Source of the DNA: a virus
IMG/VR virus record: IMGVR_UViG_3300045988_115074
Coordinates: 173,303-237,302 of that record
Length of the DNA: 64,000 nucleotides
Reading direction: 5' to 3' (one strand)
The notes beneath the pieces were generated by a model, which saw only the letters and a program-made list of their open reading frames with translations, made no database searches and had not been told where the DNA came from. The first letter of the stretch is position 1, and the number at the start of each line of letters is the position of its first letter. This document shows positions 1 to 64,000 of the stretch, one piece after another. The translations under genes and the position numbers were made by a program.

Positions 1-1196
1 AATTTCCAGAAGCCATCGTTACTTACGCTATCTAGAGTTGGTGTATCACCGATATCGCCAGTTTTAGCTTTTTCGTTTTCATCTTGTTGTGGTTCACCAT
101 CTTTACTAGGTTTATCTGCATTATACATAGCACCACCACCATCTGTTGACATAGAAGTCCATTTAGCAATATAATCAGCTAGTTTAAATGATGTTCTACC
201 ATTTCTATTACGATAAGAAGTATGGAGCATTTGTCTTAGGTCTAGTTTAGTACCTGTAGCCATTTGAATTTCTTCTAATGTTTTATAACGCGCATGTGCT
301 AATCGCTGAGCGCGTGTAGCTACGGCAAATACATCAAACTGAGCGCCTGCTTCGTAACCGGTAATTTTACCTAACGCACCATCTAAGAATTGGTTAATGT
401 GACCATTACCACCGAATGTATTAGGCCATAATGCTTTCATGGCTTTAACATTATTTTCATCCCACTTCAAGTCATCTTCACCAAGAGTTAGGTCATTACC
501 ATTCTCATCTTCACCTGTACCACGATGAATCAAACCTAAGTCTACTAAGAAGTGGTTACAAATGGTTTGTACAGATGACCAATATAATGGCATGTTTGGT
601 TTTAGATAAGCATATTTAGAAGTCGGTACACGTAGGAAGAAATTCTTTGCTTTACCTACCATGCTAATTAAAGCTAGAGGCCAAGCAACAATAGAGACAG
701 CATGTCCAACTAAACGACCTAATTTAAACAATAAAGTATTAATCAAACCTTTATTAATAAATGCTGCTGCGCCTGGGTGGAACATACTAAACAAATAACC
801 AGTTAATGAGTTAAAGGCTAATGTACCAAACCTAAATGTTACTTGTCTATAGTTATCATCAAATGTTTCTGAAAAGTATGGACTTAGACCATCATCGTTT
901 GCACCTTTTCTTGCTTTTAACCAATGTGTATCTGACATAGGGTCTGTAAACAAACAAGGTTGTGGTAAAGGATTAATCACCAAAGAACCACCTGGTGCAG
1001 TATCTTGGAATTTAGAATCTGATGTACTCCATGTCCTTGTCTCTAGTGAAGCACCATCTAATGTTTCTTGGTTAATCATGAAGATACTACGTACCCAGTT
1101 TTTATCGTTAAAATAGCTGGATTTACTGGGTTCTATCTTTCCATCTATTTCACGTACTCTCTTTTGTACGTCCTTATAAGGATTCATGTTACTCAT
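1..1196 (-). CDS. hypothetical protein, C-terminus cut by window edge (downstream of tape-measure gene, probably tail module)
   Basis: Own reading of minus strand: ATG at 1196-1194 with AGGAG 6 nt upstream; frame stays open to nt 1 (MSNMNPYKDVQKRVREIDGK...); absent from ORF track because no stop lies inside the window. Confidence 0.7.
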   Translation of the reverse strand, partial: MSNMNPYKDVQKRVREIDGKIEPSKSSYFNDKNWVRSIFMINQETLDGASLETRTWSTSDSKFQDTAPGGSLVINPLPQPCLFTDPMSDTHWLKARKGANDDGLSPYFSETFDDNYRQVTFRFGTLAFNSLTGYLFSMFHPGAAAFINKGLINTLLFKLGRLVGHAVSIVAWPLALISMVGKAKNFFLRVPTSKYAYLKPNMPLYWSSVQTICNHFLVDLGLIHRGTGEDENGNDLTLGEDDLKWDENNVKAMKALWPNTFGGNGHINQFLDGALGKITGYEAGAQFDVFAVATRAQRLAHARYKTLEEIQMATGTKLDLRQMLHTSYRNRNGRTSFKLADYIAKWTSMSTDGGGAMYNADKPSKDGEPQQDENEKAKTGDIGDTPTLDSVSNDGFWK

Positions 1197-1267
1197 GTTT
1201 TACTCCTATTTATCAATCATAGAAAATAATAGACTACCAGTGTGTAAACACTGGCAGTCTGATTACT

Positions 1268-4200
1268 TTATTGGTTACCTTTTCTCATGTTCACTGGAGA
1301 TTCAGCTAAGTTTGGATTAGTTCTAAACTCATTAGAATAATTCACTTTATCTCTAGCAGTGATTTTAGAATCATTAGAAGAAATTTCTTTCTTGCCTTTC
1401 CTTAATTCATCTAAAATATCTGTCAAGAGTTTGGTTTGTTTCTTATTCTCTTTAAGGATATCTTCTGCAACATTGTTAATGGTTTTAGAATGTTCTACTG
1501 ATTTCTTAGTAGCTTGTTCAGAAACATTCTTCATTTCAGATACATTAACTTTATCCAGTTCAGCTTTAGCTGTTTTCAATGCAGTATCCAGAACAGAATG
1601 GTTATCCATTTGTTCTTTATATTTTCTACGAGCCTCTTTGGTTTTATTCAAAGTAGTTTCTACCATGGTAGAATCACTTCTTTCACCAAAGTGTTTTAGA
1701 ATATTTCGGATAGAAGCTTGAAGTTTTGCTACATTGTCTTCTGGTTGGTTTGCTGAAGTACCGTCTTGGTTTAGATGTCCATTGGTTAACGTACTAAGGT
1801 CTGTTACCATACCTGTTAAATCGGATATGTCACCTGTATTAGTGGATTTAGTAATGTGTACTTCATTCTCACCTGACTGTGATTTAGCCAAAGCATTTTT
1901 CAATGAAGTCTTAGCATCTAAACCTTTTAAATCACCTGTAGATTTAGAACCAGTTTGTATTTTAGGAATACTTGGGTTATTACTACTGGTTGAACCACTA
2001 GCTGCTTTTAGTTTGGCAGCAGCTGAGTTATTACCAGATACTGCTGCTGGTTTTGGAGTAGATTTTGGTAATGATACCATGCTGTTAGCAGAGCCATTAT
2101 AGCTTGCTCCAGCAGGTGCTTTCGCACTACCGTTATAACCTGGTGCTAACCTAACTGCAACAACCATGTTTTTAGTACAACTAGATTCAGTTACAGCACC
2201 ACCTTGGTTACCAGCTTTAGCACCACCTTGGTTACCACCAATGTATCGTACTTTACCACCTTGTTCACCTAAACAGAAGGCAACATGGAAACCATTGTGG
2301 AATTTAATTACCACAACAGCACCATATGGATATGTTCCTGGCATAGCTGGCTGACCCCAGTTTTTATAGGAAACCGCAGCAGCACTTTTTGTAGAACGAA
2401 TACCTACAGACTCTAAGATGTAACTTACGAAAGAAGCACACCATGTTGTTTTACCACCGGCTTTTAAACCACAGACTGCATGGAATTGTCTTACTGTACT
2501 ATCGCCACTAACTTCATTCAAACCAAGGTATTTATAAGCTGCCGCCATCCATGGAGTACTACCATTACCTTGTGGTTTACCGGCATTTTCTGGTACACCA
2601 TTAGCTGTCGCCCATTGTCTACCATATTCGTTAGCTTCGTTATTAATTCTAACTAATGCGGCTTGCTTTTCAGATGCTGATAATGTTTTGTTTTCATTAA
2701 CCATCTTACGAGCAAGATTAAATGAGCGCATCTTATCCATGTACTCTTTATCTGGAGCCATTGTACTCTTACTAAAGCCAGAGTTAGCCCAATCGTATCT
2801 AGTAGATTTACCAGCTACATTAGGATTAACACCTCCGCTAGGCATTGAACCAGCGGTAGTATTTGTACCACCAATAGGAACGTCTACACCAAATGAACGG
2901 TGTTTAGCAAACATGTTATTAGTAAGTTGTGCACGTACTTGACCAATTGTACCAGAATAAGAAGGATTAGCTCTTGCTGCTTGTGGGAACAATGAAGCAA
3001 ATGAAGCATTATCACCAGCTTGTAGGGCTTTTCTTGCACCACCTAATCCTAGGAAGTGTGCTAAGTAAGCATCACCTGGTTGAACGTTATTGGTTACTTT
3101 TCTCAATGCTTCAATATTATCCTTAACATATTGGGCACCTAAGATGGCATTCGCTGCACCATTAGTAGCAGGAGTACCAGCAGGGATATTATATTTAGGA
3201 CCATATTGTTTTAACATTTGTTTCCAAGTACCATCAATGAATTGGAACAAACCAGTTGCACTAGAACCTTTTGCTCTAATACCAGGTTGGAAACCAGACT
3301 CTTGTGCTGCCATACCTGCTAACAAACCAGGGTCTACACCTACTACTTTAGCAGCTGCAACAATGGTGTCTTTTACAGCAGCCCAGCTACCAGAACCAGT
3401 AGGTTGAGGTACATTGGCTAAACTACCGCCAGCACCATCACCAGTTAATGCTTGTATGTTTGCCATAGTACCATTAGCTAAGTTAGATGCAAAATCGCCA
3501 GCAGCTTCTAGGGCTGATTTATCACCGTTCCACCAGTCTGAGACATTTTGTTTAAAACTATCCCAAGCATTGCCTGCTGTATTCTTAAATGTATTCCAAA
3601 GATTAGAACCGTAATTTTTTACCTTATCCATGGCACTAGATAGTTGACCCATGGTAGTAGACTCGTTAGCTTGTTCAATGGCTTTAATCTTACCTTCGGA
3701 ACTACCTTTAGATTCTACATCTTTTTTCAGATAATTAACATCAGCATCGGCAGATGCTTTATTGGTATTTAGTGTATAACCTTCCCATGGTGAAACAGTA
3801 CATGACCATACGGAACCGTATTTACCTTCACTGTTCATCATGGTAGTCGCAATAGCCATTTGTTCAGATGGTCTAGCACGTGAAATAACAAAGATATCTG
3901 TAGTATCCAATACTGAACGTACACCATTCATTAAGTTTAAGAATGCTGGTAAGAAACGACCACCAATATACATGGTGAGGCGTTGTAAACCAGAAGTATC
4001 GTTTTTATCAATACCAAATAAACCACAAGCTTTAATGACTAATTCTGCTATATCACCTTTATAGGTTGCTTTGCCTTGAGAAATAGTTACGTTTTCTTTC
4101 ACCATTAATTCTAAACGAGCTAATGTACTAATACGGTCTGATTCGCTTAAGCTAGATAAACCATATGTTTTATAACGAATAGCGTTAAATGGGTCGTAAC

Positions 4201-7200
4201 CTTCTTGCTGAGTAGGTGCAGTTTCAGCACTGTCTGATTCAAATAAACCAAAACTACTCGCTAAACCAGTAATAATACCAATACCAGGAACAGCAGCAAA
4301 TAAACTAAACTTACCAGCACCTTTAATAAAGTCTGTAACAGGTTTACTCTCAGTCGCACTGGCTGCTAATGCACCACCTGCGGCGGCTGCTGCTACACCT
4401 ACACCCATTGTACCAATATCTTTAGCTTTTGACTTATCTAAGCCAGCTTCTATTTTAGCAGTTTCAGCATCTTTCTTAGATTGCTCTTGTAATCCATTTG
4501 CCATTGCAGCGCCTTGTGCAAACTTAGCACCTTCTGGAGTGGATTTAATCTTAGCTAAAATATTATCAATAAAGCTAATTGCTTGGTCACCTGAACTGTT
4601 AACAGCAGCGTCTTTAAATGGAGATTGTGTAGAATTATATTCGCCTGGTTTTGGTTTAATACCTACGTAGTATTTGTATTCTTCTTGGTCTTTTAAATCA
4701 TAAGCATCTTCAGCACTATACTTAGGATTAATACCTTTTAATACACTCATGGTTTTTGTAAACACAGGTTTAAACCTAGAGTTATACCAGTACATCCAGT
4801 TAGCTGTATGTTCTTGATCCTCTTTATCGACATCGAATAGTTCCATTACATCTTCAATGTCTAATTTAGATTCATCGATGGAAATCTGTCCATTTACATA
4901 ACGAACAGCTTCGTCTAACATATTCTCAAACTTCAGAATAATCTTAGCTTTCTTCTCATCTTCATCTGGATTAAAACCATACATTAACAAACGTGCTTTT
5001 ACTTTGTCATTGATTTTGGTATCATTTTTCAGTAGTTTATAAAGACCATAACCTACTGCACCTACAGCGGCTGTACCTAAGATAGCCCAACCAATTGGGT
5101 TAGTAGCTAAGAATGTAGCTGCGGTACCTAGACCACTGGCTAAGCCACCTAAACCAATACCTGGAGTCATTGCAGCAGATAAAGCTAAACCACCCGCATC
5201 CCATGCAGCATCACCAAAGTTACCTTGAGCAAGATTACTTGCCATGGATACACCAGAAGTTACCATACCTAGACCACCTAGGAGTTTACCACCTAGTTTA
5301 GCAGAACCACCCATGAGTTTACCGGCTATACCACCTGCTTTTGTACCTCCAAATAAACCACCAGCAGCTTTTCCTATAATGCCTGCACCTGGTATCTTAG
5401 ATGCTACTTTACCTAAAAAGCCACCAGCTGCTTTACCACCTACCGATGCCGCTTTACCGCCACCTTTCAAACCCATTAAGCCTAATACACCAGCACCTAC
5501 GGTTTTAGCACCATCCCAAAGTGTACTTAACAAACCACCACTTTCTTCCTCTTCACCTTCTTTATCACCTTTCTTTTTACCTTTGCCAAAACCAAATGGT
5601 AAAAGACTTGCAATCATAGAGGCTAATCGGAAATCTCGCTTAGCTTGTTTTTCGTCTTCAGCTTTTTCTTTCTTCTCTTCTGCTCGTTTCTTACGGTTAT
5701 CAGCCATGCCATTTTCACGTAAACCATCACCATCTACATCACCTAAAGTGCCTGCAGGTAATGGGATACGTTTATCTAAGAGATTATAAATAGCATAGAG
5801 GTATCGATTGGTATCGTTAACTAAAGCAAGATTCAGGAACATACCATCCATTGCTGATTTTACTTTACCAATACCTTTATCGAAACCAGATTTAAATCCA
5901 GAAGCGGCACCTGATAGTACAGCCCAACCAATCTTAGCTGCACCTACAGCTAAGTTAAAACCAAATCGAGCTAATTTAAAACCACCGACTACAGTTTTAA
6001 CACCTAAGTTCACACCTTTAGAAACTAAGGTACCAGCCATGTTGGATAGTTTCTTAGCTACTAATTTACCCATTGTACCAATCTTGTTACCATTTTTATC
6101 TACTAAACCTTTTTCGATTTCTTCTTGGGTAACAATGATAGTAGGTGTACCAGTTTCTTGCATTTGTCTGATATCGTAAATAGGCCCTACCATTTTACGA
6201 GCATCAGTTACGTAGTCATTTGTACCTTCATCGTAATACATTCTATCTTTAATATCACGAGCTAACATTACTGGGTTTTTCAAGTCACTAGGTAAGTATA
6301 CGTCTACTTGTAAAGCATTAGCATAACCTTCTTTTACTCTTCCGTAAAGATTATGTTTCTTAGCTAACATATGTCCTGCTGCTAATATAACACCGGCTGG
6401 GCCTAATAGTGCTGCGCCTACTGCTAAGCCACCTAATTTACGAAGTACTTTTTTCTCTTTAAACCAATTCATTGCTTTTACAACAGTTGGTTTATTCTTA
6501 AACATTACAATAGAATCTTTAAACTCATCGTAGGTTAATAAGAGATTACCTTCTTCATCGTAAATTGAACCTTGGATGTCTTCCCATTTTTTAATGACTT
6601 TACCTTCAGCTGTACGGTATTTACCCATCATGAAATCTTTGGCTTTTAAGATAGGCTCAGGTGTGCCTTGTCTATAGACATCCATGAATTTATCTTTAAG
6701 TTTATTTGATTTATCGTTATAAAAATCTTGTACATTCTTCATGTACTTATCTTTATTATCTCTAAATAAATCAATAGCACCACCAACAACACTAGCACCC
6801 ATACCAAAGGCTGCAGGTATACCTGTTCTAAATGGCCATGTACCAATACCCCAAAGGAACTCTGCATTTTGTCTAAGCAAAGATTTCTTTTGGTCTTCTA
6901 TTGATTCATTCGGTTTAGGGGGACCCATTACTTGGCGTTTACGTCTAAAGATATTATTAGCAAACTGCCACCAACGCTTACCTGTTTGTGTGGTAGGGTC
7001 ACTATTCTCTACTTTATCTGAAATAGCTAATGAACTTAAAGTATCCAATTTCTGTACAGCTACTTTTAAATACAGATTGGTTAGAGTTGTATTATCAGCA
7101 ATGATTTCTAAATTAGATTTACCTTCTTTGTTGCTACCGATTTGGGTATTAAGTGTATTCTTAATAGAATCAAATGCATCCGTAGATTTTTCAGCAGTTC

Positions 7201-9721
7201 TTCTGAACATATTGATAAATTTTTGGATAGCTGAAGGACCACCCATTTTCTCAACATCTTCTTGATTGATGACATATTCGTCTTTATGGACTACACCAGC
7301 CAATTCGTCTTCTGAATTACCAGAAGTAGATTTACCTGTATAACCACCAGATGCAAAGCTACCCATTTTCTCTAATTCACGTACTGTCATTGAATCAGTA
7401 TTATTAGGAAGATAAGGTAATAGTTTTCTATTCGGATCGTATCTACCTGATAAATAACTATCTGAAATTGTTCTACCTAATGCTGTATTACCAAAACCAC
7501 TTCTTGTTCTGTTGTTTTGATAAGCCAATGCTGATGCGGCATTATGTCCAGAATTTCTATATGCTAACTTATTATCGTATTCATCTGTATAATAATCGCG
7601 CATGACATTTCTAAAGTCATCACGTGACATTTTATTCAGATTAGACATGAAACTATTATAGCCAATTTTACCATCAACTGTAACTACACCACTTCGTTTT
7701 AGATAATCTAACTGACCTGTTGCAGATAAATTATTAATTAAATCAATGTCTGGTTCTAAGCCTCTAGTAGCTGAATTAATACTGTCAGCAATTTCTGCGA
7801 AGTTCTCTTCATCTTCTTCGTGATCTCGTCTATTAAGTTCTTTAAACTTCTTAGCGACTATCTCTGCTTTTTCTTTACCTAATAGTGTAGCAAATGTATC
7901 TGGGTTAGAAAGTAATTCTGGTGTTAATGGTTTACCAGATTTACTATAAGAAATTAATATCTGACCAATTAGATTAGAATCTTCTTTGGTAAATCCATTT
8001 TTATATTCTAATTTACCAATCTTATTGTAACCGTGTAAATCCAATTTACCCATTACATTTAAACCAGCTGAACTATATGTGTTTGCAGCACTCGCACCTA
8101 ATGCTCTAACTGTTAAATCTTTCTGCATCTCTGAACTTTTTTGGAATCGTCCTGATGCATGGTTATAGTCTAAAAGTTCTGCAGGTGAGCCTGTTCTTAG
8201 CATAGTAATTTCACGCAGGATTCTAGATAAGTATCCTGGGATAATAACATTGACTGATTTATTCATCAGTCTTTGTTGTCCTTCTGGTGTATTAAAATCT
8301 TTATAACCATTAAGATTATCTACATGAATTGCTTTTGCTTTATCTGTAGCTTCATCTACGTGCATTTTTAACCAATCTACAGCACCAAGCATCCAGTCGG
8401 TTATTGTGTTAGATTGTTTATCACCAAGAGAACCATCTGCTTGCTTATCTCTGGTACCTAAGTATTTAACCAAGAATTTCTCAATTTCTTTACTACCTAA
8501 CATCTTAGATAATTCAGGCCCCATGTTATTCTTAAAGCGATTTAATGCAACACCACCTTTAAGAATTTTATCACCGTACTTAGTACCTTTCATGTGTTTT
8601 CTAAGTGATTTACCTATTCTACCGCCTACTAGAGATAACAATGAACCAGAAGCTGCGCCTGCTAGTTTTCTAGTATCAGATCGACCGTCATCAAACATAT
8701 CGTCGGCTTCGTTATCCAGCATGGTTTCAGCCATTGGGAAAATAGCTTCAGTAAGATCACTTAAAGTACCAACATGTTGTGCAATATTTTCACCAATATT
8801 CTTGGTAAGTTTCTCCATGAAACTAGAAGAAATACCACCAAAGAATTTCTGTTTAACCTGTTGTTTTATTGCTTCTGTATTTTTCATCTTAACATAATCA
8901 GGTAAACCAGTATTTAATTTAATATCATTTAATGTTTTCAGTAAAGTAACATTAGATGTCGATTGGTTATGGTAAATATCACTTAACACATGTAATTGTC
9001 TAATACCTAATTCAATCGATTTACGATAATAATTAAATGTATTAGTATTACTAAATAATACAGATTGACGCAATGAAGCATCTACTGATGCGAGTACTCG
9101 GTACTGACCTTCAAAACGCGTTGTTTCAACAGCGTCTTTAGCCAGTTCTTTTTTCTCATCGATTGCTCTTTGTTTTTGTTGGACTTTAGATTGTAAACTA
9201 AACAACTCTCCAAGTGTTTGGTTTATAGAGTTATTTCTTCTGGTTTCCTCAGACTCCTCTCCGCTATCGTATGAATCATCATCACTACCAGCTACTTTAT
9301 TTAATAGATTGGTTACTTTAGTTAGACCATTTCTATCTGCGATAGGGATTACTTTACGCAATAAGCTTTGAGTTTGTTTTTTAACTGAATTGAGTGATTC
9401 TAATGATTCACCAATTGTATAACCTAAGTTATCTTTAGCGTTAGATACTTCATCAAACACTTCACCATATGCTTTAGGAAGTACTTTATTTAATACAGTC
9501 TTCATTCCTTGTTTAGAAATGATACCGTCTGAAATACCTTTAGCTACCTCAGCTGTAGCATTTAATGCAGGAGAACGATTGGATTTATTCTTTTCAAAAT
9601 CCATTGATTCCCCACCACCAAAGAAATCAGCATCATTCATTTCTTTTTCGAAATCAAAGTCGAAGTCGAATTCATTATCCATTGCCATTGCTTTTTGGAT
9701 ATTCTTCTTTTTTCCAAACAT
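1268..9721 (-). CDS. giant tail tape-measure protein (2817 aa) with SLT lytic transglycosylase and CHAP/NlpC-P60-like domains
   Basis: ORF track; lambda-H-type tape-measure motif SGGYTGKSTSG..AGVVHKDEYVINQEDV (nt ~7260-7360); Gly-rich hydrophobic block; SLT block AAQESGFQPG..TGLFQFIDGTW (nt ~2950-3330); Cys/His peptidase block TTWCASFVSY..GFHVAFCLG (nt ~2200-2520); AGGAG SD. Confidence 0.85.
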   Translation of the reverse strand: MFGKKKNIQKAMAMDNEFDFDFDFEKEMNDADFFGGGESMDFEKNKSNRSPALNATAEVAKGISDGIISKQGMKTVLNKVLPKAYGEVFDEVSNAKDNLGYTIGESLESLNSVKKQTQSLLRKVIPIADRNGLTKVTNLLNKVAGSDDDSYDSGEESEETRRNNSINQTLGELFSLQSKVQQKQRAIDEKKELAKDAVETTRFEGQYRVLASVDASLRQSVLFSNTNTFNYYRKSIELGIRQLHVLSDIYHNQSTSNVTLLKTLNDIKLNTGLPDYVKMKNTEAIKQQVKQKFFGGISSSFMEKLTKNIGENIAQHVGTLSDLTEAIFPMAETMLDNEADDMFDDGRSDTRKLAGAASGSLLSLVGGRIGKSLRKHMKGTKYGDKILKGGVALNRFKNNMGPELSKMLGSKEIEKFLVKYLGTRDKQADGSLGDKQSNTITDWMLGAVDWLKMHVDEATDKAKAIHVDNLNGYKDFNTPEGQQRLMNKSVNVIIPGYLSRILREITMLRTGSPAELLDYNHASGRFQKSSEMQKDLTVRALGASAANTYSSAGLNVMGKLDLHGYNKIGKLEYKNGFTKEDSNLIGQILISYSKSGKPLTPELLSNPDTFATLLGKEKAEIVAKKFKELNRRDHEEDEENFAEIADSINSATRGLEPDIDLINNLSATGQLDYLKRSGVVTVDGKIGYNSFMSNLNKMSRDDFRNVMRDYYTDEYDNKLAYRNSGHNAASALAYQNNRTRSGFGNTALGRTISDSYLSGRYDPNRKLLPYLPNNTDSMTVRELEKMGSFASGGYTGKSTSGNSEDELAGVVHKDEYVINQEDVEKMGGPSAIQKFINMFRRTAEKSTDAFDSIKNTLNTQIGSNKEGKSNLEIIADNTTLTNLYLKVAVQKLDTLSSLAISDKVENSDPTTQTGKRWWQFANNIFRRKRQVMGPPKPNESIEDQKKSLLRQNAEFLWGIGTWPFRTGIPAAFGMGASVVGGAIDLFRDNKDKYMKNVQDFYNDKSNKLKDKFMDVYRQGTPEPILKAKDFMMGKYRTAEGKVIKKWEDIQGSIYDEEGNLLLTYDEFKDSIVMFKNKPTVVKAMNWFKEKKVLRKLGGLAVGAALLGPAGVILAAGHMLAKKHNLYGRVKEGYANALQVDVYLPSDLKNPVMLARDIKDRMYYDEGTNDYVTDARKMVGPIYDIRQMQETGTPTIIVTQEEIEKGLVDKNGNKIGTMGKLVAKKLSNMAGTLVSKGVNLGVKTVVGGFKLARFGFNLAVGAAKIGWAVLSGAASGFKSGFDKGIGKVKSAMDGMFLNLALVNDTNRYLYAIYNLLDKRIPLPAGTLGDVDGDGLRENGMADNRKKRAEEKKEKAEDEKQAKRDFRLASMIASLLPFGFGKGKKKGDKEGEEEESGGLLSTLWDGAKTVGAGVLGLMGLKGGGKAASVGGKAAGGFLGKVASKIPGAGIIGKAAGGLFGGTKAGGIAGKLMGGSAKLGGKLLGGLGMVTSGVSMASNLAQGNFGDAAWDAGGLALSAAMTPGIGLGGLASGLGTAATFLATNPIGWAILGTAAVGAVGYGLYKLLKNDTKINDKVKARLLMYGFNPDEDEKKAKIILKFENMLDEAVRYVNGQISIDESKLDIEDVMELFDVDKEDQEHTANWMYWYNSRFKPVFTKTMSVLKGINPKYSAEDAYDLKDQEEYKYYVGIKPKPGEYNSTQSPFKDAAVNSSGDQAISFIDNILAKIKSTPEGAKFAQGAAMANGLQEQSKKDAETAKIEAGLDKSKAKDIGTMGVGVAAAAAGGALAASATESKPVTDFIKGAGKFSLFAAVPGIGIITGLASSFGLFESDSAETAPTQQEGYDPFNAIRYKTYGLSSLSESDRISTLARLELMVKENVTISQGKATYKGDIAELVIKACGLFGIDKNDTSGLQRLTMYIGGRFLPAFLNLMNGVRSVLDTTDIFVISRARPSEQMAIATTMMNSEGKYGSVWSCTVSPWEGYTLNTNKASADADVNYLKKDVESKGSSEGKIKAIEQANESTTMGQLSSAMDKVKNYGSNLWNTFKNTAGNAWDSFKQNVSDWWNGDKSALEAAGDFASNLANGTMANIQALTGDGAGGSLANVPQPTGSGSWAAVKDTIVAAAKVVGVDPGLLAGMAAQESGFQPGIRAKGSSATGLFQFIDGTWKQMLKQYGPKYNIPAGTPATNGAANAILGAQYVKDNIEALRKVTNNVQPGDAYLAHFLGLGGARKALQAGDNASFASLFPQAARANPSYSGTIGQVRAQLTNNMFAKHRSFGVDVPIGGTNTTAGSMPSGGVNPNVAGKSTRYDWANSGFSKSTMAPDKEYMDKMRSFNLARKMVNENKTLSASEKQAALVRINNEANEYGRQWATANGVPENAGKPQGNGSTPWMAAAYKYLGLNEVSGDSTVRQFHAVCGLKAGGKTTWCASFVSYILESVGIRSTKSAAAVSYKNWGQPAMPGTYPYGAVVVIKFHNGFHVAFCLGEQGGKVRYIGGNQGGAKAGNQGGAVTESSCTKNMVVAVRLAPGYNGSAKAPAGASYNGSANSMVSLPKSTPKPAAVSGNNSAAAKLKAASGSTSSNNPSIPKIQTGSKSTGDLKGLDAKTSLKNALAKSQSGENEVHITKSTNTGDISDLTGMVTDLSTLTNGHLNQDGTSANQPEDNVAKLQASIRNILKHFGERSDSTMVETTLNKTKEARRKYKEQMDNHSVLDTALKTAKAELDKVNVSEMKNVSEQATKKSVEHSKTINNVAEDILKENKKQTKLLTDILDELRKGKKEISSNDSKITARDKVNYSNEFRTNPNLAESPVNMRKGNQ

Positions 9722-9841
9722 GATATAATGCTCCTGTTTGTATTTTATTAAAAATTTATATACTCCAATTATATTATTGGGATTTCATAACTTTACGCCT
9801 AGCTTAGTGTTAGGCTACTCTCATTATAAGGAATAATTCTT

Positions 9842-11317
9842 ATGGATGAAAATTACAATAAGAAAGTAAAGGCCAGAACACCTTTTAATCTTTCTTTACT
9901 TAATCTAGATTCTGGAAATATTTATAAACAATTAGGCAAAGTTACTTCTGGTAATATGTTCGATGGTGCTAACTATAACTTGCACCCAGAAGGTCTTTGG
10001 TCTAATGAAATCTTTGGGCCTGTAGGCGACCCATTGCGTTTAAAGAAACAAGCCTATATGGATTTAAATGTAGAGATTCTACATCCTTTAGTTTATCGTG
10101 AATTGATTTCAGCAAATAGATTGTTAGATGAGATTATGGCTGGTACTACATTTGCTGTTTTTGACGAAGAAACGAAACAGTTTGTTCGCTCTAATGCAAT
10201 TGATGGTGAAACTGGTTATGATTTCTTCTTTAGAAATTTTGATAAGTATCAATTACCAGATACTGGTTCACCAAAAAGACGTGAGACTATTAAATTAATT
10301 GAAAAGAATAAAGACATTCTTAAGATTAATAAATTCATTATTCTACAAGCTGGTTATCGTGATGTAGAATTTAAAGATGGTCAGATTTCCCATGATGAAG
10401 TAAACCAAATTTATCGTGAGTTATTGTCTTTAGCTTCTTCGATTGGTAGTACTTCGCATAAATCAAACATGGCTTTATTAAATAATACGCGATATGCTAT
10501 TCAGAAGACAGCTTTAAAACTGTTTATGTACCTAGGTGAAATTACAGGTCATGGTAAGAAGAAATTAATCCAAGGTAAATGGGCTTCACGTAACGTATTC
10601 CAAACTACTCGTAACGTGATTACAGCTCCTAAAGCATCTGGTCGTTTTGCACACGATAAAGATAACCAAGGCTATAATAATATTGTCGTTGGTTTATACC
10701 AGCAATTGGTATCTTGTTTACCATTTGCTATTCGTGGTATTAAAAACAGTTTCTTAAAAGATAAGTTTTCAGACCCTTTGCATCCAGTTAAATTGGTTAA
10801 TAAGAAAACACTAAAAGAAGAAGATGTCTATCTTAATCAAGATTGGTTTGATGTATTCCAATCTGATGAAGGTATTCGTAAACTTATCCATCGTTTTAAA
10901 CCTGATGCTGTTAGACATAAAGCCATTGAAGTAGATGGTTATTATCTTGCGTTAATTTATAAAGGTCCTGATAATACTTTTAAAATCATGAATAGTATTA
11001 CAGAATTACCACCTGGTAGAAGTAAGGAAGATGTACACCCATTAACATTTATCGAATTACTTTATATTTGTACTTACCATGAAATTAACAATACTCCAGG
11101 TTTTGCTACACGATATCCTATTACAGGTATTGGTAGTAATGTTCCTGGTAATACAATTGTCATGACAACTACTAAGACCGAAAAACGTAAGATGTTAAAC
11201 GATAATTGGGAGATAGACGATAATAGTCTAGAGTTTTTAAAATTTCCTGTATACGGAATGGATTTTTTCAATTCCATGAGTCCGCCAGTGACAGCGTATA
11301 AAGGGATGGGCGCGGAT
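9842..11317 (+). CDS. RNA polymerase beta'-like subunit, N-terminal fragment, exon 1
   Basis: GKKKLIQGKWASRNVFQTTRNVITAP resembles beta' [34 protein letters not shown] resembles NRAPTLHRLGIQ; ends ..SPPVTAYKGMGAD, the first half of the NADFDGD Mg site; the stop 2 codons later is read as intronic. Exon end is inferred. Confidence 0.75.
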
Positions 11318-12922
11318 AAATGACCATAAAAAATAGCAATTTATGGACATTTAGTACTAACCACCTATTTATGAATTATGTTCAAGTTTTTGAATAACTT
11401 TATAGATAGGTAATTAAAATGTTAAGAAGACACAATGATAAAACCGATGATATCTTTCTGGAAACAGATAAAGACTATTACACAGTAAATATTCAAGGTG
11501 ATATTTTCCATGTAGAAAAATCAGTACCACCATCTGTTAAGCAAGTATTGCCTTTTGAAAAAGAAGGTGAATTCTTTGTAAATATTGAAGGCAAAGAAGT
11601 AAGAATTGCTAATATTGTTAATTTTGTATTTAAGAATACTAATCCTGATTTCTTTTGGGAAATAATGGATTGGGATATAATCTACGTTGATGGTAATAAA
11701 GGTAATCTATATCCATTTAATCTTAGTTGGAATAATACCAATATTAAAGACGATGAAGATGGATTTAGATTAATTCCTGGATTTACTAGATATAAAATTA
11801 ATAGAGAAGGTGTGATTAAAAAAATAAGCAATGGTAGGATAATATCTGACACTCTAGATAAATCATTACGTGTAAAAGCACCTTATGTAAAAAACACCAT
11901 ATGTAGGGATTATGATTTAGTATATAGAAAATGTGGTAAACATAGACTACTAGCATACGCTTATTTACCAATGCCTAATAACTTTTTTGAATTAGATGTT
12001 AGTCACTTAGATTGTAATCCACAGAACAATGACTTATCTAACCTGAGATGGCAAAGTCGTAGAGAAAATAACCTACAGACTGCCAAACAATATCTAATTA
12101 TGGTGCAACAACCCATGTTGGTTTATAACTGCGATACTAAGGAAATTAAAGAATACTTTAGTATTGGAGAGATGCAAAGGCAATTAGGTATCGGTAAAGG
12201 TGTGGGTGAGATGAGATTATTATCTAGAGGCACTGTTAGATATCCAGATGGTTATGCTTATATGTTAAAAAGTGATTTTAATGGTGAATGGCCTGAAGTT
12301 AAATACAATAACAGAAGACCTATTATTAGTTATCCTATTAAAGTTACTATTAAAAAGACTGGTGAAGTAATAACATACAATGGTCTTAATAATTTAGCAA
12401 AAGCACTTGGTACTGGTATAGATAGGTGGCAGCATCGATTGCGTAGACCACCGTTTAAGTGGGAAGATGAGTCTATCATTGTAGAAAAAGATATCGCTAA
12501 TGGTAAACATATCTGTAATTAACATTTTAATACTGGTATAGTATTAAAATCGTTGTCCGCTTCTCTTAGAAATAAGAGAATAGCAAACCCCTCTAATTGA
12601 CGGGAAAACTGTAAAAAGGCTAATACACTAACTATAGGTAGTAATACACTATAGGGCTTAATCTAACCAATTAAGAGATAGTAAAAGAGATTAGTCAATA
12701 CAATAACCCGCAGCGAAGCGCCCTTAGTATTAAGGGTGAACGTTCAGAGACCAGTCGAAAGACGTAGGACTCAAGTGAGTCCCAAATGGGGGGCAGATAC
12801 AGTGGATTTGTAATAAAATACAAATCCTCTATGTATCCTCCTTAGTAGCTTTATAGTTACTTTGGAGTCTTAGCAAGTAATGTTGAAGATGATGATATGG
12901 TCCACTTTCTAGTCCCCGAAAA
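11318..12922 (+). mobile_element. group I intron carrying an HNH homing endonuclease gene, inserted in the beta' DxDGD motif
   Basis: Splits the catalytic motif; 3' part has the group I R-like element GTTCAGAGACCAGTCGAAAGACG and blocks shared with the nrdA intron; 5' junction GAT|AAATG is identical to the beta intron at 17708/17709. The 3' junction is not resolved (no terminal G at the frame-restoring site). Confidence 0.65.
11419..12522 (+). CDS. intron-encoded HNH homing endonuclease
   Basis: ORF track; HLDCNPQNNDLSNLRWQSRRENN is an HNH_3-type H-N-N motif; IPGFTRYKINREGVIKKISNGRII is a NUMOD4-like N-terminal motif; lies wholly inside the interruption of the beta' gene. Confidence 0.8.
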   Translation: MLRRHNDKTDDIFLETDKDYYTVNIQGDIFHVEKSVPPSVKQVLPFEKEGEFFVNIEGKEVRIANIVNFVFKNTNPDFFWEIMDWDIIYVDGNKGNLYPFNLSWNNTNIKDDEDGFRLIPGFTRYKINREGVIKKISNGRIISDTLDKSLRVKAPYVKNTICRDYDLVYRKCGKHRLLAYAYLPMPNNFFELDVSHLDCNPQNNDLSNLRWQSRRENNLQTAKQYLIMVQQPMLVYNCDTKEIKEYFSIGEMQRQLGIGKGVGEMRLLSRGTVRYPDGYAYMLKSDFNGEWPEVKYNNRRPIISYPIKVTIKKTGEVITYNGLNNLAKALGTGIDRWQHRLRRPPFKWEDESIIVEKDIANGKHICN

Positions 12923-13108
12923 AACGATGGGGATATGTGTAACCTTATTTGTTCATTTACTGAGGAATCTAAAAATGAGATTAAACAGTATAAAAAAGAG
13001 AAAAAAGCTTACCTTGATAGCGACGGCAGGATTCGTTATCCCTTGGGCTTTGACACGATTAACTTTGTTTGCCATAATCTTGGTACTTTTGAGGAAAGTG
13101 TGAAATGA
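12923..13108 (+). CDS. RNA polymerase beta'-like N fragment, exon 2
   Basis: Own translation: NDGDMCNLICSFTEESKNEIKQYKKEKKAYLDSDGRIRYPLGFDTINFVCHNLGTFEESVK*. It aligns residue for residue with E. coli [47 protein letters not shown]. The stop overlaps the next ATG (ATGA). Not in ORF track (no ATG). Confidence 0.7.
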   Translation, partial: NDGDMCNLICSFTEESKNEIKQYKKEKKAYLDSDGRIRYPLGFDTINFVCHNLGTFEESVK

Positions 13109-16100
13109 GAATAAACTACAATAACTTTTATCTTAAATTCGGTAATCGAACTGTAGATAAATTACAAGCTCCTAGGATTTTTAATTTATCTAAATTTATT
13201 TTACCGAAACAAAATGCTTTTCATTACTTTGGTAGTACCAGTGATGATGTAGGGCCGAGTAAAACTAACCCTATGTTTGCGGAAACTGTACAGCGTATTC
13301 CTATTTATTTTTACCAAGACTTAATTACGCGTTTAGGTAACATGAATGTACGTGCGTTTATGCCTTTGGAAGTTATTCGTAAATATATTAAACAAAACCA
13401 TAAGTTTATCCCTTGTTACGATTTAAGTAAAGTAAAACCTAATCCTTTAGTACCTGTTATTTTAAACTACGCTATCTGCGATAAAAGATATAAATACTTA
13501 GGTAATGAAATTCGTATTCCTTATTATAAGAATACGAATATTATTAATACCTTTATTAAAGGGATGAAAGACATTTACGATGCCCATGGTGATTATTATA
13601 ATCAGTTTATTTTCTTAAATGTACCTGATTTAAAAGACTTACCAAAAGTATCTGAGATGAAGATGGCTGCGAATGTTACTACTAACGCATTCTTCACTCG
13701 TTTTAATACATTTGAAAAACTCATTATTTTCGAATTGTGGAAATGGTTGGGTTTAAATCGTAATAAGTCTATCTTTAAAAACATTCCTTTAAAAATTCTA
13801 GATAAGATTAACTTTGTTTTTATTAGTAATAATGTCTTTACTTATTATTCTTTAGGTCAATTAGACAGATGGCGTAAATCTGATGAAAATAAATCAGGTA
13901 AACTAGATCCGACTAATATGTCTAAAAACTTTGTTAAAATGCTTATTCAATTAAACAAAGCTTCTATAGATTCTAGTTTGATTGAATTAACTGAAGAAGA
14001 AGTAGTAGAACAAGAAGCTAAAGAGACTGAAGACTTTAAAGGTTCTGATGACGAATCTAATAAAGATAAACAAAGTAAATCATTTACAGATACTAAGGTA
14101 AATGAAAAACCAGTAGATGTAGACGATGTAGATGATACAACTGATGGTACTGATGAATCTGATGTAGAAGAGAATGAAGAAGATAATCTGGATATTAGTG
14201 AAAACATTATCACAGATGATTCTGCTGACTTGACTGTTCAAAAAGATTTAGATATCATTGGCGATATTATCGACGACGAGGATGATACTGACTATTCAGA
14301 ATCTCTTGAATCTAAAGAACAAGAGAAGAAAAGTAATATTAATATTAGCCGAGTAGTCTCTATACCTACTGAGCAAGAAGAGGAATTTAACGATAAGATT
14401 GATACTAATTTAGATGTGTCTGATATCTTAAATGTATCTAAATTACCTATTGAAGAAATTCCTGTCTTAGTAACTAAACCTAAAGAGACAAAAACAGCTG
14501 AAGAGAAAGCCAAAGCTGCTTTAGATTATATTGCCAAAAACCAAAACATGACAGTATCTAAATACGATGGTATTCGTAAATCTATTGGTAAGTATCGTAA
14601 TTTGAAATTAACCAATGACAGTAAAATGACCGTCGGTGAAATGGTTAATACTAAACCTGAAGAATTAGAAATTTCAAATGAAGATAAAGAAGTTTCTACT
14701 TTAAATGTAATGGGTAAGCGCTACATTGAGAAACACTTGGAACGAGATGTAGCAGCAATGATGGTAGGTATTCAAGGTGGTGGTGCGATTGTACACGATA
14801 TACGTAAGCAAACTCATGAAAACATCATGGGTGGTTACGATGTATACTCCATGAAGATTAAACCCATCGAAGGTGAGCAATCTACCATTCGTGTTAAACT
14901 ACCTAGAGTAAACAGCGATGGTAAGTTTAAGGTCAGCGGAGTCGATTACGTACTTAGAAATCAAAGACGAGATCTTCCCATTCGTAAAATTAACGATAGT
15001 ACTGTGGCATTGACTTCTTACTTTGGTAAAACATTTGCTAAACGTGATACTACTCGTCAGTTTAATTACGAGAAATGGTTAATTGGACAAATACGCGCTA
15101 TAGCATTTAATCCAGAATTAGATTCAGTAAAAGAAACACGCAGTGGTGATGTATTTGATAATAATGTAAAAGCTCCAGATATTTACTCTTTATTATCCAT
15201 GCACTTTAGGGCAGTAACCACAAAAGACGCTTTTATCTATTTTGATTATCACAAAGCCAATGAACGTTTTGGTAATGACTTAGTTAGAAGTGTAGAATCT
15301 AAAGGATTATTCTTTGCTGGTAGTTATAAAGGTAAATTTGGCTTAGGTGTTAATGAAGACGGTATTTTCTATTCTGTTATTGGTAATGAAGTAACGGAAC
15401 TAGGTGATATCGAATCCATGTGTGGTATTGATTCATCTAAAGCACCTGTAGAATCAGTAACTATTGATATCATGGGTAAGCCTTTGCCAATTGGTTTAGT
15501 ATTGGGTTATAAACTTGGTCTAACTAAACTGATTGCTGCTTTAAAACCAAAATACTATAAAACAGTCAAAACAGGTACACGTGTTAAATTAGAAAGTCAT
15601 GAATACATGATTAAGTTTTCTGATTTCTCTTTAGTATTATCTCGTAAAGACAGAATGGCTTCATTAATCTTATCTGGTTTAAGTAAGTGTGATACCAGTG
15701 ATACTGCAATAACCCTATTAGATAGAAAAGAAATCTATTTTAATCTATTAGAGTCTATTAAAATTCCAGGACGATATGTTAAAGAAATTGATTTATACAA
15801 CAACATGTTTGTAGACCCGATTACTGAACGTATCTTGATTGAAATGAATGAGCCTACTGATTTTACTGGTTTATTAATTCGTTCTGTTGAATTGTTATTA
15901 ACTCGCTATCATGCTGATGAAGTAGACATGACTGGTCAACGTATTGCCGGTTATGAAAGAATGGCTGGTGAAGTATATAAAGCTATTGTTAATTCATTGC
16001 GTGAGCATAATCGTCATGGTATTAAAGCAAACTATCCAATTGAACTTAACCCTGAAGCAGTATGGATGTCTATCTTAAAAGATACATCTAAACAGACTGT

Positions 16101-16413
16101 AGAGAACTTAAATCCAATTCAAGATTTAAAACAACAAGAAGTAACGACATTTAGTGGTAATGGTGGTCGTGGTAAGAAAAGTATGGTTAAACGTACACGT
16201 ATTCACCACAAGACTTCTATAGGTGTTATTTCAGAAGCTACTGTCGATAGTAGTGATGCTGGTGTAACCACTTATATGTCTGCTAATCCTAAGTTTAAAT
16301 CATTATACGGTTTACCTGAAAATTCTGGTACCGAAGAAGTGAATAAGGATTTAAAACCTGAAAACGTATTCTCTACAGCAATGATGATGTATCCATGCTC
16401 TGATACAGACGAT
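13105..16413 (+). CDS. RNA polymerase beta-like subunit, exon 1
   Basis: ORF track; TFSGNGGRGKKSMVKRTRIHHKTSIGVISEATVDSSDAGV resembles beta [40 protein letters not shown]; ends ..YPCSDTDD (compare FLEHDD|ANRALMG). Confidence 0.85.
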
Positions 16414-16796
16414 TGATTAAATATAAAGATTGGGTCGTCTCTAAACCGTTTGAATTGCGGGGACCTCTCGCTAAGTACTTTGTACCAACCCAGGGTAGCG
16501 ATATACTTGGGGGCAGCTCTAATCAAGCTGATACGGTAAAAAGCAAAGTAATAGAGAAAATCCGCAGCCAAGATTCTGCTTTTGTATATAGTAGAATAAG
16601 GTTCAACGACTATCGAAAGCACGCTTGTTAGTAAATTAGGATTAACAAGTGGAAGTGAGTAGAGTAGGGGGTCTGCACAACGTAGACTCTCCCAAGCTGA
16701 CGGGCCGTAGGTCTAACCAACCTGCGGTATGATATAGTCTACTTAAGAAACGATTAAGCATGAAATACTTTCATATGCGTAATTCGTTCATATGTG
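16414..16796 (+). mobile_element. ORF-less group I intron in beta gene
   Basis: Follows exon U (GAT|); ends ..ATATGTG|; contains the R element GGTTCAACGACTATCGAAAG and the S element GATATAGTCTAC. Removing it restores DTDD-PKRSVFLGTQINHS (compare EHDDANRALMGANMQRQ) in frame. Confidence 0.8.
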
Positions 16797-17708
16797 CCCA
16801 AACGTAGCGTTTTTCTAGGGACTCAGATTAATCACAGCCTATCTACCTCTAATGGTCAGGTAATGCCTCTGCGTACTGGCTATGATGAAAAACTAGTAGA
16901 GCGTTGTAGTGATATGTACGCTTCTACTGCTGAACAAGATGGTGTCGTCACTGATGTTAATGATTTCGGTATTACTGTTACTTATAGAGACGGTAGTACG
17001 AAACAAGTAGAAATCGGTAGACGTTATGGTTCTAGTGGTGGTTTCAATACTGCTCACGATATTACTACTCATTTGAAGAAAGGTGATAAAGTTAAGAAAG
17101 GTGACGCGATAGCGTATAACTCTGACTTCTTTACATCTGACCCAATGAAGCCTGGTAAATTAGCAATGAAAACTGGTGTATTAGGTAAAGTGGCATTGAT
17201 TGAGCATCCATATACTTTTGAAGACTCTACCGCTATTACTCGTAAGTTTGGTGAAAATACCCGTGTAAAAACTGTAGTGAAAAAAGAAGTAGTAGTAAAC
17301 TTTGACCAAAGTATCCATAGACTGGCTAAACCTGGTACTGTAGTTAAGATTGATGACCCATTATGTTATATTGAAGATAGTATTACTCACGATGGTAGTC
17401 TATTTGATGAAAACAGTATTGACTTGTTAAGAAACTTAAGTAAGTCAGCTCCTAAAAGTAGCATTAATGGTGTTATTGATAAAGTAGAAGTATTCTATAA
17501 TGGTGATAAAGAAGATATGTCTGAATCACTAATGAAGATTGCTAATGCTTCTGATAATAAATTGGTTGCTCTACAAAAAGCTTTAGGTAAAAAACCATAT
17601 ACTGGTGAAGTAGATGACACCTATCGCGTAGATGGTAATCCATTACTTGTAGATACTGCTGTAATTGTATTTACTATCAGCAGTAACCAAGGTATTAGTG
17701 TCGGCGAT
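16797..17708 (+). CDS. RNA polymerase beta-like subunit, exon 2
   Basis: PKRSVFLGTQINHS..; VALIEHPYTFEDSTAITRKF resembles [32 protein letters not shown] resembles VSGTVIDVQVF; ends ..ISVGD. Length 912 nt keeps the frame. Confidence 0.85.
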
Positions 17709-18078
17709 AAATGTTAACTTTAATAAAGTGAGTTAACTTGTCCTTCTAGGTAGTAATACCTAGTCGAATGTCCTCTAATTGCTGGAAGTCCCTTAGAGTC
17801 TATTTAACCACAACGTAATTAGAAATAATAAGCGTGAGGGTTTGAGAATAAATAGAATTGGGTAATCAGCAGCTAAGCAGCTAAGTGTTTATTGTTTAAT
17901 TAACATAAGCTGAAAGTTCAACGACTAACCGCTTGCCACGGTGTACATTCAAGTGAATGAAAACGGGGACTTCCCTATAACTGGTAGTTATTGTTATAGG
18001 GAAAAGATATAGTCTTGTCTTACATGAAAGTGTAAGCAGTGTGTAATACACACGGGTAAGAGCTAACGACTCTTATTG
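17709..18078 (+). mobile_element. ORF-less group I intron in beta gene
   Basis: GAT|AAATG 5' junction; ends ..CTTATTG|; R element AGTTCAACGACTAACCGC and S element AAGATATAGTCTTG. Splicing gives VGD-KMSKLVYGCQLKATV (compare [14 protein letters not shown]). Confidence 0.8.
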
Positions 18079-18318
18079 AAAATGTCGAAACTGGTCTATG
18101 GATGCCAGCTCAAGGCCACTGTGGGCTATGTGTATGATGATCCGCCACGTCTTGCTAATAAGGATGGTTCTATGGGTATGGAACTTGATGCTATCTTTGG
18201 TAGCAACAGCGTTTATAATAGGATCGTCAATAGTCCTTTCCTAATGGGTATGACAAATATGTTGTTAGTAGAGATGAGTAAAAAGGTAGCGGATACCTAC
18301 TTTAATAGTAAAAATTAG
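18079..18318 (+). CDS. RNA polymerase beta-like subunit, exon 3 (polypeptide ends here)
   Basis: KMSKLVYGCQLKATVGYVYDDPPRLANKDGSMGMELDAIFGSNSVYNRIVNSPFLMGM aligns with [55 protein letters not shown]; followed by a hairpin. Confidence 0.75.
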   Translation, partial: KMSKLVYGCQLKATVGYVYDDPPRLANKDGSMGMELDAIFGSNSVYNRIVNSPFLMGMTNMLLVEMSKKVADTYFNSKN

Positions 18319-18336
18319 CTGTATTTGTGACTAGAG

Positions 18337-18362
18337 GGGCTACTTCCTTAGGGGAGTAGTCT
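18337..18362 (+). terminator. hairpin after beta gene
   Basis: CTACTTCC-loop-GGGAGTAG stem followed by a pyrimidine run. Confidence 0.45.
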
Positions 18363-18415
18363 CTCTTCTTATTAAACGTTTAATGAATTTATTTAATAAC
18401 CTCGAGGTATTTAAA

Positions 18416-18625
18416 ATGAATAAAGAAATACTCGTCGATTCAGAAAACGCATTGGTGTTAGCCAGTGCTGCTTTTCTAGTGAGTCGTTTATCACTGCATG
18501 TAATTAATAATGTCATCGGTACTCTTCCTGAGAAAGATGGCGATGTTTTGACAACAGACGTCGTTGAAGAATTGGCATTAGCCGACTTACAACGTCGTAT
18601 TATTTCTAAAGGAGATTCTAAATGA
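18416..18625 (+). CDS. hypothetical small protein
   Basis: ORF track frame 18383..18625; the ATG at 18416 is preferred because GAGGT lies 8 nt upstream. Confidence 0.55.
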   Translation: MNKEILVDSENALVLASAAFLVSRLSLHVINNVIGTLPEKDGDVLTTDVVEELALADLQRRIISKGDSK

Positions 18626-20091
18626 TTAGCACTCGTTTATTGGCTCTCTCTTCACAAACTGCTAAAGCCTCTTTACTCCCACGTCAAAAACTAAAATGTC
18701 AAGCAAACAGTCCTTTGGAATACGTCTTTAAAAACTGTATGCCTGAAGAAGAAATTATTACTTCTACTGAAAGTGTTAACCAAAGTCTGAGTTTGATTTC
18801 TGACAAAGCAAATACTCCATTTGCTCTAAGTGGTAATTTTGCTTTAGGTGTTGCTCTGGATGAGATGGATAAAACTTATGTTAAACCTCTTATTAATCAA
18901 GTAAACTTTGTTCGTAATGTAGTTAATCCGATTGTTGAAGAATTACACAACCGAGTAGAGGCTACTTTAAAAGAAAAAGAACAACGTGGTGCGGTAATTA
19001 ATATTAAGAAATTAGACATTCCTGATTTCTTATACGGTCCTTTAGGTCAATATATTAATACTTTTGCCATTGTAGAACGTGTACAAAAAGGCCCTAGCTT
19101 TAAACCTACTTTCCCAGATAACTTAAACCGTGACCAATTAATTGAAATGTGTCGCACCAGCAATGATGATGTTAATGCTGGTATTATGGAATTAGCTACT
19201 ATTTGGAATAATTCATTTGAAGGTGATTTATTCGATACTGCTTATAATGAATTGATTCTCGGTACTAATGAGAAAGTCGGTGGTTTGGTTCAGTCTTATC
19301 GCAATATGTTATTGTCTGTTATTGGTTTCTTAATTGTAGACAAGATTGCGAAAGAACCTACTAAAGGTTTGAATTTGGATAATGTTAACCTGACTGTATG
19401 GTGTAACTTCTTCCGTTCTGCATGTGCTCGTGTTATTCAATCTAATGTAAACCAAATTGCTAATGCTATTTCTGGTAAAATCCTTATCCAAGGTATTAAT
19501 CCAGATACTACTAAAAAAGAAATCACTGTATATGGTAAAGTATACGATGAATGGGAAAACCCAGATAAAATTGAAGTAATGGTAGGTATTCTAAACACTG
19601 CTAATAATACTTATTATCGTTCTATTGCTAGTATTGTTGAAAACTTAGATAAACTAAAAGACCGTGGCTCTGTTGTTTTATCAAGTGAAGTACGTGTAGA
19701 GAAAAGTCGTAAAATTTCTCGTTTGTTAGATGCAATCCAAGGTAATATTATTAACTTGGTTCAAGAAACCATTGACAGCGAAGAGACTTCTGATTTACGT
19801 AGTTTCATTCCGGACAATAAAATGTCTGTAGAATACCGTGGTGAAATCAATAAGTTTATTAATGCACACTATCCAGGCTCACGTCTATTGGAAACTCCAT
19901 TGCGAATGGTTATTGCTCAACTTATTTGCAAACTATTCTTCCATGAGACTATGGCCGGTGTCATCATTCAACGTATCAACCAATTAGAAATTAAAAACCC
20001 TAATGCTACTCCAGCTTCATTGATTTCTAACACCATGATTGATTTACTGATTGAATGGGTAGCTGGTCAAATTGAACTGGTAGACTATTAA
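18622..20091 (+). CDS. hypothetical protein (489 aa)
   Basis: ORF track; start overlaps the previous stop (ATGA); no motif recognised. Confidence 0.7.
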   Translation: MISTRLLALSSQTAKASLLPRQKLKCQANSPLEYVFKNCMPEEEIITSTESVNQSLSLISDKANTPFALSGNFALGVALDEMDKTYVKPLINQVNFVRNVVNPIVEELHNRVEATLKEKEQRGAVINIKKLDIPDFLYGPLGQYINTFAIVERVQKGPSFKPTFPDNLNRDQLIEMCRTSNDDVNAGIMELATIWNNSFEGDLFDTAYNELILGTNEKVGGLVQSYRNMLLSVIGFLIVDKIAKEPTKGLNLDNVNLTVWCNFFRSACARVIQSNVNQIANAISGKILIQGINPDTTKKEITVYGKVYDEWENPDKIEVMVGILNTANNTYYRSIASIVENLDKLKDRGSVVLSSEVRVEKSRKISRLLDAIQGNIINLVQETIDSEETSDLRSFIPDNKMSVEYRGEINKFINAHYPGSRLLETPLRMVIAQLICKLFFHETMAGVIIQRINQLEIKNPNATPASLISNTMIDLLIEWVAGQIELVDY

Positions 20092-20108
20092 TCTATAAGG
20101 ACCAACTG

Positions 20109-20834
20109 ATGAATAATCTGTCACAGCGTGATGCTGATAAAATCAAAGATATTTTAAAAGAAGTAGACAACCAAGTAATTACTACTAAAGGTTGTAAAAT
20201 CATTTTCCCTGTACGTTTTGAAACAGTTGGTCTGGCTACTGTTGGTGTAGATACTTCATTCTACGGTTTGTTTAAAATAGAGACTTTAGATGGTAACTAT
20301 TACGCAATCCACAACATGATGGGGTATCTACATTCAGACCCAGATTCTGTAGATATTGTTACACATGAGGAAACACAAGAACCGTATTATGTGTTAACTT
20401 ATCAACCTGGTTCTGTGGTTATTAAAACAACGGATATTTTGAAAGATAATAACATTATCGTAAAAGTATTTAAGGAATTTATTAGTAGGGGTAAGGTTCC
20501 TTATTACGTAACGTATATGGATATTAATAAGATATTCGATACGTGTAATGAGTTTGCAGGTGCTTCGTTATCTGATACCATGGAAGCACCTACTGTACCT
20601 ATCAGTATTATTGCAAGGAACCCAAATGACATTAACCAGTATTATCGGGAAATTATTAATGAAGTTGATGTGGTTAATACACCACCTGTGTATGTTCCAG
20701 CCTCATCTGTAAACTTTAGTGCTACTAGTGCATTAACTAAAATTACTGGTAGTTATTTCTACACTGGTGTCGTTTCCGCTATTAATAATCCTACTAACCA
20801 AACAGAAACTATTGATTACATCTTAAGATATTAA
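20109..20834 (+). CDS. hypothetical protein (241 aa)
   Basis: ORF track; AAGGA SD. Confidence 0.7.
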   Translation: MNNLSQRDADKIKDILKEVDNQVITTKGCKIIFPVRFETVGLATVGVDTSFYGLFKIETLDGNYYAIHNMMGYLHSDPDSVDIVTHEETQEPYYVLTYQPGSVVIKTTDILKDNNIIVKVFKEFISRGKVPYYVTYMDINKIFDTCNEFAGASLSDTMEAPTVPISIIARNPNDINQYYREIINEVDVVNTPPVYVPASSVNFSATSALTKITGSYFYTGVVSAINNPTNQTETIDYILRY

Positions 20835-20854
20835 AAAGAAATGGATATTTAATT

Positions 20855-21676
20855 ATGTTAAGTTACGACATGAAAGATTCTAATTTTGTCTATAAAATGT
20901 CAAGATTAGATGGTACAGATAAACAAGGTATCCTACGACCAGATGAAGGTGGTTGGTATACTATCTGTATCGGTGCGTTAGACCACGCATCTAAGAATGT
21001 AAATAAATCAGGTCAAAATGAATACTATTCTTCAGAAGGTGCTGAAAGCTTCTTTGCTCCAGGTACTCTGTTTAATGATAGAATTCAAGGTGGTTTCGTT
21101 AAAGCTGAGTATGGTCATCCTAAACGTGAAGCTGGTATGACTGATATCCAGTTCTTAGAACGAAACATGCAAATTGAAGAAACTAAAGTATGTGCTACTT
21201 TTGGTGCAATTTGGTTGGTACCAGGTTATATCGATCCATTGACTAAAGAGAAATGTGTTGGTATCTTTGCTAAGATTAAACCAAGTGGCCCTTATGGTAA
21301 GTTCTTAGAACAAGACTTGCAAGAAAAAGGTTTCAATGTTTGCTTTAGTATTCGTAGTTTGACTACTCGTAAGAACATGGGTGGTCGCAATGTTAAAGTA
21401 TTACACACTGTAATTACATTTGACTATGTAACTGAACCAGGTATTACTTGTGCTGAAAAACTAATCAGCCCATCCTGTGAATCTGTTAACCATGTTAATT
21501 CTATTGATACTTGTGATGTTGAAGTTACAGCTGAATCTGCTAAACGTGTGGTAGAACGTGCTGAAGCAGGTATGGTATCTGTAGAATCTTCTACTTTGTC
21601 TATTCTATCTGATATCTTTAAAAAATCTTCTGATAAACCAGTTAAACAAACTTTATCTAAATCGTTTAGTTGGTAA
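20855..21676 (+). CDS. prohead core protease, T4 gp21-like
   Basis: GGFVKAEYGHPKRE resembles T4 gp21 ALGELNHPPRA (catalytic His); GFNVCFSIRSLT resembles WIPGVSSRGLGSL (catalytic Ser); the spacing is similar. Recalled from memory, not searched. Confidence 0.6.
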   Translation: MLSYDMKDSNFVYKMSRLDGTDKQGILRPDEGGWYTICIGALDHASKNVNKSGQNEYYSSEGAESFFAPGTLFNDRIQGGFVKAEYGHPKREAGMTDIQFLERNMQIEETKVCATFGAIWLVPGYIDPLTKEKCVGIFAKIKPSGPYGKFLEQDLQEKGFNVCFSIRSLTTRKNMGGRNVKVLHTVITFDYVTEPGITCAEKLISPSCESVNHVNSIDTCDVEVTAESAKRVVERAEAGMVSVESSTLSILSDIFKKSSDKPVKQTLSKSFSW

Positions 21677-21697
21677 TTCTGTAATAAGGAGATTGAA

Positions 21698-22309
21698 ATG
21701 AGAGTCAATCCAAATATTTCAGAAGAACAAAACCTACTTAACCACATTAATGAAATCAATGAGTTTCCTTTAAAGCTCAATGAGATAGAATTTGGTACGC
21801 CACGTTCTAAAGTGAATCTACCTAATAGTTTTACTAGAGACCAGTTTAATGCATCTGAGGAATTTCGTAATAAATTCTTGAAAGAAAAGAATACAGCTGT
21901 TAAAATTACGGCAAAAGATAATAGTGAAAGATGGGAAGGTTCTAGCACCATTCGTTCTTACAGAAGGATTCACGTAGGTGCTCAATGGTTAATCTATAAC
22001 ATTGATGGTGATAACTCAGATGGTTCATTTAGTATTACTACTGATAGTTGGAAGTATAGTACTCCTAAAGTAAAAGAAGTATTTGATGCTATTAGAAGTA
22101 GAGCTAACTTTAGAATGGATTCCTTGAAAGTAACAGTGGTTAAATATAGCCAGAATGGTTATAACTACGATACTGGTAAAATTAGGATTACTGCTAATCC
22201 AGATTCTTTAATCTATATTGGTTACTTTGACATGGATGTCATCTTTAAACCAATATCGTTTTTACCTATTACTTTGGATGGTTTCCATGGGGTTAAACCA
22301 ACTAGATAG
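21698..22309 (+). CDS. hypothetical protein (203 aa)
   Basis: ORF track; AAGGAG SD. Confidence 0.7.
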   Translation: MRVNPNISEEQNLLNHINEINEFPLKLNEIEFGTPRSKVNLPNSFTRDQFNASEEFRNKFLKEKNTAVKITAKDNSERWEGSSTIRSYRRIHVGAQWLIYNIDGDNSDGSFSITTDSWKYSTPKVKEVFDAIRSRANFRMDSLKVTVVKYSQNGYNYDTGKIRITANPDSLIYIGYFDMDVIFKPISFLPITLDGFHGVKPTR

Positions 22310-22348
22310 CAACCAGATATCAACTAGATAATTATATATTACTTAATA

Positions 22349-22380
22349 ATATACTGAAGAGGATATCCTCTTCAGTATAT
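22349..22380. terminator. perfect palindromic hairpin ATATACTGAAGAGGATATCCTCTTCAGTATAT
   Basis: Read directly; intergenic; the arms ATACTGAAGAGG/CCTCTTCAGTAT recur at 23086-23118. Confidence 0.7.
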
Positions 22381-22407
22381 TATTTCTATTATTAAAGGAG
22401 TATCTCT

Positions 22408-23067
22408 ATGGATAAAGATAACGAATATGATGAATACGAAGATATGTTAGGATATAAGAAAGAGTATCTGGTTAAAGCTATTATTGGTGTAGTAGTTAAC
22501 CAAAATGGTTATTATATCTATTCTTTAAATGATAAACTACCTATTAAGAATAAAGCTGACTTACAGTATTTTAGAAAACTAACTGTAGGTCATCCTGTTA
22601 TCATGGGTAGGAAGACATGGGAAACATTAAAAGGCCCATTACCTAATCGAACTAATTACATTATTAGTCGTAAGAATTCAAGAGAGTTTCTTAATGAAGA
22701 CCAAATGGTAGACCCTTCTATTGTCCATATTTATAATATCGATAATAAGAAAAAGTTATTAAGTGATATTGCTGAACTACATGATAGTGATGTTTGGATT
22801 ATCGGTGGTGAGGAAATATATAAAGAATTCATTGATGAGATTGATGAATTTCATTTATGTCGTCAGAAAGAAGTTATTCAAACTACTGATGAAGATAACT
22901 TTAGAAGTTTAAATACAGCAGATACTATTCTAAGATTTAGTCAATCTAGTACTAAAGATATCCCTAATAGTAATGGTGAATTAGAGGATGTTATTTATAT
23001 TAATGATGAATCTGCTTCTATTTATTTCGAGAGATATCAAAAAGAATTAGAGAAAAACTGTAAATAA
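22408..23067 (+). CDS. folA: dihydrofolate reductase
   Basis: ADLQYFRKLTVGHPVIMGRKTWETLKGPLPNRTNYIISR and VWIIGGEEIYKEFI match the DHFR core (E. coli [41 protein letters not shown]). Confidence 0.85.
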   Translation: MDKDNEYDEYEDMLGYKKEYLVKAIIGVVVNQNGYYIYSLNDKLPIKNKADLQYFRKLTVGHPVIMGRKTWETLKGPLPNRTNYIISRKNSREFLNEDQMVDPSIVHIYNIDNKKKLLSDIAELHDSDVWIIGGEEIYKEFIDEIDEFHLCRQKEVIQTTDEDNFRSLNTADTILRFSQSSTKDIPNSNGELEDVIYINDESASIYFERYQKELEKNCK

Positions 23068-23085
23068 GATTAAACATATATTATT

Positions 23086-23118
23086 ATACTGAAGAGGGTT
23101 ATTTATCCTCTTCAGTAT
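23086..23118. terminator. hairpin with the same arms as 22349-22380
   Basis: ATACTGAAGAGG-GTTATTTAT-CCTCTTCAGTAT followed by a T-rich run. Confidence 0.7.
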
Positions 23119-23137
23119 TTATATAAAGGAATTTAAA

Positions 23138-23578
23138 ATGGATAAATATATTATTCCACTTAACATTATTCACATATTAAGTTATCGATTCACCTTAGAT
23201 GAAATTAACGAACTTAATAATTATTTTATTAACAATTTTGATTTAACTTTACATGATGTATTTGTATTCATGTTAGAAGATTTGGATATCTTTAAACTAG
23301 ATAATGAAATCGAACTAATTAGTAACTTTATCGATAATTCATTAAAGGTAACTGATGGTATCGACATTAAGTATAAGGACATTAATGGAAATGAAACATA
23401 TGTAGCAGAGTCTGTTTATCTAGATAATGACTTAGAAGAAAGGATAATGGTTATTGTCGATTGTATTACTACATTTCTCTATTTTGTACCTAGAGATTTT
23501 GATTACTACTTTACAACAGTAGATTTAGATAAACGACATAATCCAAATATGTTGTTTTTAGAAGTACGCGGGGATTGA
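23138..23578 (+). CDS. hypothetical acidic protein (146 aa)
   Basis: ORF track; TATATAAAGGAATTTAAAATG box. Confidence 0.7.
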   Translation: MDKYIIPLNIIHILSYRFTLDEINELNNYFINNFDLTLHDVFVFMLEDLDIFKLDNEIELISNFIDNSLKVTDGIDIKYKDINGNETYVAESVYLDNDLEERIMVIVDCITTFLYFVPRDFDYYFTTVDLDKRHNPNMLFLEVRGD

Positions 23579-23579
23579 A

Positions 23580-24341
23580 ATGTATGTGAATTTTAATGAT
23601 GTCTCTAGATTAGAGATGAGTGTCAATATTCGAGAGATATATAATAGATGTGTTGATGCCATGGGGTATGATGCTATTGATTTGTGTTATAACGATGTTA
23701 TTGATGGGGTATACGATGACAGTAAACAATACTTCCCATTTAATACAGAGACTATTATTGAACATATATTCATGACCATGATAATTGATAAAGGATCATT
23801 GGAAGTATCTCAAATGATTTTAACAGATGAAGTATTAGGTTATTATATTAATAACAATGGTATTTCAACAATAGATTCAATAGCCCAGCAAATGGATGCG
23901 ATGATTAACGATGCAATTGATGACAACGAACTTGTAGACGATGGTGATAAATTAGTAGATAGATTCGGTAATGAGTTAAATGTAGCTATTTCTACTCCTG
24001 TAGAGATTATAGACTTTATTGCTTATTTCTTGTATTTCTTTAATCAATACTTTTACGCGTCATTTACAGAACTATGTGATTACATTATCGATAATGGACA
24101 ACTCTGTATGTCTGTAGTTGTATCTAATGTAGAGACATATACCGATATATTCTATCGACACAGTAATCCTTCTCCTATTCTAGGTAATATTCTGGAGAAT
24201 AATATGTTGTGTAACATCTATTTTGATTTTGATAATGACTCAGTTAAATTACCTGGTTTCAATAACAATGATGTTATTTACGATGGTTCTGTTTCTAATG
24301 AGATTGTGCAATCTGGAGATATTTCGTGGCAAGACATCTGA
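23580..24341 (+). CDS. hypothetical strongly acidic protein (253 aa)
   Basis: ORF track; tightly packed after the previous gene. Confidence 0.7.
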   Translation: MYVNFNDVSRLEMSVNIREIYNRCVDAMGYDAIDLCYNDVIDGVYDDSKQYFPFNTETIIEHIFMTMIIDKGSLEVSQMILTDEVLGYYINNNGISTIDSIAQQMDAMINDAIDDNELVDDGDKLVDRFGNELNVAISTPVEIIDFIAYFLYFFNQYFYASFTELCDYIIDNGQLCMSVVVSNVETYTDIFYRHSNPSPILGNILENNMLCNIYFDFDNDSVKLPGFNNNDVIYDGSVSNEIVQSGDISWQDI

Positions 24342-24814
24342 TTAATATTGAAAGTCTCTATGGGTTTTCTGCTGATGAATTAGGTAAACTAATTTATAAG
24401 AAAGATACCAAAGAAGATATTCAATTTATTCTAGAAGTAGCTATTAGTGGTACTTATATTTTCAATAAAGCTTTAACTATTGAAGATGCTGAATACTTAA
24501 GCGATGTTGCTTATAAGAAGTATTTAGATAGAATCAGTATTCAAGATACAAATGGTTTAGATGAATCTTATCTTTACTCAATGTATAAAGAAAACATACC
24601 TACTACTAATGGCGAACTTTATATTAAAAATTTATTAAGGAACGTATTTGCTGAGATTATCTGCAATGGAATGTTTGATGTAATAGGAACTGTTCTAGTG
24701 GGATTTGAACAAGTCCTTAACTCACAACTGAGTTGGAATAAAACTCGAGTTATCCATTCAGGTATATTTGAGCTTAGTGTTGAGGTGATAGACAATGGAC
24801 AGAAATCTGGTTGA
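24326..24814 (+). CDS. hypothetical protein (162 aa)
   Basis: ORF track; GTG start with GGAG 7 nt upstream; overlaps its neighbours. Confidence 0.6.
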   Translation: MARHLINIESLYGFSADELGKLIYKKDTKEDIQFILEVAISGTYIFNKALTIEDAEYLSDVAYKKYLDRISIQDTNGLDESYLYSMYKENIPTTNGELYIKNLLRNVFAEIICNGMFDVIGTVLVGFEQVLNSQLSWNKTRVIHSGIFELSVEVIDNGQKSG

Positions 24815-25364
24815 GTTTCATTTTGGTGTCCCTGTTGATTTTAGGATAGCTGCTAATTTAATCTTTGGATATGGTAATCTTAAATTTAAACAAACCAATA
24901 TCCCTTCTCTGTATAAATTAAACTTTGATGTAATTGTTAATGATTTCCTTCGTAATCTATTTAATAGTCAAACTAGAATGATGAATCCTACATTTGAGCA
25001 TGATTTAGATAATCCTCATTTAGATGATTTATCTTACGAAATGACTTTATCTAGTTTACAAGCTTGTCTGTTAAATACGCTATATGTAGATGAGCAAACA
25101 ACTTATACTATTTGCAGACATGTCGCTAATGGCTTATTTGAGTTATCTACATGGATATCTAAAGAGATAAATGATTTAAGATTTATCGATGTAAATAATA
25201 ATGCTACTTCAATACCTTATCAAGATTTGATTAAGTTTAATCTATCTGTATCGTATATAAACGATGATGAAATAGTATTATGCGAAAACCCTCCTGGTTA
25301 CGATTGTAATGCAGAATATGGTTTTTACCAAATGGCTGAAATCATTTATAATTTACCTTATTAG
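24795..25364 (+). CDS. hypothetical protein (189 aa)
   Basis: ORF track; GAGGTG SD. Confidence 0.7.
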   Translation: MDRNLVEFHFGVPVDFRIAANLIFGYGNLKFKQTNIPSLYKLNFDVIVNDFLRNLFNSQTRMMNPTFEHDLDNPHLDDLSYEMTLSSLQACLLNTLYVDEQTTYTICRHVANGLFELSTWISKEINDLRFIDVNNNATSIPYQDLIKFNLSVSYINDDEIVLCENPPGYDCNAEYGFYQMAEIIYNLPY

Positions 25365-25370
25365 ATACAT

Positions 25371-25398
25371 ACCACTACTACCAATCGGTAGTAGTGGT
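25371..25398. terminator. bidirectional hairpin between convergent genes
   Basis: ACCACTACTACC-AATC-GGTAGTAGTGGT. Confidence 0.7.
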
Positions 25399-25404
25399 AT
25401 ATTA

Positions 25405-25923
25405 TCAATGTTGTTTATTTTTTTCTGCTTGAGCGGCGGATTCTTTTAATCCATTAACTAGATTATCAGTAGCAGCTGCTTCCATTCGTTTACGCTTATC
25501 TACTGTCTCTCTTATCATCTTTTGTTCGTGATAAGTTAAAGACATCCACTGTTGTAAATTCATGTTAGTAAACTTACCAATATCTAGTAAAATGAATTCT
25601 TCTATTGCTGTTTGTAACAGACTACCTTCACCATGAATATTATAGGCTTTCTTCATGGCTACAGGGTATAATGAGGAATGACATACTTTAACCACATTCT
25701 CTTTATCACTTGTCATTGGTTCTAGATTATAACAAGAATCATGTAACGACATTATCGAAAGTTTTTTCAACACATCGTCTTTAATAGGGTCCGCCTTACC
25801 AGAAGCAATTACAGTATTAAACTCTTCATTGCCTTTGTTATGGCGTATCTCTTCATTACCATAATCTGTACCAGCAGTATCTTCCAGTATATCAGAACGT
25901 TTAACAAACTCAATACCAAACAA
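25405..25923 (-). CDS. hypothetical protein (172 aa); start uncertain
   Basis: ORF track; the start is TTG without a clear SD. Confidence 0.5.
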   Translation of the reverse strand: MFGIEFVKRSDILEDTAGTDYGNEEIRHNKGNEEFNTVIASGKADPIKDDVLKKLSIMSLHDSCYNLEPMTSDKENVVKVCHSSLYPVAMKKAYNIHGEGSLLQTAIEEFILLDIGKFTNMNLQQWMSLTYHEQKMIRETVDKRKRMEAAATDNLVNGLKESAAQAEKNKQH

Positions 25924-25970
25924 CGGGTCTTTGATAGCACCCGTTGCATTCGGTATTACTCGTCTATTGT

Positions 25971-27935
25971 CTAGTTCCCGAGTGACTGATAAATCCGACC
26001 GGTCAGAATAAAAAAAAGCATCACCGGATTGATTGGAACAATAGAGTTACTGAGTTCATGTGTTTCCTCTGTTTCATTTGCTACAGGGACACCATAAACA
26101 ATCTTGGTTTGCTGGTTAATAAACTCAATTACTGCTTCACGGAATTTCTTAATCAAATTAATGTCATTTGCAGAAATGTCAATGAAGTCCATAATGTCTT
26201 TATGGCTAGTAATAGTCGTAACGATGGATTTATCTGGCTCACCATAATCGTTAGTAATAATAATTGATTTAATCAAATGACTATACTCACGCATTGATGT
26301 AGCTGTAATCTTACGAGCTAGATATTCAGAACGAACATTTTCATCTGGAACCATAGCCAATGTTTCATTAATGGCTTCACGCAGATATACATCCCATGCT
26401 GTACCATGTTCAACGTAATTATCTACATTGGTAGGTGCAAAAGTAATCTCTACTTTCTTAGTTACAGGATGGCCATTCTGAACAACAGAACGTTCACTAA
26501 TGATTCGTTTGAATTCTTCTACTTCTTCTTTAGATTTCCAATCTCGTTTATAAGATTCAATCTCTTCTACTGAATGCATAATGTTGTCAGCATTGCCAAG
26601 ATGTTGTTTTTGGCGAATAGACAATTTAGAATTCAGAGGGAATGAAATATCGTTAAGATTGATGGTACCAATTACAGACTCAGTACGGCCTTCTTTACCC
26701 AATACCAGTCGGCTATAAGTATAACCATCTGGATACTTAGTACATGCTAATGCCCATGCAATAGTAGGAATATCCATTGGGTCAATCAGAGTACGAAGTA
26801 ATTCTGGAGTATAGTTTTTCACATTGATTCGTTCAATTTTCTTAATAAACAAATCAACCAATTTATTACCAATAAACCAAGTAGCTGTACCGTAGTTAGA
26901 GCCACCAATAGAACGACCTAGATTAATCTTAGAGGTATCGATTGATGTTTGCAAATCTACTAACTCATGTACCAATGGTGCGGAGATTACTGCTACTAAA
27001 CCTGAGTGTGGTAATACTACTTCGAAGAATGTAGACAAACCTAATGAGTCCATAATCGCAGCACGTGCGCGAATACCAGTAACATTACCAGTTTCCAAAC
27101 GCATCATGGAACGATGTGAAGCTACTTTCTTTTCAGAACCTTCACGAGTATATGCTGTAGAGATTTCTACATCTTTATCGTTAAGCGTTTTGTTTACAAA
27201 CTCTTCTTCACCAGAAATCAGTTCCATACCAGTAGTGAGCTGGTAAAGTTTAGTAGAACCAAAATCACCTTCTACTGAGTGTGGATTTTCTGTAACATAT
27301 CGTAGAATATTTTCTCGAGAATCTGGTGGGATAGAGATAGAATCATTAAATTTCTCTAAATCTTCACGTTTCTTAAAGTCCACTACTTTTTCATCACCAT
27401 TAGCTAAGCTACGATTAGCGATAGCTGTAGGAATTGGTTTAGAAGCAGGTTTCTTTTCTTCATTCAGTGAGCTACTAGGTACCCAGTGTTTAACACCTGA
27501 TTTATCAATCGCACCTACACGTGATTGAACATTGTGAAGAATCTTAGCAGCAGATTGTTTTTTATCTTCTGTTGGTTTTGGTTCTTCTTTAGGTGCTTCA
27601 AAATCAATCTTAGCAATTTCTGGTGTATCTGCTTTCAATGATTCAAACAAAGAAGGATCCATAATTCGTGATTCTTCAACTACAGTTTCTTTTTTCGGTT
27701 GGTTCTCTGACAACTCACCATTTTGAATCATTTCTTCAATAGTCATTGAATCGACATGTTCAGTACTATCGTCACGATGAGCATATTCAGCAAGATTACC
27801 TACTTTATCAATGTCAATTGTATCGTGCATTGAATCAACATTTTCAGTATTACTACGTTGTGCGTGTTCAGTAGTATTACCTACTTTTTCAATATCGATA
27901 GTATCGTGTAATTTAACTTCGTTTTGGTCGCTCAT
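25971..27935 (-). CDS. hypothetical protein (654 aa) with an N-terminal tandem 28-aa repeat
   Basis: ORF track; its ATG directly abuts the stop of the upstream gene (TAAATG). Confidence 0.75.
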   Translation of the reverse strand: MSDQNEVKLHDTIDIEKVGNTTEHAQRSNTENVDSMHDTIDIDKVGNLAEYAHRDDSTEHVDSMTIEEMIQNGELSENQPKKETVVEESRIMDPSLFESLKADTPEIAKIDFEAPKEEPKPTEDKKQSAAKILHNVQSRVGAIDKSGVKHWVPSSSLNEEKKPASKPIPTAIANRSLANGDEKVVDFKKREDLEKFNDSISIPPDSRENILRYVTENPHSVEGDFGSTKLYQLTTGMELISGEEEFVNKTLNDKDVEISTAYTREGSEKKVASHRSMMRLETGNVTGIRARAAIMDSLGLSTFFEVVLPHSGLVAVISAPLVHELVDLQTSIDTSKINLGRSIGGSNYGTATWFIGNKLVDLFIKKIERINVKNYTPELLRTLIDPMDIPTIAWALACTKYPDGYTYSRLVLGKEGRTESVIGTINLNDISFPLNSKLSIRQKQHLGNADNIMHSVEEIESYKRDWKSKEEVEEFKRIISERSVVQNGHPVTKKVEITFAPTNVDNYVEHGTAWDVYLREAINETLAMVPDENVRSEYLARKITATSMREYSHLIKSIIITNDYGEPDKSIVTTITSHKDIMDFIDISANDINLIKKFREAVIEFINQQTKIVYGVPVANETEETHELSNSIVPINPVMLFFILTGRIYQSLGN

Positions 27936-28712
27936 TTAGTTTCCTTCTTTAACAGGTGCTGGATTAGCAGCATTTAAATTAGGGTTTGTATATTTATACA
28001 ATTCTTCAGAGATAAATTTCTTAATATCTTCTGGAGCTTCTTCTGGGTGTTGGTGGTAATAGTTAATTACCATGGTAGTATAGAAGTCGCTAATGTGTTG
28101 TACTTCAGACAACAATGTATTACGAATACGGTTTGCACACACTACATAGCGTAGTTTGATATCTGTAATCAATTCCAAGAAGTAAGCATCTTCTTGATCT
28201 ACTTCTTTCTTAACAGTATTGTCTGCATTCAAGTATTTAGAATAAAGCTTACGAATAGAGTTAAGCTCACGTTCCATGTCAGACATGTCAGATATGGTCA
28301 TATTCGCCAATAGCTTGAATTTATCACGCTCTGGAAGGTAAGGTAACATCTTTTCCTTATCCTCTGCGCCAAAGGCCTCTAGGGCGCGTTTAGGGGCAAG
28401 GATTTGCTCATTCAGATGCTTATGGATTTCCACACAAGATTCAAATGTGGTATCTACCAAAGTAGAGTATTCTTCTTGAGTCATCATGCCTTTTAAATCT
28501 TCAGGCATTTTGCGAACACGTTCAATTGGTTTTAATTCACCATCACGTGCTTTAACATAAGGTTTCTTAGGGTTAAGCAATAATACTTTTTCACGGAAGT
28601 GTTTATCATTTGTTTTCAAACGCAAACGACCACTACTATATTTATCACCATTAAATGTAGTTTTGATTTGTTGGCCATTTTTTAAATTGAAAGGGAGGAT
28701 TACATCAGTCAT
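27936..28712 (-). CDS. hypothetical protein (258 aa)
   Basis: ORF track; ATAAGGAAATCAAAAATG box. Confidence 0.75.
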   Translation of the reverse strand: MTDVILPFNLKNGQQIKTTFNGDKYSSGRLRLKTNDKHFREKVLLLNPKKPYVKARDGELKPIERVRKMPEDLKGMMTQEEYSTLVDTTFESCVEIHKHLNEQILAPKRALEAFGAEDKEKMLPYLPERDKFKLLANMTISDMSDMERELNSIRKLYSKYLNADNTVKKEVDQEDAYFLELITDIKLRYVVCANRIRNTLLSEVQHISDFYTTMVINYYHQHPEEAPEDIKKFISEELYKYTNPNLNAANPAPVKEGN

Positions 28713-28858
28713 TTTTGATTTCCTTATTTAAATGAATCTAGTAAATCGATTAATGTATATTTATTAACATTCTTCGATTTATGTTATGAATTTAAAGATT
28801 ATCACATATGTAGCTAGTCTTTAACTATTTACTAACTTTATTATAAGGTAGATTTATA

Positions 28859-29698
28859 ATGGGTAATTTAATGTTAAATTACATTACCAGTACATGGGAA
28901 AAAGAAGATGTTGCCCTATATACTGATATAATGGAACTCGTAACAGGTGTACGAGATGATTATGGTGATAACATAGATTATATCATCCAAAACTGTAATG
29001 ACGATGTTACAATGAGTCAGTTAGATGACTTAATCAAAAGCTCTGTTCAAGGAATGTTAATTGAACTATTAGGAGAAATTGGTTTCTTTGTTTCTGATGA
29101 TTATTATTTAGATAACGAGATACTGTATAAGATTTATAAAGAAGCTATCTATATTGAAGCCAATGAGCAATTAGATTTCTCACTCTCTATTTTAGAGTCA
29201 GATAGAGATATTATTGTTACATTCTACGAATTACTAAATGTTGTTGGTTCTTTAGATATTGATGAATCAGACTTCAATAACCATATTGTTAAAATATTAC
29301 CAATGACTAAAGAGAAATTAGTTAACTATTTGCGTTCTAAAAAAGAAACTCAACCAGAAGAGCCTAAAGACTTAACTAAGATAGCTTTGCGTGTTAAAGA
29401 GTTTTGTAAAGCTGTTAACGATGAATCGTTTATGGTTATTGATTTAATTAGAAATGGTGTTAACTTAGGTTTACCATTTCGTAGTTATTTAAATATCTAT
29501 TCTACTGCTCTATTTGATTTAGATTTAAAAGAACAGTGTTATAACTTATACTTATTCGCACTGATTAGTGAAGATGGTACAGACGAGCCTGCTGAATGTG
29601 TAGAAGATAATATCGGCGATTATGTATTTGATTTCGGTGTTGTTGATTCTATCTTAAGAGCAGTACGTGAAATTCAAGTAAAAACAAGGACTATTTAA
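28859..29698 (+). CDS. hypothetical acidic protein (279 aa)
   Basis: ORF track; ends 2 nt before the beta' C fragment gene. Confidence 0.7.
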   Translation: MGNLMLNYITSTWEKEDVALYTDIMELVTGVRDDYGDNIDYIIQNCNDDVTMSQLDDLIKSSVQGMLIELLGEIGFFVSDDYYLDNEILYKIYKEAIYIEANEQLDFSLSILESDRDIIVTFYELLNVVGSLDIDESDFNNHIVKILPMTKEKLVNYLRSKKETQPEEPKDLTKIALRVKEFCKAVNDESFMVIDLIRNGVNLGLPFRSYLNIYSTALFDLDLKEQCYNLYLFALISEDGTDEPAECVEDNIGDYVFDFGVVDSILRAVREIQVKTRTI

Positions 29699-29700
29699 AA

Positions 29701-30999
29701 ATGAAAGAAATGAATAAATATAGTTATTTCATCATGGGTTTGAAAAACAGATGGTTCTTAGATTCATATTGGATTAAAAGCTGTTTCTCTGTATTTAAAA
29801 CCAAAGATACCACACCTTATTTGGTTAAGACAAATAGTAATGGTTTTTACTTTATACAAGATGGTGAAGAAGTACTGATTACAGGTACTAAAGATATCAC
29901 TAAACCATTACTTAGAGTAGGTGAAATGATTACTGTACCAATGGGTACGTTCCCTGGTCAAAAAGAAGAGATTAAGACTTCTTGTGGTGTTCTATTTCAA
30001 AACTACTTAATGGTTATTGACCCATTTAATGGTAAAGTACCCTTTATTAATAAACGTTTCTTCCCTAGTGATGTAGAGAAGTATTTCTTACACAAATGGG
30101 AGCGTTCACGTGATGATATTAGTGAAGATAAACCAGAAAAACCAGATGAAGTATTTACTGAAGAGTTTTTAAAATATACAGAAAATACTCTACACTTAGT
30201 AAACTATACTCAAACCTTTGTTCCTTCTATTACCGAGAGGTCTTTAACGACTAATCCGCTATTAGAGAAACGTAGAAAAGAACTCTATGCTGAATATGGT
30301 GATAGATTAAACGACCCTGTTATTGCTGCTAAGGTAGATGCTGAATTAGTAGCTATCGATAAGGAATTCATGAAAGGTGATGATTCCATGGGTTTCTTAA
30401 TCAGTGGTAAAGCATTTAACAATACTCGTAAACGTTTGAATAATAACTTTGGTACACCATCTACTCTGGACGATAAACCAGGTCAATTCATTACACGTAG
30501 TTTAAAAGAAGGTGTGGATTATAAGAATCTATCTGTCTATGTAAATGACGCGTATAATGGTTCTATTGGTCGTGGTCTAGAAACACAAGAAGGTGGTGTA
30601 TTGGTTAAAGACGCATTGCGTTCTGCTGCTAACTTAAAAGTAGAAGGTGATGACTGTGGTAGTACACATGGTGTATTATATAAGATGCCAGATGATGTAG
30701 ATAAGTGTCTTAAATATATTGGTTACTGGTATATTGTTAAAGGTACTTCCCACAAGATTACTAATGAGAATATTAAAGACTTAGCAGGTAAATACTTATT
30801 GTTTAGAGCACCTAGTATGTGTACTTCTAAGAATAATAGTTACTGTAGAAAATGTGTAGGTCCTAATATTTCAAATTATGAAAATGGTATTGCTACAGTT
30901 AACTCTAGCTTAGGTAGTGTCATTATGGGTCTATCCATGGCCGTAATGCACAATAAAACCGTATCCACCAATAGGTGGAGGAATTCTTTATTATCTTAA
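29701..30999 (+). CDS. RNA polymerase beta'-like subunit, C-terminal fragment (bridge helix to trigger loop)
   Basis: [60 protein letters not shown] aligns with [82 protein letters not shown] aligns with GVCAHCYGRD..GTQLTMRTFH. Confidence 0.85.
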   Translation: [432 protein letters not shown]

Positions 31000-31069
31000 T
31001 GTATTTTAGAATAGCTTTAGAACATACCCGTATATGAAATATTTATTAGTTTAAGAAGGATAACTAGAA

Positions 31070-32131
31070 ATGAATAAAGTAATATACGGCATTACTGCAA
31101 ATACTAAAGTATTAACGACAGATGGTTTTAAGGAGGTAATTAACTTATCTAAAGATGATATTATTATATCAGAAAACAGTGTAGATGCTACTGTATTGGA
31201 TATCCAACAGGAAGGTTATAATAACACACATTATGTTATTCTAGAAGATGGTAGAGGTGTTGAATTAGGTGATAACTATCAGTTAGATTACATAATTGCC
31301 AAGTCTAGAATCAAACTACGCACTAGTCCAATATCTTCTATCAATATTCCTGATAATACTTTTATCAAGTTAAAGTTAATTGATAGTCCTTATAGAACCA
31401 CTGTGAATGATACTGACTTAATTCCACCTTACACAATGGGCGTATTACTAGGTAATGGCTATTGTAACAATTATAACTTAGAATTAAGTTCTCCTTACGA
31501 TGAGTTATTTGAAAAAGTAAGTAATGAATTAACCGATGATAATCTAAGAGTATCTATGGTTAAAGAGTTACAAGGTACTAAGAGAGCTTTAATTGTAAGG
31601 AAAAAAGAGTATAACCATAATCATGATATTAAGAACAGTTATCGAGAGAAGTATTTGTCGTATGGATTAGGTGGTTTACTAGCTAATAGTAAGTTTATTC
31701 CTGATGAATACCTTTATAAGATTAACTTAAAACAAAGAATAGAATTAATTAGAGGACTATTAGATACAGATGGTAATGTCTCTCCTTCTAAGAGTATTAG
31801 ATTTAATACTGTAAGCCATAGGTTAGCTAAAGGGTTACAATATCTAGTTTGGTCTATTGGTGGTAGATGTGCCACGAGGAAAGAGATTATGGCACCACAC
31901 AGAGTAACACATCAAGACGTATATTGGGTATATATTAACTATGTCGATTTTATTAAGTTATTTACTGTAGGTAAGAAATTGAATAGATTGAAAGATAGAA
32001 GATATTTACCTAATAAAGATAAATGGATTAAAGTATCTTCTATTGAGAAATCAAATAGAGAAGTACTTACTTATAGTATTACTTTAGATAAAGATGTTAG
32101 GTTAATTACTGATACGTATATAGGAATTTAA
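31070..32131 (+). CDS. free-standing LAGLIDADG homing endonuclease with intein-like (Hint) flanks
   Basis: Two LAGLIDADG motifs (MGVLLGNGYC, LIRGLLDTDGNV); N-terminus GITANTKVLTTDGFKEVINL and NNTHYVILEDG look like intein blocks A and B; C-terminus VLTYSITLDKDVRLITDTYIGI looks like blocks F and G but lacks the terminal HN; own SD and ATG. Confidence 0.8.
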   Translation: MNKVIYGITANTKVLTTDGFKEVINLSKDDIIISENSVDATVLDIQQEGYNNTHYVILEDGRGVELGDNYQLDYIIAKSRIKLRTSPISSINIPDNTFIKLKLIDSPYRTTVNDTDLIPPYTMGVLLGNGYCNNYNLELSSPYDELFEKVSNELTDDNLRVSMVKELQGTKRALIVRKKEYNHNHDIKNSYREKYLSYGLGGLLANSKFIPDEYLYKINLKQRIELIRGLLDTDGNVSPSKSIRFNTVSHRLAKGLQYLVWSIGGRCATRKEIMAPHRVTHQDVYWVYINYVDFIKLFTVGKKLNRLKDRRYLPNKDKWIKVSSIEKSNREVLTYSITLDKDVRLITDTYIGI

Positions 32132-32133
32132 TA

Positions 32134-32187
32134 ATGCATAATAAGACTGTATCAACTGCACCATGGCGTAAAGACCTATTATCTTAA
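32134..32187 (+). pseudogene. displaced original 3' end of the beta' C-fragment gene
   Basis: ATGCATAATAAGACTGTATCAACT...TAA encodes [17 protein letters not shown], a synonymously diverged copy of the [17 protein letters not shown] at 30946-30999; followed by a terminator. Confidence 0.7.
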
Positions 32188-32198
32188 AATCTATTTGT

Positions 32199-32228
32199 AT
32201 TAGAGTGTGTCGCAAGATGCACTCTAAT
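32199..32228 (+). terminator. hairpin plus T-rich run after the relic 3' end
   Basis: ATTAGAGTG-N12-CACTCTAAT then ATATTTTATTTT. Confidence 0.6.
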
Positions 32229-32317
32229 ATATTTTATTTTAAACATATACTACTAAACTGAAAGAGAAGAGCCTTCTTCTAATAATTTAATTTATAGTTA
32301 ATTAACGGAGTATTACC

Positions 32318-32581
32318 ATGATTGAATTACTAAAACCAATAGATAACCAAAAAGAATGTGACAACCTTAGGCGACAATTGATAAAAGATATTGTCTCTGA
32401 TTTTGAGTATCGTATCGGATTACAAGATAAGCTATTAAAACAAGCTATTGCATTTCGTGAAGAATGTGTAGCAAAGGGTTTAATTTCTCTTATTCCTGAT
32501 ACCGATAAGAAGATTGATTATCTTCGTGAGGATATCGCGTGGCTTAGTGAGAATGTGATTCAAGGAATTGAATCATTGTAA
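32318..32581 (+). CDS. hypothetical protein (87 aa)
   Basis: ORF track; GGAG SD. Confidence 0.65.
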   Translation: MIELLKPIDNQKECDNLRRQLIKDIVSDFEYRIGLQDKLLKQAIAFREECVAKGLISLIPDTDKKIDYLREDIAWLSENVIQGIESL

Positions 32582-32586
32582 GATAC

Positions 32587-32622
32587 TACTACAGTAGATA
32601 GGGATACCTATCTACTGTAGTA
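32587..32622. terminator. bidirectional hairpin between convergent genes
   Basis: TACTACAGTAGATAGG-GATA-CCTATCTACTGTAGTA. Confidence 0.7.
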
Positions 32623-32623
32623 T

Positions 32624-33049
32624 TTATCCTAATACAATATATAATTTTTTTTCTTTAAATACTTTAGTTAAGTACTCTCTAACCAATCTATTATACTTAA
32701 TTGGATTACTGGACTTATGTGTCGTTTGTCCTTTAACACTAATCCAAGCATTGATTGGGTTATCTGAAATGAAAGTATTTACAGCTTCATCCAATGTTTC
32801 AAATAACACACCACTATTGTTATAGTCTTTAACGTATACAGTAGGTGTATATTTTGGATGAATATTAAAATAGATAAAATCTTTATCTTTAGATAAACAA
32901 TATTTAGTAATGTTTAAATTAGCATGTTTTCTATTTAGCCAATCAACAATTAATTCGTTATCACTAACATTTTCTTGTTGTTCCCATACCCATTCAGGTA
33001 CTTCTAATCTTTCTTTATAGAGAGTTAAACTAGAGAGAGATTGAGTCAT
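32624..33049 (-). CDS. hypothetical protein (141 aa)
   Basis: ORF track; GAGGA SD. Confidence 0.7.
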   Translation of the reverse strand: MTQSLSSLTLYKERLEVPEWVWEQQENVSDNELIVDWLNRKHANLNITKYCLSKDKDFIYFNIHPKYTPTVYVKDYNNSGVLFETLDEAVNTFISDNPINAWISVKGQTTHKSSNPIKYNRLVREYLTKVFKEKKLYIVLG

Positions 33050-33144
33050 TTTAATTCCTCATTGCGTTAAAGACAAGATAAATCAGTGCTAAAACTGCAA
33101 TTAGACTAATAACAATTGTAATTAGCTGTTCTGTTGTAACCATT

Positions 33145-33354
33145 TTATTTTCCCAATAAAAAATAAAAAATATAAATTAATACTAATACCAATAGGAACT
33201 TAATCCCATAGTATACGTCATCACCTACTTTACTTTTAAAAGCAATTCTTTTGTCTTTTAGATATTCTAATGTAGGTGCTACTGTTACTACTACTGTTTC
33301 TATACCAGAATAGAGTTTACGAATAACCTTTTTAAATAGTTTTTTATAATCCAT
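33145..33354 (-). CDS. hypothetical small membrane protein (69 aa)
   Basis: ORF track; C-terminal hydrophobic helix; weak SD. Confidence 0.5.
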   Translation of the reverse strand: MDYKKLFKKVIRKLYSGIETVVVTVAPTLEYLKDKRIAFKSKVGDDVYYGIKFLLVLVLIYIFYFLLGK

Positions 33355-33385
33355 TTTATTTTACCCAGCAAAAAGCATAAGTAAC

Positions 33386-33415
33386 TAGATAGGACACATT
33401 ATAGTGTCCTATCTA
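33386..33415 (-). terminator. hairpin downstream of the tRNA cluster
   Basis: TAGATAGGACAC-N6-GTGTCCTATCTA. Confidence 0.55.
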
Positions 33416-33431
33416 ATATACTCTATTGAAT

Positions 33432-33842
33432 TGGTCCGCGAGGTGGGACTCGAACCCACACGACCTATGGTCGAAAGATTTTCTTACTACTCTTGCTTTC
33501 ACAAGCCTGGTATAGTTATCAGTTGTAGTCTGGACTATATCATTACCTTCAACTTTACTTGCTAAGGTATCCTGAGCGTAGTCTCTGAACCTTCCTCTTA
33601 TCCTACTTAAAGACTTAGAGGCTCGGCTGCTGATTGACCAATTTCCGATATTCTTATAACTTTCGTATTCGTCGTTTCCAACCACACTGTAGTCATCGGA
33701 ACTATAAGGTTATTCCAGCAGTTTCCAGGATTCTCATCTATATATTTCTATATAGCGGCTCTATGTTCATCTAAATATCAGTTAAGATATTAAGACTACT
33801 ATACTAAAGTCTTTTATGTCTACCCAATTCCATCACTCGCGG
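33432..33842 (-). tRNA. tRNA-Leu: tRNA-Leu(UAA) interrupted by a group I intron (exons 33842-33807 and 33482-33432)
   Basis: The joined exons give an 87-nt class II tRNA: acceptor CCGCGAG/CTCGCGG, D arm ATGGAATTGGGTAGACAT, anticodon stem AAAGA/TCTTT, loop CT-TAA-AA, long variable arm CGACCATAGGTCG, T arm GTGGGTTCGAGTCCCAC, encoded CCA. Confidence 0.8.
33483..33806 (-). mobile_element. group I intron in the tRNA-Leu(UAA) anticodon loop (between nt 34 and 35)
   Basis: 324 nt; follows an exon U and ends in G; R element GGTTCAGAGACTACGC and S element ATGATATAGTCCAGAC; the first 15 nt can pair with exon AAGACT (P1). Confidence 0.75.
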
Positions 33843-33965
33843 AAAAATCGGTTTAAACTAGTTTCATCACCGAAAGTTTTTTATCACACTAGTACTTTGC
33901 CTATTCATTACATTTTAAAGCAGCACCGTACGTCAGAATAGGAATTGAGTACGAGTACTTCTATT

Positions 33966-34049
33966 TGGTGGAGGGAGTAGGATTTGAACCTACGAACCTT
34001 TCGGGGCGGATTTACAGTCCGCTGGATTTAACCACTCTCCAATCCCTCC
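33966..34049 (-). tRNA. tRNA-Tyr: tRNA-Tyr(GUA)
   Basis: Folded by hand: acceptor GGAGGGA/TCCCTCC, anticodon arm GCGGA-CTGTAAA-TCCGC, long variable arm, T arm GTAGGTTCAAATCCTAC, CCA. Confidence 0.85.
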
Positions 34050-34257
34050 AGTTAATTTAATAACCCCATCCTTCAGTACATATAATAGAATTCATGGTAT
34101 TATCTCCTAATTGGGTATACTCTTACAGGATTTACCTGCATCTACCACCGTAGGTTACGTTTGTCCGAAAGCATTGATACAAGCGGTTTGAAGTAGAAGA
34201 TGTGCTTTTACGTAACTATTGGTGATTGTTTTATTTTAAACTAAAGAGTACATTAAC

Positions 34258-34332
34258 TGGCGCACCTAGAAAGATTCGAACTCTCACTAAAGGTATAGAA
34301 CACCCTTGTGCTATCCATTACACTATAGATGC
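34258..34332 (-). tRNA. tRNA-Arg: tRNA-Arg(UCU)
   Basis: Folded by hand: acceptor GCATCTA/TAGGTGC (one G-U), anticodon arm AGGGT-GTTCTAT-ACCTT, T arm GAGAGTTCGAATCTTTC, CCA; 75 nt. Confidence 0.8.
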
Positions 34333-34339
34333 TAATAAC

Positions 34340-34425
34340 TGGTGCGTGAGGAGAGACTCGAACTCTCACTCCTTTCGGAACAAGGACCTAAACCTTGCGT
34401 GGCTGCCTGATTTCACCACTCACGC
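34340..34425 (-). tRNA. tRNA-Leu: tRNA-Leu(UAG)
   Basis: Folded by hand: acceptor GCGTGAG/CTCACGC, anticodon arm CAAGG-TTTAGGT-CCTTG, long variable arm, T arm GAGAGTTCGAGTCTCTC, CCA. Confidence 0.85.
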
Positions 34426-34585
34426 TCATTTTCATATATAGAGAAGATATAGAAAATATTATTTAGTTTTTAAAAATAGCTCTTCAACATATATTCTAGA
34501 ATAATTCAGATATATACTACTATAGTGAAAGAGAAGAGTAAACTTCTTATTTAACTATTTTACTATTTATATAAAGGAAATTACT

Positions 34586-34913
34586 ATGTTGACTTTTAAA
34601 CAAAAATCCGCTTGGATTCTCCGTAACCAAGGTCGTGTTATCCGTTTTGCTAAAGCTATTGAAGCTTTGGAAAACACTGTATCTAAAAACAAAGCTCACA
34701 AACAGTGCGTGGAGTACAACTTCCACCGTACTGAAATTATTCGTTGGTTCTCCTAGCGAATACAATTCTTTATTTGCTAAATACGAGAACGATATCGCTA
34801 CCATCGATACCAGCATTGAATCTGGTGAACGTAAAGTGAATCGTATGAAATCTGTTGCACAAAAATTACGTGCACATGAGAAAGTAATCTATACTTTACC
34901 ACACACTTGGTAA
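34586..34913 (+). CDS. hypothetical protein encoded in two frames (56-aa frame 0 to TAG at 34754, continuing in +1 frame to 34913)
   Basis: TATATAAAGGAAATTACTATG box at 34586; frame 0 gives MLTFKQKSAWILRNQGRVIRFAKAIEALENTVSKNKAHKQCVEYNFHRTEIIRWFS*; the +1 frame from 34755 gives SEYNSLFAKYENDIATIDTSIESGERKVNRMKSVAQKLRAHEKVIYTLPHTW*; a terminator follows. Confidence 0.5.
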
Positions 34914-34929
34914 GGTGTAGATCAAAAAA

Positions 34930-34960
34930 GAAACCCCTTAATCGGGATTTCTTTTTTTTT
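34930..34960. terminator. hairpin plus T9 run between convergent genes
   Basis: GAAACCCC-TTAATC-GGGATTTC then TTTTTTTTT. Confidence 0.75.
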
Positions 34961-34965
34961 GCTTT

Positions 34966-35526
34966 TTATTTCTTTTCTTCAAATGATTTCCAAATACCAA
35001 TAGATGTAGCAATCATCATCATCTTGTCAGAACCTACTACAGTGTCATCTAACTTCCAACCTAATCTAATTCTAAGGCATTTATCTTTTCTAAATGGATA
35101 ACGGTAGATTAAATAGAATTCCCAAACACCATTTTCATTATATTGGAATAATACACCTTCACAACCGTGGTCTGAAGTATCTGGATTACCATGATTAATT
35201 AAACATTTACCGATTGGTCTACCTAGGTAATAGTAATCAAACCAATAGCCTTTATTGCGCCATAACCATGCTGTACGACGTTTAAACTTAATAAAGGTAG
35301 TATCACCAGGCCATCTCTCTAAATGCCATTGATCACCGTCTATAGGGTTATCGTGAGTTAACCAAGGTGTAAAGACTTTAGGTACGTTACCTTCTTTATT
35401 GGTTAAACTAAATAAAGCAATAATAGGCCCTAATGGATAAGAGAGTAGACTTACTACTGTAGAGATAATAAACAAAGGAATAAAAAGAATAAGGTTCTTA
35501 ATGAGTTTAAAATAAATGTGATTCAT
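34966..35526 (-). CDS. hypothetical membrane-anchored protein (186 aa)
   Basis: ORF track; two N-terminal hydrophobic helices. Confidence 0.7.
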   Translation of the reverse strand: MNHIYFKLIKNLILFIPLFIISTVVSLLSYPLGPIIALFSLTNKEGNVPKVFTPWLTHDNPIDGDQWHLERWPGDTTFIKFKRRTAWLWRNKGYWFDYYYLGRPIGKCLINHGNPDTSDHGCEGVLFQYNENGVWEFYLIYRYPFRKDKCLRIRLGWKLDDTVVGSDKMMMIATSIGIWKSFEEKK

Positions 35527-35600
35527 ATTTTGTCTTTCTTAACTGTTAATAGATAGTGTGAATAATCATACAAATTAAAAAAGAAACATAAGGAAATACT

Positions 35601-35630
35601 ACTCTCTACTCCTATTTTGGAGTAGAGAGT
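35601..35630. terminator. hairpin ACTCTCTACTCC-TATTTT-GGAGTAGAGAGT
   Basis: Read directly; lies between the tRNA-like element and the gene start at 35526. Confidence 0.6.
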
Positions 35631-35865
35631 AATACTTAAGAATAGGGGTGAAACAAAACCACCGAGTCACCAGCCTCTAGGAAATGAAAGGATATACACT
35701 ACTATCCTATATAACCTTTAGTAGAGGGTTTGAATTAACTTTAGTCTTTCAACTTTCTATCTTTAATTCGTATAAATAATCTTTAAGCTTTAGTATCTTT
35801 CGAACTTTAAACTTTTAGCTTTTATCCATTCGCTATTGGGCAATCTCTATTTACCCAAATATATA

Positions 35866-35937
35866 TTTCCTTAGGGTGAGTCGAACACCCGACACACTGT
35901 TTAACTGACAGTTGCTCTACCACTGAGCCATAAGGGG
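35866..35937 (-). tRNA. aberrant tRNA-like element (Asn GUU-like)
   Basis: Canonical D arm GCTCAGTGGTAGAGC, anticodon arm ACTGT-CAGTTAA-ACAGT, T arm GGGTGTTCGACTCACCC; but position 33 is A rather than U, and acceptor pairs 1-72 and 2-71 are C-A mismatches. Confidence 0.4.
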
Positions 35938-36129
35938 TCGTATGCTAATTGGTTGTAAGCACTTAGATTATTCCGAATCTAAGACGGAGTGTATTGGATT
36001 TATCATTATTCGATAACCAATGGTTTTGTTTCTTTTTAACAAAATCAATAAGTCCAAGCCTTCATTTAAGAAGAAATGAAATGAAAGAAGAATAGAAAAA
36101 TTTGCAAAAACTATACTTCTTTCATATAA

Positions 36130-36169
36130 AGAACTACTTCTAAATTTTAATTTATTCAAAAGTAGTTCT
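36130..36169 (-). terminator. hairpin downstream of 36200 gene
   Basis: AGAACTACTT-N20-AAGTAGTTCT; no strong U run. Confidence 0.35.
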
Positions 36170-36199
36170 CTATTCTTTACATAACTCTAATCATTAGAA

Positions 36200-36838
36200 T
36201 TAGAATTCAATAATGGTAGTGGCATTAGATTCAGACAAAACGTAGTCTACTTCTTCGATAAAAGTATCAATACGTTTACGTTCTGCTTCGATGTATTCAT
36301 TTACATCTTTAATACCAGATACTTTAACTTCTACAATCGCTTTTTTCAAACGACGTTCTTCTTCAGTCAATACAGTTTTTAGATAGTCTTCTGAAACATC
36401 TTGACCTTGTGAATTTTTAATCAGGTTTTCACGTACAGAAGCAAACTTAGTATCAGCACTGATTTTACTTTGTTCTACACGAGATTCAGCATTACGGTTT
36501 TCACGAGTAATGCGGTCCAAGAAGTTATTGCGGTAAACAATAGTGTTTTTGTATACCAATGCGTCAGCTACGGATAGCTCTTCACCACCAATAACTACTT
36601 TGGTTACTTCGTTAGACTTACGAACTGCTGCTTTAATGTTATTCAGTTCAGCGAACAAATCATTAAATTGGTCGAAGTTAGATTTGGTCATTTTCAGATT
36701 ATCTTTAAAGACATCTGATTCATCATCTACTTCACGTTTCATCAAAGTAACAACAAATTGGCTTTCTACCAGTCGAGCCAGTTGTTTTTCAATGGTTTTA
36801 GCACGAGTCAGTGCACGAGTAATAGACATTGTAGTCAT
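36200..36838 (-). CDS. hypothetical coiled-coil protein (212 aa)
   Basis: ORF track; AAAGGAAATCAAAATG box. Confidence 0.75.
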   Translation of the reverse strand: MTTMSITRALTRAKTIEKQLARLVESQFVVTLMKREVDDESDVFKDNLKMTKSNFDQFNDLFAELNNIKAAVRKSNEVTKVVIGGEELSVADALVYKNTIVYRNNFLDRITRENRNAESRVEQSKISADTKFASVRENLIKNSQGQDVSEDYLKTVLTEEERRLKKAIVEVKVSGIKDVNEYIEAERKRIDTFIEEVDYVLSESNATTIIEF

Positions 36839-36933
36839 TTTGATTTCCTTTTAACTAAATTGAGATTTAAACTTTAAAAAAATAGGAGAGAGAGCGAAAT
36901 GAGTTACATTTCAATAATTAGGTAATACTAAAA

Positions 36934-37563
36934 CTATTTTGTTTTAGCATGAGTAATACCTGTTTGGTCTTGGTATACACCATTGTATCCTGTATTGTTT
37001 TCATCAGGAGTATGTCTAGTGAAGTAGATTGTACCAATACCTTCATTTGCATATACACGCATGTGGATATTGGTTTGGTTATAAATCTCCAATACCAGTT
37101 GTCCTGACCATCCTGACTTCAATGTAGTCGGTGCCATATTCATTCCTACACGAGCATAAGAGGATTTACAGTACAATACACCACTGATGTCATTAGGGAT
37201 GTTAAATCGCTCTACAGTGTGTGCCAATACCATGGTTTTAGGTGGAATTAGGAAATATACTGTACCATCTCTTTCTCGAATAGGTTCAATAAAGAGTTTA
37301 GTTAACTCTTTTTGCTCACTCAAGTCTTTCTTAATATCCAATACTGGATGGGCATGATTATCTTTATTAGGATTAATCTTAGCAGTAGGAACTACCAATT
37401 CCAATGGTGTTTCAGCAATACGGGCATCGTAGCAGTTCTCCGCTAATCCGTAAGAAGCTACAATACGTCCATCCACCATATGTACTTTTTTATTCACAAA
37501 ATCAGTAATTACAGGAAAATCAGCATAAGCTAATTCCTTAATCTCTTTGCTATTCAAATACAT
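36934..37563 (-). CDS. dcd: dCTP deaminase family protein
   Basis: CKSSYARVGMNMAPTTLKSGWSGQLVLEIYN matches Dcd [33 protein letters not shown]; C-terminal YNGVYQDQTG matches the Y.G.YQ.Q motif. Confidence 0.85.
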   Translation of the reverse strand: MYLNSKEIKELAYADFPVITDFVNKKVHMVDGRIVASYGLAENCYDARIAETPLELVVPTAKINPNKDNHAHPVLDIKKDLSEQKELTKLFIEPIRERDGTVYFLIPPKTMVLAHTVERFNIPNDISGVLYCKSSYARVGMNMAPTTLKSGWSGQLVLEIYNQTNIHMRVYANEGIGTIYFTRHTPDENNTGYNGVYQDQTGITHAKTK

Positions 37564-37578
37564 TTATCTTTTTCCTTT

Positions 37579-38604
37579 TTAAGTATACAAGTATTCTGTT
37601 AAAATATTACCTAGAAGATTACGACACTTAATCTCTACATTACTTACATCGTAACTTAGTTCAGACATATCCAAGTCAACACCTAACAGTCTAGGGAATT
37701 CACATCCACAGTAATAGATTTGGTTGACTCTTTGTCTTTTCAATTCTTCAATTTGTTCTTTAAACTTCTCGTCTTGATTATAACGAGAAGCAATACCTGT
37801 TTTAACTACGTAAGAAACAATATCAAATAACTTCTTACCACTAGGTAATACGTTAGTGCGTTTAGTAGTAATGTACTCTATCAAATCTTTTTTAGTCGAT
37901 TCTATAAAACCATTATAGTCTCTTGGTCTTACTGTGTCACTCATTAGGTTAAAATCTACATAATCGTAAATGGCTTCTAGTACATTGGTATATTGTTTTA
38001 ATTCACCTAAAGGAGAGTCCATAAGTACTGGTCTCTCACCTACAATACCTAATGGGCTAGAGCCTTTAAACCAATAAGCATTACCATGTACCTTATCTTC
38101 TGTAAACATAGCATTAAATCGATTAGGACACTTACTGGAGTCAATACAGAACGTAAATAGTACTTTGGTATTAAATAACTCTTTCTCTATTCTTTCTTGA
38201 AATTCTAACCAAGATTGTTCATTTAAAAAACAATTGACGATAGGGATTCTTAATTCGTCAATACAATGTCCAATTCCATTGTCTTCAAAATAACCTTTTT
38301 CAAACTTTTTTAAAGCATGGATAAATACATCCATGTTAAACTCAAATGGTTTATCGACAATAGCATAAGGAATGCTCACTAGATTCACATTCTCAGTACT
38401 AAAACACCAATAACCATTTTCACTAAAGTAATCATCTTCTAGTTCTTTAAACATACCATACCAAAGAGGATACATTTCTTTAAAGACTTCTGTAACTCTT
38501 ACTGAATTCTCATCAGGTAATCCTTCGTAACATACTGGTACTGCTAAGTTTGTTAAACTAACATCACAATCGAATAAACTTCGCTCTATAAATCGGACAG
38601 ACAT
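37579..38604 (-). CDS. hypothetical protein (341 aa)
   Basis: ORF track; AAGGTAG SD; no motif recognised. Confidence 0.7.
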   Translation of the reverse strand: MSVRFIERSLFDCDVSLTNLAVPVCYEGLPDENSVRVTEVFKEMYPLWYGMFKELEDDYFSENGYWCFSTENVNLVSIPYAIVDKPFEFNMDVFIHALKKFEKGYFEDNGIGHCIDELRIPIVNCFLNEQSWLEFQERIEKELFNTKVLFTFCIDSSKCPNRFNAMFTEDKVHGNAYWFKGSSPLGIVGERPVLMDSPLGELKQYTNVLEAIYDYVDFNLMSDTVRPRDYNGFIESTKKDLIEYITTKRTNVLPSGKKLFDIVSYVVKTGIASRYNQDEKFKEQIEELKRQRVNQIYYCGCEFPRLLGVDLDMSELSYDVSNVEIKCRNLLGNILTEYLYT

Positions 38605-38660
38605 ATCTTCTACCTTCTTAAGTTATGTTTTCATTGATAAGCAAAAGAACATAAAAAATA

Positions 38661-38692
38661 CACTATACTCAGGTGGCCACCTGAGTATAGTG
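38661..38692. terminator. 32-bp perfect palindrome CACTATACTCAGGTGGCCACCTGAGTATAGTG
   Basis: Read directly; on the minus strand it is followed by TATTTTTTAT, so it is the better terminator for leftward transcripts from the gene-free region. Confidence 0.6.
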
Positions 38693-39286
38693 TTTATAAA
38701 ATCAACTTTAGGATTAACAAAATCAAAAATACTAATTCAATACTTTACTAAGCACGTCTTATCCCATAATTTGCTTTTAAGAAACATTCTCCACATAACG
38801 TGCGTTTACAAACGAGTTAAGACTTATTCTCAAGACCGGTATTTATAAGGTTCTTAACCTGAGTTAGATTAACCATCAAAAGGACACTATTTAGGTTTAC
38901 TATCGTATCCTTGTGGTTTAAACCCTAATCACCTTATAACGAGCCTTAATCAAAATCTTTCAATCGTTATCTTTACGTTTAGGTTAGTAAAGGATTAAAC
39001 TTTCATAGAGATTCATAAAAAAGGATTGTTCAATTTCATTACTTAGTTTTTAGTTTCAGTATTCAAAATTATGTTTAAGCATATATATAGACCTACAAAT
39101 AAAAATAAAATCGCGCGAAACATACTTGGGTAGCTGCGCGATACAGGAGCGCCGTGCATCATGGTGGATACCAGACTTGTGTATCTTTGTTACCTATCTT
39201 AAGCGAACGCTTGTTGGATTTATCCTGTTATTGATTCTCTTATCCTCACCTGTTGCCTAGCAACCATCTTCTAAGTACGAATAACA

Positions 39287-39330
39287 CTATCCTCTTTATC
39301 GCCTCTTTAGGCGTATGCTAAAGAGGATAG
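39287..39330. other. nested perfect hairpin CTATCCTCTTTA-TCGCCT-CTTT-AGGCGTA-TGC-TAAAGAGGATAG
   Basis: Read directly; part of a GC-richer hairpin cluster at ~39100-39335. Confidence 0.6.
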
Positions 39331-39360
39331 GGTTAAGAGGATTAGAAGATATTAAAAACC

Positions 39361-39445
39361 CATACTCACTCACGGATACTAACGTCGTAGACAGAATAAT
39401 GGATACTACCACTTGTAATTCATTTATTCGAGTGAGTGAGTATAG
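39361..39445. repeat. structured unit 1 of a tandem pair
   Basis: Closing stem ATACTCACTCAC/GTGAGTGAGTAT around a core beginning GGATACTA and ending CATTTATTCGA. Confidence 0.65.
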
Positions 39446-39468
39446 CATTAGTTGTACAACTCAAGAAA

Positions 39469-39553
39469 CCAAATACCACTACGGATACTAGTGCCACAGG
39501 CGAATAGAGGTATACCTTCTTGGATATACCATTTATTCGAGTAGTGGGATTTG
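39469..39553. repeat. structured unit 2 of a tandem pair
   Basis: Same core ends (GGATACTA ... CATTTATTCGA) but a different self-complementary closing stem CAAATACCACTAC/GTAGTGGGATTTG. Confidence 0.65.
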
Positions 39554-39741
39554 TGTAATGGTTGTAAACCTTTTACAAATAGTCTTTGGTTTATCCAAAG
39601 ACGTTAGTAACGTGCGTTGCTTCATTTGTCTTTTTATATCCTTTTATATCTTCTTGTTTAAGCAACGTAGTTACAAGAGAAAGCTTATGCTTTCTCTCTT
39701 TACTTATTTTTTATTTGTTTTTTATTTTTTTCTTTCTTTTT

Positions 39742-39833
39742 AGACTACTATATTATGAAACGAAGAGTGACCTTTCGAATGAAGTGATAACGGAATGAGG
39801 CGGGGAGCGATGAGTGGAATAATATAGTAGTCT
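39742..39833. other. 15-bp stem AGACTACTATATTAT/ATAATATAGTAGTCT closing a 62-nt loop, flanked on both sides by TTTCTTTCTTTTT
   Basis: Read directly. Confidence 0.6.
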
Positions 39834-39848
39834 TTTTCTTTCTTTTTT

Positions 39849-39907
39849 GGGGGGAAAGGGGGGTGGAGGAGGAAGAGGGTTGTTAGGGAGAAGGAGGAGG
39901 AGGGGGG
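39849..39907 (+). repeat. 59-nt purine/G-rich tract with G6, G6, G3, G3, G6 runs and repeated GGAGG
   Basis: GGGGGGAAAGGGGGGTGGAGGAGGAAGAGGGTTGTTAGGGAGAAGGAGGAGGAGGGGGG, unique in this AT-rich window. Confidence 0.8.
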
Positions 39908-39920
39908 AAAACCCCCCTTT
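39902..39920 (+). terminator. GGGGGG-AAAA-CCCCCC hairpin followed by TTT
   Basis: Read directly; only the plus-strand version is followed by U residues. Confidence 0.5.
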
Positions 39921-39938
39921 AAAATTTAACATAAAACC

Positions 39939-40003
39939 ATACGCTACAGCGTAGGGTTTACCCATTCCTTAATATACGCTCTAGCGTAGGGTATAATTAC
40001 CCC
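39939..40003 (+). promoter_or_regulatory. two tandem copies of ATACGCT-NN-AGCGTAGGGT-N3-7-ACCC upstream of the 40087 gene
   Basis: 39939-39963 and 39974-40003; each holds a TACGC/GCGTA palindrome plus a GGGT/ACCC pair. Confidence 0.5.
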
Positions 40004-40086
40004 TATTATCCATTCTAGCTAAGCTTATGAATGATTACTTTATAGTCGTTCTAATGTACATTTAACCCCTATAAGGAATATTAAAG

Positions 40087-40827
40087 ATGTCTAACCGTCA
40101 AAAACAACGCGGTAATAACCGCAATGGTATGAATCCTGCTAATGCAGAACCTATCCAGCTAGAAGAAGCAGAAGACTTGGAAGTATCTACTGAGGACTCT
40201 CCTTCCATTGAAGAAGGTCGTGAATACACTACCAATGATATTCTTCTACCAGATGCTACTGAGGAAATCCACAATCCTTCTGTAGACTTAGAACAAGAGC
40301 AAGAAGCAGACCGCCTTCGCCATGTAAAAGGTGAACTAGATGTAGATGAAGTACTAGGTTTAGTAAGCCTTACTGCTCGTATGTCTTTACTTGGCATTAT
40401 CGACTATATCGATAAGATGAATTCTTTCAAAGGCGTTATTCGTGTCCTAATGAATGATAAAGGTTTTGTGACTAATCAAGGCCCTATCATGCAAGCAGAA
40501 CTCTTCCGTAACATTATGGACATTATCACTAAGACTTCAGACTTAGATTTCCGCTACTCTATGGACTTACTGATGCAGTTGTTCGTAAAACATGGTAAAG
40601 AAGGTCAACCTCTTAACATCTTCTCTCTCATGCGTTTCCAAGAGAACATTCGTCTTGACTTAGTAGAACAGCAATGTTATCCTAACTTAATGACCATGCT
40701 ATCTGTATTAGCAGACCCTACTACTCGTAGTAGCAAAATCAATAAAGAAATTGATATGGGTCGTGCATTGCAATACGGCTTTAGTGAAATGGCTCGTAAT
40801 CGTCTTTTGGCTTACTTCGGACGCTAA
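40087..40827 (+). CDS. hypothetical protein (246 aa) with an acidic N-terminal third
   Basis: ORF track; AAGGA SD. Confidence 0.75.
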   Translation: MSNRQKQRGNNRNGMNPANAEPIQLEEAEDLEVSTEDSPSIEEGREYTTNDILLPDATEEIHNPSVDLEQEQEADRLRHVKGELDVDEVLGLVSLTARMSLLGIIDYIDKMNSFKGVIRVLMNDKGFVTNQGPIMQAELFRNIMDIITKTSDLDFRYSMDLLMQLFVKHGKEGQPLNIFSLMRFQENIRLDLVEQQCYPNLMTMLSVLADPTTRSSKINKEIDMGRALQYGFSEMARNRLLAYFGR

Positions 40828-40847
40828 TCTAGGTATAATAGACTTAT

Positions 40848-40877
40848 CTACACTAGAGGAATATTCCTCTAGTGTAG
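40848..40877 (+). terminator. hairpin CTACACTAGAGGA-ATAT-TCCTCTAGTGTAG
   Basis: Read directly. Confidence 0.65.
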
Positions 40878-40935
40878 TGAGTCGTTATTTAATGACTATT
40901 AATGGCTTATTTTTAACCAATAACAAGGAGTCCAC

Positions 40936-41742
40936 ATGAACATCAATGAATGGAACAAACTATTAATCAAAGCTGGTTGTAAGACAGCTGTAGCCCACCA
41001 ATGGGCACCTTACTTTGCTAAGCATTGTAATACCTTTAAAATCAACACACCTAAGCGTATAGCCTCATTCCTAGCCAATGTAATGGTAGAGTCTATCTTC
41101 CTAACTACCATGCGTGAGAACTTACGCTATTCAGCAAAAGGTTTAGCTAATACATGGCCTAACCGTTATTCTCAAACAGGTAAGAAAGGTGGTTTACCTA
41201 ATGCTAAAGCAAATGCTATTGCTGGTAATCCTATGGCCATTGCTAACCACTGTTATGCTAACCGTATGGGTAATGGTTCTGAAGCTTCTGGAGATGGATG
41301 GAAACATGCTGGTAAAGGCCCTATTCAATTAACTGGTAAAGACAATTACATTCGTTTCTTTAAGGAGAATAACCTACCCCTTAACACAGACACTGATAAG
41401 CTTCTAGAGCCTGATTTAGGCGCATTAGCAGCTTGTTGGTTCTGGAGTAAAGCCAATATTAACGCTAGTGCTGATGCAGGTGATTTTGATGGTTGTTGTG
41501 ATAGGGTAAATATTGGTCGTAAGACTAAACCTATTGGTGATGCTCATGGTTATACTAACCGTAAGAAGGTCTATAATGTTCTTTTACCTTACTTAGAGAA
41601 TAATCTTTCTAACTTACTAAAAGATGGTGGTACTATTCCTAACGTACCTGCTATGGAGATTATCAGTAACATTCAAGAGATTGAAGAAGCTGAATATAAT
41701 GGTGAGATAGAAGAATCTGTAGAGACTTTTGAAGAACTGTAA
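40936..41742 (+). CDS. endolysin, glycoside hydrolase family 19 type
   Basis: ASFLANVMVESIFLTTMRENLRYS and YANRMGNGSEASGDGWKHAGKGPIQLTGKDNYIRF match GH19 catalytic-region motifs (FLAQ..HES, GDG..GRG.IQLTG..NY). Confidence 0.8.
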   Translation: MNINEWNKLLIKAGCKTAVAHQWAPYFAKHCNTFKINTPKRIASFLANVMVESIFLTTMRENLRYSAKGLANTWPNRYSQTGKKGGLPNAKANAIAGNPMAIANHCYANRMGNGSEASGDGWKHAGKGPIQLTGKDNYIRFFKENNLPLNTDTDKLLEPDLGALAACWFWSKANINASADAGDFDGCCDRVNIGRKTKPIGDAHGYTNRKKVYNVLLPYLENNLSNLLKDGGTIPNVPAMEIISNIQEIEEAEYNGEIEESVETFEEL

Positions 41743-41781
41743 TTTTTAAAATATAATTTTTTTATTATAGTTTACTCTATA

Positions 41782-42273
41782 TGAAAGAAGTAGTAACAAA
41801 TAGCAATCCGAACCGTAAATGCTTTTCCCCTTTCGTTTGTCATTTACCAGAGGAGATTGCTATCTTGGTGGAATATAGGACGAATTAGTCTTTTGATATT
41901 GTTAACTTGGGTGATTTACTTAAGTAATTGGTTGGGTAAGTCCTAATACATTCCTTTATACTACTTCTTTCAACCTTATTCTAAATAAGGGTTTGTTACC
42001 TTAACAACACGTATCATCCGTGGTGTACGTAATAAGCAAAGCTTCAGAGTAGTACGGGGCCTTAGGGAAACGAGAAGTAGACACGTCCTTCCTGTCGGGG
42101 ATCGGCAGGCGCTGAGCATGACCAGAGCGTAGTCCATACATTAACATCATTAACAAAAACAACACCTTTAACAAAAAAATCATCATCAAAAAAATCAAAA
42201 TTATCATCTTTAACAATAAAATTAGCAGTATAATGTTTTTGGTCGGCTCAGGGGTGGTGTCCCTGGGTCGGCC
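41782..42273 (+). ncRNA. candidate large structured non-coding RNA (function unknown)
   Basis: No credible ORF; 14-bp long-range stem 41782-41795/41959-41972 enclosing the 9-bp stem 41800-41808/41855-41863; GC-rich block 42050-42135; ~95-nt G-free tract 42127-42225; 13-bp hairpin 42241-42273 with three G-U pairs valid only in plus-strand RNA. Confidence 0.45.
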
Positions 42274-42377
42274 TCCGGCAACGGATATGAAAAATAACTA
42301 TAAATTAAAAATATAGAAACATATACAATTATGGTGTAAAGACACAATAGTCTTTATTTTATATAAAGGAATTACCG

Positions 42378-42455
42378 ATGGAAAATGTAGGTGAAGTGTT
42401 TTCTACGGTAGTAGTCATTATCTTAATTGTATTGATGGTGATTAGCCGTGAATGA
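42378..42455 (+). CDS. micro-ORF, 25-aa hydrophobic peptide
   Basis: TTATATAAAGGAATTACCGATG box; MENVGEVFSTVVVIILIVLMVISRE. Confidence 0.45.
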   Translation: MENVGEVFSTVVVIILIVLMVISRE

Positions 42456-42459
42456 CATC

Positions 42460-42555
42460 ATGACCATCTTAATTTATATTATCCTGATTGCCTATTTCTT
42501 GGTAACAGGATACTTATTTTATAAACTCTATATCCCAAAAAGGAAAGACAAATGA
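42460..42555 (+). CDS. micro-ORF, 31-aa hydrophobic peptide
   Basis: MTILIYIILIAYFLVTGYLFYKLYIPKRKDK; its stop overlaps the ATG of the next gene (ATGA). Confidence 0.45.
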   Translation: MTILIYIILIAYFLVTGYLFYKLYIPKRKDK

Positions 42556-42944
42556 AAACCCTATTTCAAAACTTATTCCGATTGTTTTCTAAAAAACACC
42601 ACTTCGATGATATCAATAAACTCGAAGAAATCGATAGAATCTTAACTCGAGCTAATAAATTGGATAAAACAGAAGATAGCTTTACTCTGTCTAATGGCGA
42701 TACCCTTGTTGATAACGACAATGTTATCGTAATGGGTTGGCACATCTACTGTAACCCTCAGCAACTCAAAGAAGTCTTAGAAGGTGTTCCTAAATATTTG
42801 GCTCGTATTCGTGTTGAATCTACCACCGATATTGATGTATATGGAAATGAAATTGAGTATTTCCGTGAAGAATATCGTTTTACCATTGAATCTGATAAAA
42901 CAAATGTATTTATCTTTACATTTGAAACTGCTGAAATGGTGTAA
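42552..42944 (+). CDS. hypothetical protein (130 aa)
   Basis: ORF track. Confidence 0.7.
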   Translation: MKTLFQNLFRLFSKKHHFDDINKLEEIDRILTRANKLDKTEDSFTLSNGDTLVDNDNVIVMGWHIYCNPQQLKEVLEGVPKYLARIRVESTTDIDVYGNEIEYFREEYRFTIESDKTNVFIFTFETAEMV

Positions 42945-42946
42945 CC

Positions 42947-43225
42947 ATGATTAAAGAAGTATTGATTAAAAATCGTTTACAAGAGTGTGCTTTTGTAGAC
43001 GATAATTTAGAAGAAATCGAAACATGGTTATTGAAACATGGAGTAGAATCTTCTATCTGTAATACAGAAAATAACATTTATGTTGATTCTTATTACGGAG
43101 AATTGAAAGCGGTCAAAGGCGATGTGATTGCATTTGTTGATGACCACAAGACAGGTGAAATCATTAAGAAACCTATTGTCTTCTCCAAACGTGGCTTTGA
43201 ACTACTCTTAGAACAAACCCGTTAA
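42947..43225 (+). CDS. hypothetical protein (92 aa)
   Basis: ORF track. Confidence 0.65.
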   Translation: MIKEVLIKNRLQECAFVDDNLEEIETWLLKHGVESSICNTENNIYVDSYYGELKAVKGDVIAFVDDHKTGEIIKKPIVFSKRGFELLLEQTR

Positions 43226-43254
43226 TCTTAAATCTTATATAAAGGAAATTAAAC

Positions 43255-43572
43255 ATGTTTACTAACTTGAAATCTATCTACACTGACGCATTGGGTTATG
43301 AACTCAATGACCTCTACAGACTCTGTAAAGAGAAAGGATACAAAGAATATCCTGACTCTAAGGAGCACACACATCCACAAGGTTACGGCGTGTATAAAAC
43401 AGATAACCAAGAATTTATTGTACCACTTTACAGCCATTGTACCATTGACCCAATTACTATCGAAAACGGTATCCCTACATTGAATATTGGTAGTACATTG
43501 GCTGAATACTCTACCAAACATGGTTTTGTAAGTACTTTTGGTAATGACTCTTTATTCGTTATCAAAGACTAA
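43255..43572 (+). CDS. hypothetical protein (105 aa)
   Basis: ORF track; TATATAAAGGAAATTAAACATG box. Confidence 0.7.
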   Translation: MFTNLKSIYTDALGYELNDLYRLCKEKGYKEYPDSKEHTHPQGYGVYKTDNQEFIVPLYSHCTIDPITIENGIPTLNIGSTLAEYSTKHGFVSTFGNDSLFVIKD

Positions 43573-43664
43573 TTCTATTAACCTTCTGTTTAGGGTTTAA
43601 CAGAAGTAAATAACTTAAACCCATTCTTTAATTCAAACTAAATACTTTAAAAAGGAAATCAAAA

Positions 43665-45074
43665 ATGACTAAAATGACTAACATTGCCCTGGCCGTAATT
43701 GCTGCTGCTGCATCTACTACTGTGTTGGCAGACAATTCAGTAACAGGTACCTACCATGTTACTCAAGGTGATAAAATCACTGTAACTGGTAGTGGTAATA
43801 CCACCGTAGGTACAGACCTGGTAAACAAAGGTCTCTCCAATACCGCATTCGGTATCCATAACACTGTCGAAGGTAAAGACAGTGTAGTAGGTGGCCAACG
43901 TGCACAAGTGAAAGGCGATATGTCTGTTGCCATTGGCCATCACGCACAAGCTCTGGAATCAATGAATACAGCCATTGGTTCCGAAGCTTCTGCTATTGCT
44001 CAATCCTCTACCGCTATTGGTAAAGGTACCCGTACTTTAGGTATTGCCTCTACTGCCGTAGGTGCTCATGCTACTGCTGAACAAAATTCTGATGTAGCCA
44101 TGGGTTTGCACGCTAATGCCAAGGGTGGTCAATCAACCGCTATCGGTCAATCTACTACTGCTGAAGGTGGTCAGTCTACCGCGATTGGTTCAGGTGCTAC
44201 CTCTACTGGTCGTTTTTCTGTGGCTGTAGGCACAAATGCTAAAGCCAATAATGAGCATGATGTAGCTATTGGCTCTTTCTCTACTACAGAGAAAGCCGTA
44301 GGTACTTCTAGCGCCATTATTAATGGTGTAGAATACGGTACATTCAAAGGTCATAAACCTGTAGCTACTGTATCTGTAGGTAAAGAAGGTAGCGAGCGTA
44401 CCATTACCAATGTAGCTGCCGGTCGCGTTTCTGCCGAATCTACTGATGCAATCAATGGTTCTCAACTCTATTCTGTTGCTACTAAAGTAAGTGACAACAC
44501 AGCTTCTGTTGAAATCCTGAAAGAAGCAGTAGCAAGCAATGAAAGCAGTATCGCTGTTAATGCTAACCGCATTACTAGTAACACTCAAGCAATCCAAGGT
44601 ATTAACAACACCATTAACCAACACACTACTTGGAACGAAGCTCAAGATGACCAAATCGCTGAGCTGCGTAAACTCGTGAATGGTTTGCATGGTGACAATG
44701 CCGAAATCCGTAAAGAGCTTCACGATAACCGACGCGAAGCACGTGCAGGTATTGCTGGCGCTAACGCAATCGCTGCTATCCCACAACCTCACGCCCCTGG
44801 TCAAACGGCTATCGGTGTCGGTGCAGGCTACTTCAAAAACGAGGGTGCCGCAGCTGTTGGTGTTTCCCATATTTCTGATTCTGGTAAATGGGTATCTAAA
44901 GCTGGTATCAACGTAGACACTCGCCGTAACATTGGTATTGGTCTTGGCCTCTCTTATGTATTCGGTGGCGTAAAAGTACCTGTACAAACCAAAGAAGTGG
45001 TACATGAAGTAGTGCGTGAAGTGATTGTACGTGAAGTACCAGCACAACCTACTACTAAACGTATTCGTGGTTAA
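43665..45074 (+). CDS. YadA-type trimeric autotransporter adhesin-like protein with signal peptide
   Basis: Signal peptide MTKMTNIALAVIAAAASTTVLA; repeated S.A.G..A.A...S.A.G head motifs; neck ERTITNVAAGRVSAESTDAINGSQLYSV; coiled stalk; anchor GQTAIGVGAGYFKNEGAAAVGVSHISDSGKWVSKAGINVD..IGIGLGLSYVF. Confidence 0.85.
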   Translation: MTKMTNIALAVIAAAASTTVLADNSVTGTYHVTQGDKITVTGSGNTTVGTDLVNKGLSNTAFGIHNTVEGKDSVVGGQRAQVKGDMSVAIGHHAQALESMNTAIGSEASAIAQSSTAIGKGTRTLGIASTAVGAHATAEQNSDVAMGLHANAKGGQSTAIGQSTTAEGGQSTAIGSGATSTGRFSVAVGTNAKANNEHDVAIGSFSTTEKAVGTSSAIINGVEYGTFKGHKPVATVSVGKEGSERTITNVAAGRVSAESTDAINGSQLYSVATKVSDNTASVEILKEAVASNESSIAVNANRITSNTQAIQGINNTINQHTTWNEAQDDQIAELRKLVNGLHGDNAEIRKELHDNRREARAGIAGANAIAAIPQPHAPGQTAIGVGAGYFKNEGAAAVGVSHISDSGKWVSKAGINVDTRRNIGIGLGLSYVFGGVKVPVQTKEVVHEVVREVIVREVPAQPTTKRIRG

Positions 45075-45090
45075 TTAATATACTAACATC

Positions 45091-45123
45091 TATACTCCTG
45101 TCCTTTAATAGGGCAGGAGTATA
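45091..45123 (+). terminator. hairpin TATACTCCTG-N13-CAGGAGTATA
   Basis: Read directly. Confidence 0.6.
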
Positions 45124-45188
45124 GCTATGTTTAAGTATATTTTTTTAATTAATATTGTGATAGTTAATAGTTAATAAAGGAATATAAA

Positions 45189-47531
45189 ATGATTATTGGT
45201 TATAATAATATATTACAAACTAAGTACGAGAAACATTTTCACAGAAGACAAGACTCTAGAAGTTACTTGAACGAACAATTTAGATTAAATGTAGACACCG
45301 TATACGATAAAGAAACTGATGACTTTATCATGAAATTTGTCGATGAAAGTATGCCTATTATAGATACAGTAGCAAAACAGATAGAATATGGTAAGAGAAT
45401 ATCTAAAGAAATCTTACCTAAAGTACTAAGACATTATTTAAATAGCTATATCTTTAGATTAAATGATTTTAATATTTACAGAAATGATGATTTGAACTTT
45501 GAACGTAATAGGGATATTATTTCTATTCGTGATCAAATCTACGAACCACTTGTTTATAAAAGCACTGGTATAATAGGTGCAGGTAGTAATGCACCCTATG
45601 CACCAATTGGGTTCTTTGGATATAATTTTGCTGATTATAAAATTAAAGAAGAAGCCATTGATCAAGGTAGAATGACAGACTCTGAAAAACTAAAACCAAG
45701 TTATCGAGATGCTGTTAAAGAGTTTGGTTTTAGAGTTAACTCTATGTTATTTCCAATTAATGAACAATTTAAACAAGATTTAAATTCTTATAAGAATCGA
45801 CTAGAAGCCAATAAAACTAAACCAGCTATAGAATATACTCCTGAGTTCTTTGATTTAGTTAAACTACTAAATACCAATAGTGCCATTAATAATGAATATT
45901 GTAAGTCAGAAAGAACCATGCCTGATGGTATTATTGATAATATGGATGATTTAGTGGTTACTTGTAATCCTATTGTTTATTTTAGTTATTTTGACATTCT
46001 CAAAATGTCTTATAATCAGTTTAAAAATAAGATATTAGAACAAGCTAAGAAGTTTAAAAATAGAAATCCTAAAGTAGTTGAGTCTGAAGTAGATACAAGA
46101 CTAGCTCGTCCTGATAAAATCGCTAATAGAGATAATATATTAGTGGATTATGTTCCTAATAATATTTATATTAGAAAGAACAATGGTTGGAATGAACTTA
46201 ATATCGCATTCTGTAAATTAGCTGTTTATGTATCTAGTACTTATTTAGCATGGTATGGTTTTGGTACAGCTGACGCTGATGTACAAAGGTCTGTAGAAAA
46301 TAGAATATTTATTAATCAAGTGAATAAATTAAAAGAATTAATTAGAAATTTTATTACTATTAGAAAACGTACTTCTAGTTATTTAGCTAGTTCTAGTGAT
46401 AGTTATCCCAATCCTTGGTTTAAAGCAGTAGACTATACTAATCCAAGTGCAGGACATCGTATAAATACAGATAATGTAATTACGAATAAAGACATTGGCG
46501 AATATATCTTTAATTCATTAAGTCGAAAGATTAGTAATTTAGTATCTCTAACACCTACTGCACCTGATGGTAGTATTTTCCTTCCAATATTTTACTGCGG
46601 TAATGAGTTAAATGAAAATCAAGTAAGATTAATGGATAATGGTATGAATGATTATAATTTTACCTTATTGTCTAAAGAATTATATTACTATAGCGGTGAT
46701 AGTTTAAATGTAGCTAATAGAGACATACGACCAGAATCAATAAGTCAGGATAAATTTAATAATAGGTTTCATGTCGAATATGGTTTTGTAGAAGAGCCAG
46801 GGTATATGACAAGTATTTGGAACTGGAATGAACCAGTAAAAGGTGAATATCTAGAATCATTTGATGAAGAAATTTATGGTTTTAGAAATGGTTATACTTG
46901 GTTTATGCGTGAATTTAACATGCGTTATTCTGTAGAGCAACATAAGTACAAAACATTACTTAATGCAATGTTTGATATTGTTAAAATGTCTGCTTTGAAT
47001 AATTTACACTATGGTGTATTAAAAGGAAATGCATTAAAACAATTAAAGACCAAACTCAATATTACACAAGACGATGAGTTTAAAGTATTTTACATATTAA
47101 CTAAAACCATGGATAAGAATGGAAATACACATAATATTCCATTGTCTGATTTCTATAATCTTATAACAGATGATAAGTATACTGAACACAGGTATAAAAA
47201 TAAAGTATCTGATAAAAATGCTTTGATGTTTAGAGGTGAGAATTGGCGCAATAAACTTTCTTATGCTGATTACATGACTGATTTAAGAAAGAAAGTAGAA
47301 GCCTTACCAGACCATGTAATTGATAGAGAGAGTATTGAGTTAATTGTTAAATATGTATTTTTCTCAGTATTACACAACATATGTACATCTGAAAGTGAAT
47401 CTACCCTACCAGATAAAATCATTACTACAGATACAGTCGATGAAGCTTTAGATAAATACTATCGAGCTAATCTATTAGAAAATATTTATACTTGGACAGG
47501 TAATTTGGATTTATCTTATAAGTATATTTAG
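45189..47531 (+). CDS. hypothetical protein (780 aa)
   Basis: ORF track; AAAGGAATATAAAATG box. Confidence 0.8.
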   Translation: MIIGYNNILQTKYEKHFHRRQDSRSYLNEQFRLNVDTVYDKETDDFIMKFVDESMPIIDTVAKQIEYGKRISKEILPKVLRHYLNSYIFRLNDFNIYRNDDLNFERNRDIISIRDQIYEPLVYKSTGIIGAGSNAPYAPIGFFGYNFADYKIKEEAIDQGRMTDSEKLKPSYRDAVKEFGFRVNSMLFPINEQFKQDLNSYKNRLEANKTKPAIEYTPEFFDLVKLLNTNSAINNEYCKSERTMPDGIIDNMDDLVVTCNPIVYFSYFDILKMSYNQFKNKILEQAKKFKNRNPKVVESEVDTRLARPDKIANRDNILVDYVPNNIYIRKNNGWNELNIAFCKLAVYVSSTYLAWYGFGTADADVQRSVENRIFINQVNKLKELIRNFITIRKRTSSYLASSSDSYPNPWFKAVDYTNPSAGHRINTDNVITNKDIGEYIFNSLSRKISNLVSLTPTAPDGSIFLPIFYCGNELNENQVRLMDNGMNDYNFTLLSKELYYYSGDSLNVANRDIRPESISQDKFNNRFHVEYGFVEEPGYMTSIWNWNEPVKGEYLESFDEEIYGFRNGYTWFMREFNMRYSVEQHKYKTLLNAMFDIVKMSALNNLHYGVLKGNALKQLKTKLNITQDDEFKVFYILTKTMDKNGNTHNIPLSDFYNLITDDKYTEHRYKNKVSDKNALMFRGENWRNKLSYADYMTDLRKKVEALPDHVIDRESIELIVKYVFFSVLHNICTSESESTLPDKIITTDTVDEALDKYYRANLLENIYTWTGNLDLSYKYI

Positions 47532-47545
47532 AAAAGGATATTAAA

Positions 47546-47638
47546 TTGGAACACGGTATAATGTTTAATTTCATTCTTAGTATTCTATTGGTGTTAGCAA
47601 TAGGCATAATTTGGACACTAATATGTAAACTACCATAA
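47546..47638 (+). CDS. micro-ORF, hydrophobic peptide (TTG start, or ATG at 47561)
   Basis: AAGGA 6 nt before the TTG; ..MFNFILSILLVLAIGIIWTLICKLP. Confidence 0.4.
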   Translation: MEHGIMFNFILSILLVLAIGIIWTLICKLP

Positions 47639-47648
47639 GGAATAAAAA

Positions 47649-47741
47649 ATGGAATTGATAGCAAATATTACGTTAGTATCTTCACTGGTACTGACTTTTG
47701 TAGCATTTATCGCTACATGCGTTGTTGATTTTCAAAATTAA
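47649..47741 (+). CDS. micro-ORF, 30-aa hydrophobic peptide
   Basis: AAGGA SD; MELIANITLVSSLVLTFVAFIATCVVDFQN. Confidence 0.4.
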   Translation: MELIANITLVSSLVLTFVAFIATCVVDFQN

Positions 47742-47751
47742 TATAACTAAT

Positions 47752-47781
47752 AAAGAGATATGGTGTAACCCATATCTCTTT
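47752..47781 (+). terminator. hairpin AAAGAGATATGG-N6-CCATATCTCTTT
   Basis: Read directly. Confidence 0.65.
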
Positions 47782-47810
47782 ATTTTAATTTAACATATAA
47801 GGAGCACGAA

Positions 47811-48935
47811 ATGATTTGCAAAGAAATTAAGCATACAAAAGATTCTACCAATATACTGGTAGACTTATTGAATAGTTCAAAAGTAATTACCAAAATTAGA
47901 GAAAATTACTTACAAGAATATAATAGTTACTTGAAGTTAGCTGAAGCACCAAATTACCCTGGAGTATACCATATAGAGATGTATCGTGATTATATTGACG
48001 AAACCATTAAAACTAAACTCTCTAGAATATTCTCTTTCATTAAACCAAGTGTCTATAGAAAATATCTCAATATGGTTAATATTGGTTTAAGTGAATTAAC
48101 CAAGTATTTAACCCTGTATGGCGAGGAACTGGAACAATTTAGAGAAGAAATATTATTAAACTTAGGATTTCTATTAATCTTAGAAATGGATTTTGATAAT
48201 CCATTATCATTACGCGATACAGTTATAAATAATCATTTTGATGAAGTTGCAGAGTTTAAATTAAACTGTTTGTTATATTGTCTTTTAAATAGGGATGGAG
48301 CACCTAAAGATAAGCTAGTTACCTTATTAGATAATCTTACAAATAAAGATGCATTACCTAAAGAGAACGATGGTAAGTATGCTATTAGAGATTTATTTGG
48401 ACTAGATTTCTTTGATGTAATAAAATTCGCAGGTAAATATAAATTAAAATTTTATGTTACAAATATTGTAGATAATAAATTAAGTTGTAAGTTTATTCTA
48501 TCTAAATATACTTTTTCAAATAAAGAAAAAGCATTTGAAATTGAATTAGATTTAAATAGTAATAAAGAAACTATTTTTCTTAATCAGTTGAAAATTATAG
48601 CTAAAGATAAAAGGAAACTTGATTACAAATTACAAAAACTTAATCCTAAATTAGGTGTTATTAACGAGGATTATCACTTAGATACAGATATTAGGAATCT
48701 AAGAGACCGACATAATCCTAGACCCTATATTGAGTTTGATATGGGTAATAATTGGTTTATCAGAGTAAATGATTTTACTGATCCTAAGCTATATTGTATT
48801 CAAGATAACAATATAGAAACAACTGAAGTAAAGGAAGATGGAGTTATTTATACCATTATTAAATTCTTGGATAACAGTCGAGAAATTAAACTAATGTGTA
48901 GAATGGCTGATATTCCTTTCTTAAATATCAAATAA
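47811..48935 (+). CDS. hypothetical protein (374 aa)
   Basis: ORF track; AAGGAG SD. Confidence 0.75.
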   Translation: MICKEIKHTKDSTNILVDLLNSSKVITKIRENYLQEYNSYLKLAEAPNYPGVYHIEMYRDYIDETIKTKLSRIFSFIKPSVYRKYLNMVNIGLSELTKYLTLYGEELEQFREEILLNLGFLLILEMDFDNPLSLRDTVINNHFDEVAEFKLNCLLYCLLNRDGAPKDKLVTLLDNLTNKDALPKENDGKYAIRDLFGLDFFDVIKFAGKYKLKFYVTNIVDNKLSCKFILSKYTFSNKEKAFEIELDLNSNKETIFLNQLKIIAKDKRKLDYKLQKLNPKLGVINEDYHLDTDIRNLRDRHNPRPYIEFDMGNNWFIRVNDFTDPKLYCIQDNNIETTEVKEDGVIYTIIKFLDNSREIKLMCRMADIPFLNIK

Positions 48936-48949
48936 ATATATACTATTAC

Positions 48950-48977
48950 AGTGAGAGATATGTAAATATCTCTCACT
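48950..48977 (+). terminator. hairpin AGTGAGAGATA-N6-TATCTCTCACT
   Basis: Read directly. Confidence 0.65.
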
Positions 48978-49007
48978 ATTTCTTAACTCTTATAAAGGAA
49001 ACTCAAA

Positions 49008-50033
49008 ATGATTATTCTTACAAAACAACGCGATGAAATGATTGAAATCATTAAAGAAATGTACAATGAGATTTTTAAAGATTATAAAAAGATTTCAGAT
49101 TCTAAAGAATTTAAATTAGAATTTGATTACTATTTTAAAGACTGTATTCGTATTTACATTAGTAAATTAACAGAGAAAACTGGTTTATTTACTAGTGAAA
49201 TAGGTGTATTTAGTACCAAATCTAAATACGAACATTTTGCATATACCCAAGTAGGAATGGATTTATTAAATTCATTTGATAAACTAAGTATTGAGAATTT
49301 CGATTACGAAGTATTCAGAAAAGTATTTGTATATGCTATCTGTTTATATCGTGAATATCAAGGTTCTGCCAGAGAAGATATTGTAGATGCTCTATTATAC
49401 GAAGGCGATAAGCTAGAACGCTTAGAATATTACAAGAAGTTCGTTAATATTTGTACTATGTTCTATCTCACTACCATAGAGTTTAAACTAGCTAATGTTG
49501 ACGATATTGATAGTAATAGTGGGTATAAACTTAAGAACCTATTTAAAGCATACGTCCCTTCTGATTTAGGTGAATTTATCAAATTAGGTATAGATACAGA
49601 AGACTATAAAACATTCACATTTACTATCGATACTATTAAAGGTGATTGTACATTTGGTTTATCTTTCCAAGCTAAAGGAGATGATAAAATTAAACATATT
49701 CTAATGTCGATGGTAAATAAACAAATCAAATGGGTAGAAGAAGGTATTACTAATACATTAATTGGTTTCGATACTAATGTACGTGACTTCTTACTAAATG
49801 ATAATGAGAGAGCACTTACTATCAAATACAGTAAGAAAAAACACGGTATAGAAATTACCTTTAATCACTCGAATGGTGCGGTGTATTATTTTATCCCATC
49901 TAATCTTATAAAAGCATACAGTGAGAAAGAAAATACTTTCCCAGGTGGTTTACCTCGTACTACTGTCGAATTAAAAGACGAAGGTATAATTGAATTACCG
50001 TGTACTGTATACGAATTAGCTCTTGCTGATTAA
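49008..50033 (+). CDS. hypothetical protein (341 aa)
   Basis: ORF track; CTTATAAAGGAAACTCAAAATG box. Confidence 0.75.
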   Translation: MIILTKQRDEMIEIIKEMYNEIFKDYKKISDSKEFKLEFDYYFKDCIRIYISKLTEKTGLFTSEIGVFSTKSKYEHFAYTQVGMDLLNSFDKLSIENFDYEVFRKVFVYAICLYREYQGSAREDIVDALLYEGDKLERLEYYKKFVNICTMFYLTTIEFKLANVDDIDSNSGYKLKNLFKAYVPSDLGEFIKLGIDTEDYKTFTFTIDTIKGDCTFGLSFQAKGDDKIKHILMSMVNKQIKWVEEGITNTLIGFDTNVRDFLLNDNERALTIKYSKKKHGIEITFNHSNGAVYYFIPSNLIKAYSEKENTFPGGLPRTTVELKDEGIIELPCTVYELALAD

Positions 50034-50066
50034 AAATATAGTAGTTGAAAATATTATGGATTAAGT

Positions 50067-50096
50067 GAGTATACACTGGATTAATCCAGTGTATAC
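50067..50096 (+). terminator. hairpin AGTATACACTGGATT/AATCCAGTGTATACT
   Basis: Read directly. Confidence 0.65.
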
Positions 50097-50131
50097 TTAT
50101 CTTTTATTTTTTACTTAATAGGAGTTCAGAA

Positions 50132-51256
50132 ATGGAAAATACTTTCTTAGAAAAATTAAATAATACTAAGTTATTCAAACTTATGTCAATTGAGAAAAGT
50201 ATAGTAGAAGGTAAATTGGTTGAATTTACAGAATCTGATATATCAGACTACAATACTAAAATGCTACATGAATTAAAAGATTTAGTCGAGTATTTAAATG
50301 CAAATACCGACCCTAATCAAGATGTTGAATCAGACATCGTTATTGAGGAAAACCCAGGTTTTAATATTCCTACAGTTAAAGTAAATAAATTACTAGGTAA
50401 AGAAAACGAATTTACTTATACAGATGATTATCTTCTTGAAGTAGGTGATGTATTTGGTGAATTCTCTGGTATTTTTATTTTTATTAAAGAATTAGAGAGC
50501 CTAGAATATTCTATTCGTGATTTATATCGTAATGGGATTTCTAAAAAGATTAAAGCACTTTTAAAATGGACAGCTAACAATATCGTTTTCTCTATTGCTA
50601 ATACAACTTGCAAAACATGGAGTAAAATAATCAGATATAACTTAGATAATAATCAACTAAGTAATATTGGTCAATTATTGGGTGTGAGTAATCTTAAATC
50701 TAGTAGGATAGATTACTATTTAAAGAAAGATTCTAATTACCATAAACTTAATACCAGTTGTAAACAAGAGAGTTTTGTATGTTTAGGTGATTACATTTTA
50801 AAAATTAATTCCGATGAGATTTCGTCTTATTTGAATAATGCTTCTAGATTAGGTTTTAATAAATCGGAGTCAGAGTATTTTTATACAATGGAATCTGATT
50901 TAAGAGAACTAATGAAATTTGTAGATAAAGTAGTTATCAATAACATTATACCAGTTACATTGTTAGGCGATCCAATTGACAGATATAATGGCTCACTCAA
51001 AACAACAACAATCTATGGTAATTCTGGTCGAACTTTACAAGTAAATACATCAAAAACGCTTTCTCTGATAGATGAAGTAGTATTTATTAAGAAATCTAAT
51101 GTCCTTGGGTTTACGTATTATAAAACAGGGATAGACTATACTAATAGGATTAGACTTATCCCTGAGGTAGCTATTAAATATCTAGTCGGTAATGAAACCA
51201 TTAACATTAGATTAAATATCCAACCAAATACAATTAGAGACTTTTTACTTGGTTAA
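50132..51256 (+). CDS. hypothetical protein (374 aa)
   Basis: ORF track; AGGAG SD. Confidence 0.75.
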   Translation: MENTFLEKLNNTKLFKLMSIEKSIVEGKLVEFTESDISDYNTKMLHELKDLVEYLNANTDPNQDVESDIVIEENPGFNIPTVKVNKLLGKENEFTYTDDYLLEVGDVFGEFSGIFIFIKELESLEYSIRDLYRNGISKKIKALLKWTANNIVFSIANTTCKTWSKIIRYNLDNNQLSNIGQLLGVSNLKSSRIDYYLKKDSNYHKLNTSCKQESFVCLGDYILKINSDEISSYLNNASRLGFNKSESEYFYTMESDLRELMKFVDKVVINNIIPVTLLGDPIDRYNGSLKTTTIYGNSGRTLQVNTSKTLSLIDEVVFIKKSNVLGFTYYKTGIDYTNRIRLIPEVAIKYLVGNETINIRLNIQPNTIRDFLLG

Positions 51257-51275
51257 ACAACGAAAGGAAGACATA

Positions 51276-52058
51276 ATGAATTATCTAAATAACATATATT
51301 TAGAACCATCAGATGCATCTAAATATAAAATAATGGATAGTTATTACACAGGAATGACTAATAATATTTTAGAGAAACTAAGAGAACAACCGTATAATTT
51401 AAAAATAGACCAATCTCCATATGCGGAAGATTTGAATAAAATCAAGTATTCTTTTATTATACCTGGGTTAGATGAAGTAATTGAAGGTGATTATTTAATT
51501 AGTAATAAGTTAGCATTTAATTCCAAACTTGGTAATCTATTGTCTAAGATACATTTTAATAATTTGTTATCTACTGATTTGATGAAAAGATTACGTAAAG
51601 TAAAAAACGATATTATTTTATCAAGTAATATGGAAGCTATCTATAATACTACAATACTAATGGATTTAGTAGAGAAAGTTCATGTTAGCGAATATATTCC
51701 TCCATCGGATGATTATTCTATATACATGGGTTTTATTCATCAGATGGCATTCTTACAGGAATTTGATACAAGTAATCTTATTGATATATGTAAAGTATCT
51801 GGTTATAAATACAAACCACCAATGGTGAGAGTAAGTGATTTAAAGTTTAGTCCACCTAAGGTACTTTACAATTTAGATGAAAATAAAATTGAAAAAGTAA
51901 TACCTAGTAAGTATATTACTATATTTTTAAAAGATGATAAGTCTGATAATAAAATTAGCTTCTATTTAACTACTACAGAATTCCCAGATGGGGTATATAA
52001 AAACATAGAAGTTAAAAAAGGTCGCATTACAGCTAAACATAGTTGTATTTTTAAATAA
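51276..52058 (+). CDS. hypothetical protein (260 aa)
   Basis: ORF track frame 51249..52058; the ATG at 51276 is preferred (AAAGGAAG SD). Confidence 0.7.
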   Translation: MNYLNNIYLEPSDASKYKIMDSYYTGMTNNILEKLREQPYNLKIDQSPYAEDLNKIKYSFIIPGLDEVIEGDYLISNKLAFNSKLGNLLSKIHFNNLLSTDLMKRLRKVKNDIILSSNMEAIYNTTILMDLVEKVHVSEYIPPSDDYSIYMGFIHQMAFLQEFDTSNLIDICKVSGYKYKPPMVRVSDLKFSPPKVLYNLDENKIEKVIPSKYITIFLKDDKSDNKISFYLTTTEFPDGVYKNIEVKKGRITAKHSCIFK

Positions 52059-52078
52059 ACAAATTAAAGGAAACTGCA

Positions 52079-52408
52079 ATGGGTACAGAAATAGATAGAT
52101 TTACAGATTTAGAGTCAAGTCTACTGACCCAGTTAAAAAACACTGAGTCTGAATATGCTACTTATAAATTCATATGGGAAAATTGTTTAATTAACGTTGA
52201 GAATTGTAGAAAAGAATACTTCTCAAAGAAACCAAGAGACCCAGAATATAAGAAAGTATTTCTTAAATCACTGGAAGAAGAACAAAGAGCCAGAGACAAA
52301 TTTGATCAGTCATATACAAAAATTGTTACGATTAGACTTAAACTAAGTGAAGTTAGAGAAGTATTAGATCGTAAAAGAAATCATCAATCCATTTTAAGGA
52401 GGATTTAA
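52079..52408 (+). CDS. hypothetical protein (109 aa)
   Basis: ORF track; AAAGGAAACTGCAATG box. Confidence 0.7.
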   Translation: MGTEIDRFTDLESSLLTQLKNTESEYATYKFIWENCLINVENCRKEYFSKKPRDPEYKKVFLKSLEEEQRARDKFDQSYTKIVTIRLKLSEVREVLDRKRNHQSILRRI

Positions 52409-52409
52409 C

Positions 52410-52490
52410 ATGGGTACAGTAGTAGAAGAAGTATTGCCTCGTTTTGGCGAAGAAGCCGAACAAAATCAACAGCAAGATAGTGAGGAATAA
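52410..52490 (+). CDS. micro-ORF, 26-aa acidic peptide directly upstream of nrdB
   Basis: Strong AAGGAGG SD 7 nt before the ATG; MGTVVEEVLPRFGEEAEQNQQQDSEE. Confidence 0.4.
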   Translation: MGTVVEEVLPRFGEEAEQNQQQDSEE

Positions 52491-52493
52491 ATA

Positions 52494-53240
52494 ATGAGTG
52501 AACAAGTAAAACATCAATATTCGGTATTTGATAAGACTCTCAACGATGCTACTAAGGAAGCAATGTTCTTAGGCCAACCAGTAAACGTGCAACGTTACGA
52601 CCAATCCAAATATCAAATTTTCAATGATTTGACAGAGAAGCAAAAATCATTCTTCTGGCGTCCCGAAGAAGTAGATGTATCTCGAGATAGAATGGATTTT
52701 GCTAATCTTCCAGAACATGAGAGACATATTTTCTTAAGTAATTTAAAATATCAAATTTTGATGGATTCGGTGCAAGGCCGCGCGCCAGCTATTGCATTTC
52801 TACCAGTCATTTCTATTCCTGAATTAGAACACTGGACAGTATGGTGGACCAGTATAGAAGCTCTGCATTCTTTCTCTTATACCCATATTATCCGAAATGT
52901 GGTTAACGACCCAAGTGAAGTATTTGATGACATCGTAGTCAATGAAGCTATTTTGAAACGAGCTGATGAAATTTCGAAATATTACGATGACTTACTTGAA
53001 CTTCAGAAGTACTACGATCTTTTGGGTGAAGGTGAGTTTGAAATTAAGAATAAGAAAACAGGCGAAGTAAAAGAAATCATCGTTAGTAAAAAAGAACTAA
53101 TGAAGAAAATCTATCTTTGCATGTTCTCTGTAAATGCATTAGAAGCTATTCGTTTTTATATCTCATTTGCCTGCTCATTCGGATTTGCCGAACGAAAACT
53201 CATGGAAGGTAATGCCAAAATCATTAAATTCATTTCCCGT
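52494..53240 (+). CDS. nrdB: ribonucleotide reductase class Ia beta subunit, exon 1
   Basis: Very close to E. coli NrdB ([63 protein letters not shown]); ends ..[10 protein letters not shown] just before the RDEALH iron-ligand motif. Confidence 0.9.
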
Positions 53241-53550
53241 AAACTTCATTGCGGCTTCTACCAGTGATGGTAGTCGAATAACTCTGTTAAACGGGGAAAC
53301 TCTATTATAGACAATCCCGTAGTAAAGACGTTTAAATTATGTAGTTTTATTTAAACTGACAAACTCTAACGACTATCGAAATCCTAATATTTTATTAGAG
53401 AGAGTAGAGTAGTGGACAATTGTTTAGTCCGCCAAACGCAGAGGGTCTATTTTAATAAATAGATCGTGATATAGTCTGACCCCAATAGTGATATTGGGCG
53501 GGTGTCTTAAGCACACCGGCTACGATTAACGACCGTAGTGGACAGCTTCG
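53241..53550 (+). mobile_element. ORF-less group I intron in nrdB
   Basis: 310 nt; follows an exon U (CGT|) and ends ..GCTTCG|; R element CTCTAACGACTATCGAAAT, GAGTAGAGTAGTGGAC, S element GTGATATAGTCTGACC; removing it restores [14 protein letters not shown] in frame. Confidence 0.85.
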
Positions 53551-53970
53551 GATGAAGCACTTCACTTAACTGTAACACAACATATTATCAACATCTTGAA
53601 ATCAGGCAAAGAAGGCCAACTCTGGAAAGAAGTAACAGAAGAATGTGAAGCAGAAACTTACGATATCTTTAAAACAGTAGTAGACCAAGAAAAAGAATGG
53701 TGTAAATACTTGTTTAAAGATGGTAGTATGATTGGTTTGAATGAAGCTATTTTGAATCAATATCTGGAGTACATTGCTAATGCACGTATGCGTGCTATTG
53801 GTATGGAACCATTCTTCCCAGAAGTAAAAAGTAATCCTATCCCATGGATTAACGCATGGTTGACTTCTGATAATGTCCAAGTAGCACCACAAGAGGTAGA
53901 GATCTCATCCTACCTTGTTAGCCAAGTGGACACTCAAATCCAAGATGGTGATTTAGATATGGAACTTTAA
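53551..53970 (+). CDS. nrdB: ribonucleotide reductase beta subunit, exon 2
   Basis: [52 protein letters not shown] matches the E. coli NrdB C-terminal half. Confidence 0.9.
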
Positions 53971-53978
53971 TGTAAGGT

Positions 53979-54014
53979 AATTAAGATAGAGGGAATATTC
54001 CCTCTATCTTAATT
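53979..54014 (+). terminator. hairpin AATTAAGATAGAGGG-N6-CCCTCTATCTTAATT
   Basis: Read directly. Confidence 0.7.
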
Positions 54015-54107
54015 TTTATTAGTTATATATTATTTAAATGAGTAGTGAAAGAAGACTACTTTAAATAAACTTCTTATTTTTATATTTAACCGAAAAGGAA
54101 ATTTAAA

Positions 54108-55031
54108 ATGGCTAAAACTACTAAAGAGTTAGGTTATAAACGTATCGCTATTGTGTTATCAGAAATCACAAGAAGAAAAGCCATAGCATCAACGCTATAT
54201 GATAATTACATCCATAAAGATGAATTACCAAAGATCGTGGTTAGAATTAATGGTACACCGGTATTGAGTACTCTTAGCAAACTGGCAATAGATTGGATTA
54301 ACTATTTAAACCAAGTATCAGAAAATAAAGATTGGGTAGAAACTGTAGATAAGATTTTCAAAAAGCAGAGCATTACTTACATTCCTTTATTCTTCTGGTA
54401 TATTCAGAATCCAAGTAAAATCCATCCTCAATACTACGATGATGTAGTTGCTTTTAAGGATTTCTTACGTAGTTTTTACGAGATTGAAACAAAAGAAGAA
54501 TTCATTGTATTCTTAAATAATGTTTTCAGAGAAACTTATAATTACACAATGAAGTCGCTCCATTCTAGTAAAGGCATTAGTGACAGAGCACGTCTTAAAA
54601 ATATCCCAGTTGAAGATGTAGATGATTTTAACCATTTCTTCTATAGTGAAGATATAGATGCATTAAATAAAGAAGTACCTGTGTATTACTATACAGAACA
54701 TTTAGGTGATATTGATAAATTTATTCATTTACCTGAAGAAGAGTTAAGTAAGCACAAGATTGGTGTATCTAATGGTTTTGTTTCAATGACTGTGGTTCGA
54801 GATGATGTGTTTATAGGAGCTAAATTTAAACCAGATACAGAGAGTTTAGCGTACTTGATTTTCAAGAATCATTACAACGAGCTTGAAAAGCTTGGTAAAG
54901 TTAAACTGTATTCTAAGAAGGATACTACACTATTTACCCACAAAGACAACGTTGTGGTACTCACTCCAATTTTTGAAACCAAAGAAGGTAAAAAGGTTTT
55001 GAAAATGTTGTTGTTTAAATTGGTAGTATAA
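54108..55031 (+). CDS. hypothetical protein, paralog family A member 1 (307 aa)
   Basis: ORF track; shares blocks with 55143, 59997 and 60887 (W-I/L-x-x-L, F-x-x-F/Y-Y-x-x-E/D.....F, L-x-P-I/V-F/Y near the C-terminus). Confidence 0.8.
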   Translation: MAKTTKELGYKRIAIVLSEITRRKAIASTLYDNYIHKDELPKIVVRINGTPVLSTLSKLAIDWINYLNQVSENKDWVETVDKIFKKQSITYIPLFFWYIQNPSKIHPQYYDDVVAFKDFLRSFYEIETKEEFIVFLNNVFRETYNYTMKSLHSSKGISDRARLKNIPVEDVDDFNHFFYSEDIDALNKEVPVYYYTEHLGDIDKFIHLPEEELSKHKIGVSNGFVSMTVVRDDVFIGAKFKPDTESLAYLIFKNHYNELEKLGKVKLYSKKDTTLFTHKDNVVVLTPIFETKEGKKVLKMLLFKLVV

Positions 55032-55041
55032 TACGCAATAC

Positions 55042-55074
55042 AATTAGGATAGGGAAAATATCCCTATCCTAATT
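55042..55074 (+). terminator. hairpin AATTAGGATAGGGA-N5-TCCCTATCCTAATT
   Basis: Read directly. Confidence 0.7.
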
Positions 55075-55142
55075 AAAGTAGGTAACGAGCTACTATAAAA
55101 AATCGTTAGTATATTTAATTTATTTTTGAAAAGGACTTTAAG

Positions 55143-56105
55143 ATGTCAACATTAAACGAAGAAAACAAAATTGTTTTGGTAACCGAAGCTAACAAGTTAG
55201 CTGATTTCATTTCCCTAACAATTAGTCAAACACCTAAGGGTGTTTCATTGTCCTGTTGGACAAACAAGAAATTCTTTAAAGAAGAAACTGTTTGCTCAAC
55301 TACCCAGATTAAGTTTGCAGAAAACTGGATTCATCACCTCATTGGTAAAAACAATATTACCGAAGAGGCGTGGATTATTTTACAAAAAATCTTCTTTAAA
55401 TTAGACGTAAGCGATCTTTGTTATTTAGTAGTTAGGACATCATCTGCTTCTGAAGTTAACGATAGTTATTTAACATCTCTTAAAGAATTCATTATGGATT
55501 ATTATAACCTTGATGGTGAAGAAAGTTTTAAAGTATTTATCGATAAGGTTAAGAATAATTTACTCTATGATTTTATCTCTAATAGTACTTTAATCAAGGA
55601 TAAAAATTCCCCAATTAGACTTAATGGTTTAAGAATTGCCGATACTAAGGTTAAGTTTAATGATAAAATTATTGATTTTAGTGATTTTATTTCAGATGAC
55701 CTTTTATTTAGTAATCGAGAAAATGTCTCTATCCCAGTATATTTTAAAGAAGATAAAGACCTGTCCATTTTTGACTTTGCTAATTCAAAAGATATTGAAC
55801 AATACAGAATTGGTAGTGTAAAAAGTATCTCACTTAGCATTAGTCGAAATAATTTCTTTAATGGTACTAAATGTTTTGCTAGTGTTGCTGAGGATGACAA
55901 AGAGAAACGTACTGTACGTAAGTATGTGGCTGATTCTATCAAGGATTTTCGTTTTACTTCTCCTGGTAGATACATTGACAAAACTAAACTTGACCCTAGT
56001 TTGTACAACGGTTTACGTGAAACACCTGTTGAGTTAATTCCTATCTTCGAGAATAAACCTGGTTTACCAGTTATTACTAAGTTTATTCTTAACATCTTAT
56101 TTTAA
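55143..56105 (+). CDS. hypothetical protein, paralog family A member 2 (320 aa)
   Basis: ORF track; FAENWIHHLIGK, LKEFIMDYYNLDGEESFKVFIDKV and VELIPIFENKPGLPVITKFILNILF parallel member 1. Confidence 0.8.
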   Translation: MSTLNEENKIVLVTEANKLADFISLTISQTPKGVSLSCWTNKKFFKEETVCSTTQIKFAENWIHHLIGKNNITEEAWIILQKIFFKLDVSDLCYLVVRTSSASEVNDSYLTSLKEFIMDYYNLDGEESFKVFIDKVKNNLLYDFISNSTLIKDKNSPIRLNGLRIADTKVKFNDKIIDFSDFISDDLLFSNRENVSIPVYFKEDKDLSIFDFANSKDIEQYRIGSVKSISLSISRNNFFNGTKCFASVAEDDKEKRTVRKYVADSIKDFRFTSPGRYIDKTKLDPSLYNGLRETPVELIPIFENKPGLPVITKFILNILF

Positions 56106-56114
56106 TTAACCATG

Positions 56115-56142
56115 TACTAGGGTAGTTAATTCTACCCTAGTA
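56115..56142 (+). terminator. hairpin TACTAGGGTAG-N6-CTACCCTAGTA
   Basis: Read directly. Confidence 0.7.
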
Positions 56143-56161
56143 TTTTTATAAAGGAAATATC

Positions 56162-56359
56162 GTGTCTAAATCTAAAAGATTTTATGCTTATACACCTAAA
56201 GCTAAATATTTTCCTATCACTGAAGACCCAGATGATGGATATCTGTATTTAAAACCTATTTACCTTAAATCTAGAAGAACTAGAAGAAAAAGTGTTCTAA
56301 CAAGAAATAAGGTAAAGAGAGATATTGAAAAACTTAAAGAATCATTCGATAAAGAATAA
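56162..56359 (+). CDS. small basic protein (65 aa), paralog of 59770..59976
   Basis: ORF track (GTG start after TTTATAAAGGAAATATC); LKPIYLKSRRTRRKSVLTRNKVKRDIEKL parallels IKKPMYKSKRAKRRSVIARAKIKKFSKFI. Confidence 0.65.
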   Translation: MSKSKRFYAYTPKAKYFPITEDPDDGYLYLKPIYLKSRRTRRKSVLTRNKVKRDIEKLKESFDKE

Positions 56360-56385
56360 ACCATATTAATTTAATTGTAAATTAT

Positions 56386-56415
56386 TAGTGAGAGTAGTAT
56401 ATACTACTCTCACTA
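56386..56415 (+). terminator. hairpin TAGTGAGAGTAGTAT/ATACTACTCTCACTA
   Basis: Read directly. Confidence 0.7.
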
Positions 56416-56448
56416 GTATTATTTTATTTTTTGTAAAGGAAACTGAAA

Positions 56449-56868
56449 ATGGATAATGAAGTACCATTTAGAACAATGAATTCAGAATATTTGGATAAAG
56501 ATATATTTGTATTAAATCCAATCAATAAATTCTTAATTAAGAAATACCCTAGAGAAGATTTAGGTTGTTATTGGGATACTTATCTATTTACATTAAGTTT
56601 AGTTCAAGAAAGTGATGGTTTAAATGATGTATCTGTAATTATTACACCTGAGGAATACTATAATATCCCTAACCCAAGTATCAGTAATTGTTTTAATAAG
56701 TGGTTAGAGATGTTTAAAAAAGACAATGTATCTGAGTATATTATTCTAGATGGTATTCCAGGTAAATCAGAACCTTTGTCTATTGAATTTAAAGGTATTC
56801 CAGAAGATGTTAAGATAGCACTTAATGAAGGACTAGCTAGGATAACTAAGGAATCAATAGAAAGATAA
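56449..56868 (+). CDS. hypothetical protein (139 aa)
   Basis: ORF track; GTAAAGGAAACTGAAAATG box. Confidence 0.7.
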   Translation: MDNEVPFRTMNSEYLDKDIFVLNPINKFLIKKYPREDLGCYWDTYLFTLSLVQESDGLNDVSVIITPEEYYNIPNPSISNCFNKWLEMFKKDNVSEYIILDGIPGKSEPLSIEFKGIPEDVKIALNEGLARITKESIER

Positions 56869-56890
56869 ATACATATTATTAAAATGGTAA

Positions 56891-56917
56891 TAGAGAAAGA
56901 GTTTAACTCTTTCTCTA
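56891..56917 (+). terminator. hairpin TAGAGAAAGAG-TTTAA-CTCTTTCTCTA
   Basis: Read directly. Confidence 0.65.
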
Positions 56918-56950
56918 TTTTGGTTTTATTAACATAATCAAAAAACAAAA

Positions 56951-57000
56951 CGACAATCCTCTATTCCTGTTAGCGCAGGAATAGAGGGTTAATCATGTCG
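56951..57000 (+). promoter_or_regulatory. conserved 50-nt leader hairpin of micro-ORF cassette E1
   Basis: CGACA-ATCCTCTATTCCTG-TTAGCG-CAGGAATAGAGGGTTAATCA-TGTCG, then GAAAGGAGGTGA; near-identical copy at 62087-62136. Confidence 0.6.
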
Positions 57001-57019
57001 CAGAAAGGAGGTGATTTAT

Positions 57020-57160
57020 ATGGATTTACACCTAATCCAGGTTCTACAGAACAAAGTTCTCTGTGGAATCGAGCTTTCAGAAAATGAAAAGCAGTACCTA
57101 AAGAAATACGAACAGTCGCAAAACACCGCGCTCGACAAATGGTTAGCAAATAATTACTAA
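57020..57160 (+). CDS. micro-ORF E1 (46 aa)
   Basis: Full-length SD AAGGAGGTGA 6 nt upstream; MDLHLIQVLQNKVLCGIELSENEKQYLKKYEQSQNTALDKWLANNY; paralog at 62156-62302; below the ORF-track size cutoff. Confidence 0.6.
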   Translation: MDLHLIQVLQNKVLCGIELSENEKQYLKKYEQSQNTALDKWLANNY

Positions 57161-57170
57161 CCCAAATCAC

Positions 57171-57205
57171 AAAGAAAGACAGTGTAGCAAGCATTGTCTT
57201 TCTTT
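57171..57205 (+). terminator. hairpin AAAGAAAGACA-N13-TGTCTTTCTTT
   Basis: Read directly. Confidence 0.6.
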
Positions 57206-57252
57206 TCCCTTCATATAAGGGATAGAAAATATTTTATATAAAGGAAATTGAA

Positions 57253-58281
57253 ATGAGTAATTACGTTTGGAAACAAGTAGAGAGTATTCGTCAGGATATG
57301 GTGTCTGTATTAAAAGACTCCGGCTTTGAAGTGATGTTGATGCCCAGCAAACTCACTATCAACCGTGGTAGTGAGAAAGTAGTAGAAGTCAATACGAAGA
57401 GTACAGCACCGAAAGAGTTGGTGGATGCAGCTACTGATAGCCTGTATTATCGCCAAAATATCGCCATGATGATAACTACCATAAATGCCGTTATCTATCT
57501 AAAAGGCAATATTACTAATGCAGTTAAGGGTAAGGCACATCGTGGGTTTGGTCTGTACGTGAAGATGATTGATTATCTACGTAAGCATCCTACTTCTCGT
57601 AATATACCTGTTTACTCAGACGAGGAACTCATTGAAGAAGGCGAGAAGTTCTTGAATGAGACTGAAACTGAGATCACTTGTCCTAAGCGTTTTATGGATA
57701 TTATTCCTGACGGCTATCCTTACCCAGATATTCACACACCTAAAGTGAACAAAGAGGACGAGCCTGAAAAGCCTAAAGAAGTAGAAGTCACTGACGCTAC
57801 TGTCGGTAAATACTGTAAGAAGGTAATAGAAGCTTTGGATGATGTCGCTTGGAAGTACAGTGACATTACGTATAAGTGGCGTTATGGCGACGGCCCTTAT
57901 CAAGAAGACAGTGTGCCTGGTTTGTGGTTTACTGTAAAGTTTGGTTATGCTAAATACAGATTCAAGTATACCTTGCCTTTACAAATGTGGGCTAAGTTGC
58001 AAAACCACACTGAAAAGTTTGTTGAAGAATATGGTTTGGATAAGAAACTCACCAAGAAACTCATCAAGACAGTATTGGTTAGGATGGGTCTGGACTATCT
58101 TTTCAATAACATTACCATAGTGGATGAGGTTACTGCTAAATTCACTAAGGACAATATCCGTAAAGCATGGAAAGTGATCGAAAGTGATATTGGTAAAGTA
58201 TACATGCCGAATGGTAAGTATAATACAATATTTACCCACAATATCTCCAATGATCGCACAGTGTACATCGTTAATCGATAG
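57253..58281 (+). CDS. hypothetical protein (342 aa)
   Basis: ORF track; TATATAAAGGAAATTGAAATG box. Confidence 0.8.
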   Translation: MSNYVWKQVESIRQDMVSVLKDSGFEVMLMPSKLTINRGSEKVVEVNTKSTAPKELVDAATDSLYYRQNIAMMITTINAVIYLKGNITNAVKGKAHRGFGLYVKMIDYLRKHPTSRNIPVYSDEELIEEGEKFLNETETEITCPKRFMDIIPDGYPYPDIHTPKVNKEDEPEKPKEVEVTDATVGKYCKKVIEALDDVAWKYSDITYKWRYGDGPYQEDSVPGLWFTVKFGYAKYRFKYTLPLQMWAKLQNHTEKFVEEYGLDKKLTKKLIKTVLVRMGLDYLFNNITIVDEVTAKFTKDNIRKAWKVIESDIGKVYMPNGKYNTIFTHNISNDRTVYIVNR

Positions 58282-58294
58282 GAAGGAATTTAAA

Positions 58295-58702
58295 ATGAGT
58301 ATTTTATCTTATTTGTTATTATTCAAACGACCTAAACAAATGTGTTATAAAAGTCATTTGGATATAGGAAACTATGGTTTAGATGAGTATACTAAATATA
58401 TAGAAAAGCTCAAAAGAGATTTAACCAAGATTGACTTTATTAAAGAAGTTAATGTTGGTAGAGCTGCTTCTTCAGACGATGTAGCAATCTATATTAAAAC
58501 CAATGTAGATGTACACCATATTGACTTGGATTTCACTGAGAAATACTCAAATAAAGACATCATTATCGCAGAAGCTGAATATTTCACTATTTATTCAGAT
58601 GGTAAGAAAGTGTATTTCTTTTCAACTTACAATCGTGATTTAAACAATAAATTCATGTACGCAGTTAAACGAGGTAATGTAATATGCTTAAAGAAAAAAT
58701 AA
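58295..58702 (+). CDS. hypothetical protein (135 aa)
   Basis: ORF track frame 58184..58702; the ATG at 58295 is preferred (GGAAGGAATTTAAAATG). Confidence 0.7.
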   Translation: MSILSYLLLFKRPKQMCYKSHLDIGNYGLDEYTKYIEKLKRDLTKIDFIKEVNVGRAASSDDVAIYIKTNVDVHHIDLDFTEKYSNKDIIIAEAEYFTIYSDGKKVYFFSTYNRDLNNKFMYAVKRGNVICLKKK

Positions 58703-59280
58703 TCTTCCTAGACATCGATGGTGTTCTTAACCATACAGCATTTCGTGGTGCTTGTAATATGTTAGGAACCTATTTTCATGATAAAGTAGACCCATCTAAC
58801 CTGATTATTCTTAAAGACTTACTCAGACAACATCCAGATATCAAGTTTGTAATCTCTTCATCATGGCGACGTTGTAATAAAGTCGAAGATATATCGAAAG
58901 TGTTTGAGAATTCTGGTTTTAAATTACCTATCCATGAGCGATGGCGCACTCCTGTTTACATTGATGAAGCTACTCGATATAAGATTAATCGTGATTATAT
59001 TCAGTATAATTTAGACATTGTAGAAGGAGTGGATAAGGAAGAAATTCCTAAACTATGTCGTGGTCATGAAGTATGGAAATGGTTAATGGACCAACCAGAA
59101 GGTAGTGAGACACAATATCTTATCATCGATGACGATAGAGATTTCATGAAAGCAATGAATTTATTGTGGATTAGAAATGGTGAGAATCAAGGTGGGATTA
59201 ACTTACGTTATCTTACTGAAAACATTATACCATTCTTTAATAGTGAACCTACTGGTGTAGGAATGTATCGTAAAGAATAA
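58684..59280 (+). CDS. HAD-superfamily hydrolase-like protein
   Basis: N-terminal IFLDIDGVLNH (DxDG motif I) and VISSSWR (motif II-like), as in small phage/RNA-repair-associated HAD proteins. Confidence 0.6.
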   Translation: MLKEKIIFLDIDGVLNHTAFRGACNMLGTYFHDKVDPSNLIILKDLLRQHPDIKFVISSSWRRCNKVEDISKVFENSGFKLPIHERWRTPVYIDEATRYKINRDYIQYNLDIVEGVDKEEIPKLCRGHEVWKWLMDQPEGSETQYLIIDDDRDFMKAMNLLWIRNGENQGGINLRYLTENIIPFFNSEPTGVGMYRKE

Positions 59281-59295
59281 TTTATTTAATAGCTA

Positions 59296-59327
59296 GGATT
59301 ACACTATGGAAAACCATAGTGTAATCT
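59296..59327 (+). terminator. hairpin GGATTACACTATGG-AAAA-CCATAGTGTAATCT plus T run
   Basis: Read directly. Confidence 0.75.
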
Positions 59328-59351
59328 TATTTTTTATAAAGGAAACAAAAA

Positions 59352-59768
59352 ATGTCTAGGAAAACACAGTATTTAAATGTAGACCAAAAGCTTTATAATG
59401 ATATCATTGGTGACATGAAATCATTTTTTAAACTACATAAAGCTAAATGGGATAAAAGTCAAGATATACTGACTACATACGAAGGAGATAAGGAATTAGT
59501 TAATCTAGGTTCTGTAGCTATTACAGCAGAAGTTACTTTAGACGAATATGCTAAATGGGCTGAATTCTACAATATGGTCGCATATGGTTTGTGTAGTTTA
59601 GCAGCATGTAAACTACCGAATCACTATTTTAATACTAACACCACGTATGGCCCTAACAAAGGGTTTATTACCAATATAAACAATATGGATGTAAATATTG
59701 GTTTTGTCACTACTGATGGGATAAAATATACCTATCGAGTTAAAATCAATTTTGATAAAGGAAACTAG
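59352..59768 (+). CDS. hypothetical protein (138 aa)
   Basis: ORF track; TTTATAAAGGAAACAAAAAATG box. Confidence 0.7.
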   Translation: MSRKTQYLNVDQKLYNDIIGDMKSFFKLHKAKWDKSQDILTTYEGDKELVNLGSVAITAEVTLDEYAKWAEFYNMVAYGLCSLAACKLPNHYFNTNTTYGPNKGFITNINNMDVNIGFVTTDGIKYTYRVKINFDKGN

Positions 59769-59769
59769 A

Positions 59770-59976
59770 ATGTCTATACGTAAGAAAGTTAGATTAAGTT
59801 ACCGTTACGAATTTGGAATTGGTGACTTATACATTGTTATTAAAAAACCCATGTATAAATCTAAACGTGCAAAACGCCGTTCTGTAATAGCTAGAGCAAA
59901 AATTAAAAAATTCTCAAAATTTATAAGTGAATCGGAATCGTTTCCTGAATTACTTGTCGAATTTGAATCAAAATAA
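59770..59976 (+). CDS. small basic protein (68 aa), paralog of 56162..56359
   Basis: ORF track frame 59752..59976; the ATG at 59770 is preferred (GATAAAGGAAACTAGAATG). Confidence 0.65.
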   Translation: MSIRKKVRLSYRYEFGIGDLYIVIKKPMYKSKRAKRRSVIARAKIKKFSKFISESESFPELLVEFESK

Positions 59977-59996
59977 CTTTTATAAAGGAAATCAAA

Positions 59997-60875
59997 ATGA
60001 ACAAAGTAAATAGTTTGGCAGCATATGTAACCTTAAATAATAAACACAACGAAAGTGTTCGTGAGTTGAGTATATTTTTAGGTTCGATTACATTACGTAA
60101 AGATACACTGGTTAAACATACCGTGTATTCTCTTTCATTTGGTTCAGACGATATCTACCATAATGAACTAGCACCATTTTGTAAGAAACTGATAGAACAC
60201 TGCATGTGGACTTATTCCGAAAATGAAGTCTATAAACAAAACCTATTCTCAAATAAAATTACAGTCTTACCATACATCATTATCAACTCATTGATTGGTA
60301 AGTGTGATATGTATCGCTTTATTAAATCTCTCTATAATGTAGAAGATAACGAAATGGATGACTTCGTACGTGCTACAGTATTTAACTATACAAGCACTAC
60401 ACTCAAACGTGAATCTTTAAATAACGCTGTTATTGATAAGCGTAAGAAAGATTTCTTAATCGGAGATGGTTTTAACATCATTGAACCATTATTGTTTAAT
60501 GACCCTATGGTAACTAGTACATGGAAACTAACAAGAAATCTTGAAGGTATTCCTGTAGTAGTAAACATAAATCTTAATCAACCATTATCCAATATAGAAG
60601 AAGACGTAGCTAAGTCTACAGCTTATCAGATTAAACATATCTTCATGGATTGTGGTGAATTACGTGCTACGATTGAACAAACCCAACAAGGTTTCTTCAA
60701 TGATATCGAGCGTGGTGTGATTAACTCTCTTATTAACCATCGTACTTATGGTAACTTCGATGATGTTATTTTAACTCCAGTCTATATTCACTCAGCAGGT
60801 GCTAATGACCCTAAAGGTGAAGATGTAGTTAAAATCATTTGTTTTAAATTAGTTAAAAAGACTGATATTATTTAA
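59997..60875 (+). CDS. hypothetical protein, paralog family A member 3 (292 aa)
   Basis: ORF track; FIKSLYNVEDNEMDDFVRATVFNY and VILTPVYIHS..VKIICFKLV parallel members 1 and 2. Confidence 0.8.
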   Translation: MNKVNSLAAYVTLNNKHNESVRELSIFLGSITLRKDTLVKHTVYSLSFGSDDIYHNELAPFCKKLIEHCMWTYSENEVYKQNLFSNKITVLPYIIINSLIGKCDMYRFIKSLYNVEDNEMDDFVRATVFNYTSTTLKRESLNNAVIDKRKKDFLIGDGFNIIEPLLFNDPMVTSTWKLTRNLEGIPVVVNINLNQPLSNIEEDVAKSTAYQIKHIFMDCGELRATIEQTQQGFFNDIERGVINSLINHRTYGNFDDVILTPVYIHSAGANDPKGEDVVKIICFKLVKKTDII

Positions 60876-60886
60876 AGGAAATTAAA

Positions 60887-61816
60887 ATGGAACGTATTGA
60901 ACAAAAAGCATTTGAATTGGCTTCAGCTATTGCTGAATTGAGAGAAAATAGTGGTTATCATGATTACACAAGTACCATGGTATCTATTTACACCCCACCT
61001 GAAAAACTAGCTAAACCAGTTTCTAAATTGGGTAAAATCTCTCAACAATGGCTTAGCCGCTTAGGTGAAATGAAGAAATCTAAAGACTTAGATGTAGATA
61101 AGTTAAAACGATACTTCTACGGTACTTCAGTCTACGCACTTGCAACAGATATTGCAAATATCATGTTTAAAGAAGACGAAGATACTACTGTGGTGGCTGA
61201 CTTTATTAAGTTTATCTATAATTTAGATACAGATGATAAATTTAATAGGTTCATGACCTATTTCTATCGATACTATGCTCGTGTGAATACATCTAACACC
61301 TATAGAAATCGTAGAGATACTGCTAAATGGTATTCTGAAATTGCTGATATTATGTTTACAGGTAAAAGTGACCGTGAGGCACTTGAAAATATCTATAAAC
61401 ATTGTATCACTAGAACAGATGGTGATACATTGGTTAGTAGTGTTTCAGATAGCAATATGCATAAACCTAAGAAAGCAAAGATACCTGTAATCACTAAACC
61501 AGATATCATTAATTTTAATGTAAATAAAGTTAAGTTAAGTGAAATCAAAGAAATGGTTATAGGTACAGTAGATTACTTCTTAGAAGAAATCATCGCAGGT
61601 AAACCTACTTTGAGAGCATGTGGTATAGAATTAGCTGGTGCATATGGTGTACATGGTAAAGGTAAACTAGAAAGTTACAGAGACAGAAAAAACAAAAAGC
61701 AATACGTGTTATATCCGATTTTCATCGATGATGACACATTAGCTCACCCTTATGTGTCTTTAGAAATCTTTAAAGAGCTTAAGACTAAAGTAGTCTTTAT
61801 TTTAGAAATTGTTTAA
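60887..61816 (+). CDS. hypothetical protein, paralog family A member 4 (309 aa)
   Basis: ORF track; ISQQWLSRLGEM, FIKFIYNLDTDDKFNRFMTYFYRYY, YVLYPIFIDDD. Confidence 0.8.
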   Translation: MERIEQKAFELASAIAELRENSGYHDYTSTMVSIYTPPEKLAKPVSKLGKISQQWLSRLGEMKKSKDLDVDKLKRYFYGTSVYALATDIANIMFKEDEDTTVVADFIKFIYNLDTDDKFNRFMTYFYRYYARVNTSNTYRNRRDTAKWYSEIADIMFTGKSDREALENIYKHCITRTDGDTLVSSVSDSNMHKPKKAKIPVITKPDIINFNVNKVKLSEIKEMVIGTVDYFLEEIIAGKPTLRACGIELAGAYGVHGKGKLESYRDRKNKKQYVLYPIFIDDDTLAHPYVSLEIFKELKTKVVFILEIV

Positions 61817-61830
61817 GAAAGGATAGTAAA

Positions 61831-62070
61831 ATGAAACCAAAGAAAACCTGTAAAAAGAAAATCGTTAAAAGGCCAGAGACTTTCCTCGTTGGGTTTAATA
61901 GTAACTTCAAATCTGATTTTAAAAGTAATTTTAATAATGGTAAAGAACCTAAAATTACTAGGTCAGATGTTGAAGAGCTTTGTGATGCAATGGTTCCAGA
62001 ACTTAAGAGAAGAGTGCGCAAACTCTATTATAAAGAGCTGGCTAAAAGTATTAGACGGCCTATATTATAA
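61831..62070 (+). CDS. small basic protein (79 aa)
   Basis: ORF track; AAGAAAGGATAGTAAAATG. Confidence 0.65.
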   Translation: MKPKKTCKKKIVKRPETFLVGFNSNFKSDFKSNFNNGKEPKITRSDVEELCDAMVPELKRRVRKLYYKELAKSIRRPIL

Positions 62071-62086
62071 AAATTAAATCATAAAA

Positions 62087-62136
62087 CGACAATCCTCTAC
62101 TCCTGCGCTAACAGGAGTAGAGGATTAATTATGTCG
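62087..62136 (+). promoter_or_regulatory. conserved leader hairpin of micro-ORF cassette E2
   Basis: CGACA-ATCCTCTACTCCTG-CGCTAA-CAGGAGTAGAGGATTAATTA-TGTCG, then GAAAGGAGGTGA. Confidence 0.6.
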
Positions 62137-62155
62137 TAGAAAGGAGGTGAGAATA

Positions 62156-62302
62156 ATGGATTCAAGTTATCTTATCCAAACTCTTCAAATCAAGAAGATG
62201 ATGGGCACTATAACAAAAGAAGAAAATGAGTGGTTAGAATCAGCCCTAGCCACAGAGAAACAATCGTTAGATTCTTGGTTACAGAACTGTCATCACTATT
62301 AA
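62156..62302 (+). CDS. micro-ORF E2 (48 aa)
   Basis: AAGGAGGTGA SD; MDSSYLIQTLQIKKMMGTITKEENEWLESALATEKQSLDSWLQNCHHY; shares L-I-Q-x-L-Q, E-N-E-x-x-L and L-D-x-W-L-x-N with E1. Confidence 0.6.
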   Translation: MDSSYLIQTLQIKKMMGTITKEENEWLESALATEKQSLDSWLQNCHHY

Positions 62303-62344
62303 GAAGATACCATCTTCATTTCGTCCCTTCATATAAAGAAAGGA

Positions 62345-62362
62345 CTAAGGATAATTCCTTAG
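62345..62362. terminator. hairpin CTAAGGA-TAAT-TCCTTAG between convergent micro-ORF E2 and nrdA
   Basis: Followed by a T run on the plus strand and a U-rich run on the minus strand. Confidence 0.55.
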
Positions 62363-62377
62363 CCCATTCTTTTTTAG

Positions 62378-63769
62378 TTAGATTTTACAAGCACCACCGG
62401 CACAACCATCATCTAGACTATCTTGAGTGTCATCAGAACCATCGTTAGTGTGGTGATAGTATAAAGTCTTAACACCATACTTATACGCAAGCAATAGCTC
62501 TTTTAACATCTCTTTCATCGGTACTTTACCATTTGGATAGTTAGCTGGATTATAGCGTGTATTTGTAGAAATAGATTGGTCTACAAACTTCTGCATAATA
62601 GCCACCAGTTTCAACATACCCATATTATTACTATCGTACCACAAGTATTCGTAATCGTATCCTAATTTATCATATTCAGGTACGACTTGTTTCAAAATAC
62701 CGTCTTTAGAAGCCTTAACAGTAATAGGACCACGAGGTAAGTCAATACCATTAGTCGCATTACTAACTTGACTACTGCTCTCTGATGGCATCAAACTAGT
62801 CAATGTAGCATTACGCAAACCATGTTCTACAATCTCTTTACGTAAACCTTCCCAATCTAACTTATACTCAAATGAAGCAAATTCATCAATAGACTTCTTA
62901 TAAGTATCAATTGGTAAAATACCTTTAGAGTATTTAGTGTTTTCAAATGCCTTACATTTACCTTTTTCTTTAGCTAATTGTACAGATGATTTTAAAGCAT
63001 AGTATTGAATAGCTTCAAACAATTCATGAGTTAGCTTATGTCCACTAGCATTACTATAACGAGCACCATTTTTAGCTAAGTAATAAGCATAGTTAATTAC
63101 ACCAATACCTAATGGACGATATTTATCTACAGAATTACGAGCTGCTTTAACAGGATAGTTTTGATAATCTAATACAGAATCAAGAGCACGTACAATTAAA
63201 TCCATAGACTCTTCAATATCTTCTAGCTTATCTTTATCTACCATACCTAGGTTTAAAGCGCCTAGTGTACATAAAGCAATCTCACCTTCTTCATCTAAGA
63301 TATTATTCAAAGGCTTAATAGGTAGGGTTATTTCGAGGCAAAGATTGCTAGTATAAATCGTAGCTTCTTTTTCAATGAATGAAGAATGTGTGTTTGCATG
63401 GTCTACGTTCATGATGTAAATACGACCAGTGTTAGCACGTTCTGACATCAACAGTGTAAATAACTCAGTAGCTTTAATAGTTTTCTTAGGAATCAGATGA
63501 TTATTTTCAGCTTCTAAATACAATTTCTCAAACAACTCTTGATCGTTAAAGTAAGCATCGTATAAACCTTCTACAGAATGCGGTGACAGTAAAGTAATGT
63601 CTTTATCTTCAATTAAACGTTGATACATTAATTTATTAATCTGCACACCGTAGTCTAATTGACGAATACGGTTGTCTTCTACACCACGGTTATTTTTTAA
63701 TACTAATAGTGATTCTACTTCCAAATGCCAAATAGGATAAAATAAAGTCGCTGCACCACCACGAATTCC
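62378..63769 (-). CDS. nrdA: ribonucleotide reductase class Ia alpha subunit, 3' exon
   Basis: GIRGGAATLFYPIWHLEVESLLVLKNNRGVEDNRIRQLDYGVQINKLMY is near-identical to E. coli NrdA ..GGVRGGAATLFYPMWHLEVESLLVLKNNRGVEGNRVRHMDYGVQINKLMY; ends DDGCAGGACKI (E. coli DDGCESGACKI). The coding similarity stops abruptly at 63769. Confidence 0.9.
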   Translation of the reverse strand, partial: GIRGGAATLFYPIWHLEVESLLVLKNNRGVEDNRIRQLDYGVQINKLMYQRLIEDKDITLLSPHSVEGLYDAYFNDQELFEKLYLEAENNHLIPKKTIKATELFTLLMSERANTGRIYIMNVDHANTHSSFIEKEATIYTSNLCLEITLPIKPLNNILDEEGEIALCTLGALNLGMVDKDKLEDIEESMDLIVRALDSVLDYQNYPVKAARNSVDKYRPLGIGVINYAYYLAKNGARYSNASGHKLTHELFEAIQYYALKSSVQLAKEKGKCKAFENTKYSKGILPIDTYKKSIDEFASFEYKLDWEGLRKEIVEHGLRNATLTSLMPSESSSQVSNATNGIDLPRGPITVKASKDGILKQVVPEYDKLGYDYEYLWYDSNNMGMLKLVAIMQKFVDQSISTNTRYNPANYPNGKVPMKEMLKELLLAYKYGVKTLYYHHTNDGSDDTQDSLDDGCAGGACKI

Positions 63770-64000
63770 CAAATATCTTCAATACGGGTCGTTAATCCAT
63801 ATTCTGTCTATCTAAGACAGCTCTATGTTACCATAGACGTTGAGACTATATCTTCTTCTCCAGCATTACCTGGTAAGATTCCTAATATAAGGAAACCACA
63901 TAGAGGATTACATTAATCCACTGTGGTAGTCACTCTATTTCCCCAAACTCCGTTACAGAGACCTCACTTGAGTGGTACGTCTTTCGACTAGTCGTTGAAC
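63770..64000 (-). mobile_element. 3' part of a group I intron in nrdA (runs off the window)
   Basis: Minus strand reads GTTCAACGACTAGTCGAAAGACGTACCACTCAAGTGAGG ... GAAGATATAGTCTCAACG ... TGAAGATATTTG|GGAATTCGT; the R and S elements are present, it ends in G, and it shares sequence blocks with the beta' intron. Confidence 0.75.

What the first reader, a model, noticed from the sequence alone, without database searches (positions are those of the whole stretch)
11318..12922. Group I intron with HNH endonuclease splits the RNAP beta' catalytic DxDGD motif; its 3' junction is non-canonical
Exon 1 ends ..VTAYKGMGAD and is then stopped by an in-frame TGA. About 1.6 kb downstream, an ATG-less frame reads NDGDMCNLICSFTEES.. 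and aligns residue for residue with E. coli FDGDQMAVHVPLTLEA... Joining 11317 to 12923 rebuilds a three-Asp Mg-binding motif (GAD-N-DGD). The interruption contains an HNH_3 homing endonuclease and group I core-like sequence. The 5' junction GAU|AAAUG is identical to that of the beta intron at 17708. However, the only frame-restoring 3' junction is preceded by A (..CCCCGAAAA|AAC), not the usual terminal G. Sequence homology with the nrdA intron would put the core's end about 22 nt further upstream (~12900). So either splicing is unusual or the mature junction differs from my prediction.
Basis: partly seen in the sequence, partly recalled or inferred. Interest (0 to 1): 0.7.

Follow-up and report, generated by a model that had tools for sequence, protein, structure and literature searches.

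The report
Phage RNA-polymerase intron ending in A
A self-splicing group I intron carrying a homing-endonuclease gene sits inside the catalytic Asp motif of a jumbo phage's virion RNA polymerase, as in phage phiKZ, but here and in most close relatives its last base is A instead of the near-universal G.

Summary
Window 11318-12922 is a 1605-nt group I intron with an HNH_3/NUMOD1 endonuclease ORF in the P1 loop. It splits the phiKZ-gp180-type virion RNAP beta' N-subunit between D and N of GAD|NDGD.

The junction 11317|12923 rests on three lines of evidence:
- Intron-less alleles in 96-98% identical phages read GAD-NDGD without a break.
- A 12-nt guide sequence (12549-12560) pairs exactly with both exon ends (P1 and P10).
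- P10 covaries in 11 of 11 intron variants.

The last intron base is therefore A12922, not G. This is not a sequencing error. Six distinct 3'-end types in about 19 contigs end in A, and three types in three contigs end in G. All share the same catalytic core and a canonical G-C guanosine-binding pair. A second covarying helix joins the P9 loop to exon-2 bases +7 to +11. Together with P10 it clamps 11 exon bases.

The overall arrangement is already known. PhiKZ gp180/gp179 has an intron at the same site, ending in G. Introns ending in A are known from Coxiella and corals. What is new is the G/A polymorphism on one ribozyme core and the extra exon clamp. No RNA data were available.

The parts
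9842..11317 (+). Exon 1 of the virion RNAP beta' N-terminal subunit (phiKZ gp180 family), 492 codons, ending ..GMGAD. The last base U11317 forms the U.G wobble of P1.
   Evidence: ORF list. tblastn to 312 phage records. Alignments A1 and A3. Profile hit to AR9 beta' 7S00/7S01, E 2e-16.
11318..12922 (+). The whole group I intron (1605 nt), with A12922 as its terminal (omega) base.
   Evidence: Boundaries come from intron-less alleles L004/L005/L006/L014, from P1/P10 and from Rfam.
11321..11323 (+). UGA that stops ribosomes reading from exon 1 into the intron (GAU AAA UGA).
11322..11348 (+). Hairpin at the 5' end of the P1-loop insert (GACCAUAAA..UUUAUGGAC). It is present only in ORF-bearing forms and shows compensatory changes in relatives.
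   Evidence: L048 GACCGUAAA/UUUACGGUC, L007 GUCCAUAAA/UUUAUGGAC, L053 UUACCGUAAA/UUUACGGUAA.
11419..12522 (+). HNH_3 + NUMOD1 homing-endonuclease ORF (367 aa) in the P1 loop, preceded by AGGT 8 nt upstream of the ATG.
   Evidence: Pfam. PHROG 959/59, HNH endonuclease. 80% identical ORF in L041. Absent from the 383-nt form L012/L015.
12549..12560 (+). Internal guide sequence AUCGUU|GUCCGC. Bases 12555-12560 pair with exon 1 GCGGAU (P1). Bases 12549-12554 pair with exon 2 AACGAU (P10).
   Evidence: Single exact match in the window, against 0.19 expected even when one mismatch is allowed. The P10 pair is G-C in 7 variants and A-U in 4.
12561..12903 (+). Catalytic core. P2 12561-12580. P3 12588-12593 with 12788-12793. 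P4 12599-12604 with 12707-12711. P5/P5a-c 12610-12704. P6/P6a 12713-12743. P7 12749-12752 with 12899-12902, keeping a canonical G-C guanosine-binding pair. P7.1 12754-12763. P7.2 12767-12782. P8 12796-12837. Extra hairpin 12838-12867. J8/7 12888-12898.
   Evidence: Rfam alignment. Coordinates. 98.7% of cells are paired, against 38-48% in the slid controls.
12906..12921 (+). P9 hairpin, UUUC/GAAA with loop UAGUCCCC. It directly abuts the terminal base.
   Evidence: The stem is replaced by AGUUU/AAACU, AAAUU/AAUUU, AAAUU/GAUUU, AGCUA/UAGCU, ACUA/UAGU or UAUU/AAUA in relatives.
12913..12917 (+). P9-loop bases UCCCC that pair with exon-2 bases GGGGA (12929-12933).
   Evidence: The middle pair is C-G in 5 variants, A-U in 5 and U.G in 1. 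RNAalifold predicts the helix independently. An equivalent AUCAC/GUGAU pairing exists in the distant relative L055.
12922..12922 (+). Terminal intron nucleotide (omega position), A instead of G.
   Evidence: The identical 3' end is found in independent contigs L048 and L052.
12923..13108 (+). Exon 2 (61 codons plus TGA), NDGDMCN...EESVK. Its stop overlaps the ATG of the beta gene (13105).
   Evidence: It is intact in all 8 A-ending variants for which exon 2 was extracted, with 17 variable third positions against 8 and 7 at positions 1 and 2.

Best explanation
This is a mobile IA2-type phage group I intron. It is inserted between the first Asp codon and the following codon of the Mg-binding DxDGD motif of the virion RNA polymerase beta' N-subunit, in a phiKZ-like (chimallivirus-type) jumbo phage.

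Shown by sequence comparison:
- The mature mRNA must join U11317 to A12923.
- The intron has a complete group I core with a canonical G-C guanosine-binding pair in P7.
- Its guide sequence pairs with both exon ends (P1 of 6 bp with a U.G wobble, P10 of 6 bp).
- Its P9 loop pairs with exon-2 bases +7 to +11.
- It ends in A.

Inferred:
- Free guanosine attacks after U11317, as in any group I intron.
- For exon ligation, the 3' splice site is held by the contiguous 11-nt clamp (P10 plus the P9-loop:exon helix, with P9 stacked directly against the terminal base). The weak fit of A in the guanosine pocket is therefore tolerated.
- Ligation yields the 553-aa GADNDGD protein.
- The HNH/NUMOD1 ORF in the P1 loop is a homing endonuclease that spreads the intron into intron-less alleles. 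Such alleles coexist in the same phage population.
- The terminal base is G in the ancestral state (phiKZ and distant relatives) and drifted to A in this lineage.
For: Junction:
- Intron-less alleles at 96-98% protein identity read GCGGAC|AACGAC and similar, giving GAD|NDGD.
- 28 homologues keep D492, D494, G495 and D496 invariant.

Group I identity:
- Rfam gives E 7.4e-10 for the window and 46.8 bits with a correctly aligned P1 in the ORF-less form.
- Relatives at the same site pass the gathering score (61.6 and 53.7 bits; phiKZ 92.2 bits).
- The manual structure has 98.7% of cells paired, against 38-48% in the slid controls.

P1, P10 and the clamp:
- The guide 12-mer has one exact match, placed exactly upstream of P2.
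- The P10 pair is G-C in 7 variants and A-U in 4. The loop:exon pair is C-G in 5, A-U in 5 and U.G in 1. The two covariations occur in four combinations.

Terminal A is real and under selection:
- Six different A-ending 3' ends occur in about 19 contigs, many of 230-243 kb.
- P9 stems show compensatory change.
- Exon 2 is intact, with a third-position excess of variation.
- Exon 2 has no start codon of its own.

Precedent:
- The Coxiella 23S intron 'lacks the canonical omegaG' (title seen).
- The coral ND5-717 intron lacks the terminal G yet gives ligated exons in vivo.
Against: - No RNA evidence was available. An exact look-up of five predicted spliced proteins found none in the protein collection.
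- In model ribozymes such as Tetrahymena, changing the terminal G to A blocks exon ligation unless the binding pair is also changed (my recollection of Price and Cech 1988 and Been and Perrotta 1991). Here the G-C binding pair is unchanged in all variants, so there is no visible compensating change in specificity.
- The Rfam score is below the curated cut-off.
- The clamp idea rests on covariation with only two or three states per pair. Part of that could reflect linkage of the intron with flanking exon during homing.
- Local folding energies of the loop:exon hairpin are not significant on their own (z from -0.5 to -2.0).
- One A-ending contig (L052) has a frameshifted exon 1, and one G-ending contig (L042) has a deletion in exon 1. 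These could be assembly errors or defective genomes.
Confidence: 0.8

Rival explanations
1. The intron splices at the predicted junction, but the A-ending forms need a protein helper for the second step. Candidates are a phage or host RNA chaperone, a maturase-like factor, or the intron's own HNH/NUMOD1 protein. In this view the RNA clamp is not what makes the terminal A tolerable.
For: The G-binding pair is unchanged, so the RNA alone should bind A poorly (sequence). Many group I introns need protein factors in vivo (review PMC3984707).
Against: The ORF-less 383-nt form also ends in A and sits in 235-238 kb contigs, so the intron's own ORF is not required in cis. The covarying loop:exon helix argues that RNA-level positioning is under selection.
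Confidence: 0.25
2. The A-ending alleles are splicing-defective, decaying introns. The genomes carrying them are dead ends or are rescued by co-infecting phages.
For: Terminal G to A blocks ligation in model ribozymes (recollection). One A-ending contig (L052) has a frameshifted exon 1.
Against: A-ending forms are the majority (about 19 contigs against 3) and occur in near-complete genomes from many samples. There are six different A-ending 3' ends. P9 stems, P10 and the loop:exon helix are all kept by compensatory change. Exon 2 and the HNH ORF are intact. The virion RNAP carries out early transcription in this phage group (PMC11620839), and the intron cuts through its catalytic motif.
Confidence: 0.07
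3. The terminal A is a sequencing or assembly error, and the true base is G.
For: It lies in a run of six A.
Against: The identical ..CCCCGAAAA|AACGAU end occurs in two other contigs that differ elsewhere (L048, L052). Other variants end ..AAACUA|..AAUUUA|..GAUUUA| and ..UAGCUA|, with no G within reach.
Confidence: 0.01
4. Splicing uses the nearest canonical G (G12918 or G12926), and the frame is restored by a shifted 5' site or by ribosomal frameshifting on the A run.
For: It would keep the terminal G. AAAAAAC resembles a slippery site.
Against: Every combination was enumerated by hand. Each gives a stop codon (GAU AAA UGA.. or ..UGG GGA UAU GUG UAA) or changes the D-x-D-G-D spacing, which is invariant in 28 homologues. 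P10 places exon base +1 at 12923, with covariation. Variant L009 has no G within 19 nt of the junction.
Confidence: 0.01
5. There is no splicing, and the beta' N-subunit is made as two polypeptides that assemble.
For: Jumbo-phage RNAP subunits are naturally split elsewhere (PMC7598289).
Against: Exon 2 has no in-frame start before the DGD codons. The first in-frame start is the ATG at 12935, after the motif. The break would fall inside the Mg-binding loop. Intron-less alleles encode one chain.
Confidence: 0.01

Closest known systems
phiKZ gp180/gp179 intron (Pseudomonas phage phiKZ, AF399011)
   Same: Same gene (virion RNAP beta' N-subunit). Same insertion point, GAD|FDGD. Same layout: 5' splice site, then the HNH ORF (gp179), then the group I core, then a 61-codon exon 2, then the beta gene. 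The same species also has an intron-less strain (KTN4).. Introns in phiKZ gp179/gp180 are mentioned in PMC11512511.
   Different: The phiKZ intron ends canonically (..AUAACG|UUCGAC) and scores 92 bits in Rfam. Its HNH protein is only about 29% identical over about half its length.
PhiPA3 gp210 intron in the virion RNAP beta gene (Birkholz et al. 2024, PMC11620839); 201phi2-1 gp273/274
   Same: A group I intron with an HNH nicking homing endonuclease, inserted at conserved Asp residues of a chimallivirus virion RNAP gene.
   Different: It sits in a different subunit (beta, not beta'). No unusual terminal base is reported. The window's own two beta introns (16414-16796 and 17715-18093) are ORF-less and end in G.
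Coxiella burnetii 23S rRNA intron Cbu.L1917 (Raghavan et al. 2007, J Bacteriol 189:6572)
   Same: A bacterial-world group I intron whose last base is A instead of G. It is reported as self-splicing. The title was seen; the details are my recollection because the paper is not held.
   Different: It is an rRNA intron in a bacterium, a single fixed sequence. No G/A polymorphism or loop:exon helix is known to me.
Hexacoral mitochondrial ND5-717 group I intron (PMC6545197)
   Same: It lacks the universally conserved terminal G, yet perfectly ligated exons are found in vivo.
   Different: It is an organellar, obligatory, giant intron removed by back-splicing, and is thought to depend on host factors.
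Engineered Tetrahymena ribozyme with an A-specific binding site (Been and Perrotta 1991, my recollection)
   Same: It shows that the terminal base and the P7 binding pair act together in step 2, and that a terminal A can be used.
   Different: There the G-C binding pair had to be changed to A-U. Here it stays G-C in both A-ending and G-ending variants.

Membership tests
Group I intron (Rfam RF00028; phage IA2-like) | Conserved core helices P3-P8, including the P7 pseudoknot | tested here: met
   Rfam full-length alignment, E 7.4e-10. The manual structure on 11 variants has 98.7% of cells paired, against 38-48% when slid.
Group I intron (Rfam RF00028; phage IA2-like) | Score at or above Rfam's curated gathering cut-off (50 bits) | tested here: not met
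   The window scores 45.3 bits and the ORF-less L012 scores 46.8 bits. Homologous introns at the same site do pass: L059 61.6, L057 53.7, phiKZ 92.2.
Group I intron (Rfam RF00028; phage IA2-like) | P1 helix between the 5' exon and an internal guide, with a U.G wobble at the cleavage site | tested here: met
   GCGGAU (11312-11317) pairs with GUCCGC (12555-12560). U.G in 10 of 11 variants and C-G in one.
Group I intron (Rfam RF00028; phage IA2-like) | P10 helix between the guide and the 3' exon, which defines the 3' splice site | tested here: met
   AUCGUU (12549-12554) pairs with AACGAD-encoding AACGAU (12923-12928). The compensatory pair is G-C in 7 and A-U in 4.
Group I intron (Rfam RF00028; phage IA2-like) | G-C guanosine-binding pair in P7 | tested here: met
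   AGACC (12748-12752) pairs with GGUC (12899-12902). It is invariant G-C in 11 of 11 variants (helix 12).
Group I intron (Rfam RF00028; phage IA2-like) | Terminal guanosine (omega G) as the last intron base | tested here: not met
   The last base is A12922. Across 12 sequence variants (11 in alignment A2 plus L053) it is A in 9, forming 6 distinct 3'-end types, and G in 3. Rfam can reach a G only by running 4 nt into the exon.
Group I intron (Rfam RF00028; phage IA2-like) | Guanosine-initiated self-splicing | not testable with these tools
   This needs an in vitro splicing assay or cDNA.
HNH homing endonuclease (I-HmuI / phiPA3 gp210 type) | HNH_3 catalytic domain and a NUMOD-type DNA-binding module above the Pfam cut-offs | tested here: met
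   HNH_3 36.2 bits (cut-off 24.8) and NUMOD1 26.1 bits (cut-off 22.8). PHROG 959 at 1.3e-19.
HNH homing endonuclease (I-HmuI / phiPA3 gp210 type) | Encoded inside a self-splicing intron, with intron-plus and intron-minus alleles in one population | tested here: met
   The ORF lies in the P1 loop. Intron-less alleles are L004-L006 and L014. The ORF-less intron is L012/L015.
HNH homing endonuclease (I-HmuI / phiPA3 gp210 type) | Site-specific nicking or cleavage of the intron-less allele | not testable with these tools
   This needs an enzyme assay.
Multisubunit RNAP beta' (jumbo-phage virion RNAP N-terminal subunit, phiKZ gp180 family) | Full-length homology and gene order with gp181-, gp180- and gp178-type genes | tested here: met
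   312 phage records match, 296 of them covering at least 80% of the query. Same neighbours in FLC9, 201phi2-1 and KTN4.
Multisubunit RNAP beta' (jumbo-phage virion RNAP N-terminal subunit, phiKZ gp180 family) | Relationship to solved beta' subunits and the catalytic (N)ADFDGD motif | tested here: met
   The profile of 28 homologues hits AR9 beta' 7S00/7S01 at E 2e-16, with gaDfDGD aligned to GDYDGD, and bacterial beta' at 1e-5 to 1e-6. A single-sequence search found nothing.

The most novel reading that the evidence does not exclude
In this intron family the identity of the terminal nucleotide has become nearly neutral. G-ending and A-ending alleles share one unchanged catalytic core and G-binding pair. 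The 3' splice site is fixed by an 11-nt two-helix clamp on exon 2 (P10 plus a P9-loop:exon helix that forms a pseudoknot around the splice site). If this is right, wild phage populations hold a ready-made allelic series for asking how much the guanosine pocket contributes to the second step of group I splicing. The family would also be the first phage example known to me of an intron lacking the terminal G.
Probability: 0.35. Interest if true: 0.7.

Novelty: new variant of a known kind. Interest (0 to 1): 0.5.

Why it matters
The terminal G is treated as a universal requirement for group I exon ligation, and intron-finding tools use it to set boundaries. Here Rfam misplaces the 3' end to reach a G.

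A family in which A-ending and G-ending alleles coexist on the same core, inside an essential catalytic motif, shows that the rule can be relaxed in nature. The data also point to a candidate compensating structure that can be tested by simple mutagenesis.

Practically, it warns annotators of jumbo-phage genomes. These beta' genes are called as truncated 490-500-aa proteins plus an orphan 61-codon piece. Of the window's four group I introns, this one was missed at the curated threshold and the other three were given wrong ends.

The homing-endonuclease side fits the recently described role of such introns in competition between co-infecting chimalliviruses.

Tried and rejected
- Whole-window Rfam at the curated threshold found no intron in 11318-12922. 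Only the permissive local search did.
- Megablast against GenBank phages found nothing. The phage is known only from metagenomes.
- I enumerated by hand every junction that would use a nearby G (12918, 12926) with a shifted 5' site or frameshifting. All give stops or break the invariant D-x-D-G-D spacing.
- I looked for a specificity switch in P7 (G-C to A-U) that would explain a terminal A. There is none, and P7 is identical in A-ending and G-ending variants.
- I looked for direct evidence of spliced RNA. An exact look-up of five predicted spliced proteins found none in the collection. This is uninformative rather than negative.
- A single-sequence search of the PDB found nothing. The profile search was needed.
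- RNAduplex between the two ends of the P1-loop insert gave only AU-rich, inconsistent pairings, so I dropped the idea of a closing helix.
- Local folding z-scores for the loop:exon hairpin are not significant. The case for it rests on covariation.
- The Coxiella paper could not be read, and 'Cbu.L1917' is not in the searchable library.
Full report
**What is in the window**

Bases 9842-11323 are an ORF ending ..VTAYKGMGAD-K-stop. The ORF 11419-12522 encodes a 367-aa protein. From 12923 a frame without a start codon reads NDGDMCNLICSFTEES.. to a TGA at 13106-13108. That TGA overlaps the ATG of the next large gene.

The 367-aa protein matches Pfam HNH_3 (36.2 bits, cut-off 24.8) and NUMOD1 (26.1 bits, cut-off 22.8), and also PHROG HNH-endonuclease families.

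At Rfam's curated threshold the window has three group I introns and four tRNAs, with nothing in 11318-12922. A permissive search of 11200-13100 gives a full-length RF00028 alignment at 12541-12922 (45.3 bits, gathering score 50, E 7.4e-10).

**The host gene**

The conceptual splice product (553 aa) matches 312 GenBank phage records by tblastn. 296 of them cover at least 80% of the query. The best match is Burkholderia phage FLC9 at 39.7% identity. Others include phiKZ-type, 201phi2-1, RSL2, PCH45 and further jumbo phages, annotated as RNA polymerase beta' or as a virion-associated beta/beta'-like protein.

The neighbours are the same as in those phages: a giant gp181-type hydrolase upstream on the other strand and the gp178-type beta gene directly downstream.

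A profile of 28 homologues hits the solved AR9 phage beta' N-subunit (7S00/7S01, E 2e-16). Its GDYDGD aligns with the family's gaDfDGD. The profile also hits bacterial beta' at about 1e-6. D492, D494, G495 and D496 are invariant in all 28.

**The junction is proven by intron-less alleles**

Public viral contigs contain phages whose beta' is 96-99% identical to the window's. Four of them (L004, L005, L006, L014) are uninterrupted and read ..GCGGAC|AACGACGGTGAT.. or ..GCTGAT|AATGATGGTGAC.., that is GAD|NDGD.

The others are interrupted at exactly this point, by about 1.6 kb or, in L012/L015, by a 383-nt ORF-less version. The mature mRNA must therefore join 11317 to 12923. Shifting both sites by one or two A's gives the same RNA.

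**RNA structure agrees, independently**

Immediately upstream of P2 lies the 12-mer AUCGUU|GUCCGC (12549-12560). Its 3' half pairs with the last six exon-1 bases GCGGAU, with the usual U.G at the cleavage site. Its 5' half pairs with the first six exon-2 bases AACGAU. This is the only exact match in the window, and 0.19 matches are expected even when one mismatch is allowed.

In the ORF-less form the two P1 strands are 15 nt apart, and Rfam aligns them as P1. In the long forms the endonuclease ORF sits in the P1 loop.

I collected the same intron from viral and metagenome contigs using a conserved core pattern. This gave 11 distinct variants, later 12 with L053. I aligned ORF-deleted constructs of the 11.

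A hand-drawn group I structure (P1-P10, P7.1, P7.2 and one extra hairpin after P8) is paired in 98.7% of cells. Controls with the 3' partners slid by 1-3 columns give 38-48%.

Exon base +3 is C or U (Asn codon AAC/AAU), and the facing guide base is G or A accordingly, in 11 of 11 variants (G-C in 7, A-U in 4). This is a true compensatory change at a synonymous site, and it fixes exon base +1 at 12923.

**The terminal base**

The last intron base is A12922. After P7 (GGUCC) the window reads AC-UUUC-UAGUCCCC-GAAA-A|AACGAU. This is a 4-bp P9 hairpin, then A, then the exon.

The same end is found in two other contigs that differ elsewhere (L048, L052). The other A-ending types are:
- ..AGUUU-UUAAUCCCC-AAACU-A|
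- ..AAAUU-AGUCACC-AAUUU-A| (found with and without the ORF)
- ..AAAUU-AGUCACC-GAUUU-A|
- ..AGCUA-UUAGUCAC-UAGCU-A|

Three types end in G..AAAAUCG|..UAGUCG| and ..AAAAUAG|.

About 19 contigs carry A forms, and many of them are 230-243 kb. Three contigs carry G forms. A sequencing error is therefore excluded.

The P9 stem is rebuilt with different sequences in each type. Exon 2 is intact in all eight A-ending variants for which it was extracted, and variation is concentrated at third codon positions (17, against 8 and 7 at positions 1 and 2). The A forms therefore look functional.

No junction using a nearby G can work. Every combination gives a stop codon or alters the invariant D-x-D-G-D spacing, and variant L009 has no G within 19 nt.

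The P7 guanosine-binding pair is G-C in all 11 aligned variants. There is no specificity switch of the kind engineered in Tetrahymena (my recollection of Been and Perrotta 1991).

**A second exon contact**

The P9 loop always contains UC(C/A/U)CC, and exon bases +7 to +11 are GG(G/U)GA (Gly codon GGG/GGU). The middle pair is C-G in 5 variants, A-U in 5 and U.G in 1.

This covariation combines with the P10 covariation in four different ways, which argues against simple linkage. RNAalifold predicts the helix without being told. It is the local minimum-energy fold in almost every variant, although not significantly better than shuffles.

A more distant phage (L055, beta' about 76% identical) has a different loop, AUCAC, facing GUGAU in its exon.

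With P10, eleven consecutive exon bases are paired to the intron and P9 abuts the terminal base. I propose that this clamp makes the terminal A tolerable. This is an inference, not a demonstration.

**Wider context**

More distant relatives are interrupted at the same D|xDGD point:
- L055 and L059 end in G.
- L057 has its HNH gene on the opposite strand and a long P9 extension. Its P1 is GGGGAU/GUCCCC and its P10 is UUUGAU/AUCAAG. This places the junction at ..UUAAA|UUUGAU, which again has no possible G.

PhiKZ itself has the arrangement. gp180 stops at residue 490. The HNH protein gp179 follows, then a 92-bit group I core, then exon 2. The junction is GAU|UAAUUG ... AUAACG|UUCGAC, which is canonical. 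Strain KTN4 of the same species is intron-less. PMC11512511 mentions introns in phiKZ gp179/gp180.

HNH-bearing group I introns in the virion RNAP beta gene are documented for phiPA3 (gp210, a nicking homing endonuclease that also serves in competition between phages; PMC11620839) and are annotated in 201phi2-1.

Introns lacking the terminal G are known from the Coxiella 23S rRNA gene (title; paper not held) and from coral ND5-717, where exons are ligated in vivo (PMC6545197).

1. The beta intron's 5' junction is not GAU|AAAUG at 17708. The intron-less beta allele reads ..GGCGATAAATGT|GTCTATGGA... The window's two beta introns are therefore 16414-16796 (..GAU|UGAUUAA ... AUAUGUG|CCC) and 17715-18093 (..AAAUGU|UAACUU ... 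AACUG|GUC). Both have U at -1 and a terminal G.
2. The intron at about 33.5 kb is not in nrdA. It lies in a tRNA-Leu(UAA) gene.
3. The core does not end 22 nt early. P7 ends at 12902, and a normal P9 follows.

**Verdict**

The element is a group I intron with a homing endonuclease in a place where such introns are already known, so the kind is not new. What stands out:
- the terminal A, which fails a defining feature of the family;
- its coexistence with G-ending alleles on an otherwise identical ribozyme;
- the covariation-supported loop:exon helix.

No RNA-level evidence could be obtained. Whether the A forms self-splice unaided therefore remains to be tested.

Noticed in passing
window 33432-33842 (- strand): The Rfam group I hit at 33512-33778 interrupts what reads by eye as a type-II tRNA-Leu(UAA) gene. 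The parts are: acceptor CCGCGAG/CUCGCGG, anticodon stem AAAGA/UCUUU, loop CUU|intron|AAAA, long variable arm, and encoded CCA. The intron would be 33806 down to 33483, between anticodon bases 34 and 35. That is the classic position of the cyanobacterial and plastid tRNA-Leu intron. It has U at -1 and a terminal G. ARAGORN does not call this tRNA.
   Followed up: partly
window 16414-16796 and 17715-18093 (+): The virion RNAP beta gene (13105-18318) carries two ORF-less group I introns. Their true ends, taken from an intron-less allele (L004), differ from the Rfam hit coordinates (16373-16757 and 17720-18036). Both end in G. Some relatives (L004-L006, L012) have an uninterrupted beta gene.
   Followed up: yes
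window 11322-11348; L048, L007, L053 equivalents: A 9-bp hairpin lies right after the 5' splice site. It is present only in ORF-bearing forms of the intron and is maintained by compensatory changes (GACCGUAAA/UUUACGGUC, UUACCGUAAA/UUUACGGUAA). Its role is unknown. It might control expression of the HNH ORF, or protect or terminate the RNA.
   Followed up: partly
alignment A2 columns 387-407 (window 12904-12922): The P9 region is by far the most variable part of an otherwise about 92% identical intron core. At least eight different stem and tail sequences occur. I have no explanation for this hypervariability next to the 3' splice site.
   Followed up: no
L041 (ERZ773024.6), 5' junction: This G-ending variant has C instead of U at exon position -1 (GGCGGAC|GAGCC..). 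P1 would then have a C-G pair in place of the conserved U.G wobble at the cleavage site. Its P7 also has a G.U pair.
   Followed up: no
L057/L058, about 4977-6789: A diverged homologue of the intron occurs at the same D|xDGD site in a phage whose beta' is about 63% identical. Its HNH ORF is on the opposite strand. About 270 nt lie between the Rfam-defined core end and exon 2. P1 and P10 place the junction at UUAAA|UUUGAU, so this intron too cannot end in G.
   Followed up: partly
alignment A2 columns 21-28 with 371-378 (window 12550-12557 with 12888-12895): RNAalifold prefers to pair the guide sequence UCGUUGUC with J8/7 GAUGAUGA. One-sided changes keep the pairing (G.U in 7 variants, A-U in 4). 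It may be a competing inactive fold or just an artefact of nested-only prediction.
   Followed up: no
L052 and L042, exon 1: Two contigs carrying the intron have damaged exon 1 sequences: a frameshift in L052 and a deletion of about 45 codons in L042. These are either assembly errors or defective genomes. They do not change the junction analysis.
   Followed up: no
L004/L005/L006/L014 compared with intron-bearing alleles, junction region: Intron-less alleles differ from intron-bearing exons by synonymous changes right at the homing site (GCGGAC AACGAC GGT, or GCTGAT/GCTGAC AATGAT GGT, against GCGGAT AAYGAT GGK). These could be endonuclease-resistant variants.
   Followed up: no

Follow-up and report, generated by a model that had tools for sequence, protein, structure and literature searches.

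An uncultured jumbo phage, of which the window (the whole stretch of 64,000 nt of viral DNA that was analysed) is a fragment, carries a tRNA-Leu(UAA) gene that is interrupted between U34 and A35 of the anticodon by a group I intron of 324 nt. The best explanation of the locus, and a highly probable one on the sequence evidence compiled below, is a phage tRNA-Leu(UAA) gene with an anticodon-loop group I intron that would be removed by splicing in the manner proposed here. The window has a G+C content of 33% and contains at least four further matches to the Rfam group I intron model RF00028. Its ORF at 13105-16416 (1103 aa) shares about 33-35% identity with the beta subunits of the RNA polymerases of phiKZ-like jumbo phages. 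Because crAss-like phages are described as intron-rich (PMC7886860), the possibility that the window is crAss-like was weighed as well, and it was dropped in view of the match of this ORF to the phiKZ-like subunits.

The split gene and the fold of its intron

Read on the minus strand, the 5' exon (33842-33807) is CCGCGAGTGATGGAATTGGGTAGACATAAAAGACTT and the 3' exon (33482-33432) is AAAATCTTTCGACCATAGGTCGTGTGGGTTCGAGTCCCACCTCGCGGACCA; the intron between them is preceded by an exon U, and its last base is a G. ARAGORN, run with its intron option, calls the gene as tRNA-Leu(taa) c[33432,33842] with a 324-nt intron; the default mode misses it, the only calls nearby being Tyr, Arg-UCU, Leu-UAG and Asn. 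When the exons are joined and the resulting 87-mer is submitted to the same program, a class II cloverleaf of a normal tRNA-Leu is obtained, with an acceptor stem of 7 bp, the anticodon loop CUUAAAA, a long variable arm, the T-loop GGTTCGAGTCC, the conserved GG of the D-loop, a discriminator A (A73) and an encoded CCA. The predicted junction of the spliced exons reads ...AAAGACUU joined to AAAAUCUUU.... An earlier note on this DNA, made from the letters alone, had described the split tRNA with exon coordinates that prove exact to the base, both in the sequence and in the call of ARAGORN with the intron option; the class II features it listed (acceptor stem, anticodon loop, variable arm, T loop, CCA) all recur in the cloverleaf of the 87-mer, and the sequence indeed shows an exon U before the intron and a G as its last base. 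The coordinates of the gene and of the elements of the intron are collected in Table 1.

Table 1. Features of the split tRNA-Leu(UAA) gene and its intron (positions in the window)
Feature	Position	Strand	Content, partner or covariation	Basis
5' exon	33807..33842	-	Acceptor 5' strand, D arm, anticodon stem 5' strand, C32 U33 U34	ARAGORN -i
3' exon	33432..33482	-	A35 A36, anticodon stem 3' strand, long variable arm, T arm, acceptor 3' strand, A73, encoded CCA	ARAGORN -i
Group I intron	33483..33806	-	324 nt	RF00028, model R1, absence from ortholog L451
L1, insertion in the P1 loop	33762..33806	-	45 nt; contains AGUCUU (33792-33797), complementary to exon AAGACU	
Proposed internal guide sequence GAG	33759..33761	-	Intron nt 46-48	Position homology, local minimum-energy fold
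P2 hairpin CUAUAUA-GAAA-UAUAUAG	33738..33755	-	5 of 7 pairs compensatory	Five sub-lineage sequences
P3 5' strand UCCUG	33726..33730	-	Partner 33570-33574; 4 of 5 pairs compensatory	
P4-P6 domain	33589..33720	-	P4, P5, P5a/P5b/P5c, P6, P6a	
P4	33715-33720 with 33628-33633	-	Invariant	
P5a/P5b/P5c extension	33643-33701	-	59 nt; P5c GAAA-capped; 10 pairs compensatory in P5a-c	
P7 5' strand G-(A bulge)-GACUA	33579..33585	-	Inside conserved GGUUCAGAGACUACG; partner 33532-33537	
P3 3' strand CAGGA	33570..33574	-		
P8 hairpin	33544..33569	-	3 of 5 pairs compensatory	
P7 3' strand UAGUCC	33532..33537	-	Inside AUGAUAUAGUCCAG	
P9.0	33486..33529	-	ACUAC 33525-33529 with GUAGU 33486-33490	
P9 CUUGU-GAAA-GCAAG	33492-33505	-	Within P9.0, beside a weak hairpin	
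Terminal G of the intron (omega-G), 3' splice site	33483	-		Sequence, ARAGORN -i

Beyond the 3' exon, 17 nt 3' of the CCA, lies an 11-bp hairpin, AGAUAGGACAC-UAUAAU-GUGUCCUAUCU (33387..33414, minus strand), which is also found in the intronless ortholog L451 discussed below. It may signal processing or termination; the terminator-scan calls do not include it.

The intron is matched by RF00028 (Intron_gpI) at 33512-33778 on the minus strand over the full model (1-253), with 68.1 bits and an E-value of 3.7e-15; the Infernal comparison to which the earlier note had pointed thus comes out above the curated gathering score of 50 bits. Both group I core elements quoted there are located in the intron, GGTTCAGAGACTACG at 33577-33591 and ATGATATAGTCCAG at 33530-33543. 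A second covariance model, R1, was built from 19 short tRNA-Leu introns (10 viral, 9 bacterial), the alignment of which has a consensus fold with compensatory changes in 30 of its 48 pairs. R1 gives 74.8 bits (E 2.8e-22) for the intron of the tRNA gene and at most 26.8 bits for the other introns of the window, with high posterior probability only over the half of the intron that extends from P6 to the 3' exon. As a structural alignment of the whole intron it was rejected, the 5' half with its different P4 sequence and extended P5 being misaligned, and it was replaced by an alignment of five sub-lineage sequences that runs from the guide sequence to the 3' exon. The compact P4-P5 of the 19-sequence main family is absent from the window intron, and homology with this classic family is clear only for the guide sequence with P2, as judged by eye, and for P7-P9.0.

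The fold of the sub-lineage comprises 13 helices (P2, P3, P4, P5, P5a, P5b, P5c, P6, P6a, P7, P8, P9.0 and P9), with P7 in a pseudoknot with P3 and GAAA loops on P5c and P9. Over the five sequences, paired cells amount to 96.2%, against 32-38% when the partners are slid, and 29 of the 68 pairs show compensatory changes; none of 500 shuffles attains the observed values. In the window copy itself, all 68 pairs are standard. P7, which as in group I introns generally would be the guanosine-binding helix, covaries in the wider family as ACU/AGU, AGU/ACU, AUC/GAU and ACC/GGU, and the 3' domain between 33486 and 33529 is common to the viral tRNA-Leu intron family. When RNAalifold was applied to A1, exon GACU was paired with the 3' strand of P7; this was rejected as an artefact of the P7 pseudoknot, and P1 and P7 were set by hand.

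Proposed splicing and the probable pairing at the 5' splice site

The proposed course of events would begin with transcription of the minus strand, on which tRNA-Leu-UAA is the last gene of the cluster Asn, Leu-UAG, Arg-UCU, Tyr, Leu-UAA, and with the folding of the intron RNA into a complete group I ribozyme. P1 would arise from the pairing of exon C32-U33-U34 with the guide GAG, the pair U34.G46 lying where cleavage takes place, and free guanosine bound in P7 would attack 3' of U34. P9.0 would then put the terminal G of the intron into the guanosine site, the 3'-OH of the exon would attack after this G, and the anticodon stem AAAGA/UCUUU would keep the exons together. Catalysis and guanosine dependence are thus predicted features of this intron. 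The product, a tRNA of 87 nt whose CCA is encoded in the gene, would decode UUA (and UUG), UUA being the commonest leucine codon in the phage. Its dominance had been anticipated in the earlier note, and in 34 ORFs of the window TTA accounts for 48% of the leucine codons (40.5 per 1000), so that the spliced tRNA would serve the main leucine codon of the phage.

That all structural pairs of the window copy are intact (68 of 68), that this copy retains the core elements, the terminal G, the U.G pair and, in P7, the bulged A and the G-C pairs, that the score lies above the Rfam cut-off, and that the exons are intact and yield a spliced tRNA scoring as a normal tRNA-Leu make it unlikely that the intron has decayed to a splicing-dead remnant, in which case the tRNA-Leu(UAA) copy would be a pseudogene and the phage dependent on the tRNA of its host. 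Such decay would nevertheless fit an endonuclease ORF that was lost or never present, the minimal P1 and P10 with a possible competitor pairing in L1, and a close relative that manages with an intronless gene, a sign that the locus is evolutionarily labile. In the proposed splicing reaction, P1 would contain only three exon base pairs, plus two intron pairs, and P10 would contribute one or two A-U pairs at best; with both helices minimal, alignment of the exons must depend on the anticodon stem.

The guide of the window intron, GAG(CC), occupies intron nt 46-50 (33757-33761) directly 5' of P2. P1 would consist of C32-G48, U33-A47 and the wobble pair U34.G46 at the 5' splice site, with an extension by the intron pairs U1-A45 and A2-U44, a register that we infer from position homology and from the local minimum-energy fold. 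In the latter, the CUU/GAG helix is formed and the 45-nt L1 is folded on itself, with AGUCUU paired inside L1. As to position, the guide adjoins the 5' side of the GAAA-looped P2 hairpin in all relatives; it reads GAGU or GAGC in the main family and, within the sub-lineage, GAGUC in L048 and L427, GAGCC in L102 and GAAUCCC in L336, where it forms a canonical P1 of 7 bp.

In the earlier note, P1 had been drawn differently, with AGUCUU (intron nt 10-15) folding back on exon AAGACU, so that GAG would not be the guide. The two segments form a Watson-Crick complement of 6 bp, of a kind that is rare by chance (a complement of at least 6 nt occurs in 2.8% of L1 shuffles), and the L1 of L102 has an analogous GUCCAC complementary to its own exon GUGGAC; yet the registers in the window and in L102 are one nucleotide apart, and no such complement exists in L048 and L427. 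Moreover, U34 at the splice site would stand opposite a U, without a U.G wobble unless a nucleotide were bulged, while a GAG-type guide is found directly 5' of P2 in all family members, including the 7-bp P1 of L336 at this very place, and the local minimum-energy fold forms CUU/GAG and keeps AGUCUU within L1. On the guide position of the relatives and the local fold, AGUCUU/AAGACU was ruled out as the catalytic P1, and this pairing must be regarded as very unlikely to serve that role. The complementarity as such is unexplained; it may give rise to a helix in competition with P1 or the anticodon stem.

The intronless ortholog, mobility and function

A scan of IMG/VR with the sequence of the T arm and acceptor returned seven loci, among them L451, a viral contig of 237 kb that is collinear with positions 27808-33980 of the window at 92-95% nucleotide identity. 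In the orthologous place, L451 carries an uninterrupted tRNA-Leu(taa) of 87 nt, which scores 52 bits with the Rfam tRNA model and whose junction, AAAAGACTT joined to AAAATCTTT, equals the predicted splice junction (CTT joined to AAAA); at the insertion site, the intronless allele reads AAAAGACTTAAAATCTTT. From this junction it follows that the two halves belong to one gene, as had been proposed at the outset, that the insertion measures exactly 324 nt, and that its gain or loss is recent. Two closely related genomes hence differ at one site by the presence or absence of the intron, whichever direction one infers for this event. The notion that the halves are unrelated tRNA fragments beside an intron-like element, or that the element belongs to another gene, has no support other than the failure of default tRNA finders to detect the gene; it is refuted by the identical junction in a collinear contig of 92-95% identity, runs counter to at least 46 independent viral loci and dozens of bacterial ones with the split at this very nucleotide, and has a likelihood close to nil.

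The divergence from L451 is unequal between the exons: 6 of the 36 positions of the 5' exon differ, all of them in the D arm and including a compensatory change from U-A to C-G, and 50 of the 51 positions of the 3' exon are identical. This far stronger divergence on the 5' side might mark a co-conversion tract.

The window intron is without an endonuclease ORF, the longest ORF starting with ATG being 29 aa; one of its frames still reads ...ENPGNCWNNLIVPMTTVWLETTNTKVIRISEIGQSAAEPLSL up to a stop, matching the tails of the ORFs of its relatives. L048, L102 and L427 possess ORFs of 188-236 aa in L1, and a Pfam run on those of L048 and L427 found HNH_3 in both. Other HNH ORFs reside in the introns of the main-family members L009 and L022 (HNH_3 or HNH domains across the relatives). 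The HNH ORFs of the relatives start in L1 and continue via the guide sequence, P2, P3, P4 and P5abc into or past P6. The window intron is accordingly an endonuclease-less member of a mobile (homing) lineage.

With regard to function, a near-identical phage is intronless, and the intron can therefore be argued to be dispensable; most likely it is a self-splicing selfish element and would be nearly neutral for the phenotype. The same phage weakens the earlier suggestion that splicing gates the decoding of much of the phage proteome, and the host may well have a tRNA-Leu(UAA) of its own. That the intron is more than a selfish passenger, and either times phage translation or shields it from host defence, is improbable. 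Were it so, the supply of tRNA-Leu(UAA) would hinge on guanosine- and Mg2+-dependent self-splicing, the precursor pool could escape the anticodon nucleases of the host, and AGUCUU in L1 would be a switch that competes with P1 or the anticodon stem.

Distribution and comparison with known introns

A near-identity search of the locus against GenBank phages gave no match and thus no close relative; a distant BLAST search led to LR756501, a phage of 735 kb whose tRNA-Leu(taa) is split at the same site by an intron of 205 nt that likewise has GUAGUAAG at its 3' end. In IMG/VR, two 14-nt patterns from the 3' domain found at least about 120 loci each, and at least 46 viral loci have a tRNA-Leu(taa) split at U34/A35, with introns of 192-1087 nt as delimited by ARAGORN with the intron option. 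With this option, false intron calls are frequent for other isotypes, and introns beginning with A are mis-split (as 'Ser aga' or 'Phe aaa'); the latter were re-split by pattern. In nearly all of the 46 viral members, the intron ends in G right before the 3' exon, usually as GUAGUAAG followed by AAAAUC. A cultured example is Agrobacterium phage Atu_ph07 (RefSeq NC_042013, 490 kb), which grows on A. tumefaciens C58 and the tRNA-Leu(UAA) of which (about 112890-113251, minus strand) is split likewise by a 278-nt intron; no tRNA is annotated at this locus, and a 'hypothetical protein' CDS covers the 3' exon. The Lak-B1 locus has the 3' domain of the tRNA-Leu family together with an AAAAUCC 3' exon, with no Rfam match at E <= 1. 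The split tRNA-Leu is un-annotated in the viral contigs, in published huge-phage genomes and in Atu_ph07 alike. As default tRNA finders miss such split genes, phage tRNA repertoires, and the codon-usage arguments derived from them, are incomplete.

The nearest relatives of the window intron are L048, L102 and L427, each with an ORF, and the ORF-less L336 on a 427-kb contig; the sub-lineage also includes L337 (459-kb contig) and L384. When the pattern AATCAGCAGCCGAGCC was used to search for such members, 126 of the 131 matches were not tRNA-Leu but mostly other phage introns, which indicates that the P4-P6 domain is common to other phage introns; the pattern added few new members to the sub-lineage.

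A scan of bacteria with a core pattern, one genome per species, gave at least 120 loci, about half of them tRNA-Leu(UAA) genes split at U34/A35. Among the matches listed, these split genes come from cyanobacteria, Acidobacteriota, Alpha-, Beta- and Gammaproteobacteria, Bacteroidota, Chloroflexota and Eremiobacterota, and the remaining loci, again among the matches listed, are tRNA-Met/Ile(CAU), Arg(CCU) and further isotypes. The earlier note had regarded an insertion at U34/A35 as the hallmark of the cyanobacterial and chloroplast intron; but many bacterial phyla and at least 46 viral contigs have an intron at the same site, which therefore marks more than cyanobacteria and plastids.

In a review of 2014, all phage introns then known resided in protein-coding genes, despite the many tRNA genes of phages (PMC3984707), and the phage tRNA-Leu introns correct the generalisation that phage group I introns sit only in genes of this type. 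A tRNA review from the same year confined group I introns of tRNA genes to cyanobacteria, alpha- and beta-proteobacteria and plastids (PMC4033280). Introns in tRNA genes are unmentioned in reviews on jumbo phages (PMC7824862, PMC12908238, PMC13282480) and in the huge-phage paper, and the only reported phage tRNA introns that were found are the 'enigmatic' ones of Lak megaphages, which belong to other isotypes (10.1101/356790). A full-text literature search, which took in few of the subscription journals, turned up no account of a group I intron in a phage tRNA-Leu gene, and the impression recorded in the earlier note, that the arrangement had not been described for a phage tRNA, is right as far as this literature extends. 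The interest of the locus lies mainly beyond the single copy, in the widespread, un-annotated split tRNA-Leu genes of large phages, some of them with homing endonucleases. These genes matter for a long-standing debate, in which the tRNA-Leu intron is seen either as an ancient element passed down vertically or as one that spreads laterally, and phage copies with HNH genes, together with a phage pair with and without the intron, make phages a candidate vector for lateral spread.

The tRNA-Leu intron of cyanobacteria, such as that of Anabaena, belongs to subgroup IC3. It shares with the window intron the host gene and the U34/A35 site, a short P1, a guide (U)GAGCC directly 5' of a P2 with GAAA loop, the P3/P7 pseudoknot, a P9.0 that closes the 3' domain, a GAAA-capped P9, and a terminal G followed by AAAAUC; this common layout is seen in the cyanobacterial examples L243, L246, L251, L278 and others. 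In contrast, the window intron has the P5a/b/c extension, a P4 of CUGCUG/CAGCAG instead of UCGGUG/ACCGAG, a 45-nt insertion in L1, a P9.0 of ACUAC/GUAGU instead of AUUCUC/GAGAAU, and a location in a phage. Between P7 and the 3' splice site, identity with the window intron has a median of 67% in the viral family and amounts to about 61% for cyanobacteria and 59% for other bacteria, values too close to one another to place the intron.

With the viral tRNA-Leu(UAA) family (IMG/VR, LR756501, Lak-B, Atu_ph07), the window intron has in common the insertion site and a near-identical stretch from P7' to P9.0 and 3' end (AGUCCAGACUACAA...GUAGUAAG followed by AAAAUC). Many members of this family contain HNH ORFs, of which there is none in the window intron, and most members differ from it by a compact P5, a P4 of the UCGGUG type and a length of 192-230 nt without the ORF. 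The CUGCUG/CAGCAG P4 and the P5 extension are common to the window intron, to L048, L102, L427 and L336, and to introns in protein genes of phages. The latter, exemplified by an intron adjoining the capsid gene of Vibrio phage 1.232.O (L003) and by the intron at 17720-18036 of the window, resemble the window intron in a P4-P6 domain with P5 extension (64-72% identity over about 120 nt) and in the generic core elements AAUUGCUGGAA, AAUCAGCAGCC, GUUCAGAGACUA and GAUAUAGUCC; they often have HNH ORFs, which the window intron does not, and they are set apart by their location in protein genes, by other 3' domains and by R1 scores of at most 26.8 bits. The window intron is thus mosaic in appearance, with a P4-P6 like that of the protein-gene introns and a P7-P9.0 and 3' end like those of the tRNA-Leu family, and its sub-lineage may be a recombinant.

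The 'enigmatic' introns of the Lak megaphages (10.1101/356790) likewise interrupt tRNA genes of very large phages, but they concern the isotypes Phe, Gly, Thr and Tyr and were not classed as group I, and tRNA-Leu(UAA) goes unmentioned among them. Taken together, the window intron is a known kind of element in bacteria and chloroplasts, and what is new about it is a phage-borne, P5-extended and ORF-less member of this kind.

Group I intron matches and tRNA flanks in the window

Four matches to the Rfam group I intron model (RF00028), additional to the tRNA-Leu(UAA) intron, and the remaining features are compiled in the table. These matches are located within or close to the RNA-polymerase-beta-like ORFs 13105-16416 and 16794-17717, with the match at the window end adjoining the ribonucleotide reductase ORF 62378-63772; ORF 11419-12522 carries HNH_3 and NUMOD1 domains. 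The two weak matches to R1, the covariance model built from 19 tRNA-Leu introns, both lie in inter-ORF gaps and may represent additional, degenerate or divergent group I introns which Rfam does not report.

The surroundings of tRNA-Leu(UAA) were compared with those in L451, a closely related viral contig in which this tRNA is uninterrupted. Directly upstream of the L451 tRNA-Leu there are ≈ 157 additional nucleotides (L451 5023-5179), a segment absent at window 33843. Within it is an element of weak tRNA likeness that ends in GGTTCGATTCCAGGTGCGCGTACCA and scores 22.7 bits with the Rfam tRNA model, under the cut-off. The perfect 11-bp hairpin downstream of the tRNA is common to both; it received no call in the terminator scan of the window, because the T run is located 12 nt downstream.

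Features in the window and the Lak-B1 locus
Feature	Position	Strand	Remark
RF00028 match	12541-12922	+	45.3 bits
RF00028 match	16373-16757	+	50.1 bits
RF00028 match	17720-18036	+	103 bits
RF00028 match	63821-64000	-	33.2 bits; cut off at window end
Weak R1 match	53238-53503	+	16 bits, E 0.001
Weak R1 match	39974-40135	+	10 bits, E 0.08
Perfect 11-bp hairpin	33387-33414	-	17 nt past tRNA CCA
469-aa ORF, trimeric autotransporter adhesin type	43665-45074	+	YadA head, stalk and membrane-anchor domains
Prevotella phage Lak-B1 locus (L002)	MK250020 289926-293001	reverse complement	tRNA-Leu(UAA) at ~750-1650 of reversed locus

Neighbouring insertion sites and other tRNAs

In three viral contigs (L050, L105 and L384) the tRNA-Leu(UAA) intron is inserted one nucleotide earlier, between U33 and U34, such that the 3' exon begins with TAAAATC, and the guide sequence has moved correspondingly, with GGUC pairing with exon GACU; a single intron family thus occupies two neighbouring sites. 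Among the listed bacterial matches, introns with the same core and a GUAGUAAG-type 3' end were found in other tRNAs, in L259 (Pusillimonas sp.) and further loci, examples being tRNA-Ser(UGA) split after U34, Met/Ile(CAU), Arg(CCU) and Thr, with isotypes as called by ARAGORN, whose calls at these loci are unreliable.

tRNA-Leu(UAA) of Atu_ph07 and Lak-B1

The cultured Agrobacterium jumbo phage Atu_ph07 (L456, RefSeq NC_042013) has an un-annotated tRNA-Leu(taa) at locus 1194-1555 with a 278-nt intron, inserted at a site identical to that of the window intron. The 3' exon is overlapped by FDI40_gp154 (locus 1504-1620), annotated as 'hypothetical protein' and probably spurious.

The tRNA-Leu(UAA) gene of Lak-B1 appears to be interrupted by two group-I-like introns. 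The first insert resides in the D loop, from the junction of GGAATTGGT with AAAGTG to that of GAGTTTTTG with AGACAC, and has a core of its own (GGTGCAGAGACTATACGG / AAGATATAGTCCAAAC); the second is placed between U34 and A35, its 3' end GCAAGAGTAGTAAG being followed by AAAATCC. A comparison of the locus with Rfam gave no match at E ≤ 1. The published 'enigmatic' introns of Lak tRNAs may be of the same kind as these two inserts.

Follow-up and report, generated by a model that had tools for sequence, protein, structure and literature searches.

Tandem three-way-junction elements in a non-coding block of a jumbo phage as candidate domains of a dedicated RNA

A 1.5-kb divergent intergenic region of a phiKZ/AR9-like jumbo phage, situated between leftward and rightward genes, carries two adjacent structured elements, here designated U1 and U2. 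The elements share one fold that is conserved through compensatory changes, they stand in tandem in every related genome, they are non-coding, and the block in which they lie ends at a + strand terminator. Most likely they belong to a non-coding RNA that has not been described before. According to our preferred reading, to which we assign a probability of about one half, U1 and U2 are paralogous domains of a dedicated phage non-coding RNA with the invariant junction as docking surface; its transcription, strand and function are what we infer.

Fold and compensatory pairing of U1 and U2

The original prediction described tandem elements with conserved core ends and self-complementary closing stems. 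Sequence inspection, folding and shuffling confirmed this description within the window, i.e. the whole 64-kb stretch of DNA that was analyzed. The units and their parts, numbered from the first position of the window, are:

39362–39443, + strand: U1, 82 nt; arms ATACTCACTCAC and GTGAGTGAGTAT around the core GGATACTA...TTTATTCGA
39362–39373 with 39432–39443: P1 of U1, 12 bp, arms 100% complementary
39374–39383: J1/2 of U1, GGAUACUAAC
39384–39392: P2 of U1, GUC-GUA-GAC
39394–39429: P3 of U1, 6 bp, U bulge, 5 bp, A bulge, 2 bp, 8-nt loop
39430–39431: J3/1 of U1, GA
39444–39469, + strand: linker between U1 and U2, 26 nt
39470–39553, + strand: U2, 84 nt; arms CAAATACCACTAC and GTAGTGGGATTTG around the core GGATACTA...TTTATTCGA
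39470–39482 with 39541–39553: P1 of U2, 13 bp with a single A·G mismatch in this genome
39483–39492: J1/2 of U2, GGAUACUAGU
39493–39501: P2 of U2, GCC-ACA-GGC
39502–39538: P3 of U2, 7 bp, A bulge, 6 bp, A bulge, 2 bp, 5-nt loop
39539–39540: J3/1 of U2, GA

In the fold common to both units, the closing stem P1 is followed by a 10-nt junction, the mini-hairpin P2, the bulged hairpin P3 and a final GA. The core, GGATACTA-N41-TTTATTCGA, measures exactly 58 nt in both units, and the 64-kb window has two occurrences of its gapped pattern, as compared to 0.00 expected from 100 shuffles. The boundary strings identical in U1 and U2 are ACGGATACTA and CATTTATTCGAGT, slightly longer than initially given. 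Of the predicted dimensions, a unit size of about 85 nt came close to the actual 82 and 84 nt, whereas the interior is 39 nt between the conserved boundary strings rather than about 50 nt. The junction is nearly invariant, comprising 5'-GGAUACUA, the base of P2, the GAAUA/UAUUC base of P3 and the 3'-GA. The linker, with a nucleotide diversity (pi) of 0.07 the least conserved part of the block, contains a small variable hairpin (AGTTG-TA-CAACT). Folding of both units, which had been proposed as a check, yielded RNA energies of -26.3 kcal/mol for U1 and -27.6 kcal/mol for U2, far below those of shuffled sequences (z = -4.4 and -4.75, respectively); none of 200 shuffles folded as well as either unit.

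Between U1 and U2, 12 of 28 base pairs are changed on both sides and still paired, and all three helices stay paired while their sequences change. As a control, pairing partners were slid against each other, upon which only 29–46% of the cells were paired as compared to 96% in the proper register. RNAalifold independently returned the same three helices as consensus, and a covariance model built from U1 alone retrieved U2 with 40–47 bits (E~1e-8). These observations uphold the initial claim of a compensatory pattern in place of a plain duplication. The arms had been called entirely different; they differ indeed at most positions (7 of 12 aligned P1 pairs), but are the same in the remaining 5.

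The units hardly vary within the clade, and the covariation comes essentially from the single comparison of U1 with U2. Several of the changes that do occur keep or restore pairs: G·U and G-C interchange twice, the A·G mismatch in P1 of U2 is replaced by C-G in roughly half of the relatives, and the second pair of P3 runs from A-U via A·C to G-C. Two variants weaken pairing: some genomes have U·U at the second P3 pair of U2, others A·C at the first P3 pair of U1. Further homologs with covariation at the closing stem, by which the original prediction was to be judged, were found to a limited degree: every homolog comes from a close relative, and the P1 arms do not vary except at the one A·G/C-G site.

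Two side-by-side copies, each bounded by inverted repeats, could in principle have arisen by chance as inverted repeats, by simple tandem duplication or from a miniature transposable element (MITE). This reading is contradicted by the data. The core pattern is not expected by chance, compensatory changes in three helices speak against duplication, and the combination of differing arms with identical inner edges is the opposite of what a MITE or IS-derived element would display. Moreover, no extra copies were found in the window or elsewhere in the carrier genomes, which have two per genome. The sequence pattern of U1 and U2 accordingly supports compensatory evolution and no mobile element. An integron attC site was likewise rejected: the arm ends (...CTCAC/GTGAGTG and ...ACTAC/GTAGTGG) do not conform to RYYYAAC...GTTRRRY, cassettes are absent, and the units are 26 nt apart.

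The conserved block, its strand and its genomic setting

U1 and U2 are flanked on both sides by more than 500 nt of non-coding DNA, in which further structured features are found. These features and the nearest gene are:

37579–38604, - strand: orphan gene, 341 aa, divergently oriented
38693–38660, - strand: terminator-like hairpin with ATTTTTTATG
39267–39349, + strand: U0, a third module of ~83 nt with its own closing stem, -33 kcal/mol
39279–39678, + strand: conserved block of ~400 nt, comprising most of U0, U1, U2 and three more hairpins
39554–39577, 39582–39602 and 39614–39668: the further hairpins of the block
39676–39741, + strand: terminator; intrinsic-like hairpin (39676–39697, 9-bp stem) followed by a long T-rich tract
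39742–39833, + strand: GA-rich hairpin; 15-bp closing stem, helix broken by five GA/GA-type internal loops

Purifying selection acts on the block, as its nucleotide diversity is 0–0.04 as compared to 0.07–0.145 in the flanking intergenic DNA and 0.03–0.14 in the neighboring genes. A coding role is ruled out because every small ORF in the region is frameshifted or stopped in relatives. In addition, the ribosome-binding context TATAAAGGAA, an over-represented motif that precedes the real + strand genes, is absent from the + strand of the region. The region as a whole folds with z = -7.9. U0 precedes U1 by 12 nt and hardly varies among members of the clade (pi 0.00–0.01); it was not detected by the U1/U2 covariance model. 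The sequence 39676–39741 is probably the 3' end of a + strand transcript; several relatives have a second hairpin inserted here, with a different stem sequence and followed by a T/C-rich tail. The GA-rich hairpin beyond it, which may be an RNA separate from the U1/U2 locus, shows 10 compensatory pairs and three invariant U·G pairs that work on the + strand only, in agreement with folding energies of -30.2 kcal/mol for the + strand versus -18.9 kcal/mol for the - strand. The loop of a nearby hairpin is inverted in some relatives (TTTAT to ATAAA). GGATAC is enriched on the + strand, with 4 of the 14 copies of the window lying within 600 nt, while GGA is only ~2-fold enriched in the block.

The units themselves leave their strand undecided, since of the wobble-type pairs two favor the + strand and two the - strand, a tally that is uninformative, and since the energy advantage of the + strand is only 2–3 kcal/mol. 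We favor a + strand RNA on the basis of context, namely the terminators and the neighboring GA-rich hairpin, the latter also speaking for a locus rich in RNA. The even wobble tally and the similar folding energies would also suit a DNA element, i.e. a cruciform or single-strand hairpins serving replication initiation, packaging or recombination at the strand switch. The locus is the point where leftward and rightward genes diverge, numerous inverted repeats occur in the region along with a 40-nt T-rich and a G-rich tract, and the loop flip mentioned above is an inversion at the DNA level. Furthermore, 8 of 12 loci in distant relatives meet a contig end ~0.6–2 kb upstream of the homologous gene. 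Folding with DNA parameters predicts the same helices, albeit more weakly (z = -2.5 and -5.2), which we rate below RNA folding. We nonetheless hold a DNA element to be quite unlikely: a bulged three-way junction with asymmetric, strand-specific invariant sequence is atypical of protein-recognized DNA hairpins, the GA-rich hairpin and the terminators are clearly strand-specific features of RNA type, and the GGATAC copies, spaced by 27 and 82 nt, lack iteron-like regularity.

Downstream of the units, a 22-kb structural and lysis operon is encoded on the + strand. Its first gene begins 530 nt away and is served by a promoter-like site of its own, with two palindromic operators, and therefore the block is not simply its 5' UTR. 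No sigma-70-like site was found upstream of the block. An AT-rich box at 39078–39092, which resembles the AR9 early-promoter consensus (PMC5312081), was rejected as a promoter, as it does not recur in the window.

The long co-oriented operon and the terminator-like hairpins present downstream of the units on both strands (39676–39697 on the + strand and 38693–38660 on the - strand) raise the question of a cis-acting leader, acting either before the operon or, in the - direction that the wobble evidence permits, before the terminator at 38660–38693 and the 341-aa gene. Such a leader could be a tandem riboswitch or a processive antitermination RNA of the put/EAR type, which modifies the transcribing polymerase. 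Tandem aptamers are known from the glycine riboswitch, and two-hairpin antiterminator RNAs from phage HK022, whose genome has two put sites, each of ~70 nt with stacked hairpins and located ahead of terminators and long operons. U1 and U2 likewise constitute two copies of a structured element upstream of terminators and a long operon. However, put sites consist of two hairpins, lack a closing helix and are each preceded by a promoter of their own, whereas U1 and U2 are adjacent, closed by stems of 12–13 bp and followed by multiple terminators. Compared to ligand-gated P1 helices, the perfect 12–13 bp of P1 are far more stable. An alternative pairing between P1 and a terminator was not seen, nor does a competing platform adjoin the units; the terminators are ~120 nt (+) and 670 nt (-) away, on the + strand with other hairpins in between. 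The two or three successive + strand terminators look built to stop transcription and not for read-through, and riboswitch and leader families of Rfam gave no match. Hence, we consider a leader function unlikely.

In our preferred reading of a dedicated RNA, transcription would proceed rightward from a start inside the 1.5-kb intergenic region and end at the terminator 39676–39741. Each domain would be closed by its long, stable P1 of 12–13 bp, leaving the distal helices free to vary. P1 and P3 may stack coaxially via two sheared G·A pairs, formed by the GA of J1/2 against the GA of J3/1, which would create a rod of ~28 bp with a protruding UACUA-P2 knob. The invariant knob could be the docking site for a protein or another RNA, and two copies per transcript would provide two identical sites, suiting a dimeric partner or titration. 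With their long closing stems and AU-rich linkers, the modules would be stable, possibly once they have been excised from a precursor.

Comparison with known RNA classes

The original prediction could not match the units to a known RNA class, and neither could Rfam and tRNA searches. Searching the whole window with Rfam 15 (4227 models) at gathering thresholds produced no match overlapping 39361–39553, and a permissive scan of 38600–40100 (E<=10) returned only chance-level matches of the miRNA/snoRNA type. A tRNA-like fold was not found at the units by ARAGORN, and their 12–13 bp closing stem compares with an acceptor of 7 bp.

TwoAYGGAY RNAs (RF01731) have two AYGGAY loops, tandem GAs in the stem and an external stem, and a role as CsrA sponge has been proposed (PMC4333381). 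U1 contains AYGGAY twice, as ACGGAU at the P1/junction boundary and AUGGAU in P3, and U2 contains ACGGAU plus UUGGAU; both have an enclosing external stem (P1), while tandem G·A pairs at the junction are possible, as suggested by the GA/GA juxtaposition. However, AYGGAY is located in two hairpin loops in the known family, but at the junction and inside a covariation-supported stem in the units, and the Rfam model did not match the units even at E<=10.

The phi29 pRNA is an oligomeric, protein-binding scaffold of ~120 nt with a three-way junction and 5' and 3' ends paired in a long terminal helix. The units share the three-way junction with paired ends. In contrast, pRNA requires two intermolecularly pairing loops and belongs to small phi29-like podoviruses that package with a terminal protein, whereas the units have a 3-bp mini-hairpin P2 and reside in a phiKZ/AR9-like phage. 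Inspection of the loops revealed no complementarity common to U1 and U2 (GUA/UAC is present in U1 only), and no sequence or model similarity between pRNA and the units was found.

Y RNA/YrlA and adenovirus VA RNA are stable, protein-binding or decoy RNAs, in which a long terminal stem carries a conserved protein site beside a central domain. The Y_RNA and YrlA models of Rfam did not match at the units, a tRNA-like module is lacking, and no Ro/Rsr gene was seen among the neighboring genes scanned. ROOL and GOLLD are structured phage or prophage RNAs of several hundred nt, which are found near tRNA genes. A multi-domain block of ~400–600 nt, located 3.4 kb from a tRNA cluster (four tRNAs detected by ARAGORN, 33966–35937, - strand), is reminiscent of them; however, there is no Rfam match, the block is a chain of independently closed modules of ~83 nt, and its distribution is far narrower. 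With k-turns and k-junctions the units have in common GA on both junction strands next to P1, which could form tandem sheared G·A, and the neighboring GA-rich hairpin has its five GA/GA loops. The units differ by the lack of the standard 3-nt bulge, with at most one G. GG directly follows the P1 arms, a feature that is not specific to the a1/branching G of a retron msr-msd, and Pfam and PHROGs detected no RT domain in neighboring ORFs.

The units could also be small ribozymes of a new class that cleave or process themselves, the two copies cutting a precursor to unit length. Their layout, ~80 nt in size with helices that vary freely around an almost invariant three-way junction, is general to small ribozymes such as the hammerhead. 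The tandem copies on one putative transcript, and the presence of three group I introns in this phage, would fit as well. Nevertheless, we regard this as very unlikely. Neither hammerhead, twister, twister-sister, pistol, hatchet, HDV-like, hairpin nor any other ribozyme model of Rfam matched at E<=10 in the 1.5 kb scanned, direct reading failed to locate the hammerhead core strings CUGANGA and GAAA, and the sequence gives no indication of a cleavage site.

It had also been speculated that the elements are decoys for host RNA-guided or RNA-binding systems. Phage RNA anti-CRISPRs and pseudo-antitoxins provide a general precedent for mimics of a host RNA (CRISPR repeat, tRNA or antitoxin RNA) directed against host defence, and the restriction of the element to one phage clade would agree with this. 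However, a three-way junction of 82–84 nt is unlike CRISPR repeats of 28–37 nt or type III antitoxin repeats of 36–45 nt, and there is neither a tRNA-like fold nor an Rfam match. Since GTDB species genomes lack a copy except for one phage contig in a MAG, no mimicked host RNA was found. A string beside the GA-rich hairpin resembling the LwaCas13a repeat, the sequence of which we confirmed from the literature, was discarded, as 83 of 200 shuffles were as good, i.e. the likeness is at chance level. The idea of a decoy for RNA-guided systems thus found no support, and altogether we find a decoy role highly improbable. An antisense role of the P1 arms was rejected too: a single 12/13 match inside an ORF (24695–24707) is marginal with ~0.08 expected by chance, and the arm is buried in P1.

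Distribution and implications for jumbo phages

Carriers of U1 and U2 are ~240-kb contigs of phiKZ/AR9-like jumbo phages, obtained from sample types such as human oral or gut (for example the cohorts ERZ77xxxx, SRR15667091 and SRR8369661). The two units are in tandem and in the same orientation in each of the 21 related contigs covering this stretch of the intergenic region. Pattern scans of IMG/VR and of GTDB species genomes, filtered by P1 complementarity or the covariance model, detected no copy outside this clade; among 185,579 GTDB species genomes, the sole copy is on one phage contig that was binned into a Gemella MAG. Comparison of the region with a phage database (50,697 records) by megablast and blastn gave no match. 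Thus, U1 and U2 are confined to one narrow phage clade, which falls short of the phylogenetic depth that an RNA family normally calls for.

The closest cultured phages infect Burkholderia and Ralstonia, and a neighboring protein of 246 aa matches only Ralstonia jumbo phages, at 32%. In distant relatives, in which this protein is 46–57% identical, neither covariance model gave a significant match, and an Rfam search of the non-coding region of that clade found no family. At the syntenic position of one of them (L095, 680–766), there is a different three-way-junction element, which was the best match with filters off; its score of just 16 bits (E 0.005 in 1.7 kb) does not establish homology to U1/U2. 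Relatives of the 341-aa orphan occur only in the clade that carries U1/U2, and its 90%-identity cluster has 432 member sequences. Searches of its sequence against Pfam, PHROGs and PDB and by tblastn against the 50,697 phage records were negative, and its single-sequence AlphaFold model (pLDDT 37) is unusable. What links it to U1/U2 is co-distribution only.

A bolder interpretation is that U1 and U2 together with U0 and the GA-rich hairpin represent a new class of jumbo-phage ribonucleoprotein RNA. This could be a chain of independently closed modules, whose k-junction-like knobs would titrate or scaffold a CsrA- or L7Ae-type protein of host or phage; alternatively, it could be a new self-processing ribozyme class that would release modules from a precursor. 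We consider this a long shot.

PhiKZ/AR9-like jumbo phages carry their own multisubunit RNA polymerases. To our knowledge, their non-coding RNAs are almost unexplored, and a literature search on structured non-coding RNAs of jumbo phages retrieved nothing relevant. The locus offers at least four independently supported structured modules within a block that is free of genes and evolves at a lower rate than its neighboring genes. As the element is clade-restricted and its function only inferred, its present importance is moderate. If it acts as DNA, it would mark the replication or packaging region of a phage group in which such sites are unmapped. If expressed, the modules would qualify as a candidate for a new RNA family, compact and with a conserved junction that is well defined, and they would supply a marker for this uncultured phage group, whose clade is recurrent in human-associated metagenomes.

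Architecture and homology of the paired units

Inspection of the sequence confirmed the originally predicted tandem pair at 39361-39553, whose members have conserved core ends and their own closing arms. Each unit (U1 and U2) consists of a closing inverted repeat enclosing a 58-nt core, which starts with GGATACTA and ends with TTTATTCGA, and the boundary strings ACGGATACTA and CATTTATTCGAGT are identical in both. A scan of the 64-kb window for the gapped core pattern gave exactly two occurrences, with 0.00 expected. When folded as RNA, U1 and U2 reached -26.3 and -27.6 kcal/mol, respectively, and were far more stable than shuffled controls (z = -4.4 and -4.75). They have a three-way junction in common, which is built from helices P1 to P3 and junction strands J1/2 and J3/1.

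Units and elements of their fold
U1, 39362-39443: closing arms of 12 bp, perfectly complementary
U2, 39470-39553: closing arms of 13 bp, single A.G mismatch
P1: closing helix, 12-13 bp
J1/2: GGAUACUA plus two variable bases
P2: 3-bp stem with 3-nt loop, GUC/GAC in U1 and GCC/GGC in U2
Between P2 and P3: 0-1 unpaired nt
P3: conserved base GAAUA/UAUUC, one-base 3' bulge, second helix, bulged A, 2-bp tip, loop
J3/1: GA

When trained on U1 sequences alone, a covariance model retrieved U2 (40-47 bits, E~1e-8), and therefore the units are structural homologs beyond the similarity of their edges. In the model-guided alignment standard pairs occupy 96% of the cells, and in 12 of the 28 pairs both bases are replaced with pairing preserved, which bears out the compensatory pattern claimed initially, the double changes deriving essentially from one comparison, U1 versus U2. 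When the 3' partners were slid by 1-3 columns as a control, pairing fell to 29-46% and double changes were nearly absent. RNAalifold independently predicted P1, P2 and P3 as in this alignment. The feature is real and non-random, and very probably represents a structured nucleic-acid element under purifying selection.

The original prediction had failed to place the units in a known RNA class, and indeed they agree with none of the definitions tested, i.e. Rfam family, tRNA, known ribozyme, retron, attC site, MITE or pRNA. A new self-cleaving ribozyme is possible, albeit at lower probability. Nearest in motif content is the TwoAYGGAY RNA (RF01731), a proposed CsrA binder with two AYGGAY motifs, tandem GAs and an external stem (PMC4333381). 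However, the AYGGAY positions differ and the Rfam model gives no match. The motif GGATAC is enriched in the region, where 4 of the 14 + strand copies in the window fall into 600 nt, and AYGGAUACUA occurs three times. RNAs of the pRNA and Y/VA types resemble the units in architecture, i.e. paired termini and a conserved junction, but have no other defining feature in common with them. A string within ORF 24326-24814 (CTAGTGGGATTTG, 24695-24707) matches the 3' arm of U2 P1 in 12 of 13 bases, and thus the 5' arm is complementary to the mRNA of this ORF; the match is marginal, about 0.08 such matches being estimated by chance.

Genomic setting and occurrence among relatives

The sequence belongs to a phiKZ/AR9-like jumbo phage with a genome of about 235-243 kb, among whose recognisable genes are those for a split multisubunit RNA polymerase, S80 prohead protease, DHFR, dCTP deaminase and NrdA. 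Among cultured phages, jumbo phages of Burkholderia and Ralstonia come closest (about 38-41% amino-acid identity). The RNA-polymerase beta-like gene (13105-18036) is split by group I introns.

Group I introns and endonuclease ORFs
16373-16757: group I intron in the beta-like gene, Rfam match
17720-18036: group I intron in the beta-like gene, Rfam match
33512-33778, - strand: third group I intron, adjoining the tRNA cluster
11419-12522: HNH endonuclease ORF near the introns
31070-32131: LAGLIDADG-like endonuclease ORF near the introns

U1 and U2 are located in a 1.5-kb gene-free region, which is bordered on the left by a leftward 341-aa orphan gene, whose protein has relatives confined to one 90%-identity cluster, and on the right by an operon of structural and lysis genes that runs rightward for about 22 kb. 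One ORF of this operon (43665-45074) encodes YadA head, stalk and membrane-anchor domains, the architecture of trimeric autotransporter adhesins. This architecture points tentatively to a diderm host, in conflict with the presence of one clade contig from our scans in a Gemella MAG bin.

Related contigs were gathered from IMG/VR, JGI/ENA metagenomes, Logan and GTDB via the 341-aa protein, the 246-aa protein encoded to the right of the intergenic region and DNA patterns. Both units were present in 21/21 contigs covering this part of the intergenic region, always in tandem with a start-to-start spacing of 108-109 nt and in constant orientation to the neighbouring genes. They are nearly invariant, and the few changes are mostly neutral for the structure or restore it: G.U and G-C interchange twice, A.G and C-G interchange in P1 of U2, and pair 2 of U1 P3 runs through A-U, A.C and G-C. 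Further variants comprise a single junction change (GGAUACUA to GGAUGCUA), one loop change, one bulge change and two pair-weakening substitutions (U.U at pair 2 of U2 P3; A.C at pair 1 of U1 P3).

In the covariance-model and database search proposed at the outset, the model retrieved U2, and homologs were confined to the phage's own clade. Four degenerate-pattern scans of IMG/VR and one scan of 185,579 species genomes detected no units outside this clade, all remaining pattern matches failing the P1 or the model test. The units are also missing from more distant phage relatives (246-aa protein at 46-57% identity). Some of these carry a different three-way junction at the syntenic position, which is composed of P1, AAAUAGY, a 5-bp P2 with GUA loop and a bulged P3, and has the 'AC-N8-GU-A' tip in common with U1. 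As this element scores just 16 bits with the U1/U2 model, its homology appears possible but unproven. About 3.7 kb upstream of the distant 246-aa homolog are devoid of ORFs of at least 70 aa, except for one of 77 aa (L096, 1670-5444), and contain several closed elements, e.g. a 13-bp stem enclosing a CA-rich 43-nt loop. In 8 of 12 such loci (L091, L094, L095, L097-L100, L102) the contig ends within about 0.6-2 kb upstream of the homolog, suggesting that this region is hard to assemble or terminal.

The conserved block and its strand

Across 14 aligned genomes, nucleotide diversity is 0-0.04 in the block 39279-39678, compared to 0.07 in the U1-U2 linker, 0.07-0.145 in other intergenic DNA and 0.03-0.14 in the flanking genes. 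Each small ORF of the region is broken by frameshifts or stops in several relatives, and the ribosome-binding context of real genes does not occur on its + strand. The interval 39100-39735 is extremely structured as a whole (z = -7.9) and forms a chain of self-contained modules, namely U0, U1, U2, three hairpins and a terminator.

Further structured elements
39267-39349: U0, 83 nt with its own closing stem, directly 5' of U1
39742-39833, + strand: GA-rich hairpin, 15-bp closing stem and a helix with five GA/GA-type internal loops (GA/GA four times, GAA/GGA once)

U0 is essentially invariant (pi 0.00-0.01 in the aligned genomes) and was not detected by the U1/U2 model; its closing stem is followed by ACGAAUAAC, which is faintly similar to ACGGAUACUAAC of U1. 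The loop of the hairpin at 39582-39602 reads GG-TTTAT-CC, and in some relatives (L090, L125) the exact reverse complement GG-ATAAA-CC, a flip across the inverted repeat at the DNA level.

Genomic context favours a + strand RNA, the units themselves being undecided. Their two G.U pairs in the window favour the + strand, which has an energy advantage of 2-3 kcal/mol, while in relatives there are two A.C pairs that the - strand would form as G.U. The helices are predicted with DNA parameters as well, with z-scores weaker than for RNA, and a DNA-level role at this strand-switch region is possible, with lower probability. A + strand RNA is favoured because the block ends at a terminator-like hairpin on this strand (39676-39741 including the long T-rich tract behind it, which varies in length among relatives), and because additional terminator-like hairpins are inserted before or after the conserved one in several relatives (L112, L120, L121, L113, L089, L124); these have stems of different sequence (GGGAAAG/CTTTCCC, GGAAAGC/GCTTTCC), always with a T/C-rich tail behind them. 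A put-like antitermination role is likewise possible at lower probability. The neighbouring GA-rich hairpin also argues for the + strand, for which it is strongly specific (-30.2 vs -18.9 kcal/mol): its three invariant U.G pairs and five GA/GA-type loops make sense on this strand only. In the close clade it displays 10 pairs with compensatory double changes (C-G to G-C, A-U to G-C and others, in either direction), and a related hairpin is kept in the distant clade (L095 564-654; also L096, L097, L099-L102). It has no match in Rfam, precedes a T run and probably represents a structured RNA in its own right or an elaborate terminator. The speculation that the units are CRISPR decoys found no support, the sole resemblance noticed, that of a string beside the GA-rich hairpin to the LwaCas13a repeat, being at chance level.

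A perfect 17+17-bp palindrome (38660-38693) lies 56 nt upstream of the 341-aa gene start and varies among relatives in its loop alone. Since it is followed by ATTTTTTATG on the - strand, it is a putative terminator or attenuator ahead of this gene, which counts against the + strand reading and makes a leftward transcript through the region conceivable. A search for a promoter of the block identified none. The region's best sigma-70-like site (TTAATA-17-TATAAT, 39969-39997) belongs to the 246-aa gene. The perfect palindrome TACGCTnnAGCGTA, absent from the rest of the window, occurs twice at 39939-39997, 35 bp apart, and its second copy overlaps the promoter spacer; the pair looks like putative operators controlling the 246-aa gene. 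As this gene has its own promoter-like site overlapping the operators, the block is not simply its 5' UTR. Between these elements and the GA-rich hairpin resides a purine- and G-rich tract (39848-39907 / 39855-39920; GGGGGGAAAGGGGGGTGGAGGAGG...GGGGGG), which ends in a G6/C6 hairpin, has G-quadruplex potential and is highly conserved (pi ~0.02). The distant clade has a similar tract in the corresponding position (L095 ~895-960).

A putative RNA with two docking domains

The units combine an invariant junction with distal helices that vary and closing stems of high stability, as expected of a folded RNA domain in which the junction is the functional surface. Judged from the sequence, the GA on both junction strands beside P1 could pair as tandem sheared G.A, which would stack P1 on P3 into a rod of ~28 bp with UACUA-P2 as a protruding knob. 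P1 is too long and stable for a riboswitch, and an adjacent expression platform is lacking, which makes this reading unlikely. The best-supported model is a putative dedicated ncRNA with two paralogous domains, which would offer identical docking sites to a protein or RNA partner and might serve as scaffold or titrator of this partner. Thus, U1 and U2 are most likely part of an undescribed, putative phage ncRNA. They constitute a new family, whose general kind, i.e. structured phage ncRNA of unknown function, is already known, and which in the databases searched here occurs in a single clade of uncultured jumbo phages only.
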